Part shown: positions 1-38,571 of the stretch, piece by piece
How positions within the stretch are numbered: the first letter of the stretch is position 1
How the letters are laid out: every line of letters starts with the position of its first letter
From: an uncultured Methanosarcinales archaeon
Lineage (GTDB): Archaea > Nanobdellota > Nanobdellia > Woesearchaeales > CAYVYK01
Reading direction: 5' to 3'
Assembly: GCA_964455675.1 (NCBI GenBank)
Contig: CAYVYK010000014.1
Span: 1 to 38,571 of the forward strand
DNA length: 38,571 nt
Notes under the pieces: model-generated
The model's input: the letters and a program-made list of their open reading frames with translations, nothing else
Told to the model about the DNA's origin: nothing
The model's database searches: none
Program-made: the position numbers and the translations under genes

Positions 1-3000
1 CACCACGCTTGAGTTTTCTCCAAAGTCCGTGTCATTGTTGAAGTGCATCAGCACCTGCAGGTTTCTCGCAAGGTCTCCAAATCCCGGATCGAGTTCGCCA
101 TCGCTCGTCACCGCCCATCCGATGATTTGCGCGTTTGTCCTGTTATACCAGGAAACGTTTACCCCTCCAATGCCTTCTGTTCCATTTGTTGCGTTTACTT
201 CAACATACCATTTTCTTGTGAGTGTTGACGAAAGGAAGCTAGCGTTCTTGTACGTCGCGTTGATGAACGTGATGTTGTTGCTATTGGAAGCGTTAACGCT
301 GAATGCTTGCGAGTTGTTGATGTATTGGTCCACGAAAATATTGTGGTGACTTGTGTCAAAAGAGATACCATTTTGTACGGTGTGGTTGATTCTGTTGTTG
401 TAGAGGCGGTTCCTGCTGGCGTATATGAGCCATATGCATCCGTAATATTGTGTGGGTGATGTGCAGTTGTGGATGATATTGTTTGCGATGAGATTGTTCG
501 TGTTGCTGTATATGTAGATACCCATGGATGCGTTGTCGATACTGTTGTTTGCGATCGTTGAAAAATTTGATGACCAACTGAGTGTGATTGCTGTGCCTGA
601 TGTATCGATGATATTGTTGTTACTGATCGTTGTATTCTTGGAGTAAGTTACGGCAATTCCTTGATGTGATAAGTCATTATGGACGATGGTAGAATTTGAT
701 GAAGTTGTGAGTACGATCCCATTGCCACTATAGGCAACGCCAGTTCGTGGGATACTGAGTGTGTTATTGTAAATGCGCGTGAATTGAGACTGGCTCGCCG
801 AGATTCCTGCCGATGCCCTGACTGTATTGTTCCTGATTGTCAGGTTCTTGCCGCCTACTACCGCCACAGCGTACCCGGTGTCACTTAGCTTGTTTTGTAG
901 GACAGAGTTGTTGCGGGTATTGAAAAGATAGATATGGTATCCATAATCGGGGATTCCCGCGTAGAAAACGGACGCGTTTGCGATAATGTTGTTCTTGATG
1001 GTGCTTGTGTTTGTGCTTGGAAGGTAGAGGATGTACGCACCCGAAAGTCCATCGATGTTGATGTTCGTGATTCCCGCGAGATTCTTCATCGTGTTGCGGG
1101 TTATCGTGATATTCCTTCCGTACTCGATGATGGCGCCATATTTGATTTTGCAGGAGTCTCCTTCAAGGTCGCACGAAAAGTTACTGAAGTCATGGTTGCT
1201 GATGTTATTCCTGTCGATCGTGGTGTTCCTTCCGCTGTAGACTCTGAGTTGGTATCCATCGAGTGAGTTGTTCGAATTCATCCACCATGTGTTGTTGTAG
1301 TACAGGTTGTCCTTGCACTCGTAGTCCAGCGTTCCGTTCGCGTTCTTCGTGATGCTGTTGTTCGCGATGATGGAATAATTGCTCGCGAGGATGTATATTC
1401 CCTTCTTAAGTGTCCTGTTCACGCGGTTGTCATCAATCGTGAGGTTGTTCGTTCGTACGGCGTAGATTCCTACAGTGGTGCTTCGTGTAACGGTATTATT
1501 GATGATCTTGCTCTTGAGTGATCGGTCGATGGATATCCCGTAGCTTCCGTTCATGACGAAGTTATGGCTTACGGTTGTATTTGGGGTGATGCTAACACTT
1601 ATGGTCGAGCTGATTGCTGTCTGGTTGAGCGTGTTGTGAATGAGAGTAATACTGCGTCCATAGGACGTGGACAGTGCAGAGGTTGTATTACGTATGGTGT
1701 TATGGTCTGCCTTCGTCTGTGAGCTTTCGGCAATGAATACCCCCAAGAATCCAGCTCCGATCGTGTTATTGTATACTCTGCTGCGGTTTGATTTTGAGAG
1801 GTATATTGCGGCAATACCACCACTATCATACACCCTTATACTGTGCCCGCTGATCGTGGTATTTTTCTGGTCGCTATAGATTCCATATCCGGCAGGAGCG
1901 TAAATGGAATACCCTGCTCCTTTGAATGTAATGTTTTCCGCTTGTATTCTGAAGCAGTAGCCTGATCCAGAATAGTTGATGTTCTTCTTGAGCACGTACG
2001 TTCTGTCCGCGATGGTAAGGTTCGTGCAGTTGTACACATTCGTGATGTTGGTCGCTTTGTAGTCCGAGAATCCGGTGACGTTGAACCTGAAGTATCCGGT
2101 GGAGAAGCTGATGTTCTTGCATTCTTTGCAGTCGCTGTATCCTCCGTTCATGATCCGGTCGACGATTGCTTTGGGATAGATCCATCCGGTGCCCACCTTG
2201 AGGGTTACGTTCGCTCGCTCTGATGTAAACCCAGGATCAAGCGTGGTGTTGACGCGTGCCCGATTCGTGCTGAACTGTATCGTTTTTGAGAGGTTGCTTC
2301 CGTTGACTTTAAGGCTTGTGAGGAAGTGGATAGTTCCGAGTGCCGATGTGATCTTGAGCGTTCCGGAATCGATCCTGTATTTCACGACGCTGTTGTTGTA
2401 GATATAATAATCTGCGATGTCGCTTCCGCTGACGGTGTTGTTCGTGACGTTGTGGAAGGTGCCGCCGATCACGTGGATTCCATATGTGGAGCTGTCAGTG
2501 ATCGTGTTGTTTTTTATTCTGCAATAACTAGTGCCCTCCTTGATCAGGATGCCGGTAGCGGCCATGTCGATCGTGTTGTTTGCGATCTTCACTTTGGCTG
2601 AGCTGATGTTTATTGCGGTTCCAGCTCTGTTCATGTTGAAGATGTTTTTTGAAACGGTAATGTTTGATCCTCCTGTTGAGTAGAATCCAGACCTGGTGCT
2701 TCCGTTTGACGTGATGTTTGAGTTTCGTAGGGTGGTTCCTTCTCCTTCGTTGTAGATGGCATCCACGCTCTTGTTGAACGTGATGTTGCATCGATCGATG
2801 AGGGTATTGTAGCACAGTGATGCAATGTAGATCGCGTTTTGTGCTGTTGTCGGCGAATTGAACCTGTTCCTCGTGATATAGTTGGCGTTGCTCGTGGTGG
2901 TGATATAGATATGGGATAGTATGTTGCTAAAGAAATCATTGTTGATGATGCTTGTGCCTTTGCTCGAGGCTAAATAGACTCCGTAGTTATTGTTCTTGAT

Positions 3001-6000
3001 AGTGTTGTCCTGGATCTTGACGTACGCGGTGCTCGCAAGGTTTATTCCTTGGGTCGCTGTTGTGTCATAGATCGTGCAGTTCGTGATCGTTCCTGTCTTG
3101 AGGTTCGTGAGGTAGATGGCAGCTCCGCCTGTCCCGCCTTGGGCGAAGCAGTTTGAGATGTTGACTTGTGATGCTGATATCGATATTCCAGTGCCTGCGG
3201 CTTGCAGTATTGATACGTTCACTCCACGGATTTTTGTTCCGTTTGATGCTGATGCGACATAAATTCCTGCCGTTACTGAGTTAATTATCGTTCCTCCCTT
3301 GATCGTCGTGTTGCGCGCTGCTGAGACATAGACGCCGTACGTTCCTGCATTGATGTAGTTGTTCGATACGTTGTTTCGGTGCTCGCTTGTGCTGATATAC
3401 ACGCCGGAGTTTGCGATGCCTGTCAGGGTGTTGTTCCTGATATAGTTATCCGTTGATGATCCTGGAAAATATACCCCGTGGTACGCTGCCTGGACTTTAT
3501 TGTTGCTGAAGTTGCTCGCGTCACCATTATTCATCTCTATTCCGTATCCTCCGGTAGAGGTGCTCGTCGTGATGTCGCAGTTTTTTACCGTGATGTTTTG
3601 GACATTGAGTCCGTAGACTCCTGTATCAGTTTCTCCCGGTGCGTAGATGTACACTCCGTCGATCACGTTTCCGGAGGATGACATGTAGATTTGGTCTGCG
3701 GTGCTGTTGTACATCCTTCCTCCCTGGACGTAGTTATTGATTCCTTGCAGCAGCACGCCGTATGTGGCGAGTCGTGCCGTGTTGTTGATGAACTGGTTGT
3801 TCTTTCCGGATGTTTGGAACGCGTTCCCTGATCGGAGTATGGTGTTGTTGGTAACGACGCTGTTGTTTGATGCTGATAGTGATATTCCGTTCGTTGTTGC
3901 GTTTCGTATCGTGTTGTTGCGGATAGTATTGAGGCGGCTTATTGTGCTGAGGATGCCGGTGTGCGTTGATGCGTGGAAGCTGCTGTTCTTGATCTCGTTG
4001 TTTGACCCTCTGTAGATGTACACTCCGTACGCGCCGTGGTATGTTGTGATGTTATGGATGCGGCTGTAATTGGAGTTGTTGATGTACACTGCCCAGTTTG
4101 TGCACGATGCGCATGCTCTGTTGATCTTGCAGTTCTTGATCGTTGCGTTGTTGACATTGATGTAGACGCCTGCCTTGCCGGTATCATCTGATGTAATCCA
4201 ATGCCCGTGACAGTCGAGTGTGATGTTTGCCGCGCTGATGTTGATGCAGTGGCTCGATAGGGCGTTGTTCGTGATGTCTGCCGTCACCGTGTAGCTCGTG
4301 AGCGCTGTAGTGAGCGGCCTGCACGTGCTGACCGACGTACCTGTTTCCACCTTAATCTGTCGTACTTCTGTCTGGTTTTTGTTCCCGAACGAGTCAGCGC
4401 TGTGTCCTTGGACGTTGTATGTTTTGTCCGGGAGGTTCCTGTATGTTGCATGGTATTGATAGCGTGACGCGTTGTAGAGTGATAGTACTTCCGCAGCGCT
4501 GAGGCTTCTGTTGAATATGATGACTTCATCGATGCTTCCGTTGAAGTCATTCGTATGGTATTCGTATGTCCCCCTTCCGATAAGGAGTCGATATGTGGTT
4601 GCGGAGATGTTTCCCGTTGCGGCTCCGGCGTATTGCTGGCTGCCATTGAGATACCCGGTGAGTTGTGTTCCATTGTATGTCATGACGACGTGGCACCACT
4701 GCCCGACTGGGCATGTTCCTGTAGTCTCTGGATGGTAAGTCGTTGTTGTCGTTGTAAGGACAAGTTCTGCCTGATTTCTGATCGCTGCTCCTCCAAAGTC
4801 AATGCGATAAACCCCTTTTGATATCATGTATTGCGATGCTGTTGGCATTTTGTTGAGTTTTGCCCAGAGGGAGATTGTCATCGAGCTTCCGACGAGATCA
4901 AGCGCGTCCGTGTCGTTGATGGCAACGTAGCTGCTCGTGTTGAACGTGAATGCGTCTCCGAATTTTCCAGAGTTCGTCTGGTTCGCCCAACCTTTCTTTG
5001 TTCCGTTGTGGCGGTAGCCGCTGAGGTCCGTGGGGTTTCCGTACGCGTCAACGTCGTCCATCCTCATCCAGAGCACGACATCGTTGTTCAGTCGTGCGAA
5101 CGTATAGTGTAGCGAGGATTCCGTGGTGGAAATGTTGACGTTCAGGGTGCTCGTGGATATTCCGGTGTTGTTTCCAGGTGTCGGGGCTACAAATGAGATC
5201 TTTGGTCCTATCGTGTCCAGTCCGAACTTCATGAACACGTAGTCCGTGTAGAGTGAATGGTGGATGAGTGGCGGTGAGTGCTCGGTGAAGTATCCGCGCG
5301 CGGCAAACTCAAGGTCGTCATACCCTGTTGCGTTGAAGATAACTTCGTATTCTTCTCCTGGCTGTATGGCGAGATAGTCGTTGTCCTGCCAGATGAGTGG
5401 CCGGACGTTTCCGTCCGTGACACGTACTGGCAGATTGATCGTTCCAGCTGCGTTCAGCATGTGGAGTGATCGCGCGTTCATGAGGCGTGCAGATAATCCT
5501 TTGGTATCTCCTGTAAAGTATGTGGCGAGTGGCTCATGTTGGTAGGCAAGGAGTTGCGCAAGATTCTGCAGGGTGTTTGGCTGCATGTATGATCCCATGT
5601 CCGAGAATTCCAGTCGTGGCATCAGGTCCGTGTTTCGGGATGCTTCCCTTGTGAGGTTTTTCACGTCGTCTTCTCCAAGGATGAGCATGCTCGCGACGTC
5701 CCCTGCTTCTGTCAGCCCGATGCTCGCGAGGTCTTCACGCGCGGCATGCATGCGTGCGTTGAGCGTTTCCATGCGGACGGATAGCGGCTTTGGCGTTCCG
5801 ATGAGGATGAGGAAGTGTGTTTGCCGCTGGTTGTATGTCCATACTGTGGTATGCGGATACTCTGCGGCAAAGCTTGCGATGAGTGTGCGTAGGTCCGCGA
5901 ATGACAGTCCTCCGATCGGCACCCATGCTGCCGCGATTCCGTCCGGTGTGAGCCGTTCTTTCATGGTATGGAAGTAGTCTTGGCTGTACAAACTTGGGTT

Positions 6001-9000
6001 TCCTTTGTATTTGAGGTTCGTAACATCTGTGACGATGACATCATACTGTTTTGGCGTTGTCTGGAAATAGTGCCTCGCGTCGTCAATGATGAGGGTAAAC
6101 TTTGGATTGGAGAGCGTGTCTTTGCCTAGGTCTGGAAAGAACGCGCTTGCCCTTACAACTGCTTCCTCGATCTCGATGGCATCCACACTTACGCCGTGCG
6201 TAAGCATGCTCTGGCTCGTTCCCCCTGTTCCATATCCGACGGTTGCGACGCTCTCTGGCCGCGCGGATAGGAGGAGTGGTAGGTGCGCGAGCATTTTTGC
6301 GTCGATCACGAGTTCTTCGTCCGACCGTGCGACGGTTTGACTGTCGATGTTGAGTTTCCGCTCTGTTGTTCCGCGGTGCATGAACTCGCTCACCGTGACT
6401 GTACCCGTGAGTCCTTCCTCGTAGAAGAGGATTCTTTCATGGTCCTTGTAGTAGTGGTTGCCCGCGGTTCCAGCGATGATTCCTGCGATGATCACGCAAA
6501 GTGCAATGGCGAGTGCTCCCGTGCGTAGCATGCGTGCCGTGGACAGGAGGACGTATCCTCCTGCGGCGATGATGAGGAATATCATGAGGACTGTTGTGTT
6601 CTTGATGCCAAGGGTTGTGGTGAGCACAAATCCTGTGATGATGCTGCCCGTGATCATGCCTAGCGTGTTTGCGAGGTACGCCTTCCCGCTTTTTTGCCCT
6701 ATTGCGTCTTTCTCTTGTGCGTAGAGTTCGAGTGCGAGCGGGAACATGATCCCCATGAGTATTGCCGGGATGTATGCGAGTGCAAAACCGATGAGTGATG
6801 CGGTGATCACTCCGTCTGTTGGAAGTATTGCGCCAAGCTGCGCGTAGACCTGGAGGAGGACTGCGCTTAGGATTGCGAGCGCAAGCGCTGCCGTGCCAAA
6901 CACGAGTGCAGGTTTCTGTATCTTGCTTCGCGATAGGAGTGCACTTCCGCTCATCATGCCTAGGAGCATTCCAGCGAGGATGAGTGTGTACGAGAGTGTT
7001 GTTGTGAGGCCGTAGCTTGAGAGTGTTCGTGTCCAGAGGAGTTCAAGGCTGATGCTTGTCATTCCGGTGATGAAGAGCACACCAAGCATGTCCTTCCTCG
7101 TTCTGGTTTTTTGTTCAACCACTGTCGGTCCTGCAGCGCTTGGCATTCCTCGCGCGACGAGGAAAATGAGGATATTGATCGCGACTGCGATCCCAAGTGT
7201 TAGTGTGATGCCAAGGAACCTGATGAGGATGATGCCCGTGAGCAGCGACCCTGCGAATGCGCCAAGCGTGTTGACATAATATATTCGTGAGAACTCCCGG
7301 ACGTTTTGCCTGACAACATATTTTGTGATGATTGGGATAGTCCCTCCGATGCAGATGCATGGTATGAGAATGATTATCCCGCTGATCGCCATTCTGATGA
7401 TTGTGAGGAGTGCGAAGCTGCTCGTTGCGGCCTGTGCGTAGAATCGCTCAAACGGCCAGATGCTGATAACAAGGTACGACAGCGCTGAACTGATGCCTAT
7501 CGCAAGTTCGATGAACGCGTATGTTTTCAGGGTGTTCGGGCTTCGCTCTGTTATTTTTCCAAAGATGTAGCTGCCGAGCCCCAGGCCGAGCATGAATACT
7601 GCAATCACGGTCGCTACTGCGGCGCTGCTTGTCCCAAACTGGAGCGACAGTAGTCGTATCCACAGGAGCTGGTAGATGAGTGCTGCTCCTCCTGAGAGGA
7701 AGATGAGGTAGTGTATTCGCGGTATTGCAGCGAGCGCGTCCATCCCTTTGTGTCGAACAACGAATACGCATAGGATGATGAGTACGATGATGGCAAGGAT
7801 AATAAACTCTGTTGGGAAAGATGTTTCTTCCCTCACGGTTGCCTTGAGATAGACTTGGTCGATGTATGCTGTCTCGTTGAGCTCTTCTTTGAGCATGATT
7901 CTGATCGTTCCGTTCACGACGTCCACTGAGTCTGTGATATCAACGAATGATGTGTATTCCTGTTCTTTGCTTCCTGCTCCCGCGATGAAGTCTGAGATGA
8001 AGGAGTAAAGTCCGTCCTTGTAGGTATAGAGGAATGGTGAGTACTGGCATGCGCACTGCCGTGCTGTCCCTCGTGCGTACGTTGCGCAGTCGTTTTGCCC
8101 GTCCTGGTGGTAATAGCATGTCCCGCCGGTTGTCGCGCTTGCGTATGGTCCTGTCGCAGCTTGTCCTGAGCATCCATATGTCATATACCAGTGATTGCAT
8201 GTCGCACAATTGACAGGATCGTTCGTCCAGTCGCATGTTCCGTCCTGTACTCCACCGTGCGTGGCGCACAGGGCGGTGCACGATGACGTTGAGCTGTACC
8301 AGCAGTAGTTCGTGTTCCACCATCCCCCGCATGCCTTCTGGCTCGCGACGCGCATAGCGACTGTTTTTGTTGTTTGGTTGATGTAGTCCTGGACGTTGCT
8401 CGTTACGATGACGTTAATGGTTTGATCCGAACCTATTGGGTTGCCATACACTGATACCCATTTCCTTGCCGCGTAGCTGTAGAGGCTGATATTTGTATAG
8501 AATCCATTTGACGTTTCTCCGTACCCCTCCCACGTGATGTTGATGCTTCCTGGTGTACTGACGAGTGGATCGCGCGTGAGGTTGAAGATGAAGAGGTGCT
8601 GGTCATAATCGTACGCACCTGCTTTATAGGTGACAAAGTAGTCATTGTCGCTTTTATTGAGCTGTTTCATCGTTGTTCCGTTCACTGCGCTCCAGCCCGC
8701 CCAAGGGCTTGGATTCAGTGTTGTTGCTGCGTAGTACCCGCTCATGTTCGCGATCGTATAGTTGCTTGGGTCGACGATGTAGTCAAAGCGCAGGCTTCCT
8801 CCAAGGACGTGGAGATCGAATGTGTCTTCTTCTCCTGCGAGGTCGTTAAGATATCTCGTGTTCCTGCTATTGTTCGTTATGTTGTCAAAGCTTACGATGA
8901 CGTCAGTTCCGTTGTTCTGGTACACGTAGATGCTTGGGCTTCCGTTCATGATCCATGGATAGAGTGTGATGTCATTCACTGCCGTGAGGTTTTTCTTGAA

Positions 9001-12000
9001 TTCCACGCGCACGTAGTGTCCGGAAGGTATTGTCTCGCTCCACACATCATCAAGTGCGCTCACTTCAGGATAGATGTCTGAGACGAGTTCTCTGTTTTCG
9101 TCAAGGTGCGACGCCCTGCTGATCTCGATGATGATCTGGTATGTTTGGTTTGAGAGGTGTGGCACGACCCAGGTGATGGTGTCTCCCTTGCCGTTCAAAT
9201 CAGTGTCTGCGATCGAGAAGTCGAGCACTTCAAGGCGGTATTGTGGTTGCTCGGGTGTGCTGATGTCCTCGATGCTGCCGTAGCCGTTGGGAATGTCCAG
9301 ATTATCCGCGCTCTGTCCTTCGGTAAGAAGGTATTTGTATTCAATATCATCAATGATCCAGTAGAGCCGTGCTTGTGACTCGATGGGGAGTGCCGCGCTT
9401 ACCGTCACCTCATCGTATTCAACGTCGGAATGGACGACTACTTCCTTCTGGGTGGTGCTGACTGCTTCCTCAACAATTTCGGGTCCTGGGGTTGTGTACT
9501 CAAGTTCAACTTCTTCATAGATGCCTGGCACGAGGACGTAATTCTCTTCTGGCTCGGCGACTGCCGGATCGGACACGGCGTATCCGGTGATTCCTCCCGT
9601 GAGCCATCGCGTAATCCACTTGAGCATGCGTGTGATAATGCCTTCTCCTTCAGCGCTGTTCACGGCAAATGCTGTTATTCCTGGCGTGGTTCGCTCGGCA
9701 AGTTCTGGGTCGATCTTGGCGAGGAGTGCTTCTTTTGTTCGCAGACTACGTTCTGCCCGGACGAGCCGGTGTTTGATTTTTTTGCCGGTCTGTGCATCGC
9801 TCGAGGCAAGATCTTCCTGCGCCTGCGCGATTTCCTCTCGGAGTTCTTGGATTTTTTCCTCTATGTCCGCGGCTCGCAGAGTTCGTTGTGGCTTGTTGCG
9901 GTTTTCTTCTCTTTGCTGGAGGAATCTGGCAAGCCGTTGCGTTGCGAGTATTTCGTCGTTGACTGCCGCGGGTGTAGCCTCAGGTGTTGGTTCTGCCATT
10001 TCCTCATTGTTATCCTCCGGTGTCTGCTCAATCGTGGATTCCGTTGGTGCTTTAGTCTCTTCTTCATCGAGCTGTTCTTCCATCTCGATGATGGTGACAT
10101 CTGCGGTGTCAAGGACGGCTATCTCCTCTGGTGGTGGTACATTCGTTTCAGACGGGACATCTGGAATCTCCGTGGGAATGTTGATTGGGTTCTCTGTTGG
10201 CGATGGGTTTGCAAGTGGAGTCTCGGTTGGGCTTTCAGTAGATGTTGGAGTGGCCGTGATCTCAGGTATTATCGGCTCGTCGAGTAAGCTATCAGCAAGT
10301 TTGATCTCGCGTCCTTCTTGTTCGAGGTATGCTTCTGTGATGGGTTCTGAGTTTGCCCGCACCCGGATGTCATACGCGCTCTTGGGTATGGGTATTCTGG
10401 TCGTGTCTGCCGCGTTTGCGACCCGTATCCTCCTAACCCACGTCGTTGGTTTCCCCACTTGGATTTGAGTGGTGTTCGTGAGGAGGACGGTGACTGTTTC
10501 GCTGAGGTTTTCGGTAATATTGCTCGTGATATTAGACGTGATATTCGTCGTGATATTGGTAGTAATGTTTGTAGTAATGTTTATGGTGATGTTCGTAAGG
10601 TTGAGGGAAAGGTTGCTCGTGTAATTCAGGCTAAGATTACCCGTAATGTTCGCGGTGATATTGCTCGTAATATTTGTGGTTATATTGCCCGTAATATTCA
10701 TGCTGATATTGTTGGTAATATTGGCTGTTATGTTTGATGTGATATTCGTCGTAGTGTTCGTATCTGTCGTGACGTTTGATGTGATGTTCATGGATATGTT
10801 GGTGGTGATATCGCTCGTGATGTTGCTCGTTACGTTTAATGTCGTATTCGTGATGTTTGTGCTATCGTTCGTATCAGGGATTTCTGGGAGTACAACGAGT
10901 GTTGCGTCCGTTGAATTCGTTGCGAGTTCGTCCGATGCATAGAACGTGATGCTCGCGTTTCCAAAAAAGCCTGCGCTAGTTATGGTAACGATACTGTTGA
11001 GTATTCCAACATTCATCCCTTCAGGTTGCGTGACAAGGTATGTGATATTGTCCCCATCCTCATCGTATGCGTACGAGGCAAGGTCCACAATGGTTTCACC
11101 GCTGATCGTGATCGGTGGAACAGGCAGCCATTTTGGTGCGCGGTTGCCTTGGGCGAGTGTGTAACTGATACCTGTGATCGTGATGCTGCTTCCCTCTTCA
11201 GTTTCGACGACGAGTGAGTATGGTCCTGCGGTGTGTACATGACAGCTCTCTGCGCAGTGGCTGGCAAATTCCAGTTCTTCCGGCGCTGCTTCATCGGCGG
11301 TATCATCCGGTTCTGGTGTTTCTTCAGGTGTTGGTTGGATTGTCGCTTCTGGTGTTTCGGCGGGTACTGGTGTCTCTGCTGGTGTTTCTTCCGGTGTTGG
11401 TTCTGGTGTCTCTTCGATCGATTCTTCTGGTTCTTCGAGGGTGTCGTCGACCTCTTCATCCGGTGTTGGTTCTGGTGTTTCTTCAGGTGATTCCTCAAGG
11501 GTGTCGTCAGTTTCATCTGTTGGGGTTTCTTCTTGTGTTGGTTCTGGTGTTTCTTCGATCCATTCTTCTGGTTCTTCATCTGTATCACTGGTTTCTTCCG
11601 GTGTCTCTTCGGGTGTTGGCGTCGCGCCTTTCTTTGTCTTTTTTGGTTTGACGGAGAGGAGTTGTACCGTGACGTCCGTGCTGTTCGTGCCGTCCTTGTC
11701 GCTTGCGTAGATCGTGATCGTTCGGTTGCCGCTCATGTTGTTTGGATTGCGTAGGCGCAGTCTGTTATAGAGGACGTCTACGTCAAGATCTTCTGCGCTC
11801 GTCGCAACGTACGTAATTTCGTCATGGTCTCGGTCGCGCCAGTACTTGGAGAGATTGATGGTCTTGTCTACGCCGTATTTTACTTTGATGAGGGGGAATT
11901 TCCTGAATCTTGGTGGTCGTGGTGGTTTGCTGTGGACGGCTAGCCCTGTGAGTCCTTCGATTCCTTCCTCTTCTGTTAGCATGCTTGTGTCAAGGATGAG

Positions 12001-12252
12001 TGTTTGTCCTTCCGCGTGCTTGAGGTACACACGTGCTTCTCCGCTGTATGTTCCGCTAATGCGCATGCTTGCAAGTTCTCCGCTGATAGCGAGCGCTTGC
12101 TCTCCTGCAGAGTCAAACGTGTACGTGACGTCCTGCGTATGGATTTCTTCGCTGATCGCGAGTCCCACGAGTTCTGGGCCGCTGTGGTAGAGTACCGCGA
12201 TGAACATTCCGACGAGGAGTCCGAGGATAAGGTAGCTCGGGAGTCTACGCAT
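1..12252 (-). CDS. Giant multidomain cell-surface/membrane protein (>=4084 aa, 3' end beyond the window): signal anchor, acidic linkers, NxT array, internal MFS-like/spermidine-synthase-like module, LamG and right-handed beta-helix (PbH1/NosD-like) domains
   Basis: Manual translation from ATG 12252 (MRRLPSYLILGLLVGMFIAVLY...) stays in one frame to base 1 (...LQVLMHFNNDTDFGENSSVV). The ORF track lists no minus-strand ORF in this frame across 1-12252, as expected for a frame with no stop inside the window. A purine-rich RBS-like stretch precedes the ATG, which overlaps the upstream gene's stop (ATGCGTAG). Confidence 0.93.
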   Translation of the reverse strand, partial: MRRLPSYLILGLLVGMFIAVLYHSGPELVGLAISEEIHTQDVTYTFDSAGEQALAISGELASMRISGTYSGEARVYLKHAEGQTLILDTSMLTEEEGIEGLTGLAVHSKPPRPPRFRKFPLIKVKYGVDKTINLSKYWRDRDHDEITYVATSAEDLDVDVLYNRLRLRNPNNMSGNRTITIYASDKDGTNSTDVTVQLLSVKPKKTKKGATPTPEETPEETSDTDEEPEEWIEETPEPTQEETPTDETDDTLEESPEETPEPTPDEEVDDTLEEPEESIEETPEPTPEETPAETPVPAETPEATIQPTPEETPEPDDTADEAAPEELEFASHCAESCHVHTAGPYSLVVETEEGSSITITGISYTLAQGNRAPKWLPVPPITISGETIVDLASYAYDEDGDNITYLVTQPEGMNVGILNSIVTITSAGFFGNASITFYASDELATNSTDATLVVLPEIPDTNDSTNITNTTLNVTSNITSDITTNISMNITSNVTTDTNTTTNITSNITANITNNISMNITGNITTNITSNITANITGNLSLNYTSNLSLNLTNITINITTNITTNITTNITSNITSNITENLSETVTVLLTNTTQIQVGKPTTWVRRIRVANAADTTRIPIPKSAYDIRVRANSEPITEAYLEQEGREIKLADSLLDEPIIPEITATPTSTESPTETPLANPSPTENPINIPTEIPDVPSETNVPPPEEIAVLDTADVTIIEMEEQLDEEETKAPTESTIEQTPEDNNEEMAEPTPEATPAAVNDEILATQRLARFLQQREENRNKPQRTLRAADIEEKIQELREEIAQAQEDLASSDAQTGKKIKHRLVRAERSLRTKEALLAKIDPELAERTTPGITAFAVNSAEGEGIITRMLKWITRWLTGGITGYAVSDPAVAEPEENYVLVPGIYEEVELEYTTPGPEIVEEAVSTTQKEVVVHSDVEYDEVTVSAALPIESQARLYWIIDDIEYKYLLTEGQSADNLDIPNGYGSIEDISTPEQPQYRLEVLDFSIADTDLNGKGDTITWVVPHLSNQTYQIIIEISRASHLDENRELVSDIYPEVSALDDVWSETIPSGHYVRVEFKKNLTAVNDITLYPWIMNGSPSIYVYQNNGTDVIVSFDNITNNSRNTRYLNDLAGEEDTFDLHVLGGSLRFDYIVDPSNYTIANMSGYYAATTLNPSPWAGWSAVNGTTMKQLNKSDNDYFVTYKAGAYDYDQHLFIFNLTRDPLVSTPGSINITWEGYGETSNGFYTNISLYSYAARKWVSVYGNPIGSDQTINVIVTSNVQDYINQTTKTVAMRVASQKACGGWWNTNYCWYSSTSSCTALCATHGGVQDGTCDWTNDPVNCATCNHWYMTYGCSGQAATGPYASATTGGTCYYHQDGQNDCATYARGTARQCACQYSPFLYTYKDGLYSFISDFIAGAGSKEQEYTSFVDITDSVDVVNGTIRIMLKEELNETAYIDQVYLKATVREETSFPTEFIILAIIVLIILCVFVVRHKGMDALAAIPRIHYLIFLSGGAALIYQLLWIRLLSLQFGTSSAAVATVIAVFMLGLGLGSYIFGKITERSPNTLKTYAFIELAIGISSALSYLVISIWPFERFYAQAATSSFALLTIIRMAISGIIILIPCICIGGTIPIITKYVVRQNVREFSRIYYVNTLGAFAGSLLTGIILIRFLGITLTLGIAVAINILIFLVARGMPSAAGPTVVEQKTRTRKDMLGVLFITGMTSISLELLWTRTLSSYGLTTTLSYTLILAGMLLGMMSGSALLSRSKIQKPALVFGTAALALAILSAVLLQVYAQLGAILPTDGVITASLIGFALAYIPAILMGIMFPLALELYAQEKDAIGQKSGKAYLANTLGMITGSIITGFVLTTTLGIKNTTVLMIFLIIAAGGYVLLSTARMLRTGALAIALCVIIAGIIAGTAGNHYYKDHERILFYEEGLTGTVTVSEFMHRGTTERKLNIDSQTVARSDEELVIDAKMLAHLPLLLSARPESVATVGYGTGGTSQSMLTHGVSVDAIEIEEAVVRASAFFPDLGKDTLSNPKFTLIIDDARHYFQTTPKQYDVIVTDVTNLKYKGNPSLYSQDYFHTMKERLTPDGIAAAWVPIGGLSFADLRTLIASFAAEYPHTTVWTYNQRQTHFLILIGTPKPLSVRMETLNARMHAAREDLASIGLTEAGDVASMLILGEDDVKNLTREASRNTDLMPRLEFSDMGSYMQPNTLQNLAQLLAYQHEPLATYFTGDTKGLSARLMNARSLHMLNAAGTINLPVRVTDGNVRPLIWQDNDYLAIQPGEEYEVIFNATGYDDLEFAARGYFTEHSPPLIHHSLYTDYVFMKFGLDTIGPKISFVAPTPGNNTGISTSTLNVNISTTESSLHYTFARLNNDVVLWMRMDDVDAYGNPTDLSGYRHNGTKKGWANQTNSGKFGDAFTFNTSSYVAINDTDALDLVGSSMTISLWAKLNKMPTASQYMISKGVYRIDFGGAAIRNQAELVLTTTTTTYHPETTGTCPVGQWCHVVMTYNGTQLTGYLNGSQQYAGAATGNISATTYRLLIGRGTYEYHTNDFNGSIDEVIIFNRSLSAAEVLSLYNASRYQYHATYRNLPDKTYNVQGHSADSFGNKNQTEVRQIKVETGTSVSTCRPLTTALTSYTVTADITNNALSSHCINISAANITLDCHGHWITSDDTGKAGVYINVNNATIKNCKINRACASCTNWAVYINNSNYSRIHNITTYHGAYGVYIYRGSNNEIKNSSFHASTHTGILSTISRLNTIRNNTIRNATTNGISLSASNNSVVTNNTILRSGNAFQTSGKNNQFINNTARLATYGVLLQGINNYVQGGRMYNSTADQIYMSSSGNVIDGVYIYAPGETDTGVYGLNVQNITVKNCDITTSTSTGGYGIEMNNGDASNFSNNKVQAAYHGVYFPGSSTDNYIRNNTLTGIANSGVYISTSEHRNNVSNNYINAGTYGVYVSAARNTTIKGGTIINSVTAGIYVASASNGTKIRGVNVSILQAAGTGISISASQVNISNCFAQGGTGGAAIYLTNLKTGTITNCTIYDTTATQGINLASTAYVKIQDNTIKNNNYGVYLASSKGTSIINNDFFSNILSHIYITTTSNANYITRNRFNSPTTAQNAIYIASLCYNTLIDRCNITFNKSVDAIYNEGEGTTLRNSNITSNGSTRSGFYSTGGSNITVSKNIFNMNRAGTAINISSAKVKIANNTIDMAATGILIKEGTSYCRIKNNTITDSSTYGIHVIGGTFHNVTNNTVSGSDIADYYIYNNSVVKYRIDSGTLKITSALGTIHFLTSLKVNGSNLSKTIQFSTNRARVNTTLDPGFTSERANVTLKVGTGWIYPKAIVDRIMNGGYSDCKECKNISFSTGYFRFNVTGFSDYKATNITNVYNCTNLTIADRTYVLKKNINYSGSGYCFRIQAENITFKGAGYSIYAPAGYGIYSDQKNTTISGHSIRVYDSGGIAAIYLSKSNRSRVYNNTIGAGFLGVFIAESSQTKADHNTIRNTTSALSTSYGRSITLIHNTLNQTAISSTISVSITPNTTVSHNFVMNGSYGISIDRSLKSKIINNTVTRSTTVGIYAVRTNNLTIDDNRVNRTLKKGIYILASNYSIIANNSITKNANGTLDYECKDNLYYNNTWWMNSNNSLDGYQLRVYSGRNTTIDRNNISNHDFSNFSCDLEGDSCKIKYGAIIEYGRNITITRNTMKNLAGITNINIDGLSGAYILYLPSTNTSTIKNNIIANASVFYAGIPDYGYHIYLFNTRNNSVLQNKLSDTGYAVAVVGGKNLTIRNNTVRASAGISASQSQFTRIYNNTLSIPRTGVAYSGNGIVLTTSSNSTIVHNDLSHQGIAVTYSKNTTISNNNIIDTSGTAITLSWSSNFSTIANNSIDNASMGIYIYSNTNNLIANNIIHNCTSPTQYYGCIWLIYASRNRLYNNRINHTVQNGISFDTSHHNIFVDQYINNSQAFSVNASNSNNITFINATYKNASFLSSTLTRKWYVEVNATNGTEGIGGVNVSWYNRTNAQIIGWAVTSDGELDPGFGDLARNLQVLMHFNNDTDFGENSSVV
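250..4320 (-). other. Two right-handed parallel beta-helix regions of the giant protein (approx. 4320-2400 and 2040-250), separated by a small domain ending FNVTGFSDY
   Basis: Recurrent Asn-ladder units such as YGVYI..SNNEIKN, GISLSASNSVVTNNTI and YGVYLASSKGTSIINN. Each helix opens with a typical cap (HCINISAANITLDCHG; YCFRIQAENITFKG). Confidence 0.85.
4470..5090 (-). other. LamG/concanavalin-A-like jellyroll domain of the giant protein; a second one appears to begin at 60-1
   Basis: LWMRMDD...DLSGYRHNGT...GKFGDAFTF...MTISLWAK...WCHVVMTYNG...YLNG...FNGSIDEVIIFNRSLSAAEV. Confidence 0.9.
5600..7809 (-). other. Internal polytopic membrane (MFS-like) plus spermidine-synthase-fold (class I SAM-binding) module of the giant protein
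   Basis: About 14 hydrophobic segments with family-typical repeats (FLSGGAALIYQLLWIRLL / FITGMTSISLELLWTRTL; LYVNTLGAFAGS / AYLANTLGMITGS). These are followed by LAHLPLLL, VGYGTGGT, AIEIEEAVV, IDDARHYF, YDVIVTD, LYSQDYF and LTPDGIAAAW. Confidence 0.9.
10501..10870 (-). repeat. Coding ~12-bp degenerate tandem repeat giving an (x-N-I-T)n array of N-glycosylation sequons
   Basis: Translates as ...TNITSNITANITNNISMNITGNITTNITSNITANITGNLSLNYTSNLSLNLTNITINITTNITTNITTNITSNITSNITENLS; about 30 N-x-S/T sequons in about 123 aa. Confidence 0.9.
11280..11625 (-). repeat. Coding low-complexity Glu/Thr/Pro-rich repeat linker (EETPEPTP); a second acidic linker lies at approx. 9960-10290
   Basis: Repeated + strand words ggttctggtgtttcttc; translation EETPEPTQEETP...EETPEPTPDEE...EETPEPTPEETP. 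Confidence 0.85.
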
Positions 12253-12736
12253 GCGTTTCCCCCCGTTTCTCGCTCGCTCGGTGCCACACTGTCCAGATTG
12301 TTCGGTCATCTCTGTGGAGTATTTTTCCGATTTTGGTGAACGTGTATCCTTGGCGCTCTTTGAGATCATAGACGATGGATTCCAGGATTGTGAGTCGTTC
12401 ATCTGTGAATGCTTCCATGGGGATGCTGTGTGCAAAGCTGATGTCAGAAAACTGTTCGGGTTGTTTTCGCGCAGCATTGCGGTACGTGATCCAGATGGTG
12501 CTCGTGTCGCGGTGCAGCAACCCCACAACTTCCTTGTTGCTCTTCTCTCGATTCTCGCGTAGATACTTCACGATTGCTTCAAAGCAGCTGAGTTTTCTAA
12601 TGAAGATGGAGCATGGCACGGCGTCCCTGCTTTTTCCCTCGAGGATATGGGTGATATCAGAATCCGTATAGTGGTAGACGTCCTTCAGGTGATGGATGAG
12701 CCGTTCGAGCTGTTTCGCCGTGCCTTCCTCTGCCAA
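12245..12736 (-). CDS. Duplicated helix-turn-helix putative transcriptional regulator, translationally coupled to the giant gene
   Basis: Two ~50-aa internal repeats: LSCFEAIVKYLRE...KEVVGLLHRDTSTIWITYRNA and LTILESIVYDLKE...TKIGKILHRDDRTIWTVWHRA. TTG start. The stop overlaps the giant gene's ATG by 8 bp. Confidence 0.8.
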   Translation of the reverse strand: MAEEGTAKQLERLIHHLKDVYHYTDSDITHILEGKSRDAVPCSIFIRKLSCFEAIVKYLRENREKSNKEVVGLLHRDTSTIWITYRNAARKQPEQFSDISFAHSIPMEAFTDERLTILESIVYDLKERQGYTFTKIGKILHRDDRTIWTVWHRASEKRGETHA

Positions 12737-12774
12737 GTGTGTCCCTTTCTATCGGATTTCTCTGTCTGAAACTT

Positions 12775-13040
12775 TCATGTTTATAAACTTATTTATTATG
12801 TAAGTAATGCATAGTACATCAGGCAAACACAGAGAATATAATAATATAAGTAAGAAAGATATAAAAATAAGTAAATAGAATAATACTTGGATAATATAGT
12901 AAGTAATATATATGATAGAAAGAAGGACTTATCATATTATAGAACATATAATATAATAAGTAAGAAATATTATAAATTAAGTCCGCTTATTCCGATAAAG
13001 TAAGCAGAAATAGAATTTTCAGAACGATGCACTAATAATA
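12775..13040. promoter_or_regulatory. Very AT-rich intergenic region with a TATA box (TTTATAAA approx. 12780-12787) and repeated TAAGTAA motifs, upstream of the HTH/giant-protein operon
   Basis: Sharp drop in GC relative to the flanks; TAAGTAA at 12801, 12847, 12868, 12900 and 12957, and AAAGTAA at 12997. Confidence 0.6.
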
Positions 13041-13045
13041 AGGAG

Positions 13046-14080
13046 TCATGCCGCCGCTTTTGCTTCTTCCTTGCCTTCCTGTTTCTTTGGTTCTTCCTTC
13101 TTCTCGCTCGCAGGCTGGTCTTTGAACATCTCTGTGAGGTCAAGGCCTTTCATGAGCGCCGGGTTTTCCTTGATGAGTTGTTCTGTTGCGCGTGACATGA
13201 CTTCTGCCCGGTAGATTCTTCGGTCGAACACTCCTTTCAGTTCTCCTTTCAGTTGTTCGAACCGGTCGTTCATCTTCTTGTATGCTTCCTCGACTTCCGC
13301 AAGGACTTCCTTGAGGTGCTTGTCGTTCTTCTCGAGTTTTCCAAATCTGGTCTCGAAATCTTTGCTTCGGAGCATTGCGGCGAGCGCAATTTCCATCTTG
13401 TCGACTTTCTGGCTGACTTCTTTAAGCTCGGACTTCTGGCTTTCCAGCATCGATGCGAATGTATTGAATTCTCGGTACGTTTTTTGGCTTTCGATGAACA
13501 CGTTCTCGACTTTGTCCGCGTGCCTCTCGACCATTCCGACAAGTTTTTTCGCGTTCAGGATTTCTGTCTTGACTTCTTCGCTCATCTTGATGACTTGTTC
13601 AACTCCTTGGTAGATCATGAGTTCGGCGCGCGCTTTGCGCAGCTGGTCGAGGAGGTTTTGGATCATGGCTTCCTTACTTTCAAGCACTGCTCGGAGACCT
13701 TCGATCTTTCCATCAAGTTTCTGGACTTGGATCATGAGTTTGTCAGGGTGTACGCTTTCAACAAGGTCCGCGGCTTTTGTCGCCTTGACTTCGAGAAATC
13801 CCATTGTTCTGTTACTGTCATTGATGGTTCCCCTGATCTCTCCCATCTGTTCCTGGAGGTTGTTGAATCGTTCCGAGGTGCTCTTGTTGATCTCTTTGAA
13901 TGCGCTGATCGTCGCGTTGATCTTCGAGATGTCAGCTGCCATCATATCGACTTTGACGCCGAGATTTGCATCTCCCGCGCTGCCGCCGTCGCCTTCGCCT
14001 CCTTCGGCTGCTGAATCGTCAGCGGCTGCCGCCGGTGTTTCCTCCTTTTTCTTGCGCTTCAGAAAGCTAAAGATTCCCAA
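13046..14080 (-). CDS. Long coiled-coil protein of unknown function
   Basis: 344-aa ORF with heptad-rich E/K/L/I/M composition; GAGGAGG RBS just upstream of the TTG start; short basic/amphipathic N-terminus MGIFSFLKRKKK. Confidence 0.85.
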   Translation of the reverse strand: MGIFSFLKRKKKEETPAAAADDSAAEGGEGDGGSAGDANLGVKVDMMAADISKINATISAFKEINKSTSERFNNLQEQMGEIRGTINDSNRTMGFLEVKATKAADLVESVHPDKLMIQVQKLDGKIEGLRAVLESKEAMIQNLLDQLRKARAELMIYQGVEQVIKMSEEVKTEILNAKKLVGMVERHADKVENVFIESQKTYREFNTFASMLESQKSELKEVSQKVDKMEIALAAMLRSKDFETRFGKLEKNDKHLKEVLAEVEEAYKKMNDRFEQLKGELKGVFDRRIYRAEVMSRATEQLIKENPALMKGLDLTEMFKDQPASEKKEEPKKQEGKEEAKAAA

Positions 14081-14186
14081 TTCATGCCTCCTCTGCTCTT
14101 CCGAGTGATAATTCTATTTAAACATTGTTGCTGCGAGATTCACCACTCCGCATTCCTCTACAAACCTTTTATAGGCCGCATGTTTA

Positions 14187-14705
14187 ATGCAGTATATGTT
14201 CCGTAAACCGCATCATGAACCCTACCATCAGCATAGCCACATTGATTCGTTCCGCACGCTTGAGTATCGGGTCTTCCTCGCTCCTCCTTTCTTTGTGACA
14301 GATCTTCCCTTTGAGGTGAGGTGGCATGCGCGCCACCTAAAAAAACTCAAGGTGTATGCAGAAAAGCCCCACAAGTTTCATGCTGACCATCACGGGAGGG
14401 ATCCTGCTGAGTTTGCGCACTACTTTAAGGAGCACGTGCTCGATTCCATTCCTTTCCATGATAAGATCCTAAGAGACCAGCGTGCTCGTCTGGGATTCAT
14501 CCGGAGTGTCATGTCTCGTTTCACTTACTGGCGCCTTCATCGAATTACTACTAAGTATGGTGGCTGTCCTGAATACTTTGTCTATGACAAGAAGCGTGGT
14601 GAATTCTTTTTCGTCATCGAAAACCTAAACCATGAGCGGCAGCACTGGCGTACGCTTGTCAAGGAGAAGTATAAGATCTGTGATGTCGTCGTTCTGAACC
14701 GCTAG
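14187..14705 (+). CDS. Hypothetical protein; C-terminus resembles a degenerate VRR-NUC (PD-(D/E)xK) domain. An alternative start at 14196 is possible.
   Basis: 172-aa ORF; TATA-like TTTTATA at 14167; C-terminal GCPEYFVY...FFFV...L..ERQHW..LV....DVVV pattern. Confidence 0.7.
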   Translation: MQYMFRKPHHEPYHQHSHIDSFRTLEYRVFLAPPFFVTDLPFEVRWHARHLKKLKVYAEKPHKFHADHHGRDPAEFAHYFKEHVLDSIPFHDKILRDQRARLGFIRSVMSRFTYWRLHRITTKYGGCPEYFVYDKKRGEFFFVIENLNHERQHWRTLVKEKYKICDVVVLNR

Positions 14706-15067
14706 TCCCCTCGGAGCAGGCGGTAACTGTCGTCCTCGAAGTGCTCTGTTGATACCTCAAGGATTCTGCTGTCTGTAATACCCTCAAATTGGTGGATCAT
14801 TCCGGGCGTGAGGTGAAGAATGTCCCCTTCGCGCATGATGAATGATTGTTCTTGTCCGGGATATCCTTTCGGGTGAAGCTTCATCTGCACGCGTCCCGAG
14901 AGTATGTAGAATGTTTCATCCTTCCGCTTGTGGTAGTGGATGCTGCACCGCTTGCCCTTCTTAACTTCGAGGATCTTTCCGCAGTACAACGGGTTGTTCG
15001 CGATCCAGAGCTCCCGTCCCCAGCCTTTTGGATGTTCTTCCGCCCGAGAAATGAGGTCATGAACCAT
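14702..15067 (-). CDS. Cupin-domain protein (mannose-6-phosphate isomerase-like / sugar isomerase type)
   Basis: KGWGRELWI...YCGKIL...SIHYHKRKDETFY...PGMIHQF...EVST: cupin HxHxxxxE...H metal motif. Confidence 0.9.
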   Translation of the reverse strand: MVHDLISRAEEHPKGWGRELWIANNPLYCGKILEVKKGKRCSIHYHKRKDETFYILSGRVQMKLHPKGYPGQEQSFIMREGDILHLTPGMIHQFEGITDSRILEVSTEHFEDDSYRLLRGD

Positions 15068-15176
15068 TAACCCCTCCTACCGAATCACTCTATATATAGT
15101 TTGTCCCTATACAAAATATCCAACTACCCCAGACGTTCAATCACACAAAAAAAGAGAGCGATCACAGATTCAATCC

Positions 15177-15466
15177 CGCAAAGCCATCATTCAAGCGAAG
15201 CTTGAAGATGGCGTCCGTGACCGGGCGACCAACGGGAGCCCGACTGTCCTACGATGATATGATGAAAGTTCCTAATTCTGTAGTGAATAGTCCATCAGAA
15301 GCCCGACCGTCNNNNNNNNNNNNNNNNNNNNNNNNNNNNNNNNNNNNNNNNNNNNNNNNNNNNNNNNNNNNNNNNNNNNNNNNNNNNNNNNNNNNNNNNN
15401 NNNNNNNNNNNATATGATGAAAGTTCCTAATTCTGTAGTGAATAGTCCATCAGAAGCCCGACCGTC
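15177..15466 (+). repeat. Structured repeat element copy 1: 79-nt hairpin head plus ~63-bp tandem unit, interrupted by a 100-N scaffold gap
   Basis: Head aligns ungapped with 35718-35796 (66/79 identical). GCCCGACYGTC recurs at 15238 and 15301. An identical 55-mer flanks both sides of the gap. Confidence 0.8.
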
Positions 15467-15507
15467 ATTCCAGTGGAGTCATGAATCTTAATGCCCAGAA
15501 GAATGAT

Positions 15508-16551
15508 TTACTCATCCAACTTTGCCGTAAGGAGCATCACAAACTCCTCGAACTTCTCGACAGGGACAGAGCATCCGCAAGCGTGCTCATGCCCTCCTCC
15601 ATGTCCTCCGAGTTCTCGGACGCTTTCGTTCACAAGGGGTGGAAGGATGATGTTCGTGCTTCGGAGGCTGCATCGCATGTGTCCTCCCTTCTGCCGTCCG
15701 ATGAGGATGAGTTTGTCTGGATGTCGGTACAGGAGTTCGTTCGAGAGCTCTCCCGTCATTGAGTACTCGTTTTCCTCGTACGTGAAGAGGATGATTCTGC
15801 TTTCGTTCACGCTCGCCTGTGCTCGCGCGAAGAGTTCCGCATAGATGCGGTTTATTTCTTCGTATCGCTTGTAAATCTTCGTGCCCGCATCGTCTCGCTG
15901 GTCGAGGATTTCGTATGCGTCCTTGATCTTCGTAAGGAGTCTGATGTATTTCTTCACGTCCTTCGTTGATCCCTTGAGGACAAAGGAGAATATTTTTGCG
16001 AGGAGCCCGATCTTTGTATCAAACAGCGCCTGTTCGGGCGTTGTGACCGTGGGAGGGAGAAGGTCGGGAAATTTCTTGCTGTATTCTGCCGCGAGTTCCG
16101 TGAGATGCCAGTCTCCGACGATGCCGACCATGGCTAGCCACAGGTCTTGTTCACGATTCGTGACATGATAGCAGAGGTATGATGCGGGAACCCCGTCCTT
16201 TGGATCATGCACGCGGGGATTGTAGTACTTGACGTTGCCCTGCATGCGCTGCGGCTCGTGGTGGTCTATCCAGATGATCGGGACTTTTGCCTCATCGATA
16301 AATTCCTGTGACACGAGCGCAAGGTCCATGATGAATATCTTGTCTGGCTGTACTTCCCGCACTTTCGCGAGGAACTGCTCGTTCACGCACGGCTGGCTCT
16401 TCACCACGACTCCAGTTCCTTCTTTTTTGTAGTGGTAAAAGAGAAGAAAGCTGCACAGCCCGTCAGGATCGTCGTGGTGGAAGAACAGGGGGTTCTTGCA
16501 CTCATCAAGTTCCCGTCGGATTTCCGCATATTCTTGTGCTCGAAGTCCCAT
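15508..16551 (-). CDS. DHH/DHHA1 family phosphoesterase (RecJ/NrnA-like)
   Basis: HHDDPDGLCS, IMDLA, WIDHH, GIVGDW, SLRS and GGGHEHACG motifs. Start moved to ATG 16551 (MGLRAQE) because a TTTAAA box lies about 23 nt upstream and the longer call overlaps nreA. Confidence 0.92.
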   Translation of the reverse strand: MGLRAQEYAEIRRELDECKNPLFFHHDDPDGLCSFLLFYHYKKEGTGVVVKSQPCVNEQFLAKVREVQPDKIFIMDLALVSQEFIDEAKVPIIWIDHHEPQRMQGNVKYYNPRVHDPKDGVPASYLCYHVTNREQDLWLAMVGIVGDWHLTELAAEYSKKFPDLLPPTVTTPEQALFDTKIGLLAKIFSFVLKGSTKDVKKYIRLLTKIKDAYEILDQRDDAGTKIYKRYEEINRIYAELFARAQASVNESRIILFTYEENEYSMTGELSNELLYRHPDKLILIGRQKGGHMRCSLRSTNIILPPLVNESVRELGGHGGGHEHACGCSVPVEKFEEFVMLLTAKLDE

Positions 16552-16659
16552 GCCTAGGCGTGGTGCCATTCCCTTTAAATAGGTTCCTCCTCTATCCCGA
16601 TCATCTCCAAATACAACAGTGTAGTAATTCTTTAATATGGACTGATCCTCCCAGCTTAT

Positions 16660-17901
16660 ATGGACGGTCACTGTTTGTACTGCAAGAAGAAGAATCCGGA
16701 AGGTTTCTGCGGGAGGCCTCAGTGTCCCTTTCTTCATCGTTCGCAAACGATGTTTAAGGTGCGGGAGCGACTGCCGGAAAAGGACTTTGCTGGTCAATCC
16801 CCCACGCCCTTTGTGGGAAGGTTTGGCTATCCGTATGTGAATGTGGGTCTTCTTACTCCCGTTGCGCCCGATGATGATGTCGCGCATTATGACGCTCCGC
16901 GCTTCTGGGGCGCGAGTGCCTTGCCGATTCCTCGTGTTGTTGACTACCGCTCGGCCCTCGTCAACTCGCGCTTCACTGCGGACATTCGATCAGGAGAGCG
17001 GATTCTGAATATCGTGAAGGAAGTTGGTATGGCGTCAAGGCCAGTTGATCTTGAGATTGGTCTTAAGGACAAGCCTTCATTTTCGTTTCATGTTGATATG
17101 ACGGCTGCCCCCCATGGCCCAAGCGCCGTCCTTGATCGTGTCCATATTACATCAAATCCGAAAGTCGATACCAAGGTGGATAAGGTTGTTTCAGATACTG
17201 ATTGGAAGGCAGTTGATGCGATGAATTACCTTTACGAGCATGAGTTTGACGAGAATTTTCTCTCCCGGATGCTGTCCGTCGGTAATGTGGGTATTAAGGC
17301 GAATAGGAGGCTCGTGCCGACGCGCTGGAGTATCACCGCTGTTGATGATTCTCTTGGCAAACGCCGGATTATGCAGGTGAAGGATTTTGAGCCTGCCGAC
17401 TATCAAGTGTATGTTGGTGGATACCTCGGTAACTATTACATTATTCTCTTCTATCCTGAGCCTTGGTCGTATGAGCTTTTTGAAAGTTACATTCCTGCTG
17501 GAGTGGAATTCATGCGTTCTCCGCCTGATTTCGCGACCGACTTTGAGCCTTACGAGGGCCGTAAGGAATATGCGAAGAACACGGTCGGTGGGTATTATGC
17601 GGCACGCCTCCCCATTCTTGATAGGCTTCATGCGGCAAAGCGTCAGGCAAGCGTTCTTGCCTTAAGGTTCATCACGGACGAGTATGCGATTCATCTTGGT
17701 GTATGGGTCGTGCGCGAGGCGACAAGGAACGCCATGCTCGCGAAGCCTTTGGTATTCTCCTCAAGGGAGCTAATGGAAAAGTATGTTACTGCTCTCCTTC
17801 TAAAGAGGTTTGGTGTGAATGCCCAGCATTTTTTTACCGCAAGTATTTTATTGCGGCGTCTTTCCACTCAAAGGAAGTTGTCAGCATTTGGTGCAGTATG
17901 A
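16660..17901 (+). CDS. nreA: Archaeal DNA repair protein NreA (PCNA-interacting)
   Basis: N-terminal CxxC...CGRPQCP, FVGRFGYPYV, RRLVPTRWSITAVD, GGYYAARL, LGVWVVRE and a C-terminal PIP box QRKLSAF. Confidence 0.9.
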   Translation: MDGHCLYCKKKNPEGFCGRPQCPFLHRSQTMFKVRERLPEKDFAGQSPTPFVGRFGYPYVNVGLLTPVAPDDDVAHYDAPRFWGASALPIPRVVDYRSALVNSRFTADIRSGERILNIVKEVGMASRPVDLEIGLKDKPSFSFHVDMTAAPHGPSAVLDRVHITSNPKVDTKVDKVVSDTDWKAVDAMNYLYEHEFDENFLSRMLSVGNVGIKANRRLVPTRWSITAVDDSLGKRRIMQVKDFEPADYQVYVGGYLGNYYIILFYPEPWSYELFESYIPAGVEFMRSPPDFATDFEPYEGRKEYAKNTVGGYYAARLPILDRLHAAKRQASVLALRFITDEYAIHLGVWVVREATRNAMLAKPLVFSSRELMEKYVTALLLKRFGVNAQHFFTASILLRRLSTQRKLSAFGAV

Positions 17902-18605
17902 AGGATTCAGCGACGTATATACAGAATTTGAGGAAAGTCCTGCTCGAGTTAAGGAGTCTTCCTGCTGCAAGTTCTGCGAAGTCCTATAGTTATTCTGGCC
18001 AGCGGCGTTCGTATCTTGTCAAGAATCGCGATCGCCTTTGTGCTGAATTGAAGAAGCATTGGGATCCTATTGTCGTCGACGACCTGGATCGCAATTCGAG
18101 GATTCTCCTCGAGAAGTTTCGTGATGAGGGTCTTCCTGATGATAAGCTCTCTGATCTTTTGGATCGTGCGGAGTCCTGGCAGGTTCCAAAGGAGAAGGAG
18201 TCCCTTCTTTCATTCCTTGTTCCGTCGAGATTGCCTGATGACATTCGCGATGATGTTGTTGCTGACATTCGCGAGCTTGAGAAGTGTTATCAGAACGATT
18301 GTTTTCGGAGCTGCATTATCCTTTGTGGCAGGATTCTTGAGGCGGTGCTCCATCGTATTTATTTTGAGCGCACGAATTTTGACATTCTCGAGAAGAATCC
18401 TGGCATTGGTCTTGGTACCTTGATCGCCAAGATGGATGAGAAAGGCATCAAGCTTGATCCTGGACTGACGCAGCAGATCCATCTGATTAATCAGGTCCGC
18501 GTGTTCAGTGTCCACAAGAAGAAGGAAGCGTTCTATCCGTCGAAGGCGCAGACGCAGGCGATAATTCTCTTCACCATGGACATTGTGACCAAGTTTTTTG
18601 GTTAG
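17898..18605 (+). CDS. HEPN/DUF4145-like domain protein
   Basis: ATG 17898 overlaps the nreA stop (ATGA). ELEKCY...SCIILCGRILEAVL...LGTLI...INQVRVFSVH includes an RxxxxH motif. Confidence 0.75.
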   Translation: MKDSATYIQNLRKVLLELRSLPAASSAKSYSYSGQRRSYLVKNRDRLCAELKKHWDPIVVDDLDRNSRILLEKFRDEGLPDDKLSDLLDRAESWQVPKEKESLLSFLVPSRLPDDIRDDVVADIRELEKCYQNDCFRSCIILCGRILEAVLHRIYFERTNFDILEKNPGIGLGTLIAKMDEKGIKLDPGLTQQIHLINQVRVFSVHKKKEAFYPSKAQTQAIILFTMDIVTKFFG

Positions 18606-18746
18606 ATCATGAGCAATACATTTAAATAGTTAATATCCTAAAAATTCTAGAGCATGATGAGGTTGTTATCATCGAACGGTTTTCTGGTAATACTCGCGGA
18701 GTGATCAGGATTCCTTCTCAAAATCAGACTCAAGGAGGTAAGCAAC

Positions 18747-18779
18747 ATGGCAAAAAAAGTAAAGAAGAAAAAGAAGTAA
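18747..18779 (+). CDS. Putative lysine-rich micropeptide MAKKVKKKKK
   Basis: Perfect AAGGAGGT Shine-Dalgarno at 18732-18739, 7 nt before the ATG; TATA-like TTTAAATA at 18621. Confidence 0.5.
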   Translation: MAKKVKKKKK

Positions 18780-18788
18780 TCATTTTCG

Positions 18789-18830
18789 GGGCTGCTGGGC
18801 CCAAGTTTCGGCTCAGCAATGCCTATTTTT
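18789..18830 (+). terminator. Hairpin followed by a short T tract, between the two micro-ORFs
   Basis: TGCTGGGCC (18793-18801) pairs with GGCTCAGCA (18810-18818, one G-U), followed by ATTTTT. Confidence 0.4.
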
Positions 18831-18841
18831 GAGGTGCATAT

Positions 18842-18889
18842 ATGTGCGACTATGATGACGATGATGATAACGACCCTGATGACGATTAA
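18842..18889 (+). CDS. Putative aspartate-rich micropeptide MCDYDDDDDNDPDDD
   Basis: GAGGTG Shine-Dalgarno at 18831-18836, 5 nt before the ATG; mixed GAT/GAC Asp codons in one frame. Confidence 0.45.
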   Translation: MCDYDDDDDNDPDDD

Positions 18890-18895
18890 GCTGCC

Positions 18896-19396
18896 TTAAC
18901 GTTCTCTTCGGACTTTCTCAAATATTTTACTTCCTTCTTTGTTGATAACGTTATGTCCCTGATGGAGCGATCGTCGGAAGCTCTTCTTTGCGCGTTCGGA
19001 TTCGCCAAGCTTTTCTGCGACAACACCGTGGTAATACCAGTATTCTGGGTCCTCTCGTTTGAGAATTGCTTGCTCGATGAGCGTTTTTCCTTTTCGCAGG
19101 AGCTCTTCGCGACGTAGCTCTTCGTGGTAGTAATAGCAAGTGAGGCCGTAGTGGAACGATATGAGCGCTTCCTCCTTGTTATGCTGCAGCGCCTCTTCAA
19201 AATGCTTGCTGCTCTTTTGAAAACTCCCAAGGTGTGAGTGGCAGAGTGCGAGGTAGTGGTTGACGAGCGCAACATCTCCGCTGTTGAGCGTTTCCATATC
19301 GACGCTGCCAAACGCCTTGAGGGCTTCCTTGTACTTTCTTTGGCGGAAATGGTTTTCTCCCTCAAGGAATTTTTCTCGGCGTTCTCGATCATCCAT
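18896..19396 (-). CDS. Tetratricopeptide-repeat protein
   Basis: Repeated TPR-like helices (YLALCHSHLGSFQKSSKHFEEAL; YWYYHGVVAEKLGESERAKKSFRRSL). Confidence 0.85.
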   Translation of the reverse strand: MDDRERREKFLEGENHFRQRKYKEALKAFGSVDMETLNSGDVALVNHYLALCHSHLGSFQKSSKHFEEALQHNKEEALISFHYGLTCYYYHEELRREELLRKGKTLIEQAILKREDPEYWYYHGVVAEKLGESERAKKSFRRSLHQGHNVINKEGSKIFEKVRRER

Positions 19397-19477
19397 GGAT
19401 GAGCGGATTATTGAGGGATTATTTTAATTTTTGCCGCGGCCGTCAGGTATTTATACTCTTGACTTCATGCTTGGCAT

Positions 19478-22400
19478 ATGCGTACGATCTATTTCGTAGT
19501 GCTCGCATCGTTCGTACTAAGTGCGTGTATGACCGGTAACACGATTCGTGATGTGAGTATTTTTCATCGGCCTTTGGCAAGGCAACCTTTGGATAATGAT
19601 GCCTTTGAGACTGATGTCCTGGAGGATGATGCGCTCATTGGATATTGTTCTGATAGTGATGGCGAGAATGTTCATACCGCTGGTTTTGTTACGGATGAGG
19701 GTTCTGGATATACTGGTGGTCCTGACGTATGCCTAGATGAGGTCGTGCTGAAGGAAATGATATGCACCACGAATCATGCGGATTCGTTTACGTTTTCATG
19801 TTCTGATCTCATGGAGTATTGTGACGCTGGCCGATGTGTGCAGTGTTTAAATGACGTGCACTGTGGAAGTGGCGCGCGCTGTGTCAACAATGAGTGCGTG
19901 CACGTTCTGCCAATGACGACGGCGTCGCGTACGGAGTGTGTCGCGCCATGCGCCGTTTTTTTTGACACGATTGATGTCGCGGAGGGTGCGTGGAATCCTG
20001 CAGGTCCGGGACAGAATCCTGCGTGGTTTTCAGGTGTTGTTCAGGGTGAGCATTTCCAGGATTTGTTGTATGAGTGGGATTTTGGTGATCCGTCCTCGGG
20101 CGATTGGATTTATGGTGTTGAGGGCAGATCCAAGAATCATGCGGCGGGTCCGCTTGTGGCGCATGTATACGAGGTGCCCGGTATGTACACTGTCCTGCTC
20201 GACGTGAGGGATGCGTGGGGGGTGCATCACTATTTCCAGGATCTTGAGGTTCTTCCGTATCCCGGGAGTGGTTGGGAGCATACGTACTATGTTGCGGAGG
20301 ATGGAAACGATGCAAATGATGGTTCTTTGGAGCATCCTTGGCGTACTGTTGACCGGGCGTTTTCCATGGCTCTTCCAAGTACGAGGCTCCTCTTCAAGCG
20401 TGGTGATGAGTTTGCGGTAAACCAGGTTATTCGGACAACTGTTGACGGTCCTGTGCATGTTGACGCATACGGTGAGGGTAAGAAGCCCCATTTCATTGCA
20501 GGTCCTCTGTTTCATGAGAACGTGACGTATGACAGCATGTTCTATGTTCGGCATGATGATTGGTCGTTCATGAACCTTAATATCACCGGCGCCTGGAATG
20601 GTCTTGATTTGCTTGCTGGCGGCCCCATCATTAAGCCCATTGATTGGGCTAGGAATACCTTGATGTTTAAGGTGGATGCGGGCTGGTCTCGAAATGGTCT
20701 TGAGTCCTCCTTCAGTTCTTACACAACGATTTATGAGTGCACGAATGGTCCTACCGAGAGTGTAGGCTCGACGGTCTTTAATTCCCGTCATTCTGCGATT
20801 CTTGGCTCTCACTTCCATGATGCGAAAAGTTCCCATAATTTTTACACGCTATCGACGTTCAAGAATGTGTACTCGAATAATCTCATCGAGCGCGCTGGAG
20901 GTGGTCGTCACAACATTCGAATTTGCGGCGCTGACGCGGGGAATAACTTCATTGCAAAGTACAACGTGATCGCGGATAATATGATCAACGCTGGGACTTG
21001 GCTCTCACTCTATATATCCCCGAATGTGAATAACCTCCTGCAGGTCATGGAGGACACTCTGATCGAGCGCAATGTTGTCTATAATACTTCGCAGTACGCT
21101 CTCCTGATTGGTCCCGGAGTGGATGGTATCACGGTGCGAAACAACCTGATGGATGGTAGTGTATGGATGAAGAAGCGTGATGATGACATCCATCCGCTGA
21201 CGTTGGATCAGGAGGATGTTCTGATAGAGCATAATACGCTCCTCAAGACGAATCTTGAGGGTGTTTCTGTAATTGAGTTATTGAATCCTCTTGCAAAACG
21301 TATTTCCATCCGGAATAATATTCTGCACTCCGTGTTCCCTCACGGTGCTGCGCTTGTATATCATATTGCTGACTTTGAACTGCTAAATGAGGTAACAACA
21401 GACCATAATGTTCTGCATGTTCCGCATTCAGAGGATGTTGTCCGCTTCGCGTATGGTGAGTATAGTATGAACATGATGCAGTGGCAGGCGCTCGGACAGG
21501 ATTCCGATTCATTCGAAGCTGATCCATCGTATCTGCAGCCTGATTATGAGCATGTTCCTGACGGTAATTTCCGTCTGTTGTTCGGCTCCCCCGCGATTGA
21601 TGCTGGGTTGTCATCCCTCGATTACGATCTTGACAATTTCCCCCGTCCCTTTGACGGCGATGGTGATGGTATTCCACGCCCGGATAGTGGTGCCTTTGAG
21701 TATCATGGCTGTTCAATGGATGCCGCTTGCCCTAGCGATGTCGCATGTGTTGACTGGTCGTGTTTGGATTCCCGATGTGTGAGAACCGAGCTTGCCGGGG
21801 TTTGTGATGATGGTATTGACTGCACAATGGATGATACCTGTGTAGGTGGAGTATGCGTCGGTACTCCGTTTGATGGCGCTTGCGCGGATGTTCCGGTTTG
21901 CGCGGAAAAAACGTGTGGCGCGATGGGTTGCACGTATGGTTCTTGTGATTCCTCGCTCGTCTTCGCTTGGTCTGCGGATGATGATCCGTCTGACGGTTCT
22001 GTTCCTGATCTCTCCCCATTCCATAATGATGCGAGTTGTGTTTCCTGTCCCGCGCGCATCGTTGATGGTGATCGTACTGTGTATGCGTTCGATGGTGCGG
22101 GTTCGTTTTTGTCCGTTCCCGATAATCCCTCGCTTGACATGACGGATGCTGTTTCCATTGTGCTTTGGGCGAAAACTGCGCAGAGTTATACTGACCCGTA
22201 TCCTAGTCTCGTCGCCAAGGGTGATGCTGGGTATTCGCTTAGGTTCTTTGGTTTGGCTCCTGCTCCAAGCGGTGCTGAATTGTACACCTGGGCGGGCGGC
22301 GTGAACACTCGGAGTGGGCTTTTTGCTCCTGTTGGGGAATGGAACTTTCTTGCAGTTGTCTTTCATCAGGGTCTTGTTGATTTCTACGTGAATGACGAGT

Positions 22401-22567
22401 CCGTCCTGAGTCGGCCTGGGGGTGGGAGCATTTCCGCAAATAACATCCCCCTTACGATTGCAAGGAGCACGGGCGAGCGTGAGTATGACGGTTTGATCGA
22501 TGACTTGTACGTGTTTAATCGCGCTCTTTCGCCTGCGGAGATCGAAGGTCTTCGCGCCGTGCAGTAA
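19478..22567 (+). CDS. Secreted/lipoprotein-like surface protein: Cys-rich repeats, PKD domain, right-handed beta-helix, C-terminal LamG domain
   Basis: Signal ending VLSAC; CSDSDG repeat; YEWDFGD...AHVYEVPGMYTV (PKD); YYVAEDGNDANDGSLEHPWRT beta-helix start; SPAIDAG...PDSGAFEY; CDDGIDCTMDDTC; YDGLIDDLYVFNRALSPAEI (LamG). Confidence 0.9.
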   Translation: MRTIYFVVLASFVLSACMTGNTIRDVSIFHRPLARQPLDNDAFETDVLEDDALIGYCSDSDGENVHTAGFVTDEGSGYTGGPDVCLDEVVLKEMICTTNHADSFTFSCSDLMEYCDAGRCVQCLNDVHCGSGARCVNNECVHVLPMTTASRTECVAPCAVFFDTIDVAEGAWNPAGPGQNPAWFSGVVQGEHFQDLLYEWDFGDPSSGDWIYGVEGRSKNHAAGPLVAHVYEVPGMYTVLLDVRDAWGVHHYFQDLEVLPYPGSGWEHTYYVAEDGNDANDGSLEHPWRTVDRAFSMALPSTRLLFKRGDEFAVNQVIRTTVDGPVHVDAYGEGKKPHFIAGPLFHENVTYDSMFYVRHDDWSFMNLNITGAWNGLDLLAGGPIIKPIDWARNTLMFKVDAGWSRNGLESSFSSYTTIYECTNGPTESVGSTVFNSRHSAILGSHFHDAKSSHNFYTLSTFKNVYSNNLIERAGGGRHNIRICGADAGNNFIAKYNVIADNMINAGTWLSLYISPNVNNLLQVMEDTLIERNVVYNTSQYALLIGPGVDGITVRNNLMDGSVWMKKRDDDIHPLTLDQEDVLIEHNTLLKTNLEGVSVIELLNPLAKRISIRNNILHSVFPHGAALVYHIADFELLNEVTTDHNVLHVPHSEDVVRFAYGEYSMNMMQWQALGQDSDSFEADPSYLQPDYEHVPDGNFRLLFGSPAIDAGLSSLDYDLDNFPRPFDGDGDGIPRPDSGAFEYHGCSMDAACPSDVACVDWSCLDSRCVRTELAGVCDDGIDCTMDDTCVGGVCVGTPFDGACADVPVCAEKTCGAMGCTYGSCDSSLVFAWSADDDPSDGSVPDLSPFHNDASCVSCPARIVDGDRTVYAFDGAGSFLSVPDNPSLDMTDAVSIVLWAKTAQSYTDPYPSLVAKGDAGYSLRFFGLAPAPSGAELYTWAGGVNTRSGLFAPVGEWNFLAVVFHQGLVDFYVNDESVLSRPGGGSISANNIPLTIARSTGEREYDGLIDDLYVFNRALSPAEIEGLRAVQ

Positions 22568-22575
22568 TGATTGCC

Positions 22576-25083
22576 TTACCTGATCTCGTTGAGAAATCTC
22601 TTGATTGTCTTGATGATGTGCTCGGGCTGTGTTCGGAACACCGCAGTTACTTGCGCTAGGATATCTCCTTCTGACTTCTTTTGCGATCCAAGGGTGAATT
22701 CCTGTTGGTTGATGCTCTCTCCTTTCTTCTTGAGTTTCTGAGCCTTTTTCCAGAGTAAAAACAGTTCCTCGCATCGCCCCGGAAGCTGTTCAATTCTGCA
22801 CCCAAGGAGTTTTGCGGCTTCCGCAAGGATTTCCTCATGAGTGCCGCATACTCCTTCTGCTGCCCCGCCCGCTGTGAACGTGATGCGGACGATCCCGTCC
22901 TGGATTTTTGTGGTCTTGATGATCTTGATCGTGCCAACTTCCCCTGTGGTGTTGAGGTGCGTTCCGCCGCATGCTTCGACGTCGTATGTTGGGATGTTCA
23001 CGATGCGGAGGTTCTTTCCTGGAACCGCCCCTCCTTGGTATATGCGCATGCCGTAATCTTTTTCGGCGTCTCCTCTGCTCATGAACCTCTTTTCGATCGT
23101 GATGTTCTTGCAGACGATCTCGTTGGCCTTTTTCTCGATTTTTTTGACCTCATCGTCAGTGAGCGATTCATAGTGTGTGATGTCAAGGTGCGCTTTGTCC
23201 ATTCCTTTTTTTGCTCCTGCCTGGTTGATGTGATTGCCGAGGATAATCCGTGCAGCGACGTTCAGGATGTGTGTTGCAGAATGGTGCTGTGCAAGCTGCT
23301 TTCGCCGTTCTTTGTCCACGACTACGTCAACCTTCTCTCCTGCCGTAAATGATGGTTCCTGCGCGAGCACATGGATGATATGTGGTCCTTGTTTGATAAC
23401 GTCAACTATCGCAATACCTCCGACTGACCCGATGTCGTGGAGCTGTCCTCCGCTCGTGGGGTATGCGATTGTCGTGTCAAGGACGACGTTTGTCCCGATG
23501 ATTTTAAGGACTGTGCTCTTGCCCTCTGTTTTGAGGTAGTCCCCAAAATAGTCTCCTTCTGAGGGAGGAATTCCGGAGAGGTCGAGTCCAAGGCCTCTTC
23601 CTGTTGCGTGTTCCTGTTTCTGGTTCTCGTGCCGCTCGGCAACTTTCATGAAGAAGTCCTCGGGTACCTTGACTTTGATATTGAGTTTTTTCCCTTCGTC
23701 CTCTACCATCGCTGGCGAGATGCCGTGGCTGTCGTAGAGTTCGATGAGTTTTTCCGTGCTGATCGTCTGCCCGGAGAGTTTGACAAGGATTTCGCGTGAC
23801 TTTTCGCGTGTTGCGGAAAATTTTGCTTTTTCGACGGCAAGGATCTTCTGTACTTGTTCGAGGTTTTCTGCGAGTTCCGGAAAGAGCGGCTTGAGGTATG
23901 TCGCGTGCCACGCGCATACTTCTCCGATGTCTATGTCCCATCCGTACTTGTCGATGAATCCAAGCGCTCTTCGAAGGATGACGCGCAGGTTGTACCCGCC
24001 TCCGACATTGCTTGGTAGCGCCCCGTCCGTGAGCGCGACAAGGAGGCTTCGTGCGTGTTCTCCAACGGAGTACTGCGCAGCAAGAGGTAGCACCGCTGTG
24101 CGGAGTTCGTTCGTATCCATGCCGAGTTTTCCGGCAACATTCCCCCATGCCGTGGTGATATCCTCGATTTCATCGATATTGAGATAGCTTGAGTAAGGTA
24201 GGAATCGCTGCATGAGTTTCTCGTCGAACTTCACGCCTGTGATCTTTCGGAGTTTTTTTGTAACTGTTGGAAATACCGATTCGTAGCTTGTGCTCGTTCC
24301 TTTCGTGAACCATGCGTTGCGTTCGTGCCCCATCCCCATGTCAAGGACGCGCAGCTTGAGTGGTTTTCCGCCCGTGGGTGTTTGTTCATACATCATGTAC
24401 ACTTGGTTTCCAAGTTCCAGGCCTCGTGAGAAGAATTCCATACATGGACCGTAGTTCCCTCCTCCCGCCCATGCGTCTTCGTGATATGTAATCTCGGAAT
24501 TCGGAAGTCCAATGCCCGCTGTGAGCCATCGATGGATGTCGCGGAAATACTTTTCTTGGTCCCAATCTTTCTCCTGCATGAATGCGTGCTGTCCGATCAT
24601 CACGAATCCCGTGTAGTGCGCTCCTGTGATGCCAACATTATCAATATCATTGAACCTGAGCGAGAACTGTGGCACGACAAGCGGGTTTGCTGGTGGGCTA
24701 ACTTCTCCTGATACAACATACGGCTGGAAGTCGTAGATGCTTGCCTGCACGAAGTCGGTGTCATCTCTCCATCGAGCGACGACGGGGTAGCGCGGTATCG
24801 GTGTGTATCCCCATTTCTTGAAGAGCCGCGAGAATGTCTTCCACACTTCGATATAAGTCATCTCGTTCTTTGCCGGTGTCCCGTTGATGAACCGAAAGCC
24901 CCCGCTGCATGATGGGTCGCCGCATACGTTCTGATCGGTTTGTACGCTCCAGAACCACGTCCCGCACGTGGCGCACTGCCTGCGCTGGAATCCCTCTTCT
25001 TTGAGGACGCGGACTGCATAGTACTTCTCTGGATTCTTTGAGGCTTCCCCCTTGAACTGCCGCTTGATGTCCTTATCGCCCAT
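22576..25083 (-). CDS. alaS: Alanine--tRNA ligase, archaeal type
   Basis: CATCGTWFWS...CGDPSC, RYPVVARWRDD, ASIYDFQP, GLELGNQV, DMGMGHER, PSNVGGGYNLR; editing domain HSATH...EACGGTH. Confidence 0.97.
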   Translation of the reverse strand: MGDKDIKRQFKGEASKNPEKYYAVRVLKEEGFQRRQCATCGTWFWSVQTDQNVCGDPSCSGGFRFINGTPAKNEMTYIEVWKTFSRLFKKWGYTPIPRYPVVARWRDDTDFVQASIYDFQPYVVSGEVSPPANPLVVPQFSLRFNDIDNVGITGAHYTGFVMIGQHAFMQEKDWDQEKYFRDIHRWLTAGIGLPNSEITYHEDAWAGGGNYGPCMEFFSRGLELGNQVYMMYEQTPTGGKPLKLRVLDMGMGHERNAWFTKGTSTSYESVFPTVTKKLRKITGVKFDEKLMQRFLPYSSYLNIDEIEDITTAWGNVAGKLGMDTNELRTAVLPLAAQYSVGEHARSLLVALTDGALPSNVGGGYNLRVILRRALGFIDKYGWDIDIGEVCAWHATYLKPLFPELAENLEQVQKILAVEKAKFSATREKSREILVKLSGQTISTEKLIELYDSHGISPAMVEDEGKKLNIKVKVPEDFFMKVAERHENQKQEHATGRGLGLDLSGIPPSEGDYFGDYLKTEGKSTVLKIIGTNVVLDTTIAYPTSGGQLHDIGSVGGIAIVDVIKQGPHIIHVLAQEPSFTAGEKVDVVVDKERRKQLAQHHSATHILNVAARIILGNHINQAGAKKGMDKAHLDITHYESLTDDEVKKIEKKANEIVCKNITIEKRFMSRGDAEKDYGMRIYQGGAVPGKNLRIVNIPTYDVEACGGTHLNTTGEVGTIKIIKTTKIQDGIVRITFTAGGAAEGVCGTHEEILAEAAKLLGCRIEQLPGRCEELFLLWKKAQKLKKKGESINQQEFTLGSQKKSEGDILAQVTAVFRTQPEHIIKTIKRFLNEIR

Positions 25084-25105
25084 GCCTTCTTGGTATCCTC
25101 AGTAA

Positions 25106-25113
25106 TTTATAAA
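25106..25113 (-). promoter_or_regulatory. TATA box of alaS (probably leaderless transcript)
   Basis: TTTATAAA 22-30 nt upstream of ATG 25083; no SD sequence. Confidence 0.6.
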
Positions 25114-25315
25114 TTTATGCCGTAAGCATGGATGCCTATCTGTTCGCTTGATGGCATGAACTCAGAGGTTGTGATCCAAGCGTCCAAAGTCGTCATGTTC
25201 CAGGATCGTGCAGGGAACAGGGCTTGCCGTCAGGCCGCAATATTTTTTTTTAGTTTTTACAGGCAAGCCTCGCAATAATAAGGGTGGTGGTCCAAATAGC
25301 GCTTATGGAATCAGT

Positions 25316-26065
25316 CTAGAACTTATTCAATACCGAATCTTTCTCAAGCACTTCAACGGCGTGGAGTGCATCTGTCACATTCAGCATCGTTTTCTCAAGG
25401 TTCGGTGCGTCGTCAAACCCGATCCGCGGGCATGCGGTATTCACCCATACCTTGATGAATGGGAAGTGCCCAAGATTATACAGATTGATTGTATCATCCA
25501 CGAAGAAGTAGAACGTTTTCGTCGGGTATGCCTTTTCAAGTATGAGTGCCGCATTGAGTTGCTGCTGTCCTGGTTTTAAGGTCACAAGTACTCCGATCTC
25601 ATCAAACTTCAGGAAGTTCTTGAGCGCGATGTGGTACTTGTGGAGGATTGTTCCTATCTCATCAATTCCAATGAGTCGGGTCCTCTGTTCGGGGGGGCTG
25701 TACACGAGCACGTCCCGCACAAGGCTTGGATGCAGGTCTTTTTGCGCAAGGAGTAGCGCCCGAGGGTGAAACATGCCATCGCCGATATAGAGATAGAGGT
25801 CGGGTATCTCGGCGATGTTGAGCGCGGAGTGGTACGCATCGCAGCCGAGTAATTGGGATTGTGCGGACGCTCGCGCTGGTTTTGACGTTATTACTTGGAT
25901 GTTCTCGGTGGCGAGCTGCCTCTCAATGATTGAGAGTCTGTCGATGAATTGCACGGATGAGTAGAGAGCGATTTTCCGAACATTCAGCCTATGGAGTATC
26001 TGCACGGCTTCCGCGGACAGTTTCACATCACCCGTGTATGGCGCCGTGAACCGGACAACTTTCAT
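25316..26065 (-). CDS. dph2: Diphthamide synthesis protein Dph2, C-terminal two domains (split gene; alternative start 26071)
   Basis: SSVQF, QLLGCD, YIGDGMFHP, KPGQ and NTACPRI motifs. The ATG at 26065 overlaps the upstream stop (ATGA). Confidence 0.88.
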   Translation of the reverse strand: MKVVRFTAPYTGDVKLSAEAVQILHRLNVRKIALYSSVQFIDRLSIIERQLATENIQVITSKPARASAQSQLLGCDAYHSALNIAEIPDLYLYIGDGMFHPRALLLAQKDLHPSLVRDVLVYSPPEQRTRLIGIDEIGTILHKYHIALKNFLKFDEIGVLVTLKPGQQQLNAALILEKAYPTKTFYFFVDDTINLYNLGHFPFIKVWVNTACPRIGFDDAPNLEKTMLNVTDALHAVEVLEKDSVLNKF

Positions 26066-26340
26066 GCCCATCCCTCTTTGCGGATGAACTCATTATGCCC
26101 GTATGTCACCAGAAGATCGACGTTCAGCGCTTTTAGGCCTAGCGGCAGGTCGCACGCTCCAAAGTCCGTGCCAAGCCATATGAGCACGAGCGGCGGATTC
26201 TTTATTTCTCCGCGAATTGCATCAACAATCTCCCGGGCTCGCGGTTTGAGGCCGTCCGGTAGCTGGATGCACATGCGCTTTGGCTTTTCCTTTGCGATGA
26301 GCGAAATGAGTCTCTTGATTTCCATATCATAACTGGCCAT
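26062..26340 (-). CDS. dph2: Diphthamide synthesis protein Dph2, N-terminal domain (split gene)
   Basis: IQLPDGLK, FGACDLP and VTYGH are the N-terminal Dph2 motifs, including the first Fe-S Cys. Confidence 0.88.
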   Translation of the reverse strand: MASYDMEIKRLISLIAKEKPKRMCIQLPDGLKPRAREIVDAIRGEIKNPPLVLIWLGTDFGACDLPLGLKALNVDLLVTYGHNEFIRKEGWA

Positions 26341-26671
26341 AGAGGTACGTTATCCCCCTCCCTTTTAATATATTGTGGAGAGATGAGAGGTGTGGGATAC
26401 AGTGCAGACCGTCAATCGAGCAATTGCCCTCTTCCAAGAGCAAAGTTGTGGGCGGAAGAGGGCTCGCCGAAGGCTCACAATAATTTTTTTTAAACTTACC
26501 CTCATAGTAGGGAACTAAACCTCCTTGAATTTTATAATCAAAAAAACGCTAGACGATTTTTTTGAGTACAATCTGAACGCCTGACACGTGGAACTGATAG
26601 TCCTCCCCCGTGGACGTGTGTTGGCCTCATAGGGGAAACTTATTAAGTGTAGGGAACCTATTGATGTCCTG

Positions 26672-27265
26672 ATGAGAGTTTTCATCATTCGGCATGGCGA
26701 AACAACGGGCGATGTGGAATCGAGGTATGGGGGGTGGTACGATGATGACTTGTCCCCGAAAGGAATTGAACAGTCGAGGATGCTTGCGAATCATTTGCGT
26801 GGCCGTTCCATTGAGGTAATCTTTCACAGTCCATTGAAAAGAGCTGAGCAGACTGCGCGGATTCTATCTAAGGTCTTGCACATTCCTTTGGTTGTTGAAC
26901 CGGATATTAAAGAGCGGAACAATTATGGTATTCTCACCGGACTCACGAAGGAAGAGGCTCATGCACGATTTCCCGATGAAGTAACCAAACTACAAGGGTA
27001 TGATCATGCAGTAAAGGGTTCCGAACCGTATTCGTCCTTTAAGAGGAGGATCCTAAGAGGATTTTCAAAGATTAATTCGAAATCATACAAGAGTATTGCC
27101 CTTGTCACGCATGGTGGCCCCATCTACTGCCTGGTTCGGGAGGTACTCAAATTAGGGGAGTTCCGTCGGTTGGGGGACTGCGCCTATTTGGAAATTGAGA
27201 TAAATCTCCCTAGAGTGAAGCTGCTCAGGATGCACAACGCAGAGTTATCCGATGCAAAATCTTAA
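26672..27265 (+). CDS. Histidine phosphatase family protein (phosphoglycerate-mutase-like)
   Basis: IRHGET, SPLKRAEQTA, ERNNYG and VTHGG. Confidence 0.95.
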   Translation: MRVFIIRHGETTGDVESRYGGWYDDDLSPKGIEQSRMLANHLRGRSIEVIFHSPLKRAEQTARILSKVLHIPLVVEPDIKERNNYGILTGLTKEEAHARFPDEVTKLQGYDHAVKGSEPYSSFKRRILRGFSKINSKSYKSIALVTHGGPIYCLVREVLKLGEFRRLGDCAYLEIEINLPRVKLLRMHNAELSDAKS

Positions 27266-27291
27266 TAAATGTCGCTCAATGTTTTCCTTAT

Positions 27292-28353
27292 ATGATTATC
27301 GCAGTCATCGGTGCAGGTCCGGCGGGCAGTCATTATGCTTCTTTGGCGGCAAAAAAGCATGAAGTCCATCTCTTTGAAGCGAAGCGAGTGGTCGGTAAGC
27401 CCGTTGCATGTACGGGTATCCTGACGACGTCCGCGTACTCCGTGACTGACATCCCTAAGGATCTCATTGTCGCGAGGATCACGAAATTTCGTGTGCGTTC
27501 TCCTGAGGGAAAATCCATCACGCTCAATTTGGATAAGGAGAATGTTGTCCTTGACCGCGCGCGCTTCGATCAGCATCTCGCGCTTCGCGCGGTTAGCAGA
27601 GGTGCATTCCTTCACAAGTCCTGGAAATTTACGTCATTGAAGAGGTCTGGCAAAGGGTATTTGCTCTCGTTTGAGAACGGAAGTACGTTCTATGCAGACC
27701 GCGTCGTTGGTGCTGATGGCCCCCATTCAGTCGTTGCTAAATTGGCTGGAATGTATGGCAAGCGTGAATTCCTTCAGGGGCTTCAAGCCAGAGTGCGTGG
27801 CTCGTTTGAGCCAGGAACGACGGATGTTTTGTACGGTATCGGCGAGTTTGCCTGGATCGTTCCGGAATCCAAGAATATTGCGCGTGTTGGCGTTATTGGC
27901 CGTAATGTGGATCGTGATTATGACCGCCTCATCAAGCCTTACAAGGTTCTCGAGGACCAATCAGGCATTGTTCCGCTCTATAATCCAAAGCAAGTGCTGC
28001 AGAGAGATAACATTTCCTTAATCGGTGATGCGGCGACGCAGGTAAAGCCCACAACCTATGGTGGCATCATCTATGGCCTCCTCGCGGGGAAGTTTCTCGC
28101 AGAGGAGTGGAGTTCCTATCCAAAGGCGTTCAATAAGAAACTTGGTCGCGACCTCTGGATTTCCTTGAAGATGCGTGAGGCAATGAACAAATTTGAGGAA
28201 AAGGACTGTAATGACCTTATCAGGGTCTTTGAGAAGGAAAGCAACAAGAAGATTCTTGAGCAGTTCGATCGTGATTTTCCAAGCAAGTTTATCGTGCAAC
28301 TTCTCCTGAAGGAAGCAAAGCTTTGGAAGCTTGGTTTCAAGCTGTTTCGTTAG
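27292..28353 (+). CDS. Geranylgeranyl reductase family FAD-dependent oxidoreductase
   Basis: VIGAGPAG, GKPVACTG, DRARFDQHL, VGADGPHS, FAWIVP and IGDAATQVKPTTYGGI. Confidence 0.9.
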   Translation: MIIAVIGAGPAGSHYASLAAKKHEVHLFEAKRVVGKPVACTGILTTSAYSVTDIPKDLIVARITKFRVRSPEGKSITLNLDKENVVLDRARFDQHLALRAVSRGAFLHKSWKFTSLKRSGKGYLLSFENGSTFYADRVVGADGPHSVVAKLAGMYGKREFLQGLQARVRGSFEPGTTDVLYGIGEFAWIVPESKNIARVGVIGRNVDRDYDRLIKPYKVLEDQSGIVPLYNPKQVLQRDNISLIGDAATQVKPTTYGGIIYGLLAGKFLAEEWSSYPKAFNKKLGRDLWISLKMREAMNKFEEKDCNDLIRVFEKESNKKILEQFDRDFPSKFIVQLLLKEAKLWKLGFKLFR

Positions 28354-28405
28354 CTCTCTGCGGTACTAAGAATGTTTTATATACAACTGTGTCCTGGATA
28401 GATAG

Positions 28406-29401
28406 ATGAAATTAAAATTCCTGCTTGCTACTCTGCTCTTGATCCCTGGTGTATTCGGTGTATTTGATGTGGCGGAAAATGGCGTGACTCCCCCATTTCT
28501 CCCGGGAGATATAGCATCACCCGGTATTCTGCTGCGGTCGTTCTCGAGTAAGGAGATCATTCATGACATTCACGTTCGTGTTGATGTTACCAATTTGGAA
28601 TCTGGTGAGAAACTCTCGACGTTGCAGTACGTTCCGGAGGATGGGATGCTGCGCCTGCCTCTTCTTCCTGTCCGTCACGAGATTATGTTACGTGTTGATG
28701 ATATCGCAACCATTGGGAAGGATTATTACTTTAAGGGTGATATTGATGCATCTGTGCAGTCGACGGTCTATTTGTTGCCGGTTGGCAGCGTTCGTGGTGT
28801 GGTGACTGATGATGACGGTAGGCTTATCCCCGGCGTATCCGTTCGTCCCGATTGTTCATCCTCTGCTGGCGATATTGCCACGATGAGGACTGACGACGCT
28901 GGCAGTTTCAATTTTGAATGGCTTCCTGTGGGTTCCTGCACGATCATTGCCTGGGATGATGACATGCGCGGATCCATGGACGTCTCGCTTGAGGGGGGAA
29001 GCCTTGTTCCCGTGACGGTTGTTCTTGACCAGCGGTTGCGTTCATCGGGGAATATTTGGCCGATCGTCCTTTTTGTCATTATCATCGTCATCTTGTTTGG
29101 TGTTTTCAGTCGTAAATTTTTGAAGAGGAATGCTCCCGAACCGAGTGCGCAGAAACGAGTATTGACATCCCGCCAGGAGGACGTGATGCGTACCTTAAGT
29201 CCTAAGGAGCGTGATGTGGTCGAACTTATCCATCAGCATGAGGGGCGAATCTCTCAGGCGACGATAAAGAATGATCTCGCTATTCCAAAGACGTCACTTG
29301 TCCGCATCCTCATGGCTCTTGAATTGAAGAAGGTTGTTCGTATTGAGAAAGTAGGACGTCAGCGTAAGGTGTATTTCACGGATTGGTTCAAGGAGCGCTA
29401 A
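28406..29401 (+). CDS. Membrane-tethered transcriptional regulator-like protein: signal peptide, extracellular beta-sandwich, one TM helix, C-terminal winged HTH
   Basis: GSVRGVVTDDDG...TDDAGSFNF (carboxypeptidase-regulatory-like); TM IWPIVLFVIIIVILFGVF; LSPKERDVV...ISQATI...IPKTSLVRILMALE...KVGRQRKV. Confidence 0.85.
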   Translation: MKLKFLLATLLLIPGVFGVFDVAENGVTPPFLPGDIASPGILLRSFSSKEIIHDIHVRVDVTNLESGEKLSTLQYVPEDGMLRLPLLPVRHEIMLRVDDIATIGKDYYFKGDIDASVQSTVYLLPVGSVRGVVTDDDGRLIPGVSVRPDCSSSAGDIATMRTDDAGSFNFEWLPVGSCTIIAWDDDMRGSMDVSLEGGSLVPVTVVLDQRLRSSGNIWPIVLFVIIIVILFGVFSRKFLKRNAPEPSAQKRVLTSRQEDVMRTLSPKERDVVELIHQHEGRISQATIKNDLAIPKTSLVRILMALELKKVVRIEKVGRQRKVYFTDWFKER

Positions 29402-29551
29402 GCATTCTATACAATTCCCGTGCTTAAGAGATGATTTGGAGCTCAATTTATCCTCCTTTCAGGATTTGGAACTCATTTTCTGCTTTCATAAGATTCATGG
29501 ACCGCCCAAATTATTTATCTGGGCGTTGGCTTATATGTTATTGGTGATATC

Positions 29552-29938
29552 ATGAAGAATATGATTGTGTGCGCGATTGCGGCCATGGTCGTACTCGTGC
29601 TTGTGGCATCAGTGCATGCCGCGCCTCCTCTGGCGCAAGCAGTTCGTGTTGAGCCTGTTCTTGCGAAGAGCTTGCCAGCGAAGGATGTACTGAAGGATGT
29701 ACCTGTGGATACGAGAGATCATCCGGAATGTAAGGGTGATGTGAATGATGATGGCCTCATTAATTTTGATGATATTGATCCCTTTGTCTGGGTCTTGAAG
29801 CATCGAATGTGGCAGATCCATCATCCGAACCATCCAAAGCTCTGGCGTGCTGACATCAATAATGACGGTCGTGTCAACCAGGCGGATGTGAACCCCTTCG
29901 TCGCCCTCATCCAGGGTGAGGAACCGATCTGCAGGTAA
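29552..29938 (+). CDS. Small secreted dockerin-domain protein
   Basis: Signal peptide ending VHA; two Ca-binding repeats GDVNDDGLINFDDIDPF and ADINNDGRVNQADVNPF; GGTGAT RBS. Confidence 0.88.
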   Translation: MKNMIVCAIAAMVVLVLVASVHAAPPLAQAVRVEPVLAKSLPAKDVLKDVPVDTRDHPECKGDVNDDGLINFDDIDPFVWVLKHRMWQIHHPNHPKLWRADINNDGRVNQADVNPFVALIQGEEPICR

Positions 29939-29949
29939 TGCTCCTCCTC

Positions 29950-29968
29950 TTTTTTTTATTTTTTTTTT
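29950..29968 (+). terminator. Archaeal oligo-T terminator
   Basis: T8-A-T10 tract 12 nt after the dockerin gene stop. Confidence 0.65.
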
Positions 29969-30053
29969 AGAGTGAAAAAGATATTAATACTATGAATTCC
30001 AAAATACGATAAAACTCGATTATGACGATCATATTATGCTTGAGGTGAACAAA

Positions 30054-33026
30054 ATGCGCTTTATCTTGATTGTATCAATGGTTGCATTGCTGATGTTGCA
30101 CGTGGCAGGTGCTGTCACGTCCACAAGTATTGTCGAGAATGAGGCTCGGACCGTTGGCGGTTCGAGTGTTACACTGCTTGAAACGGACGCCGCGGGTAAT
30201 CGCGCAACCATCGTGCTTGATGGTGTGACGTTGAACTTGCTCGAAGGCGAGGAGCAAGTGGTGAATGGTGTAAAAGTAAAGGTGAAGAACGTCTATGAAA
30301 TGCCTAGCACTCAGCCGTACATCGAGGTGGAGATTGAGCCCGTGGAGACAGGTCAGCCTGATCTCATAATTACGGGGATGTCAGTGAATCCCGAAAATCC
30401 CATGATTGGCGACGTTGTGATGATCGTGTTTGCGATCAAGAATATCGGCTTGAAAACTGCTGACGTACAGAGCGTGCACTGGGATGCTGATGGCGCTTCA
30501 TTTGTCGGTTCCGAGAACGTTGGTTCCTCGACCCTTGCGCCTGGACAGTCATATTCCGTTATTACGCGATGGGTCTATAATTCTGCAGGTTCCTATCGTT
30601 TCTGGGCGAAGGCCGATGGCTGGAATGATATTTCTGAATCAAATGAGAATAATAATGAGTTTGAGACCAAATTCTATGTTGGTGGTGTAGTCTCTTGCAC
30701 TGATTCGGATGGTGGTATCAATTACCAGGTGAAGGGAACAGTAAAGGGCCGCCCGAACTGGGCGAATGGTCCAAGTGTTGTTGAGGTTGCGGATGCCTGT
30801 GTTCCTGATGGGTCGACTGGTGGTGCTGTCCAGGTTGAGAGTGGCACCTTGAACGAAGCGTACTGCAATGGTGACACCCTTGCGTGGTCGACCTATCAAT
30901 GTTCCTGCCGCGATGGTCGGTGCGCAAGTTTGAAAAACACATGCGGTGATGGTGTGTGTACCGCTGAGGAGAACATCGAGGTATGTCCGATTGTCCACTG
31001 CCCAGAGGGTGCACAGTGCGAACCTTCTCCCGGAAGGTGCGTTAAGTCATGCGAAGCTGATTGTGGTTCAACAAAGCCCGGTTACTGCGGCGATGGTATC
31101 TGCTCAACTTCTGAGAATAGTGAAGTTTGCACATCAACTCCCTGCGCATGCCCTCACGGTGAGCTGTGTGCTTGCCCGCAAGACATGAGCAATTGCCGGA
31201 AGGCATGTGAATCTGATTGTGGTTACACAAAGCCAGGGTATTGCGGTGATGGTGTTTGCACGAGCGATGAGAAAGCGGAAGTGTGCTCAACGGTTGCATG
31301 CACAGAGGAATGTGTGAATGATGAGTCATGCGAATGTAAAAAGCATAAACCTTTGTGCCAGCCATCCTGCGTGGCGGACTGTGGCTCGTCAGATGACGAT
31401 CCTCTCTACCGGTTTGCGAGATTCACGTGCTATGATGGTTCTTCGTATAGCGAGGGTGATTCATCCTCATGCCAGAGCGAGAAGTCGTGGCGTGCGTATG
31501 CGAATAAAGTCTGCCGAACAAAGTGCATGGCAACTGATTCTGCGAATGTCGGCTACCTAAAATGCGGTGTGAATTCCTTCGCGCTTGATTCTCCGTGCAG
31601 TGGTTCGTACAGTGCGGACGTAATCTACGCAAAGACTGGAGAGCGGTTTGAGCTCTCGACAAATCAGTATGCGGTTATTCAGGATTATTATGAAGCTACT
31701 GTCCGTTTGGATGGCATTGCTTACCCGATGGCGAATAGGGCGGATAGGAATGCGGTTACTTCTGAGAGCGCGTCCTTTGCGACGCCGTTTGCGAGCGTGA
31801 CGCTCGTTCTGGATATTTGCAAGGAGCGTGCCTGTAAAGTTGCCGTGCAGAAGTGGTCGGTTTCGATGCGTGTTGGCGATGTTGTTCCTTTTGGTGACGC
31901 GCAGCTTCACCTTCTGGATATTAGTAACGCACAGGCCGTGTTCATGGTCACTCATGATGTGCAAGGAACCCCATCGAGCGCATACCTCACAATCACTCCC
32001 GAGCAGGTGAAGATTGCTCCGGGTGATGTTGCGGAGTATACGATTGTTTTGGAGGATAAGCACGCACAAATACAGTGCTTTACTACGCCCTGTGTTCAGC
32101 CGGTGTATCATTACTATCTGAAAGTGAAGGGCTTGCCATTTTACGTCGAGCATCAGGCGTATCTTGATCTTGTTGCAGGTGAGACAAGGACAATTCCATT
32201 GAAAGTGATTCCTTACGAGATAGAGACTGCGCCAACGGTAACACTAGTTAACGGGGAATCAAGTTCTGGAGTCTCCGCTGATACCGTTATTGTGAAAAAG
32301 GCTCAAGTGCAGTCCATTCCGGTTACTGCGAACGTCGTAGAGACCGTTCCCTCAATACGTGAGATATCTGCGGATCTGGTTGAGGTCCCTTCCGAGCGGC
32401 GTGCGTATAGCTTCACCGTGGAGGCTTGGCTTGATAACGAAGAACCTGCAAGGGCAAAGGCTATGTTGATTATCACTCCAAACACTCCTCCAGAAGTACC
32501 CACAGATACGGTGACAATAAAACTCTACCGTGGTTGGAACATCGTGAGTCTTCCGGGAGAATTGAATCGCTTTATCGGAAATGAGGGGAACGGCAAGTTG
32601 ATTGCGTACATTTACTTGCCGACAGAGAACCGCTATGTGACGCTCAAGGACGCGCAAAATATTCTCGGTGAGAAGTTTAGTTCGTTCATGGCGAATACTG
32701 CGTTCTGGGTGTACTCCTACCAAAACCAGGCGCTGACGGTAAAAGTTGATTACAACGTGGCGAACACGATCTCTCTGTCTCCGGGTTGGAATTTTGTTCC
32801 GATCAGGCCTGATTGGGTGCTCTCTTCGATCGACAAGCTCGACACGACCTGTACATTCACAAAGCTGTACGGTTGGGATCCAAGGAGTCAGCAATGGTCG
32901 GTGCTCGACCTCACCTATCAGTTCCAGGGTTGGGAGGAGAACAGGGGATTCCTCGTCAAGGTTCCATCGTCCTGTTCGATCTCTACCTCGAGTGTTATCG
33001 TGCCACCCCCCTTGCCAGAGGATTGA
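30054..33026 (+). CDS. Large secreted Cys-rich surface protein with a CARDB domain
   Basis: GAGGTGA RBS before ATG 30054; signal peptide; PDLIIT...ESNENNN (CARDB); CTDSDGG; three CGDG(V/I)C repeats; LYRGWNIVS / LSPGWNFV repeats; ends VPPPLPED. Confidence 0.9.
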   Translation: MRFILIVSMVALLMLHVAGAVTSTSIVENEARTVGGSSVTLLETDAAGNRATIVLDGVTLNLLEGEEQVVNGVKVKVKNVYEMPSTQPYIEVEIEPVETGQPDLIITGMSVNPENPMIGDVVMIVFAIKNIGLKTADVQSVHWDADGASFVGSENVGSSTLAPGQSYSVITRWVYNSAGSYRFWAKADGWNDISESNENNNEFETKFYVGGVVSCTDSDGGINYQVKGTVKGRPNWANGPSVVEVADACVPDGSTGGAVQVESGTLNEAYCNGDTLAWSTYQCSCRDGRCASLKNTCGDGVCTAEENIEVCPIVHCPEGAQCEPSPGRCVKSCEADCGSTKPGYCGDGICSTSENSEVCTSTPCACPHGELCACPQDMSNCRKACESDCGYTKPGYCGDGVCTSDEKAEVCSTVACTEECVNDESCECKKHKPLCQPSCVADCGSSDDDPLYRFARFTCYDGSSYSEGDSSSCQSEKSWRAYANKVCRTKCMATDSANVGYLKCGVNSFALDSPCSGSYSADVIYAKTGERFELSTNQYAVIQDYYEATVRLDGIAYPMANRADRNAVTSESASFATPFASVTLVLDICKERACKVAVQKWSVSMRVGDVVPFGDAQLHLLDISNAQAVFMVTHDVQGTPSSAYLTITPEQVKIAPGDVAEYTIVLEDKHAQIQCFTTPCVQPVYHYYLKVKGLPFYVEHQAYLDLVAGETRTIPLKVIPYEIETAPTVTLVNGESSSGVSADTVIVKKAQVQSIPVTANVVETVPSIREISADLVEVPSERRAYSFTVEAWLDNEEPARAKAMLIITPNTPPEVPTDTVTIKLYRGWNIVSLPGELNRFIGNEGNGKLIAYIYLPTENRYVTLKDAQNILGEKFSSFMANTAFWVYSYQNQALTVKVDYNVANTISLSPGWNFVPIRPDWVLSSIDKLDTTCTFTKLYGWDPRSQQWSVLDLTYQFQGWEENRGFLVKVPSSCSISTSSVIVPPPLPED

Positions 33027-33029
33027 ACA

Positions 33030-33266
33030 ATGCGGATCGCGATACTCCTCATCGGGTGCCTGCTCCTGGTAGCGTGCAGCGAGTGTCCCTCGGGATTGAA
33101 GGATGCGGCGGGAGAATGTTGTGAGAATGTCTGTGCGATCAAGTGTGAGTATGGTGTCATGCCTGGCACGTGCGGGTGTGCGTGCAACGAACCTTTATCG
33201 TCCGATGTCGGCCTTGACGTGTTTGATGATGGAACAGAGGTTGCTCCGCCGCCCCTGCCCACTTAG
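33030..33266 (+). CDS. Small Cys-rich putative lipoprotein
   Basis: Starts 3 nt after the upstream stop with GAGGA upstream; signal ending LLVAC; Cys-rich core; ends APPPLPT. Confidence 0.8.
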   Translation: MRIAILLIGCLLLVACSECPSGLKDAAGECCENVCAIKCEYGVMPGTCGCACNEPLSSDVGLDVFDDGTEVAPPPLPT

Positions 33267-34264
33267 AGTTCGCGCACGTCCCCCATGCCGTCCACGTCAA
33301 ACTCTGCTGTGCCTCTGCTGAGACCGACGATCTGGATTCTTTTTGGTTCTTGATTGCGCTTGTTGATGTACTGTTCGACAAATCCTGCGGCTTCCCCTGC
33401 CGTGATACCCTGCAGGTAGCGTCGCACGATTCCAGGTCCAAGGATTTGTTTGATCTCGCGGAGAACGCTCCACTTGAGCGTCTTTCGAAGGCTATATACT
33501 CGATCGATAAATTCCGGGGTAATGCCCTCAAGGTTTGCCATCATCATGCTCGTGATTCGAAATCCTTCCCTTCCTCGCTCGTCTCTGTATCCGTCAACCT
33601 TGCAGTAATCCTCTGGGTAGATTCCCAGAGGGAGAAGGTATGTGAACGGCCGGAGTCTCGCTGCCGGAAATGCCAAGCGCACAGGGAGCGTGAGGAAGCG
33701 CACGATGAGCGTCTTAAGGTCGTTGATGACGGGATCTCGTGGTCTGTCCTTTGGTTCGCGCCGTCCGTGCTTGTACACTCGCTCGCTCACGACGGGATAG
33801 ATGATGTCATAGGTGTCTTGGAGCTGTTTGCAGTACGATAGGAATTCCGTGATGTCTGCGGTTGTTGTGCGAGGCGCATCCGATGTGCAGAACAGCACGT
33901 GTCCCCCGCCTGCGGCTTCATACCCAAGGATAGCATTTTCCCCAAACGTTCTTCCCTGTTCCACGATCCGCATTTTTGAGTACTGATGTACCCGATCCTC
34001 CAGCGCTTCTTCCAATCGATCAGTTGGTGCTACGACAATGATCTGATCAATACTCCGGGTATGCTCCAGTCGGTCCAGCATGAATTCCACCATCGGCCTA
34101 CGTACTCGCGCTCCATCAATCTCGCCGTTCACGCGCCATGATGGTTTATAGACTCCTGAGAGGTAGTTTTCTCCATACGCCGCTTGGTCCTCAAGATAGC
34201 TTAGCATTCTTTGGAAGAATCCCTGCCGTGGGTTCATGCCTGCCATGACGACGGCGTTTACCAT
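33263..34264 (-). CDS. Nucleotidyltransferase-fold protein (MobA-like / NTP_transf_3)
   Basis: NAVVMAG...YKP...PMVEFML...IIVVAP...VEQG...FCTSDAP. Start moved to ATG 34264, 22 nt downstream of a TTTAAAAA box. Confidence 0.8.
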   Translation of the reverse strand: MVNAVVMAGMNPRQGFFQRMLSYLEDQAAYGENYLSGVYKPSWRVNGEIDGARVRRPMVEFMLDRLEHTRSIDQIIVVAPTDRLEEALEDRVHQYSKMRIVEQGRTFGENAILGYEAAGGGHVLFCTSDAPRTTTADITEFLSYCKQLQDTYDIIYPVVSERVYKHGRREPKDRPRDPVINDLKTLIVRFLTLPVRLAFPAARLRPFTYLLPLGIYPEDYCKVDGYRDERGREGFRITSMMMANLEGITPEFIDRVYSLRKTLKWSVLREIKQILGPGIVRRYLQGITAGEAAGFVEQYINKRNQEPKRIQIVGLSRGTAEFDVDGMGDVREL

Positions 34265-34286
34265 ACCAGAGGAGAATGCTTCCATA

Positions 34287-34310
34287 TTTTTAAAGGGCAT
34301 AGCTTTTTAT
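34287..34310. promoter_or_regulatory. Back-to-back TATA boxes of a divergent promoter (nucleotidyltransferase / purD)
   Basis: TTTAAAAA on the minus strand (34294-34287) and TTTTTAT on the plus strand (34304-34310), each 22-23 nt from the inferred ATG. Confidence 0.55.
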
Positions 34311-34333
34311 CATCTGCTTCATTCTCACTAGGC

Positions 34334-35665
34334 ATGGCCAAGACGGTAATGATTATTGGCGCGGGGGCGAGAGAGCATGCGATTTCTGACGCATACGAGA
34401 GAAGTAATGATGTTAGCCGTATTATTGTCGCTCCGGGCAATGGTCTTATTCCTTGGAATCGCCAAAAGGAGGTTCTGATTGATCCTTCCTGTAAGCTGAA
34501 GGATGCGAGTTCATTTCTGGCGCTTGCGAAAAAGTACAAGCCTGATGTGGTGGATGTTGCTCAGGATGATGCGCTTGCTGCTGGAACGGTTGACTTGCTC
34601 AAAGAGCACGGCTTCACTGTCTTTGGCCCCTCGCGAGCTGCAGCCCGTATTGAGTGGGACAAGGCCTGGTCTCGTGACGTAATGCTGGAATGCATGATCC
34701 CTCATCCGAATTACCATATTTTTGACTCACCTGTGGAGGCAAAAAATTTTCTGGGAACATTGAATGATCTATCTCCTATTTCTGATAGACATTGTTTCTA
34801 TGTGAAGGCTTCCGGTCTTTGCCAGGGTAAGGGTGCATTGCGTGTTTCCTCATTAAAGGATGCGCTTTCAGCCGTGGATAAAATGGCGTCATTTGGTGAT
34901 GCCGGCAAGGTATTCCTCATCGAGGCTGCACTTACAGGTTCTGAATTTTCATCGTATGCTATATGTGATGGTGAGCACGCCATTTTTCTTGGTTCCGCTC
35001 AGGATCATAAGCGTGCTCTGAACTTTGATGTCGGTGAACAAACCGGGGGTATGGGTGCCATTTCCCCCGTAAGTATCACTGAAGGGAAACAGCCCGAGCT
35101 TGATGAGATTATAGAAAAAGCTTGTGCTGGGATGAAGCAGAGGGGTGCTCCTTATACGGGTATCCTGTACTTAGGTGGTATTTCGAATGGTTCTCCGAGC
35201 GTCATCGAGTTTAATGCGCGATGGGGCGATCCAGAGTGCCAGGTGGTGCTACCTGGTTTCGAGGGTGACTACTGTGCTCTCGTTCAGTCCGCGCTTGCTG
35301 GGAAACTTCATGAGGTCTCTCCAAAGTTTGACACCAAGGTTCGTATCTGTGTTGTCGGCGCATCCCGAGGATATCCTGGTGATTATTCAGTTGCCATGGG
35401 ACTTAGGATTGTTGGTTTAGAGGATGCTGCAAAAGTCCCCGGTGTTAAAGTCCTTGGTGCAGGTATTCGTGAGGAGGATGGCAAATTTTATGCGAATGGC
35501 GGACGCCTTTTTAACATCGTTGCCGAAGCTGATTCTTTGCAGGAAGCGAGAGCGCGTGCCTATGATGCAATGTCTCGTGTGTACATTCCAGGTAACAACT
35601 TGCATTTCCGTACGGACATTGGCTGGCGCGAACTCGAAAGAAAATCTCCGCTCGTCCGTGCATGA
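34334..35665 (+). CDS. purD: Phosphoribosylamine--glycine ligase
   Basis: IGAGAREHA, APGN, FGPSRAAARIE, VKASGLCQGKG, QDHKR, TGGMGA, EFNARWGDPE, GYP and FRTDIG. Start moved to ATG 34334. Confidence 0.95.
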   Translation: MAKTVMIIGAGAREHAISDAYERSNDVSRIIVAPGNGLIPWNRQKEVLIDPSCKLKDASSFLALAKKYKPDVVDVAQDDALAAGTVDLLKEHGFTVFGPSRAAARIEWDKAWSRDVMLECMIPHPNYHIFDSPVEAKNFLGTLNDLSPISDRHCFYVKASGLCQGKGALRVSSLKDALSAVDKMASFGDAGKVFLIEAALTGSEFSSYAICDGEHAIFLGSAQDHKRALNFDVGEQTGGMGAISPVSITEGKQPELDEIIEKACAGMKQRGAPYTGILYLGGISNGSPSVIEFNARWGDPECQVVLPGFEGDYCALVQSALAGKLHEVSPKFDTKVRICVVGASRGYPGDYSVAMGLRIVGLEDAAKVPGVKVLGAGIREEDGKFYANGGRLFNIVAEADSLQEARARAYDAMSRVYIPGNNLHFRTDIGWRELERKSPLVRA

Positions 35666-35717
35666 ATGGTCGCACGATCAATTACGCCTAGCAGAGCCAT
35701 CATGAAACCGCACGTCA

Positions 35718-36060
35718 CGCAAAGGCATCATTAAGGCATCGCCTTAAGATGCCGTCCGGTACCGGGCGACCGACGGGAGCCCGACCGTCCTACGATATTA
35801 TTCTGATGTTGTGTCGTGCTTCAGCGACCNNNNNNNNNNNNNNNNNNNNNNNNNNNNNNNNNNNNNNNNNNNNNNNNNNNNNNNNNNNNNNNNNNNNNNN
35901 NNNNNNNNNNNNNNNNNNNNNNNNNNNNNACCGTCCTACGATATTATTCTGATGTTGTGTCGTGCTTCAGCGACCGATGGGAGCCCGACCGTCCTACGAT
36001 ATTATTCTGATGTTGTGTCGTGCTTCAGCGACCGATGGGAGCGCGATCGTCCCGCGATAG
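35718..36060 (+). repeat. Structured repeat element copy 2: 79-nt hairpin head plus 58-bp tandem unit, interrupted by a 100-N scaffold gap
   Basis: Two contiguous 58-bp copies start at 35930 and 35988, and another precedes the gap. The head is homologous to 15177-15255. Confidence 0.88.
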
Positions 36061-36092
36061 TGTTATTCAAGAAAAAGAATAGACCATGCGAA

Positions 36093-37112
36093 TCAGATAC
36101 CCTTTACAGTCTCATCAATCCGAGCAACTCCCTTGTCCGCATCCACATGAACGATTGTCCCGCTTTTGAATGTTTTGGATGCATTTTTCGTTCCAATAAT
36201 GCATGGCTTCTTGAGCTCTCGTGAGATAATCGCCGCATGCGATAGCACTCCTCCTTCATCTGCAATAATCGCTACCGCACGCTTGATGAGTGGTGCCATA
36301 TCTGGATGTGTTGATGGGGCTACCAGTACAAATCCGTCCGGTGCGTCCTTTCGTTCGAGAATGTTGAGGACGTGTCCGCGCGCGGTTCCGCCGTATGCCA
36401 CGTGTCCGTGTACTTCTTTTCCAATTGGGGTTTCAAGCAGTGCCTGAACCGCCCGAAGCGTTCCACCGTCGGTAAAGACGCTCTCTTCGGCTCCTTCTCG
36501 CACGTACACGTAGCCATACATGCGGATCGAAACATCCATTCGTTTCCCTTTCATGAATCCTTCAAGTTCGTTGAGTGTCATATTGCGCAGCATTCCTTTT
36601 GTGATCTTGTTCTTCTGTTCTATCCGCTCGAGTTCCGCAAGGAGTGTGCGTTCGACTTTGGTGTAGTAGCTTGCCACTTCCTGGCGTTCTTTGGCTAGCC
36701 GCGCAATCATGTCCGGAGACAATTTTCCCTCAGTATCTGCGTATCTCCAGAAGCAGTTGTACGTTCCAATGCATGCCATGTACGTTGCGTAGTCTTCAAG
36801 CACGTGCTGGATGATGGGTTTTGGTATCTTGCTCACGCGCTGGAACGCCTGCCACGCCCTTCGAAGCACGTCTTCCGCTTTTCCGTCGCTGATGAGTTGT
36901 GCGGTTTTCTCGCGAATTTCTTCCTCATTCATCAGCGTATGAAAATACTTATCCTTTCCGTATGCCGCAAGCGCTCGGTACGTGAATCCCGCGATTTTCT
37001 GCATGTGCACGGAATACCCTTCGCCGATCGCGGACAGCGTCACAAGGGAGAGCTCTCTCTGCGTGGCAGGTGTTAGGCTGTGCGTTTGGATGAGTTCAAG
37101 AACTGGTTTCAT
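36093..37112 (-). CDS. PEP-utilising enzyme mobile (swivelling phospho-His) domain protein with an uncharacterised helical N-terminus
   Basis: VLVAPSTHPD...AIIADEGGVLSHAAIISRELKKPCIIGTKNA...VDADKG. Confidence 0.92.
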   Translation of the reverse strand: MKPVLELIQTHSLTPATQRELSLVTLSAIGEGYSVHMQKIAGFTYRALAAYGKDKYFHTLMNEEEIREKTAQLISDGKAEDVLRRAWQAFQRVSKIPKPIIQHVLEDYATYMACIGTYNCFWRYADTEGKLSPDMIARLAKERQEVASYYTKVERTLLAELERIEQKNKITKGMLRNMTLNELEGFMKGKRMDVSIRMYGYVYVREGAEESVFTDGGTLRAVQALLETPIGKEVHGHVAYGGTARGHVLNILERKDAPDGFVLVAPSTHPDMAPLIKRAVAIIADEGGVLSHAAIISRELKKPCIIGTKNASKTFKSGTIVHVDADKGVARIDETVKGI

Positions 37113-38571
37113 GTTGGGCCCTCTTCATGATGTGTACTTTGCCTTTGTCCGCGTCCACTTCAACAAGATCGCCTTCCTTCAGCATCCGCGTGCAATTTCC
37201 TGTCCCCACAATACACGGTTTCTTGAGCTCTCGTGCAATGATTGCTGCATGTGAAGTTATGCCTCCTTCCTCCGTGACAAATGCTGCTGCTTTTTTCATG
37301 GCGGGCGCGTAATCTGGCATCGTGACTTTGGCGACGAGAATGTTTCCTTCCTTTACTTTGGGTAGGTCTTCCTTGCCGTGCACGAGTACAACGATCCCTG
37401 TTACTTTCCCCTTGTGCGCGATCGTTCCGTGAATGGTTTCGTCCTTGCCTTCTTGCCGCGCAATGACGCGCGTCACGTCATCGAGGAATGCCTGCTCTTG
37501 TACAATCCTTGGCTTGCCTTCCTCATAGAAATACACATACTGATTGTTTGATCTCATATGCACCGTATCGTAATTGGGTAGCTTTCCGCATCTCAGAAAT
37601 TCTGTGATCTCTTCATTCATGCAGTACGTGACGTCCTTGCGCGTCCATGGTCTGTTGCTTGCCTTGGCAAGCTTATGAGCAATAGTGTCAAACACGATGC
37701 GGAGTGCCGTTTGCGTTTTCTTCCACTGGTCGAGCCTGTCCGTTCGAAGATGTGTGTATGCATGGATGATATCGGCAAGAAGCACAACACGCGTCGCCCC
37801 AATCTCCTTCCGAACGCGTAGGTATTCTTTGGCTGCGAATTTGACATTCTTTTGCATTTCCCTTCGCTCATGCCGTGCAGCTTCAGGTGTAAGCTTCTTG
37901 ACTTCTTCCGCAAAATATCTTGCGTCGAGTAACGGTTCGATGAATGAGTACTCGCTATACCACGCATAGTGCTCCGCAAGTTGTTGCGGTGTTGGTCTTC
38001 CGGTTAACCTGCTTTGGATGATCTTGAGCCTCATGTGTTGGAATTCGTTCAGCACTTCAGGTGTTGAGATAATACTAAAGCTTGCCTCATCAATGCTTTT
38101 TCTGCACTCGGGATCAAGGTGGCGTTCTATCGCGTATGGCGCAAGGATGATGTCCGCGTATGTCGTGATGCTTTTCGTCCATGCCGTGTACACACCAAGG
38201 AATTCTTTGTTCGTTCGTGCTCTTAGTGCGCTTTGAGCGATAAGAGAAAGATCCTGCACAAACTTCCGGTAGTGGGCTTGATGCTTCTTCCATGCTGCCC
38301 TGCTCGAGAATTGTTCCGCGATCACTTTGCGATATCCTCGGTCCATGTCATCTGCTTGCACATAGCATGCCCTGTTGTGTCCTTCAGCGGGTATCGATAC
38401 ATACCGTGCTAAGGAGTACCCCCACCAGATTCCTCGTGCCATCTCGTCCCGCTGTGCTGTCATTGGTCGTGTTGCAAACCGAGATAGGTTTTGGATGTAG
38501 GATGGAGGACGAAGAGCAGCAGTCCTCCTCTCAATCTTTCGGACAATGCCCTTGTCCGCGTCCACTTCCAC
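37096..38571 (-). CDS. PEP-utilising enzyme mobile-domain protein, 5'-truncated by the window edge; appears to contain at least two fused modules
   Basis: C-terminal ILVAKVTMPD...TEEGGITSHAAIIARELKKPCIVG...VEVDADKG. The window-edge end reads VEVDADKGIVRKI in the same frame, which is the tail of another mobile domain. Confidence 0.9.
   Translation of the reverse strand: MEVDADKGIVRKIERRTAALRPPSYIQNLSRFATRPMTAQRDEMARGIWWGYSLARYVSIPAEGHNRACYVQADDMDRGYRKVIAEQFSSRAAWKKHQAHYRKFVQDLSLIAQSALRARTNKEFLGVYTAWTKSITTYADIILAPYAIERHLDPECRKSIDEASFSIISTPEVLNEFQHMRLKIIQSRLTGRPTPQQLAEHYAWYSEYSFIEPLLDARYFAEEVKKLTPEAARHERREMQKNVKFAAKEYLRVRKEIGATRVVLLADIIHAYTHLRTDRLDQWKKTQTALRIVFDTIAHKLAKASNRPWTRKDVTYCMNEEITEFLRCGKLPNYDTVHMRSNNQYVYFYEEGKPRIVQEQAFLDDVTRVIARQEGKDETIHGTIAHKGKVTGIVVLVHGKEDLPKVKEGNILVAKVTMPDYAPAMKKAAAFVTEEGGITSHAAIIARELKKPCIVGTGNCTRMLKEGDLVEVDADKGKVHIMKRAQHETSS

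What the first reader, a model, noticed from the sequence alone, without database searches (positions are those of the whole stretch)
1..12252. Hidden >4000-aa surface protein with a complete MFS-like + spermidine-synthase-fold enzyme in its middle
Seen: a single stop-free frame, missed by the ORF track, joins ~1480 aa of sequon-rich surface-protein sequence to a ~14-TM membrane domain and a SAM-binding SpeE-fold domain (7809-5600). It then returns to extracellular LamG and beta-helix domains for at least another 1700 aa. Known: 'fused MFS/spermidine synthase' proteins normally occur as stand-alone membrane proteins, and giant LamG/beta-helix proteins are common DPANN surface proteins usually anchored only near a terminus. 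Inference: this is an adhesin-like protein anchored centrally by a transporter-like/enzyme unit. It might modify its own glycans or protein, or a host surface, at the contact site. I do not know of a described protein with this architecture.
Basis: partly seen in the sequence, partly recalled or inferred. Interest (0 to 1): 0.92.

Follow-up and report, generated by a model that had tools for sequence, protein, structure and literature searches.

The report
Membrane enzyme nested inside giant adhesin
A tiny symbiont-type archaeon encodes a roughly 7,000-residue surface protein into which a complete bacterial-type transporter-plus-enzyme gene has been inserted in frame, so the adhesin is anchored from its middle and the enzyme-like domain is predicted to face outward.

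Summary
Window 12252..1 (minus strand) is one stop-free frame with no scaffold gap. It holds a signal peptide, a 1,455-aa sequon-rich arm, 1+13 membrane helices, a spermidine-synthase-fold domain, then LamG and beta-helix arrays.

New here:
- The frame very probably continues into contig C18, giving about 6,958 aa. The evidence is an exact 55-nt end overlap that is in frame and completes a LamG domain.
- The central 789 aa (window 7812..5446) are an insertion, not a simple join. In two homologous giant proteins the flanking segments are contiguous.
- The insert is a whole "fused MFS/spermidine synthase" gene-equivalent, from its likely start Met to its last helix, plus one extra helix (TM0). 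Relatives are stand-alone 790-1,160-aa proteins, nearly all bacterial. No other fused form turned up in any search.
- Charge bias (25 of 25 sequences), the MFS fold and the flanking secreted arms all place the enzyme-like domain outside the cell.
- Contigs from two metagenome runs of one study bridge both junctions.

The adenosyl-pocket residues are invariant, but the dcSAM and diamine residues of true spermidine synthases are replaced. Function is untested. I rate it a new variant of known kinds, seen in one organism only.

The parts
1..12252 (-). Giant ORF from likely start M93 (nt 12252) to the contig end. The frame stays open up to nt 12528.
   Evidence: no N-run inside
12178..12252 (-). 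Signal peptide or signal anchor, residues 93-117 (basic start followed by a hydrophobic stretch).
   Evidence: hydropathy peak at 96-114; residues 95-202 are homologous to the N-terminus of the secreted C8 paralog
7813..12177 (-). N arm, residues 118-1572. It has 3.7 N-X-S/T sequons per 100 aa, acidic Pro/Thr/Glu linkers, a Cys-rich part (about 1400-1494) and a small domain (1497-1567) just before the insert. No Pfam family matched.
7741..7812 (-). TM0 (residues 1573-1592) plus a four-residue basic tail. This extra helix is absent from all stand-alone relatives and brings the chain from outside to inside.
   Evidence: low pLDDT in the model because the homologues lack it; borders
6457..7740 (-). 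MFS-fold domain of the insert, residues 1597-2024. It begins at the probable ancestral start Met1597 and comprises 12 helices (6+6) plus a 13th that exits the membrane.
   Evidence: end-to-end alignment to 808-810-aa proteins; pLDDT 86.8; Foldseek top 50 all MFS-type transporters
5446..6456 (-). SpeE-fold domain with a C-terminal helical subdomain, residues 2025-2361. It carries the GxGxG motif, E2119, D2150 and D2168.
5446..7812 (-). The whole inserted segment, residues 1573-2361 (789 aa, 2,367 nt).
   Evidence: the flanks are contiguous in P0271 (six residues apart) and in G134:C6
4969..5445 (-). Small domain that follows the insert (2362-2434; partner of 1497-1567 in homologues), then an Ig-like segment up to the LamG domain.
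4486..4941 (-). LamG (Laminin_G_3) domain, residues 2530-2681.
67..4461 (-). Two right-handed beta-helix arrays (about residues 2745-3380 and 3490-4120, borders set by eye) at 5.9 sequons per 100 aa.
1..66 (-). Start of a further LamG domain, cut by the contig end. It continues on G000:C18:56-8677.
12245..12736 (-). Upstream 163-aa ORF with weak HTH_23 similarity. Its end overlaps the giant gene's start by 8 nt.

Best explanation
Shown or directly computed:
- This is a real gene for a two-armed surface protein of about 7,000 residues in a small archaeal genome.
- An ancestral secreted adhesin (signal peptide, sequon-rich arm, small beta domains, LamG and beta-helix arrays) received an in-frame insertion between two adjacent small domains.
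- The insert is a complete 'fused MFS/spermidine synthase' gene of a type otherwise found almost only in bacteria. It runs from its likely start Met to its last helix and is preceded by 24 new codons that form one extra membrane helix (TM0).

Predicted topology:
- The N arm is exported behind the signal peptide.
- TM0 returns the chain to the cytoplasm.
- The 12-helix MFS bundle starts and ends inside.
- Helix 13 exits the membrane and acts as an internal signal anchor. The SpeE-fold domain and the roughly 4,700-aa C arm are then threaded outside.
- There is no other membrane segment, so the polytopic module is the protein's only anchor and sits at about one quarter of its length.

Inferred function (not shown):
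- The outward SpeE-fold domain keeps the adenosyl-binding pocket and the catalytic acid. It has lost the residues that select decarboxylated SAM and a diamine.
- I therefore read it as an extracytoplasmic enzyme or binder of a SAM-type ligand, working together with its own MFS permease. The permease would either export the donor or import the captured ligand.
- The fusion places this unit at the base of an adhesin that probably contacts another cell.
For: Single frame. No scaffold gap inside. Both junctions bridged by contigs of two runs.

Complete module:
- Residues 1605-2341 align end to end with residues 24-784 of 808-810-aa proteins at 43-46% identity.
- The module keeps 95 of the 102 positions shared by at least 22 of 24 homologues.

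Folds:
- Whole-module model: pLDDT 81.4, pTM 0.83. Its SpeE part matches 1uir, 3anx and 2o06 at target TM-score 0.70-0.75.
- TM-domain model: pLDDT 86.8. All 50 listed Foldseek matches are MFS-type transporters, with target TM-scores mostly 0.5-0.72.

Insertion:
- P0271 (2,107 aa, no TM) matches residues 1462-1567 at its 1581-1691 and residues 2370-2434 at its 1698-1761.
- G134:C6 carries both parts in one uninterrupted match inside a 5,319-aa frame.
- In the window the two parts lie 2,406 nt apart (borders).
- A colinear paralog without the module exists in the same genome: C8, 2,567 aa.

Topology:
- Lys+Arg count is 13-24 in the predicted inner loops against 3-7 in the outer loops, in all 25 aligned sequences.
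- Sequon density is 3.7-5.9 per 100 aa in both arms, against a median of 0.3 in the genome's non-membrane ORFs.
- No hydrophobic segment follows residue 2030, including the C18 part.

Continuation: exact 55-nt overlap C14[1-55] / C18[1-55], unique in the genome, in frame, completing a LamG domain, with a stop at C18:8678-8680.

Pocket residues:
- G2098, G2102, E2119 and D2150 are kept in 25 of 25 sequences; G2100 in 24 of 25.
- D2168 is Asp in 22 and Glu in 2 of 25.
- T2101 is Thr or Ser in 24 of 25, where Thermus SpeE has the Glu of GGGEG.
- N2171 is Asn in 20 of 25, where SpeE has Asp (alignment).

No AdoMet decarboxylase (PF02675) was found in the 99%-complete genome, but two bacterial-type MetK genes were.
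Against: - The fused form was found in one organism only. It was absent from 51 of 51 relatives' loci examined, from the 150 best representatives, from 40 and 150 same-order genomes and from the metagenome junction scan. A young, neutral or even deleterious accident is therefore not excluded.
- The two runs that bridge the junctions come from one study, and one may be the source.
- The SpeE-fold part has only 0.31 sequons per 100 aa, the same as cytoplasmic proteins. This would also fit an inside location, although bacterial ancestry explains it equally well.
- The window's own TM domain does not reach Pfam MFS_1 at E <= 0.01; only 12 of 25 family members do.
- No SAM pool is known outside cells, so the catalytic reading needs an untested export step.
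- There is no RNA or peptide evidence.
- The C14-C18 join rests on a 55-mer overlap at a repeat-rich contig end, not on a spanning read.
Confidence: 0.7

Rival explanations
1. The DNA is real but the fusion is a young evolutionary accident with no special role. The inserted module serves at most as a membrane anchor, or the gene is on its way to decay.
For: The fused form was seen only in this organism. No conserved partner context is shared with relatives. Codon usage of the insert lies at about the genome's 95th percentile of distance (0.162 against 0.160), slightly further out than the arms at 0.143.
Against: About 7,050 codons remain open. The module keeps 95 of 102 family-conserved positions, within the range of stand-alone members (0.69-1.0). 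GC3 of the insert (0.61) lies between the two arms and within about one SD of the genome mean, so the event is not very recent. An extra helix that restores the outside-outside topology is what a tolerated, selected insertion needs. Of the 2 differences between the two runs inside the insert, one is synonymous and one is Arg-to-Lys.
Confidence: 0.17
2. One gene but several products. Internal initiation at Met1597, or proteolysis, releases a normal stand-alone MFS/SpeE-like protein and separate adhesin pieces.
For: The ancestral start Met of the inserted gene is retained in frame, with spacing to helix 1 close to the family consensus. The linker regions at both borders are low-confidence or disordered in the model.
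Against: No stop separates the parts, so ribosomes starting at nt 12252 must read through. The C arm has no signal peptide of its own and could reach the outside only as part of the fusion. No obvious ribosome-binding spacing is visible before Met1597.
Confidence: 0.08
3. The topology is the reverse of my model for the C-terminal part. The SpeE-fold domain is cytoplasmic, as in classical spermidine synthases, and the LamG/beta-helix arm is cytoplasmic too.
For: All characterised SpeE enzymes are cytoplasmic and use dcSAM (established knowledge). The SpeE-fold part has a cytoplasm-like sequon density of 0.31 per 100 aa.
Against: The positive-inside bias holds in 25 of 25 sequences. MFS bundles have both ends inside, so a 13th helix must exit (plus established knowledge of the MFS fold). 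The C arm has 4.7-5.9 sequons per 100 aa, and its homologous domains occur in paralogs that carry signal peptides. The two segments flanking the insert are adjacent in homologues, so both ends of the insert should emerge on the same side as the exported N arm.
Confidence: 0.04
4. It is an assembly or binning chimera: a bacterial gene stitched into an archaeal contig.
For: The nearest relatives of the module are bacterial. The contig ends in repeats.
Against: Both junctions are in frame and are bridged by separately assembled contigs of two runs, with no joints, indels or loose ends there. No N-run lies inside. The module is only 43-46% identical to its best hits, so it is not a co-assembled known bacterium. 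Composition is similar to the flanks.
Confidence: 0.01

Closest known systems
NCBIfam NF037959 'fused MFS/spermidine synthase' proteins (uncharacterised; mainly Pseudomonadota such as Woeseiaceae and Thioalkalivibrio, Patescibacteria, Planctomycetota, Acidobacteriota)
   Same: The insert scores 95.4 bits (cut-off 40) and aligns end to end at 43-46% identity. It has the same 12+1 helices followed by a SpeE-fold domain and a helical C-terminal subdomain, and the same conserved pocket residues.
   Different: Every relative examined is a stand-alone protein of about 770-1,160 aa, and some carry C-terminal TPR repeats. Here the unit is nested inside an archaeal adhesin of about 7,000 aa and is preceded by an extra helix.
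Classical spermidine synthase / aminopropyltransferase SpeE (e.g. Thermus thermophilus 1uir/3anx, human 2o06)
   Same: Same fold (target TM-score 0.70-0.75). The glycine-rich loop, the ribose-binding acid, the adenine-binding Asp and the first catalytic Asp are conserved.
   Different: The acid of GGG(D/E)G is Thr or Ser, and the second Asp of the D-x-x-D motif is Asn. The equivalog models score far below their cut-offs (TIGR00417: 68 bits against 249.55). The domain is predicted to lie outside the membrane. No AdoMet decarboxylase was found in the genome. The roles I assign to the canonical residues are recalled knowledge, not tested here.
[quoted passage not shown]
   Same: A membrane-embedded transporter-like domain is followed by a SpeE-like domain. 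The PRK03612 profile matches residues 1805-2199, which is the second MFS half plus helix 13 plus SpeE. The paper likewise leaves the substrate open, suggesting aminopropylation of other substrates.
   Different: That type has 7 helices rather than 13 and a different operon context. Here it scores 111 bits against a cut-off of 472. It has not been reported inside a surface protein.
Giant LamG / beta-helix / PKD surface proteins of DPANN archaea (LamG-like proteins called 'generally abundant in DPANN' in PMC5498576, passages read)
   Same: Signal peptide, LamG_3 and right-handed beta-helix arrays, and dense N-glycosylation sequons. The same genome holds many paralogs, including module-free colinear ones.
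   Different: In this genome the paralogs have an N-terminal signal and either no anchor or a single C-terminal helix. None has a central polytopic enzyme or transporter module.

Membership tests
NF037959 fused MFS/spermidine synthase | Profile score above the curated cut-off | tested here: met
   95.4 bits against a cut-off of 40; 68.6 bits in the six-frame genome search
NF037959 fused MFS/spermidine synthase | N-terminal MFS-fold membrane domain | tested here: met
   Model pLDDT 86.8. All 50 listed Foldseek PDB matches are MFS-type transporters, probability 1.00. Pfam MFS_1 matches 12 of 25 family members but not the window's copy at E <= 0.01.
NF037959 fused MFS/spermidine synthase | C-terminal SpeE-fold domain | tested here: met
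   Pfam Spermine_synth at 57 bits; Foldseek 1uir/3anx at E 1e-11
NF037959 fused MFS/spermidine synthase | Stand-alone protein of about 750-1,100 aa | tested here: not met
   Embedded at residues 1573-2361 of a frame of more than 4,000 aa. All relatives examined are stand-alone.
Spermidine synthase (SpeE, aminopropyltransferase) | Equivalog profile scores (TIGR00417, PRK00811, PRK03612) | tested here: not met
   68.1 against 249.55, 76.4 against 260, and 111.3 against 472 bits
Spermidine synthase (SpeE, aminopropyltransferase) | Acidic residue in GGG(D/E)G that binds the dcSAM amine, and the second Asp of the D-x-x-D diamine site | tested here: not met
   T2101 (Thr or Ser in 24 of 25) and N2171 (Asn in 20 of 25). 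The roles of the residues are recalled knowledge.
Spermidine synthase (SpeE, aminopropyltransferase) | Adenosyl pocket (GxGxG, ribose-binding acid, adenine-binding Asp) and first catalytic Asp | tested here: met
   G2098, G2102, E2119 and D2150 in 25 of 25; G2100 in 24 of 25; D2168 as Asp or Glu in 24 of 25
Spermidine synthase (SpeE, aminopropyltransferase) | Supply of decarboxylated SAM in the same genome | tested here: not met
   PF02675 was not found in the 99%-complete genome, and its control rang in 7 of 14 genomes. PF01536 was not found either, but its control rang nowhere, so that result is uninformative.
Spermidine synthase (SpeE, aminopropyltransferase) | Aminopropyl-transfer activity | not testable with these tools
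   needs an enzyme assay
DPANN-type giant secreted adhesin (LamG / beta-helix) | Signal peptide, LamG_3 and Beta_helix domains, and homology to secreted paralogs | tested here: met
DPANN-type giant secreted adhesin (LamG / beta-helix) | Binding to a host or partner cell | not testable with these tools
   inference from domain types only

The most novel reading that the evidence does not exclude
The archaeon has built an adhesin that carries its own chemistry at the contact site. The fused MFS permease would export a SAM-type donor, and the outward-facing SpeE-fold transferase would use it to alkylate the partner cell's envelope or the adhesin's own glycans. Alternatively, the pair would capture and import an adenosyl or polyamine metabolite from the partner.

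The fusion would also be a natural topology reporter. It would reveal that the whole, widespread 'fused MFS/spermidine synthase' family of bacteria consists of extracytoplasmic enzymes fed by a built-in transporter. That would be an undescribed class of periplasmic group transferases.
Probability: 0.2. Interest if true: 0.85.

Novelty: new variant of a known kind. Interest (0 to 1): 0.66.

Why it matters
1. It is a clean natural example of a complete polytopic membrane protein being inserted in frame into an extracellular protein, with one new helix added so that the topology still works. Domain insertions of this size and kind are rarely documented.

2. Both flanks are plainly secreted. The fusion is therefore independent evidence for the orientation of a large, uncharacterised bacterial family (581 confirmed relatives in the species-genome scan alone). 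Its spermidine-synthase-like domain would face the periplasm or the outside, where no dcSAM or SAM pool is known. This turns "what do these proteins do?" into a testable question in cultured carriers such as Lentisalinibacter orientalis or Thioalkalivibrio sp. XN8 (record titles).

3. For DPANN biology, it offers a candidate for coupling attachment with transport or surface chemistry in one molecule.

Limits: a single organism, no expression data, and no known function.

Tried and rejected
- Fused relatives of similar length: the word-indexed search of proteins of 2,296-7,308 aa gave no hit at E <= 0.001 among 1,575 candidates.
- Junction scan of metagenome contigs with residues 2280-2540: 9 loci, all matching only the Ig/LamG part and none spanning the junction.
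- Two-chain fold of the two flanking small domains (complex prediction): no verdict (median 0.31 against a mark of 0.32). This is neither support nor evidence against.
- RNA evidence: no RNA holder was listed.
- Diversity-generating retroelement as the cause of the variable stretch 8046-8223: no template-like repeat exists anywhere in the genome, and the changes are not adenine-biased. Rejected.
- Pfam scan of seven separate segments (five of the N arm, the post-insert linker, and a segment between the beta-helix arrays) at E <= 1: only chance-level matches.
- Names for the key homologues (P0271, P0273, P0002, P0043): none on record.
- Literature. 'fused MFS' + 'spermidine synthase' gave 0 papers. 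Three broader searches gave only PMC11237479, which has passages on a 7TM-SpeE-like fusion, and PMC11107197, which has nothing on membrane forms in the passages shown. Li et al. 2019 (Biochem J 476:2579) is cited there but is not held, so I did not read it. One search gave PMC5498576 on LamG proteins in DPANN. I found no paper describing this architecture in these five searches. Subscription journals are largely unsearched.
- Simple 'three neighbouring genes lost their stops' model: rejected in favour of insertion, because the two flanks are contiguous in P0271 and in G134.
- Whether the two flanking segments form one domain or two: P0273 has the first without the second, so two adjacent small domains is more likely. 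Unresolved.
Full report
**1. The observation**

The minus strand of the window carries one frame without a stop from nt 12528 to nt 1, 4,176 codons, running off the contig end. The window is the first 38,571 bases of contig C14 of a 1.72-Mb, 25-contig, 99%-complete genome. The window's two scaffold gaps (N-runs) lie at 15312-15411 and 35830-35929, outside the frame.

The likely start is Met93 at nt 12252, which opens a basic-then-hydrophobic signal sequence. The upstream 163-aa HTH-like ORF ends 8 nt inside it.

Pfam and NCBIfam find these domains:
- Laminin_G_3 at residues 2530-2681
- nine Beta_helix stretches, plus NosD-type repeats
- Spermine_synth at residues 2077-2199
- NF037959 'fused MFS/spermidine synthase' at 95.4 bits (cut-off 40)

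Hydropathy gives one helix at 96-114, one at 1573-1591, thirteen between 1605 and 2024, and nothing afterwards.

**2. Is it an assembly artefact?**

Two public metagenome runs hold the stretch: X1, which may be the source sample, and X2, from the same study. Their separately built contigs cover 4623-7512 and 7488-8129 (X1), and 485-7514 and 7514-8253 (X2). Both borders of the central module are thus bridged in both runs, and no joints, indels or loose ends are reported there.

The best database relatives of the module are only 43-46% identical, so it is not a co-assembled known bacterium. GC3 of the central part (0.61) lies between the two arms (0.56, 0.63) and within about one SD of the genome mean (0.548 +/- 0.067). 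Its codon-usage distance (0.162) is near the genome's 95th percentile of 0.160. I put a chimera at about 1%.

**3. The protein is longer than the window shows**

The first 55 bases of C14 are the exact reverse complement of the first 55 bases of contig C18. This 55-mer occurs nowhere else in the genome.

The join is in frame with the 5'-open frame C18:2-8677, which holds three more LamG domains and nine more beta-helix stretches and has no hydrophobic segment. The window's last residues and C18's first residues together form the normal start of a LamG_3 domain.

The joined frame has 7,050 codons, or 6,958 aa from Met93, and ends at TAA C18:8678-8680. This is a k-mer overlap at a repeat-rich contig end, not a spanning read, so I call it very probable rather than shown.

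**4. What the centre is**

Residues 1605-2341 align without large gaps to residues 24-784 of stand-alone proteins of 808-810 aa.

The word-indexed search of proteins under 2,296 aa found 192 hits among 8,000 scored candidates. The 120 listed are 405-1,081 aa long. One is named 'fused MFS/spermidine synthase [Patescibacteria group bacterium]', and the more distant ones add C-terminal TPR repeats.

Structure predictions support both folds:
- A model of residues 1560-2420 has pLDDT 81.4 and pTM 0.83. It shows 13 helices after TM0 and then an alpha/beta domain. That domain's best PDB matches are spermidine synthases (1uir, 3anx, 2o06; E about 1e-11, target TM-score 0.70-0.75).
- The TM domain folded alone has pLDDT 86.8. 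It matches only MFS-type transporters in the 50 listed rows (6zgs, OxlT 8hpj, NorA, VMAT2; probability 1.00).

Pfam finds Spermine_synth in 25 of 25 and MFS_1 in 12 of 25 aligned family members. The window's copy is not among the 12. The embedded copy keeps 95 of the 102 positions at which at least 22 of 24 homologues agree. That is within the range of the stand-alone members themselves (0.69-1.00). It is a complete, non-degenerate member.

**5. It is an insertion, not a simple fusion**

- A search with residues 1290-1600 found P0271 (2,107 aa, RCC1 repeats and a Fib_succ_major domain, no hydrophobic segment). It is colinear with the giant protein on both sides of the module. Giant 1462-1567 matches P0271 1581-1691. 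Giant 2370-2434 matches P0271 1698-1761. The two flanks are only six residues apart in P0271.
- A second case comes from a search of 150 same-order genomes. One genome, G134, has both parts in a single uninterrupted match (42% identity) inside a 5,319-aa, sequon-rich frame with only an N-terminal helix. The window's own genome gives two separate matches 2,406 nt apart.
- Pairwise alignments to G134 set the borders at Pro1572 | Thr1573 and Ala2361 | Gly2362, that is window 7812..5446, 789 aa.
- Inside the insert, Met1597 has about the same spacing to helix 1 as the start Met of the stand-alone proteins. The insert therefore looks like 24 new codons (TM0 plus a basic tail) followed by a whole gene from its start codon to its last sense codon.
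- The same genome also has a colinear 2,567-aa paralog on C8 that lacks residues 1259-2437.
- P0273 has the first flanking segment without the second. The insertion site is thus more likely a linker between two small domains than a loop within one domain.

**6. Topology**

Four lines of evidence agree:
- Taking the module's N-terminus as inside, Lys+Arg in the seven inner loops plus the N-tail sum to 13-24. The outer loops, plus the 15 residues after helix 13, sum to 3-7. This holds in every one of the 25 aligned sequences (21 against 5 for the window).
- MFS bundles have both termini in the cytoplasm (established knowledge), so a 13th helix must exit.
- The N arm follows a signal peptide and has 3.7 sequons per 100 aa. 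The linker, LamG and beta-helix parts have 2.9, 4.7 and 5.9. The median of 427 non-membrane ORFs of the genome is 0.3, with a 99th percentile of 1.3. Homologous LamG parts occur in paralogs with signal peptides.
- The two flanks are neighbours in homologues, so both ends of the insert should surface on the same side.

TM0 is exactly what is needed to bring an exported chain back inside before an N-in module. The result is: N arm out, TM0, 12-helix bundle, helix 13, SpeE-fold domain out, C arm out.

One observation does not fit neatly. The SpeE-fold part has only 0.31 sequons per 100 aa. Bacterial ancestry, or selection on an enzyme surface, can explain this, but it is also what a cytoplasmic domain would show.

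**7. What the SpeE-fold domain can and cannot be**

I compared it with Thermus SpeE (alignment) and checked conservation across the 25 aligned sequences.

Conserved:
- glycine loop: G2098 and G2102 in 25 of 25, G2100 in 24 of 25
- ribose-binding acid E2119: 25 of 25
- adenine-binding D2150: 25 of 25
- first catalytic acid D2168: 22 Asp, 2 Glu, 1 Gln

Replaced:
- the Glu/Asp of GGG(D/E)G is Thr or Ser (24 of 25)
- the second Asp of the D-x-x-D motif is Asn (20 of 25) or His (3 of 25)
- the aromatic/His/Glu stretch that follows the conserved Asp-Glu of SpeE enzymes differs

The functional roles of these canonical residues are recalled from the SpeE literature, not tested here.

Other evidence:
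- The SpeE equivalog profiles score far below their cut-offs.
- Three to five of the 25 members also touch generic methyltransferase models.
- The genome has two bacterial-type MetK genes, no archaeal SAM synthetase and no PF02675 AdoMet decarboxylase. PF01536 was also negative, but its control rang nowhere.

So it is not a spermidine synthase. It is a SpeE-fold domain that most probably still binds an adenosyl ligand.

**8. Distribution and origin**

The best 80 are almost all bacterial: Gammaproteobacteria including Woeseiaceae, Steroidobacteraceae, Thioalkalivibrio and Lentisalinibacter; Patescibacteria; Planctomycetota; Acidobacteriota. One record is labelled 'archaeon', at 34% identity.

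I examined the 51 loci with near-complete matches and dropped 29 that were partial or lay at contig ends. The open frame around the match was 381-1,162 aa in all 51.

I built a quick maximum-likelihood tree of 50 rows: the module, 36 locus translations and 13 database proteins. The module sits on a long branch inside a 100%-supported clade of 26 rows holding the gammaproteobacterial and Patescibacteria sequences. The 'archaeon' sequence is sister to that clade. The module's position within the clade is unresolved.

Of 40 same-order genomes, each in its own family, 9 have only weak matches (22-30% identity, frames of 291-1,003 aa) and none has a close one. The nearest ESM-Atlas clusters are all bacterial, at 748-847 aa.

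I also ran an exhaustive HMMER search of 1.84 billion representatives with residues 2025-2700, which cover the SpeE part, the linker and the LamG domain. It listed 150 proteins. Of the 148 I re-scanned, 43 carry the module (all 1,081 aa or shorter) and 100 are longer than 1,200 aa with LamG only. None has both. The two I did not re-scan are 810-aa module proteins.

Acquisition from bacteria followed by insertion is the simplest reading. The direction of transfer is not formally tested.

**9. Context in relatives (soft evidence)**

I scanned 38 of the 108 nearest-neighbour ORFs, from 17 bacterial loci:
- 4 loci have MtrC/MtrF-like outer-surface multihaem cytochromes next to the gene.
- 2 have TPR proteins; one of these also has a PgaA-type barrel.
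- 3 Phycisphaerae loci share a co-directional set of large secreted proteins (FG-GAP, Golvesin_C+fn3, and a protein of 1,300-1,600 aa).
- 1 has an LTD-domain protein.
- 7 have metabolic or unassigned neighbours.

In the 'archaeon' record, a 2,100-aa LamG/beta-helix gene lies 2.7 kb downstream. This hints at a link with envelope or surface proteins but is not a conserved operon.

**10. Mechanism**

Shown or computed:
- a single frame
- a complete inserted module
- the topology prediction
- anchoring only through the centre

Inferred:
- Sec-type export of the N arm behind the signal peptide, with TM0 as stop-transfer.
- Helix 13 acts as an internal signal anchor that drives export of about 5,000 residues.
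- The outward SpeE-fold domain works with the MFS permease. Either it is a transferase fed with an exported SAM-type donor, or it is a capture domain for import.
- The arms bind a partner cell.

Earlier notes of this scan call the genome Woesearchaeota-like DPANN and describe several other giant-adhesin loci in it. I did not re-test that taxonomy. PMC5498576 (passages read) notes that LamG-like proteins are abundant in DPANN and proposes host interaction.

**11. Comparison, novelty and verdict**

The components are known kinds: the uncharacterised NF037959 family, and DPANN giant adhesins. Three things are new:
- the nesting of one inside the other
- the added helix
- the implication that the SpeE-like domain of this family is extracytoplasmic

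The only related description I found in print is a SpeE-like domain fused to a 7TM transporter-like domain in PspA operons, with an unknown substrate (PMC11237479, passages read). I found nothing on a surface-protein fusion in five searches.

The fusion is so far a singleton, seen in two runs of one study. I score interest at 0.66 and rate it a new variant of a known kind.

Noticed in passing
window 8046-8223 (residues about 1435-1494, Cys-rich part of the N arm): The contig of run X2 differs from the window at 27 positions within 178 nt. This includes a 1-nt insertion at 8177 and a 1-nt deletion at 8182 that compensate each other. The flanking kilobases are nearly identical. No template-like repeat exists in the genome, so it is not a DGR. 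It looks like a strain-variable patch next to the insertion site.
   Followed up: partly
G000:C13:1924-36186 (-): An 11,421-codon open frame with no N-glycosylation sequons at all. It is the largest of 44 frames of 1,000 codons or more in this 1.7-Mb genome. Many contig ends fall inside giant frames.
   Followed up: no
G000:C13:44520-48248 (-), G000:C2:182669-187996 (+), G000:C3:24998-28000 (-): Other long frames combine a large non-membrane part with 5-11 hydrophobic segments. They could be further surface-domain plus polytopic-membrane combinations. They were not annotated here.
   Followed up: no
G000:C2:1048-1464 and G000:C3:60203-60643: The archaeal genome has two bacterial-type SAM synthetase (MetK) genes. 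No archaeal-type AdoMet synthase (PF01941) was found.
   Followed up: no
G000:C7:76808-78067 (+) and G000:C6:59065-59595 (+): There is a second, stand-alone MFS_SpdSyn-type gene (488-aa frame, 163 bits) and a 210-aa fragment-like match in the same genome. They are only about 23% identical to the inserted module.
   Followed up: no
L015, L019, L031, L038 (Gammaproteobacteria and Geopsychrobacteraceae loci): Stand-alone homologues of the module are flanked by MtrC/MtrF-like decahaem outer-surface cytochromes in 4 of the 17 bacterial loci scanned.
   Followed up: partly
L046, L053, L061 (Phycisphaerae loci), about 8 kb upstream of the module gene: A conserved co-directional set lies directly upstream of the module gene: an unassigned protein of 1,300-1,600 aa, a roughly 1,000-aa Golvesin_C+fn3 protein and a roughly 590-aa FG-GAP protein.
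   Followed up: no
L057:15145-21447 (+): In the only 'archaeon' record with a stand-alone homologue, a 2,100-aa LamG/beta-helix gene lies 2.7 kb downstream on the same strand.
   Followed up: no
window 36093-37112 (-) and 37096-38571 (-): Two adjacent ORFs each end in a PEP-utilizers mobile domain. This may be a duplicated or split PEP-utilising enzyme at the window's end.
   Followed up: no
window 19478-22567 (+) and 30036-33026 (+): Two more secreted-type proteins lie in the same window: a 1,029-aa PKD/beta-helix/LamG protein and a 996-aa CARDB protein.
   Followed up: no

Follow-up and report, generated by a model that had tools for sequence, protein, structure and literature searches.

We describe a giant archaeal surface protein, encoded in a DNA stretch of 38,571 nucleotides (the window), which probably contains a two-level domain insertion and does not splice itself. 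In the proposed arrangement, a galactose-binding-like jelly roll (approximately residues 1262-1396) would be closed by the strand SLYTDYVFM (residues 2425-2433) after approximately 1027 inserted residues, which would comprise a Cys-rich domain followed by a beta sandwich of approximately 130 aa, named SPFLY here. The tip of a SPFLY hairpin, just past AYIDQVYLKA, in turn carries a complete fused MFS/spermidine-synthase protein. The nesting is real and rare, and the comparisons reported below demonstrate that SPFLY is split here and uninterrupted in homologues, that the membrane module has stand-alone counterparts and an additional helix (TM0), and that a second nested protein exists.

Host gene and domain order

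The minus strand of positions 1-12528 holds a stop-free frame of 4176 residues on translation of the window, truncated at its 3' end, where it runs off the start of the contig, whose first 38,571 bases make up the window. The likely start of the giant protein is M93 (ATG at 12250-12252), followed by a signal anchor at residues 96-114, and the host is best explained as a giant protein of the cell surface, from an archaeon with a small genome (DPANN-type). The source genome also contains an open frame of 11,421 codons. The strings quoted in an earlier note, which had suggested from the sequence a domain nested within another domain, were all found by script in this frame where that note had placed them, and are listed here with the features.

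1..12252, minus strand: gene of the giant surface protein, over 4084 codons counted from the likely start M93
8341..8745, minus strand: predicted outer jelly-roll domain, N-terminal part (approximately residues 1262-1396; SDNDY...NITWEGYG...VAMRVAS)
8635-8652, minus strand: SDNDYF (residues 1293-1298)
8341-8361, minus strand: VAMRVAS (residues 1390-1396)
8041..8340, minus strand: Cys-rich domain, first inserted element (residues 1397-1496), aligning to a Cys-rich stretch of P0140 and P0160
7828..8040, minus strand: SPFLY N-terminal half (residues 1497-1567), its last element being the long strand AYIDQVYLKA
8017-8040, minus strand: SPFLYTYK (residues 1497-1504)
7837-7863, minus strand: IDQVYLKAT (residues 1556-1564)
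7756..7827, minus strand: short linker and putative adaptor helix TM0 (residues 1573-1591, outside to inside)
6463..7755, minus strand: MFS-like membrane domain of 13 predicted helices, 6+6+1 (residues 1592-2022)
5491..6462, minus strand: SpeE-fold domain with the C-terminal subdomain of its family (residues 2023-2346)
5440..5490, minus strand: linker bringing the chain back to the hairpin (residues 2347-2363), between the point where stand-alone homology ends and that where the C-half match begins
5269..5439, minus strand: SPFLY C-terminal half (residues 2364-2420; INLPVRVTDGNVRPLIWQDNDYLAIQPGEEYEVIF...EFAARGYFTEH)
5389-5412, minus strand: GNVRPLIW (residues 2373-2380)
5287-5310, minus strand: EFAARGYF (residues 2407-2414)
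5224..5268, minus strand: strand that putatively closes the outer jelly roll (residues 2421-2435; LIHHSLYTDYVFMKF)
5230-5268, minus strand: LIHHSLYTDYVFM (residues 2421-2433)
4486..4941, minus strand: Laminin_G_3 domain (residues 2530-2681), downstream context
1..4281, minus strand: right-handed beta-helix repeats (approximately residue 2750 to the contig end), context only

The downstream order with respect to Laminin_G_3 matches that of the insert-less homologues P0140 and P0142.

The SPFLY domain and its membrane insert

Homology shows the flanks of the membrane module to be two halves of a single predicted beta domain of approximately 130 aa, modelled as an all-beta sandwich, for which neither Pfam nor NCBIfam has a model. 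With the contiguous P0122 domain as the query in local phmmer, window residues 1497-1567 match SPFLY positions 1-70 (E 1.3e-22) and residues 2369-2432 match positions 76-135 (E 1e-8). A second test, using a profile built from short stand-alone homologues only, recovered the same two sites (profile positions 26-95, i-E 4.6e-16, and 99-157, i-E 0.009). At the sequence level, the likeness of the two flanks to one domain is far beyond chance. Three matches to the N-terminal half each have a C-terminal half approximately 15 aa further on, and the library search returned 134 SPFLY representatives at E<=0.001. Comparison across 137 homologues revealed contiguous SPFLY copies in 109, extra residues at the same loop in 9, and fragments or weak halves in 19; the consensus given in the earlier note (CPxLY...EExxExxYxDxxxL...DDxYxxMxxGDxxxLxF...GY) fits that of our alignment A3. 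In proteins of 138-190 aa, SPFLY stands alone as a complete fold. In a homologue model the insertion site is the loop that joins strand E300-312 to strand E318-326. This hairpin is a hot spot for insertions, with soluble stretches of 20-250 aa at the site in other homologues, all free of TM segments.

By the same kind of comparison, the piece between the SPFLY halves is shown to correspond to a complete fused MFS/spermidine-synthase protein with one extra helix, TM0. The module contains 14 hydrophobic segments in a simple hydropathy scan. Its MFS-like domain, in which an internal repeat is visible in BLAST, scores 95.4 bits against NF037959 (cut-off 40), and Spermine_synth (PF01564) is matched at residues 2077-2199 (Pfam, 2.3e-15). 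A search with the module yielded 326 proteins (threshold E<=0.001); the top 120 of them are 778-871 aa long, with 41-45% identity and 78-82% query coverage; SPFLY halves are absent from these 120 best stand-alone proteins (lowest E = 3.3). Stand-alone proteins of approximately 795 aa are 43-45% identical over approximately 750 residues of the module, and the enzyme module of approximately 790 aa that had been placed inside a domain is therefore a whole protein of the stand-alone type. Examples of such NF037959 proteins of approximately 790-800 aa are P0045 from Wenzhouxiangella sp. XN24, whose residues 14-773 align with window residues 1609-2346, the stand-alone alignment stopping near 2346, and a 779-aa ORF of an archaeon of the same order (G280). 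They share with the inserted module the 6+6+1 helix plan, the alternation of K/R between loops, and the motifs GYGTG and TDVTNLKYK, but are free, whereas the modules of the window and of the second nested protein carry TM0 and are held at both ends by halves of an extracellular domain. GYGTG occupies the place of GGGEG in PDB alignments, with Thr at the position of the acid; because the acidic residue of GxG(D/E)G is missing, the SpeE-like domain appears less likely to be a polyamine synthase than a methyltransferase-like domain of the SAM type or a binding domain.

Only two nested proteins were found, the one in the window and P0153 (MFC1851086.1, 1081 aa), named fused MFS/spermidine synthase by NCBI, from a candidate division CSSED10-310 bacterium. 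The two are 40% identical over 985 aa and have in common an SPFLY N-half, TM0, the 13-helix domain, the SpeE-like domain and an SPFLY C-half; unlike the window protein, P0153 is compact, has its own signal peptide, and lacks the outer jelly roll, the closing strand and the giant flanks. A clade of the two was not rejected (p-AU 0.53 for the module and 0.79 for the N-half). The module family is matched in 28 of 401 genomes of the phylum, inside a giant frame only here and otherwise in frames of at most 847 aa. Three comparisons thus show the inner level of the nesting proposed earlier: homologues in which SPFLY is uninterrupted, a second protein that is split alike, and free-standing relatives of the module.

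No segment of the stand-alone homologues aligns with TM0, and P0153 has one. K+R counts are 3, 3, 4, 5, 3, 3 and 2 in the loops following TM0, 2, ..., 12, and 0, 1, 1, 1, 0 and 1 in those following TM1, 3, ..., 11; the alternation is repeated in P0153 and three stand-alone proteins. According to this pattern, the stand-alone form would have 13 helices, with its N-terminus inside and its C-terminus outside. The module would fit an extracellular hairpin only because TM0 first leads the chain from outside to inside; with TM0 the helices number 14, so that both insert ends would lie on the outer face and the SPFLY halves could pair. Nesting would therefore force the SpeE-like domain outside the membrane, and we infer that it is extracytoplasmic. 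Counting against this placement, the SpeE-like part has a single N-x-S/T sequon in 346 aa (0.29 per 100), where the ectodomains on either side have 3.7 and 5.6 per 100; such a low density is unexpected for an exposed archaeal domain. The whole topology is a prediction, as is any function of the module; the giant protein would be pinned to the membrane in mid-chain, with SPFLY resting on the membrane surface.

The outer jelly roll and its closing strand

In the window, the closures of the two levels, inner and outer, rest on homology, and we consider it quite likely, given co-occurrence among homologues and a structural model, that the outer nesting is real. The outer insert had been taken to begin at S1497 and to span 928 aa; its true start is near residue 1397, directly past VAMRVAS, and since it includes the Cys-rich domain of approximately 100 aa (residues 1397-1496), its length is approximately 1027 aa. 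This Cys-rich domain has no Pfam match, and in the homologue model its block-mean pLDDT is approximately 31-66, falling below 50 at residues 178-237.

Among 135 homologues, phmmer detected the outer N-terminal part upstream of SPFLY in 25, of which 17 also have the motif [STN][LVIM][HYF]TDY[VIL] and 8 do not (7 with a variant strand, 1 truncated). The motif occurs without the N-terminal part in three, two of them N-truncated fragments, and 107 have neither. P0140 has the same domain order without the membrane insert, and its AlphaFold model (mean pLDDT 76.9) contains seven strands in the outer N-terminal part, with block-mean pLDDT mostly 84-95. The range over which CBM-like jelly rolls of a single domain align takes in both the equivalent of the closing strand (E385-395) and the first strand (E3-8). 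The structural matches (CBM32, F-lectin, IFT25 and the GH2 N-domain; Z 7-9, approximately 110-130 residues) run from model residues 1-2 to 393-397, the search reporting only the first and last aligned residues, so that these matches could in principle pass through the SPFLY part instead of the outer N-terminal part. The outer level put forward in the earlier note is accordingly supported by co-occurrence and by the model of an insert-less homologue with its structural matches, and reaches the window via that homologue.

It is unlikely that there is a single level of nesting, with residues 1262-1396 complete alone and SLYTDYVFM serving as a linker, as the first strand of the Ig-like domain that follows, or as a strand accessory to SPFLY. 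Such a reading would suit P0122, which has the closing motif with no detected outer N-terminal part, as well as the reporting of end points by the structure search, the moderate pLDDT of the closing strand (approximately 72-82), and a closure that derives from a homologue model rather than from the fold of the window protein. An accessory or linker strand does not, however, explain why the 107 SPFLY proteins without the N-terminal part also lack the motif, or why 24 of the 25 with it carry the motif or a variant, the remaining one being truncated. Moreover, extra domains past SPFLY precede the motif in P0131 (at 1041) and P0128 (at 1626), SPFLY is complete by itself, and the closing strand would supply an eighth strand to the seven modelled.

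Self-processing, assembly and known systems

Under the nested reading the inserts would stay in the chain. The earlier note had raised intein-like self-processing as a speculation; excision of the inserts or cutting of the chain by this or another self-processing route, with the SPFLY C/S as nucleophile and H-N-S before LYTDY as cleavage site, is in our view very improbable. The likeness to inteins lies in the C/S that opens a domain, with C there in 71 and S in 50 of 125 SPFLY copies (121 together), and in the H-N-S/T that often stands ahead of the strand resuming the host domain (15 of 24 closing strands). However, Asn of this tripeptide is replaced by R, K, H or G in 9 of the 24, including HHS in the window, and is not conserved. 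No Hint or intein family was matched in Pfam, either in the whole protein at E<=0.1 or in residues 1397-2443 at E<=10. The borders are also misplaced: Ser of SPFLY, previously taken as the nucleophile starting the insert, opens the SPFLY domain instead and lies 100 residues inside the outer insert. SPFLY itself, an all-beta sandwich by prediction, is the last domain of many proteins, which stop straight after GYY and thus offer no +1 nucleophile. We know of no earlier case in which a membrane module of 14 helices is excised.

An artefactual arrangement, whether through chimeric assembly or through the decay of a surface-protein gene into which a gene for a membrane protein had inserted, is scarcely credible, even though the genome is a 25-contig assembly with a contig end cutting the gene and both runs containing the gene come from one study and may be the source sample. 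All 4176 codons are open across both junctions of the insert, and separate contigs from the two runs bridge these junctions (at 5100-7512 and at 7488-8129), showing neither loose ends nor joints. GC3 is even along the whole gene, and P0153 keeps the same architecture including TM0 at 40% identity; the gene is real.

In classical discontinuous domains, a self-contained guest with neighbouring ends breaks the parent at one of its surface loops, and two-level nesting is known in general from the structural literature on domain insertions. Here, in contrast, a soluble extracellular beta-hairpin would house an integral membrane protein of 14 predicted helices as its guest, which inverts the usual case of a membrane-protein loop housing a soluble domain, and this guest would require an adaptor helix to fit. 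A narrow literature search found no description of a membrane protein nested in an extracellular beta-hairpin.

As described in PMC10349129, NHMT, an N-terminal histidine methyltransferase of fungi (AN4663 in A. nidulans), combines a polytopic membrane domain with a SpdS-like domain of seven beta strands, modifies secreted proteins, and lacks the D/E of GxG(D/E)G, which its authors use to argue for a methyltransferase rather than a spermidine synthase. The fusion of a membrane domain with a SpdS-like domain missing the acid resembles the window module, with its Thr at that position; NHMT differs, within that account, in having seven helices unrelated to MFS, in residing in the fungal ER, and in not being inserted in another domain. 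The prokaryotic fused MFS/SpeE family, unlike NHMT, has no known activity or substrate. The nanohaloarchaeal SPEARE proteins, giant membrane-anchored proteins on the surface of DPANN archaea, are described as carrying a signal peptide and Ig-like arrays together with a transmembrane domain and, in the cytosol, a VirB4-like ATPase (PMC10266531). Like the window protein, they come from archaea with small genomes and have an adhesin-like ectodomain of very large size that is tied to the membrane. On that description they differ in their anchor, which in the window protein would be an internal transporter-like enzyme module nested in the ectodomain.

The giant open frame and its nested domains

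An earlier note, made from the sequence alone, had proposed that the giant protein of the window holds one domain insertion within another, with faintly intein-like borders. Of this nesting, the inner level proved real, as judged from homologues in which the split domain is contiguous, and the outer level is likely only, its evidence being the co-occurrence of its parts and the model of a homologue; no intein is present, and the analysis has a useful by-product concerning the topology of MFS/SpeE-like proteins. All sequence strings quoted in the note sit in the translated frame where it had placed them. The protein is encoded by a single open frame of 4176 codons on the minus strand of window 1-12528, which reaches past the start of contig C14 (CAYVYK010000014.1), with a likely start at M93 and a signal anchor at residues 96-114. 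The parts considered here, in residues of this frame, are as follows.

about 1262-1396, minus strand: N-terminal part of the probable outer jelly-roll domain
1397-1496, minus strand: Cys-rich domain opening the insert of the outer domain
1497-1567, minus strand: first half (N-half) of the beta domain of about 130 aa here called SPFLY
1573-1591, minus strand: TM0, the extra adaptor helix before the membrane module
2077-2199, minus strand: Spermine_synth (Pfam), in the SpeE-like domain of the module
2364-2420, minus strand: second half (C-half) of SPFLY
2425-2433, minus strand: SLYTDYVFM, the proposed closing strand of the outer domain
2530-2681, minus strand: Laminin_G_3 (Pfam)
beyond 2681, minus strand: beta-helix repeats (Pfam)

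The junctions are bridged in both of two sequencing runs from one study of a sludge metagenome, which may be the source of the genome, with no joints and no loose ends: one run gave contigs covering 5100-7512 and 7488-8129, and the other 5100-7514 and 7514-8253. GC3 hardly varies over the length of the gene (0.615-0.618 in the module, 0.627 downstream). The genome comprises 1.72 Mb in 25 contigs and is 99% complete; the genes adjoining the giant frame are archaeal (Nre, diphthamide synthesis, DUF7343), and among named proteins the nearest to the flanking domains comes from a Candidatus Pacearchaeota archaeon. Giant membrane-anchored surface proteins of DPANN archaea are described in passages of PMC10266531.

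Large frames also occur elsewhere in this genome. On contig C13, outside the window, one open frame runs to 11,421 codons, and the genome has at least 13 others of over 1,500 codons, the giant frame of the window not counted. Two further large predicted surface proteins are encoded in the window at 19478-22567 (+) and 30036-33026 (+), one with PKD, beta-helix and Laminin_G_3 domains and the other with a CARDB domain. At 36093-38571 (-), a PEP-utilizers mobile domain closes each of two neighbouring frames; these may represent paralogues or else a PEP-utilising enzyme that has been duplicated or split.

The split SPFLY domain and its membrane guest

Using the 74-aa N-terminal flank of the module as query, we retrieved three proteins in which the sequence of the C-terminal flank comes within about 15 residues. 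The contiguous domain of one homologue, P0122, was then compared with a library of 1.84 billion proteins, yielding 134 representatives at E<=0.001, of which 49 pass 1e-10 and 28 pass 1e-30. The SPFLY copy is contiguous in 109 of the 137 proteins examined, has extra residues at one identical loop in 9, and is a fragment or has a weak second half in 19. The two pieces of the window match consecutive stretches of the P0122 domain, positions 1-70 (E 1.3e-22) and 76-135 (E 1e-8), and an independent profile built without any close relatives places them at positions 26-95 and 99-157. The proposal that the flanks are the first and last parts of one domain is thus borne out by contiguous homologues and by consecutive profile positions, and at the level of sequence the division of SPFLY by the membrane module is real.

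The flanks define a widespread family of predicted beta-sandwiches, with the 134 representative clusters lying in archaea and bacteria. Neither SPFLY nor the Cys-rich domain gave a significant family in Pfam or NCBIfam, and a profile compared with PDB sequences, where SPFLY has no relative by sequence, gave an E value of 0.42 at best. A search of the ESM Atlas returned only clusters of unnamed "hypothetical protein" (0.82-0.90), none with a model. When a three-domain model was compared with the PDB by Foldseek, the matches were mostly proteins of two jelly rolls with poor TM-scores, and therefore we do not name a fold for SPFLY alone. Bacterial proteins of many kinds end in this domain, including those with LamG/DUF2341, beta-helix, Fib_succ_major, caspase plus WG repeats, STAND plus CHAT, protein kinase, ankyrin, and LRR plus PD40. 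In two archaea of the same order (G274 and G186) and in an Aenigmatarchaeota genome, a contiguous SPFLY is followed by SLYTDY[VI].

The inserted module corresponds to an entire protein. With residues 1497-2433 as query, 326 matches were obtained at E<=0.001, the best 120 of which are proteins of 778-871 aa with 41-45% identity and 78-82% query coverage; the SPFLY halves were sought in these 120 and were absent (best E 3.3). Residues 14-773 of one such homologue, P0045 (799 aa), align to residues 1609-2346 of the window's protein, and a second, P0034, does likewise. Another archaeon of the same order (G280) has a stand-alone form of 779 aa that is 44% identical to the window's module. The module scores 95.4 bits against the NCBIfam model NF037959, "fused MFS/spermidine synthase" (cut-off 40). 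Its MFS-like part shows a 6+6 helix internal repeat visible in BLAST, and Pfam MFS_1 gives E values of 0.068 in the window and 1e-4 in the homologue P0153, neither of which reaches the cut-off. Nothing in the stand-alone proteins corresponds to TM0, the hydrophobic segment before the module.

P0153 (MFC1851086.1) is a second, compact nested protein. It has 1081 aa, is assigned to a candidate division CSSED10-310 bacterium under the NCBI name fused MFS/spermidine synthase, and is 40% identical to the window's protein over 985 residues, with a signal peptide, N-half, TM0, MFS/SpeE module and C-half in this order. In other homologues the identical SPFLY loop, which the AlphaFold model of one of them shows as the tip of a hairpin between strands E300-312 and E318-326, holds soluble inserts of 20-250 aa, none with TM segments; one loop of this domain thus takes inserts repeatedly. 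In the bacterial proteins P0232, P0241, P0245, P0250, P0229, P0182 and P0243 the hairpin is filled by a soluble, beta-rich domain that recurs among them and measures about 160-250 aa; it ends in ...(I/V)DY(V/I)x(V/I)D(Y/T)S and has no Pfam match.

Further nested cases were found neither among 40 relatives nor in two metagenome scans, one with the junction of the window and one with that of P0153, and a scan of genome contigs retrieved only two relatives, both contiguous. In a search of 400 genomes of the order, some match was present in 24/401 and the junction was crossed only in the genome of the window; among 401 genomes of the phylum compared with NF037959, 28 matched, all except that genome in frames of at most 847 aa. 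The order and phylum tallies each take in one unpublished genome (G207 and G209), whose sequences play no part in the present analysis. In module trees, the window, P0153, G280 and the homologue P0051 form long unresolved branches that fall outside a compact clade of bacteria. Uniting the two nested modules in one clade was not rejected (p-AU 0.53), nor was uniting the SPFLY N-halves of the nested proteins (p-AU 0.79), the latter tree being limited to the N-half because hmmalign placed no C-halves across the insert. The nested unit may have arisen once.

The SPFLY half of P0153 belongs to a Ser-type "SDF(I/L)AGATSK" subfamily, though the protein is assigned to a bacterium. This type is also carried by the same-order archaeal cassettes and the Pacearchaeota-named cluster examined, while the subfamily consists mainly of unnamed proteins. 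A transfer across domains of life, or a binning error, could account for its presence in P0153.

Domain insertion, nested insertion included, is a known kind of event and a known route of protein evolution. The present case is unusual in that a soluble extracellular hairpin hosts a whole polytopic membrane protein, and a single extra helix, TM0, shows how such a guest is fitted in. Our literature search, which used narrow terms, found nothing relevant on this family or on a polytopic membrane guest within a soluble hairpin.

The probable outer jelly roll and the intein-like borders

The closing strand proposed for the outer domain was sought after SPFLY in 135 homologues as the motif [STN][LVIM][HYF]TDY[VIL]; these proteins are mutually related, and the results are therefore given as counts and without statistics. 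Both the outer N-terminal part (NITWEGYG...) and the motif are present in 17 homologues and neither in 107, so that the closing strand goes with the outer N-terminal part and not with SPFLY alone. Eight homologues have the N-terminal part without the motif, seven of them with a variant strand (e.g., SLYTDF or SLYTNW) and one truncated, while the motif without the N-terminal part occurs in three, namely two N-truncated fragments and P0122. The slot between the N-terminal part and SPFLY takes varied guests, such as the Cys-rich domain, RCC1 repeats (propellers) and Fib_succ_major, and in the homologues P0131 and P0128 the motif arrives only about 600 residues further on. Among P0123, P0125, P0126, P0130, P0133, P0143 and P0147 the slot guests were seen to differ, and the whole cassette can occur two or three times over in one protein.

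The homologue P0140 (794 aa) has the exact domain order of the window's protein minus the membrane module. Its residues 30-430 were folded with AlphaFold from 25 aligned sequences, giving a mean pLDDT of 76.9 and a pTM of 0.54. In blocks of 10 residues the outer N-terminal part is mostly at pLDDT 84-95. The value mostly exceeds 90 in SPFLY, falls below 50 at residues 178-237 of the Cys-rich part and comes to about 72-82 in the last strand (E385-395). Compared with 48,161 PDB chains, the model, whose outer domain is a candidate galactose-binding-like/CBM fold, matched single-domain jelly rolls (CBM32, CBM29, F-lectin, IFT25 and GH2 N-domains) over about 110-130 residues at Z 7-9, middling values of a kind that is common, and it reached Z 12.1 to a baseplate chain of phage phi812. 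The jelly-roll matches span the model from residue 1-2 to residue 393-397, so that the first and last strands of the chain both fall inside a stretch matched to a single jelly roll; only the end points of the range are given. This modelled span supports closure of the outer domain, short of proof, and an outer jelly roll closed by SLYTDYV is likely.

Self-splicing of the intein/Hint type was rejected, since Pfam showed no Hint sequence signal, the nucleophile is misplaced and the window lacks a terminal His-Asn. No Hint or intein family of Pfam was found at E<=0.1 in the whole protein or at E<=10 in residues 1397-2443, where the HMMER filters lose most very weak matches. The insert had been thought to open with a nucleophile, the Ser of SPFLY; the outer insert instead starts at about residue 1397 (QKACGG...), and the conserved C/S is the first SPFLY residue, 100 aa further in. 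Of 125 copies, 121 indeed have Cys (71) or Ser (50) at this residue (S1497, window 8038-8040), and exchange between Cys and Ser argues against a disulfide role. The next four residues are without exception a Pro, an aromatic, a hydrophobic and a Tyr/Phe.

At the end of the insert, among 24 motifs, the tripeptide before LYTDY is HNS (12) or HNT (3) in 15, and the other nine, counted as having R/K/H/G for Asn, comprise HRS (4) and one each of HKS, RGS, GNS, HHT and HHS, the last being that of the window. The Asn before the motif is dispensable, and the window does not have it.

Topology of the module and its SpeE-like domain

Helices can be oriented by their flanking Lys and Arg residues according to the positive-inside rule. 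In the window's module, the loops after TM0 and the even-numbered helices 2 to 12 contain 3, 3, 4, 5, 3, 3 and 2 such residues, and those after the odd-numbered helices 1 to 11 contain 0, 1, 1, 1, 0 and 1; the same alternation is seen in P0153 and in three stand-alone proteins. From this pattern and a simple hydropathy scan we infer that the stand-alone form would have its N-terminus inside, 13 helices and a C-terminal SpeE-like domain outside. In the nested form, TM0 would take the chain from outside to inside, and with the 13 helices that follow it makes 14; therefore the chain would return to the outer face, where the C-half could rejoin the N-half. Because the SPFLY halves have to come together on the same face of the membrane, the architecture limits, without recourse to topology predictors, how proteins of the "fused MFS/spermidine synthase" family can be oriented, and the SpeE-like domain would have to face outward. 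A point against this orientation is sequon density, which per 100 aa is 0.29 in the SpeE-like part (5491-6462) versus 3.7 and 5.6 in the flanking ectodomains (5224-1 and 7828-12252, respectively).

The SpeE-like domain has VGYGTGGT where the PDB entries 1UIR and 3ANX have VGGGEGAT, and DVTNL for DLTDP, and it scores only 68-111 bits with the SpeE equivalog models, far under their cut-offs of 250-472. Passages of PMC10349129 state that spermidine synthases require the D/E of GxG(D/E)G, which binds decarboxylated SAM, and that the fungal 7-TM protein NHMT was assigned as a methyltransferase of secreted proteins from the missing D/E. The acidic residue is absent from the window's domain as it is from NHMT (PMC10349129), and by its motifs the SpeE-like domain is no classical spermidine synthase.

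One conceivable role, to which we assign a low probability, is that the nested unit is a working surface machine and not a passive anchor. In such a machine, the SPFLY sandwich would clamp both ends of an outward-facing SAM-type methyltransferase-like enzyme, whose transporter-like domain would bring the cofactor across the membrane. As part of a giant adhesin in an archaeon that depends on a host, this unit would modify, at the contact point, the adhesin itself, the cell envelope or the surface of the partner cell. If this were true, the nesting would be the first natural "topology reporter" of extracytoplasmic work by the large, uncharacterised MFS/SpeE-like family.

The module is compositionally "bacterial"-looking in its sequons, yet its GC3 is like that of the rest of the gene. 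Elsewhere in the frame, at about window 10400-10750 (-), residues 600-710 or thereabouts form a long near-repeat run, NITSNIT(T/A)NIT..., composed almost entirely of N-x-S/T sequons.

Follow-up and report, generated by a model that had tools for sequence, protein, structure and literature searches.

The PATEs of Haloquadratum are described as protein-less derivatives of IS200/IS605 elements: short, gene-free, multi-copy and heterogeneous archaeal elements with near-terminal hairpins (PMC3119063). IS200/IS605 elements are reported to use the lagging-strand template as their substrate and to be oriented in line with replication (PMC5371812; PMC6006769). REP and BIME sequences are described as intergenic imperfect hairpins with local tandem amplification and locus-type linkers (PMC6006769; PMC3333891; PMC3733652), and BIME amplification has been modelled as a rolling-circle-like process (PMC3333891). 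The Rfam motif GA-cis (RF02987) has a hairpin with a cGAAg loop, a CCGAC-like linker and a second hairpin whose tandem G·A is topped by two pairs and a short loop, followed by TAC.

The DNA analysed here (the window) is the 38,571-nt contig C14 of a 1.72 Mb archaeal genome, which is rated 99% complete, encodes an archaeal cdc6/orc1 and belongs to an order containing small genomes. Positions 15177-15255 and 35718-35796 are copies of one gene-free, two-hairpin dispersed repeat. Realignment reproduced the ungapped 79-nt match with 13 differences described in an earlier sequence-only reading, and also its observation that the six substitutions in hairpin 1 form three two-sided (compensatory) changes, with a bulged A present in both copies. 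Of the other differences, the hairpin-1 loop (GAA/ATC) holds three, the TGA/GTA linker two, and the hairpin-2 loop and tail together two. On the plus strand, the folding z-scores of the two copies were -3.1 and -3.6 as RNA and -4.2 and -4.2 as DNA. Both copies were intergenic among ordinary genes, copy 1 lying antisense to genes for a cupin and a DHH/DHHA1 protein, and copy 2 after purD and facing a PEP-utiliser gene. The minus strand of the window also holds an open frame of more than 4000 aa at 1-12528, with 12-nt tandem repeats at 10489-10864.

The element extends beyond the flagged 79 nt, with all parts on the plus strand. In copy 1, a 5' unit was located at 15130-15157; such units have a period of about 28 nt and occur as one to three decaying copies before hairpin 1, with their motif at -50 from the hairpin foot here and at -22, -50 or -79 in other copies. 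Hairpin 1 (15183-15212) consists of 6 bp, the bulged A, 7 bp and a cGAAg triloop. It is followed by the linker GWCCG and four variable nucleotides (15213-15221), in which G57 and C59 were invariant in 28/28 copies and had no covarying partner. Hairpin 2 (15222-15242) is built from a covarying stem of 5 bp, then tandem G·A/A·G, a further 2 bp and a 3-nt loop. Column conservation defined an unpaired tail (ACYGTCC-TAC...ATNATGA, 15243-15265), and a decayed partial repeat of the 3' part (15290-15311), 63 nt past the head, is cut by an assembly gap. In copy 2, the 5' unit (35672-35702) runs into a copy of the hairpin-1 5' arm, hairpin 1 (35724-35753) has the loop ATC and is among the 8 of 30 copies without a GNA-type loop, and hairpin 2 (35763-35783) carries the tandem G·A. 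The tail and a locus-type spacer follow (35784-35829), the 58-nt unit beginning at the C of CGACC (35767), and near-identical 58-nt partial repeats continue past the gap (35930-36067), the final one decayed. Since both copies run into 100-N gaps (15312-15411 and 35830-35929), the number of tail repeats is not fixed for either. Positions 15412-15466 exactly repeat 15257-15311, a duplicate that may be a scaffolding overlap.

A profile search of the genome found 27 full and 3 partial heads, and a covariance model returned 30 full-length matches of 51-112 bits among 37 matches at E up to 1. The BLAST-type check for more copies that the first reading had proposed was thus answered by 30 copies in the genome, far beyond chance. 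Nearly all were intergenic (two overlap mechanically called ORFs), and head identity between copies was 0.58-0.97, with a median of 0.76. The copies were clustered regionally, in 15 bins versus 20 expected (p 0.003), with several contigs of more than 100 kb free of them. For the model, 28 of the 30 copies were aligned; one copy with a replaced hairpin 1 was left out, as was one whose hairpin 1 is interrupted across from the bulged A by 49 nt of AT-rich sequence inserted into the 3' arm (L123, C1:89802-89956). At another locus, two complete heads with identical hairpin 1 stand in tandem, 140 nt apart (L125, C2:141801-142046). Promoter and terminator scans with bacterial-type models were empty.

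This family, referred to as family A, behaves like PATEs or REP/BIME sequences but appears, on the features tested, to belong to neither, because no parent IS or RAYT, no GTAG foot and no inverted pairs were found. Like PATEs, it has imperfect subterminal hairpins, no terminal inverted repeats and no transposase gene; if the G/T-rich strand is the leading-strand sequence, its orientation would also be linked to replication, as in IS200/IS605 (PMC5371812). A right module (family C or A) can have a left one (family D or B) about 50-150 nt ahead of it. It differs from PATEs in that no parent IS, TnpA or TnpB was found in this genome, no target tetranucleotide was defined and most copies have no left module; moreover, two-sided polar partial tandem repeats are not described for PATEs in the available part of the source (PMC3119063). 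With REP/BIME sequences it shares intergenic imperfect hairpins and local tandem amplification with locus-type linkers; its minus strand often begins with GTAG, and its plus strand holds CGTC words. However, the units at a locus are all co-oriented and never form inverted pairs as in BIME/REPIN, GT[AG]G is not at the hairpin foot (CAAA/CAGA stands 5' of hairpin 1), no tnpA(REP)/RAYT locus was found, the strand bias is strong, and there are 30 copies rather than hundreds. On the minus strand, GTAG is found 6-7 nt away from hairpin 2 and is variable (TAC/TGC/TCC/CAC on the plus strand). On balance, the family probably represents a non-autonomous single-stranded DNA mobile repeat that folds on the lagging-strand template and is mobilised in trans by an enzyme of the HUH (Y1-type) kind, which was lost or is unassembled here.

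Across the 28 aligned copies, the two-hairpin fold was paired in 94.8% of cells compared with 80.1% in shuffles, hairpin 2 being scored as N4-C-GA-CC-nnn-GG-GA-G-N4'. Two-sided changes were found in 13 of 21 pairs, one of the 21 being a stray entry over a gap column; this count was reached by 0/500 shuffles, a result that is not a probability because the copies are related. The six pairs with the highest mutual information were all stem pairs of this fold, and RNAalifold recovered the same fold unaided. The structure proposed from two copies is therefore conserved at the family level in hairpin 1, which covaries strongly across the 28 copies (two-sided changes in 10/13 pairs). The second hairpin (GTCCG...CGGGC) and third stem (GAYGG...YYGTC) of that proposal did not survive, with two-sided changes in 0/10 pairs and pairing of 72.9% versus 72.8% in shuffles. 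The actual second hairpin is a covarying stem (pairs 68-86, 69-85 and 70-84) capped by an invariant tandem G·A, with GACC and GG invariant. Three pairs of the GAYGG...YYGTC stem remained G-C, A-T or G-T in 28/28 copies, and therefore this stem may be an alternative fold, for example in the partial repeats.

Template switching can alter both arms of a hairpin at once, so the copies might be neutral relics in which correction of quasi-palindromes produced the paired changes without selection on structure. Such correction could give two-sided changes, and the spread of head identity is compatible with decaying relics, but it would remove both the bulge and the G·A mismatches, positions that are among the best kept (bulged A in 26/28 copies, GACC in 28/28). 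Moreover, two copies with a wholly different hairpin-1 sequence still fold. The kept bulge and GACC speak against palindrome correction alone and in favour of an imperfect hairpin being recognised, and the neutral-relic explanation, already largely refuted by these imperfections, is highly improbable.

The hairpin-1 loops of the 30 copies comprised 11 triloops of the form cGNAg, in which N takes all four bases, and 11 tetraloops of the form cGNACg (cGAACg or cGCACg), giving 22/30 DNA-type loops and 0/30 GNRA or UNCG loops. Unusual stability in DNA is reported for a d(GNA) loop closed by C-G, and d(cGNABg) and d(cGNNAg) are given as stable DNA tetraloops (PMC3201870). The DNA-type loop motifs and the tandem G·A were present only on the plus strand, which is thus probably the folded one, as had been proposed. 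The reason first given for this, G-U wobbles, did not hold: the covarying stems contained four G-T versus six A-C mismatches, and so the wobbles cannot pick a strand. Computed folding energies likewise showed no preference for the plus strand (12/30 as DNA). Related loops are known in RNA as well, and the covariation fits RNA as well as DNA.

An Rfam scan of the window, a check that the first reading had proposed, gave no match at gathering score. The statement in that reading that the element could be matched to no known class was too strong, given the behaviour resembling PATEs and REP/BIME and the shape resembling GA-cis, which is the closest catalogue entry. One copy could be aligned to GA-cis along the whole 88 positions (29.1 bits, E 0.0015) and shares its succession of cGAAg-loop hairpin, CCGAC-like linker, tandem-G·A hairpin and TAC. 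It could be proposed from this that the family is a structured RNA akin to GA-cis, acting in cis on neighbouring genes or self-transcribed, and spread through an RNA step, and the downstream gene lay on the same strand in 20/30 cases (mechanical ORF calls). This is unlikely. GA-cis was silent on 19 of 20 copies, its sole match stayed under the 34.7-bit gathering threshold, and the motif differs in its bulge, in the archaeal host found here and in the tie of orientation to skew. Neither window copy is sense to and 5' of a gene, GNRA and UNCG loops are absent, no reverse transcriptase was found in the genome, and skew predicted orientation (28/30) better than genes did (20/30; for family C, 15 same versus 14 opposite). 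Searches for real GA-cis copies for comparison gave 0/5, 0/151 and 0/151 genomes, with no positive control responding, and none in the own genome. Between the two options first offered, a structured RNA or a single-stranded DNA element family, the non-autonomous single-stranded DNA mobile repeat is favoured over the non-coding RNA, because orientation tracks skew and not genes, the loops are of DNA type, and tails are common to distant loci.

Several other candidates were examined and rejected. A box C/D sRNA array would fit the C-box-like word that is present, but not a putative guide that is conserved or spacers that duplicate one another. A K-turn would have a 3-nt bulge, which is missing. 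A group II intron 3' remnant was considered on resemblance only, and Rfam gave no match. For a CRISPR-like or TnpB guide array, no effector was found and the spacers are related to each other. The single GIY-YIG match, considered as a partner, belongs to a 530-aa frame that is some 9 kb away from the closest copy and is tentatively taken to be UvrC.

Orientation analysis placed 28/30 copies on the strand richer in G across the 20 kb around them, the G/T-rich strand (binomial p 9e-7). When neighbours within 5 kb were merged, 23/25 clusters lay on the G-rich strand (p 2e-5). This polarity is not a gene effect, because ORFs of at least 120 aa numbered 690 on the G/T-rich and 676 on the C/A-rich strand. 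Contig overlaps connected contigs of consistent skew, and the rRNA genes were on the G-rich strand. Genome-wide, the G/T strand skew runs over whole contigs, with third-position GC skew up to 0.3, without gene-strand bias. The G-rich strand is generally reported to be the leading-strand sequence (10.1101/808410). From the skew, we infer that the G/T-rich strand is here the leading-strand sequence, in which case the folded strand would be the lagging-strand template, the substrate of IS200/IS605. No replication origin was placed: there was no clean skew switch within any contig, and none marked by cdc6. The cdc6/orc1 gene itself is at C1:172 kb, far from any skew switch.

Partial repeats of the 3' part were found at 21/30 loci (31 units, three of them weak), mostly 53-83 nt apart; window copy 2 was missed here owing to its gap. 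Their start is fixed and their end variable. The match of the repeats to the head was 0.06-0.10 at offsets -5 to -2 and 0.42-0.84 at offsets 0 to +3, a step at (C)GACC, which lay outside the search pattern used for repeat detection. Mean identity to the head was 0.79 for first units and 0.67 for second units. The fixed start could have been inherited from one old duplication or reflect polymerase stalling. On the opposite side of the head, a 14-nt motif 5' of hairpin 1, derived from the same loci that were scored, was at -22 in 13/29 loci and in 8 at -50, compared with an expectation of 0.03 per 80 nt. In five or six loci, including both off-strand copies, an extra hairpin module ending in CCCC..TTGTGGA was located 116-149 nt upstream.

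Three loci on two contigs have in common about 45 nt of upstream sequence with the 5' units, the head and a tail of about 60-100 nt, and then diverge; one of them has an extra head-proximal unit. Spacers are common to other distant loci too. Head and tail therefore travel together. No empty site or circle junction was seen over five copies in two DNA runs of one study, which represented the same population with 6 single-letter differences and in which all joints were explained by other copies; the case for mobility thus rests on comparisons within the genome. Neither a target tetranucleotide nor exact element ends could be fixed, the left end being blurred by the 28-nt repeats.

An unbiased word count of intergenic DNA revealed two further polar families. 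Family C had 31 matches, 30 of them on the G/T-rich strand, and consists of a long-loop hairpin, a mini-hairpin (cGAAg in 16/31, cGTCAg in 12/31), an AT-rich tail and partial 3' repeats that start at one point (8 units). Family D had 17 matches, 16 on the G/T-rich strand, and ends in a CCCC-TTSTGGA word, as does the upstream module of family A. It was located 34-54 nt before a family C copy in 13/17 cases and 24-111 nt after one in 5. The window contains a family C copy at 25191-25244 (plus strand, as the flagged element), with long-loop hairpin, cGTCAg mini-hairpin and AT-rich tail, and another with a cGAAg mini-hairpin at 26424-26485 (plus strand), after which a family D module begins 83 nt on, at 26567, on the same strand as the flagged element too. 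These two family C copies flank, on both sides, a diphthamide-synthesis gene that appears in two adjacent minus-strand frames (25316-26071 and 26062-26340; model positions 1-59 and 83-293). A 21-nt word from the upstream module of three family A loci also occurs in a hairpin insert behind a tRNA-Lys (L197, C2:38931-39160), which adjoins a family D copy, and the small repeats appear to nest in each other.

The layout of left module, right double hairpin and decaying tail thus occurs twice, with unrelated core sequences. A fairly unlikely reading of this is a new class of modular single-stranded DNA mobile repeats, with a left module, a double-hairpin right module and a self-extending array of partial repeats, which would be copied in a rolling-circle-like manner at the lagging strand by an enzyme not recognisable as an HUH protein, perhaps a host replication protein. 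If so, the D-C, C-D and C-D-C arrangements would be windows on a concatemer, and the GA-cis 'RNA' of Rfam would be a bacterial single-stranded DNA cousin. The strict polarity of the three families, the failure to find a transposase, and repeats that decay outward on both sides of the hairpins would also be expected of a multiplied host signal on the lagging-strand template (priming, restart or fork barrier), with repeats arising from polymerase stalling or slipping at the hairpins. We regard such a signal as quite unlikely: the spread is uneven, with copy-free contigs of more than 100 kb, the family was in 0/150 genomes of the order (no close relative among them), and tails were copied between loci.

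No Y1 transposase, RAYT, TnpB, Cas12f-type domain or reverse transcriptase was found in the 99% complete genome. No Y1 remnant was detected with a profile derived from 29 of the order's Y1 proteins (best E 2.2), and a crude HUH-motif scan of 90-330 aa ORFs yielded no candidate. Y1 genes were present in 103/301 genomes of the order, and the element model had no match beside 30 Y1 genes of relatives. Since multi-copy elements often drop out of metagenome bins, absence of the enzyme is not proven.

The genome does encode one tyrosine recombinase and one IS110/Nop-type protein, for which no link to the elements was found. The IS110/Nop-type protein has 576 aa and a Transposase_20 domain (E 2e-12; L229:838-2568, minus strand, corresponding to C5:86027-87757). 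On both sides of its gene, at about C5:85250-88420, are arrays of units of about 180 nt, with three GC-rich stems, each topped by a variable loop about 30 nt long; they look like a TIGR-Tas stem-loop guide array as portrayed in PMC12045711, but have three alternating stem types. Elsewhere, a pair of family A copies in the same orientation encloses two small genes, one of which gave a weak ParE-like Pfam match (E 0.007; L002:1500-2445), possibly a carried toxin-antitoxin-type cassette. Both enzymes, and this bracketed unit, could be cited for a folded single-stranded DNA recombination site served by another enzyme class, either a tyrosine recombinase (as for attC) or an IS110-like protein. Such a site has a slight probability, as no attC-type R-box pattern is visible, the copies stand beside housekeeping genes and not in cassette arrays, and the IS110-like gene has its own stem-loop arrays, of which 18 extracted loops shared no more words with the elements than shuffles did.

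The family was searched for elsewhere. Blastn of the element gave 0/40 relatives, the covariance model 0/150 genomes of the order (no close relative in the set), and the family C motif 0/400. Metagenomes gave 0 matches for two patterns and viral sequences 0 for four patterns, and plasmids and phages gave no match. In a contig scan with a loose pattern, none of the matches listed (at least 111 stretches) exceeded 20.3 bits with the family profile, so those listed are chance matches. No prior description of the family was found in the literature, a word search of 10.64898/2026.10.21.760802 was also empty, and no description of REP-like repeats in DPANN archaea was found in the literature searched.

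The family is thus a lineage-restricted, apparently replication-polarised hairpin repeat, found in one genome. Its 30 copies, covarying stems, kept bulge and tandem G·A, polarity, common tails and fixed repeat start are supported directly. For the favoured mobile repeat served by an HUH enzyme, the following mechanism is proposed. At the replication fork, the lagging-strand template would let the element form its single-stranded DNA fold, and an HUH-type nicking-joining enzyme acting in trans would bind the imperfect hairpins. Hairpin 2 would be nicked near its C|GACC step, leaving a 3'-OH that primes strand-displacing synthesis, and a second, loosely placed cut 55-80 nt downstream would join on one extra unit, as in the rolling-circle-like BIME model. 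Cutting and joining at a new fork would carry head and tail to a new intergenic site; transfer to new forks would also explain the regional clustering.

The interest of the family lies in its anatomy and its missing enzyme. The element offers a short, defined substrate with a predicted nick site, usable for finding that enzyme, and if this is not a known HUH protein, it would represent a novel route of single-stranded DNA mobility. Given the resemblance to GA-cis, it can be asked whether DNA hairpin repeats are hidden among the 'orphan RNA motifs' of the catalogues. Three families with near-total strand polarity would provide a direct marker of replication direction in a genome where cdc6 marks no origin.
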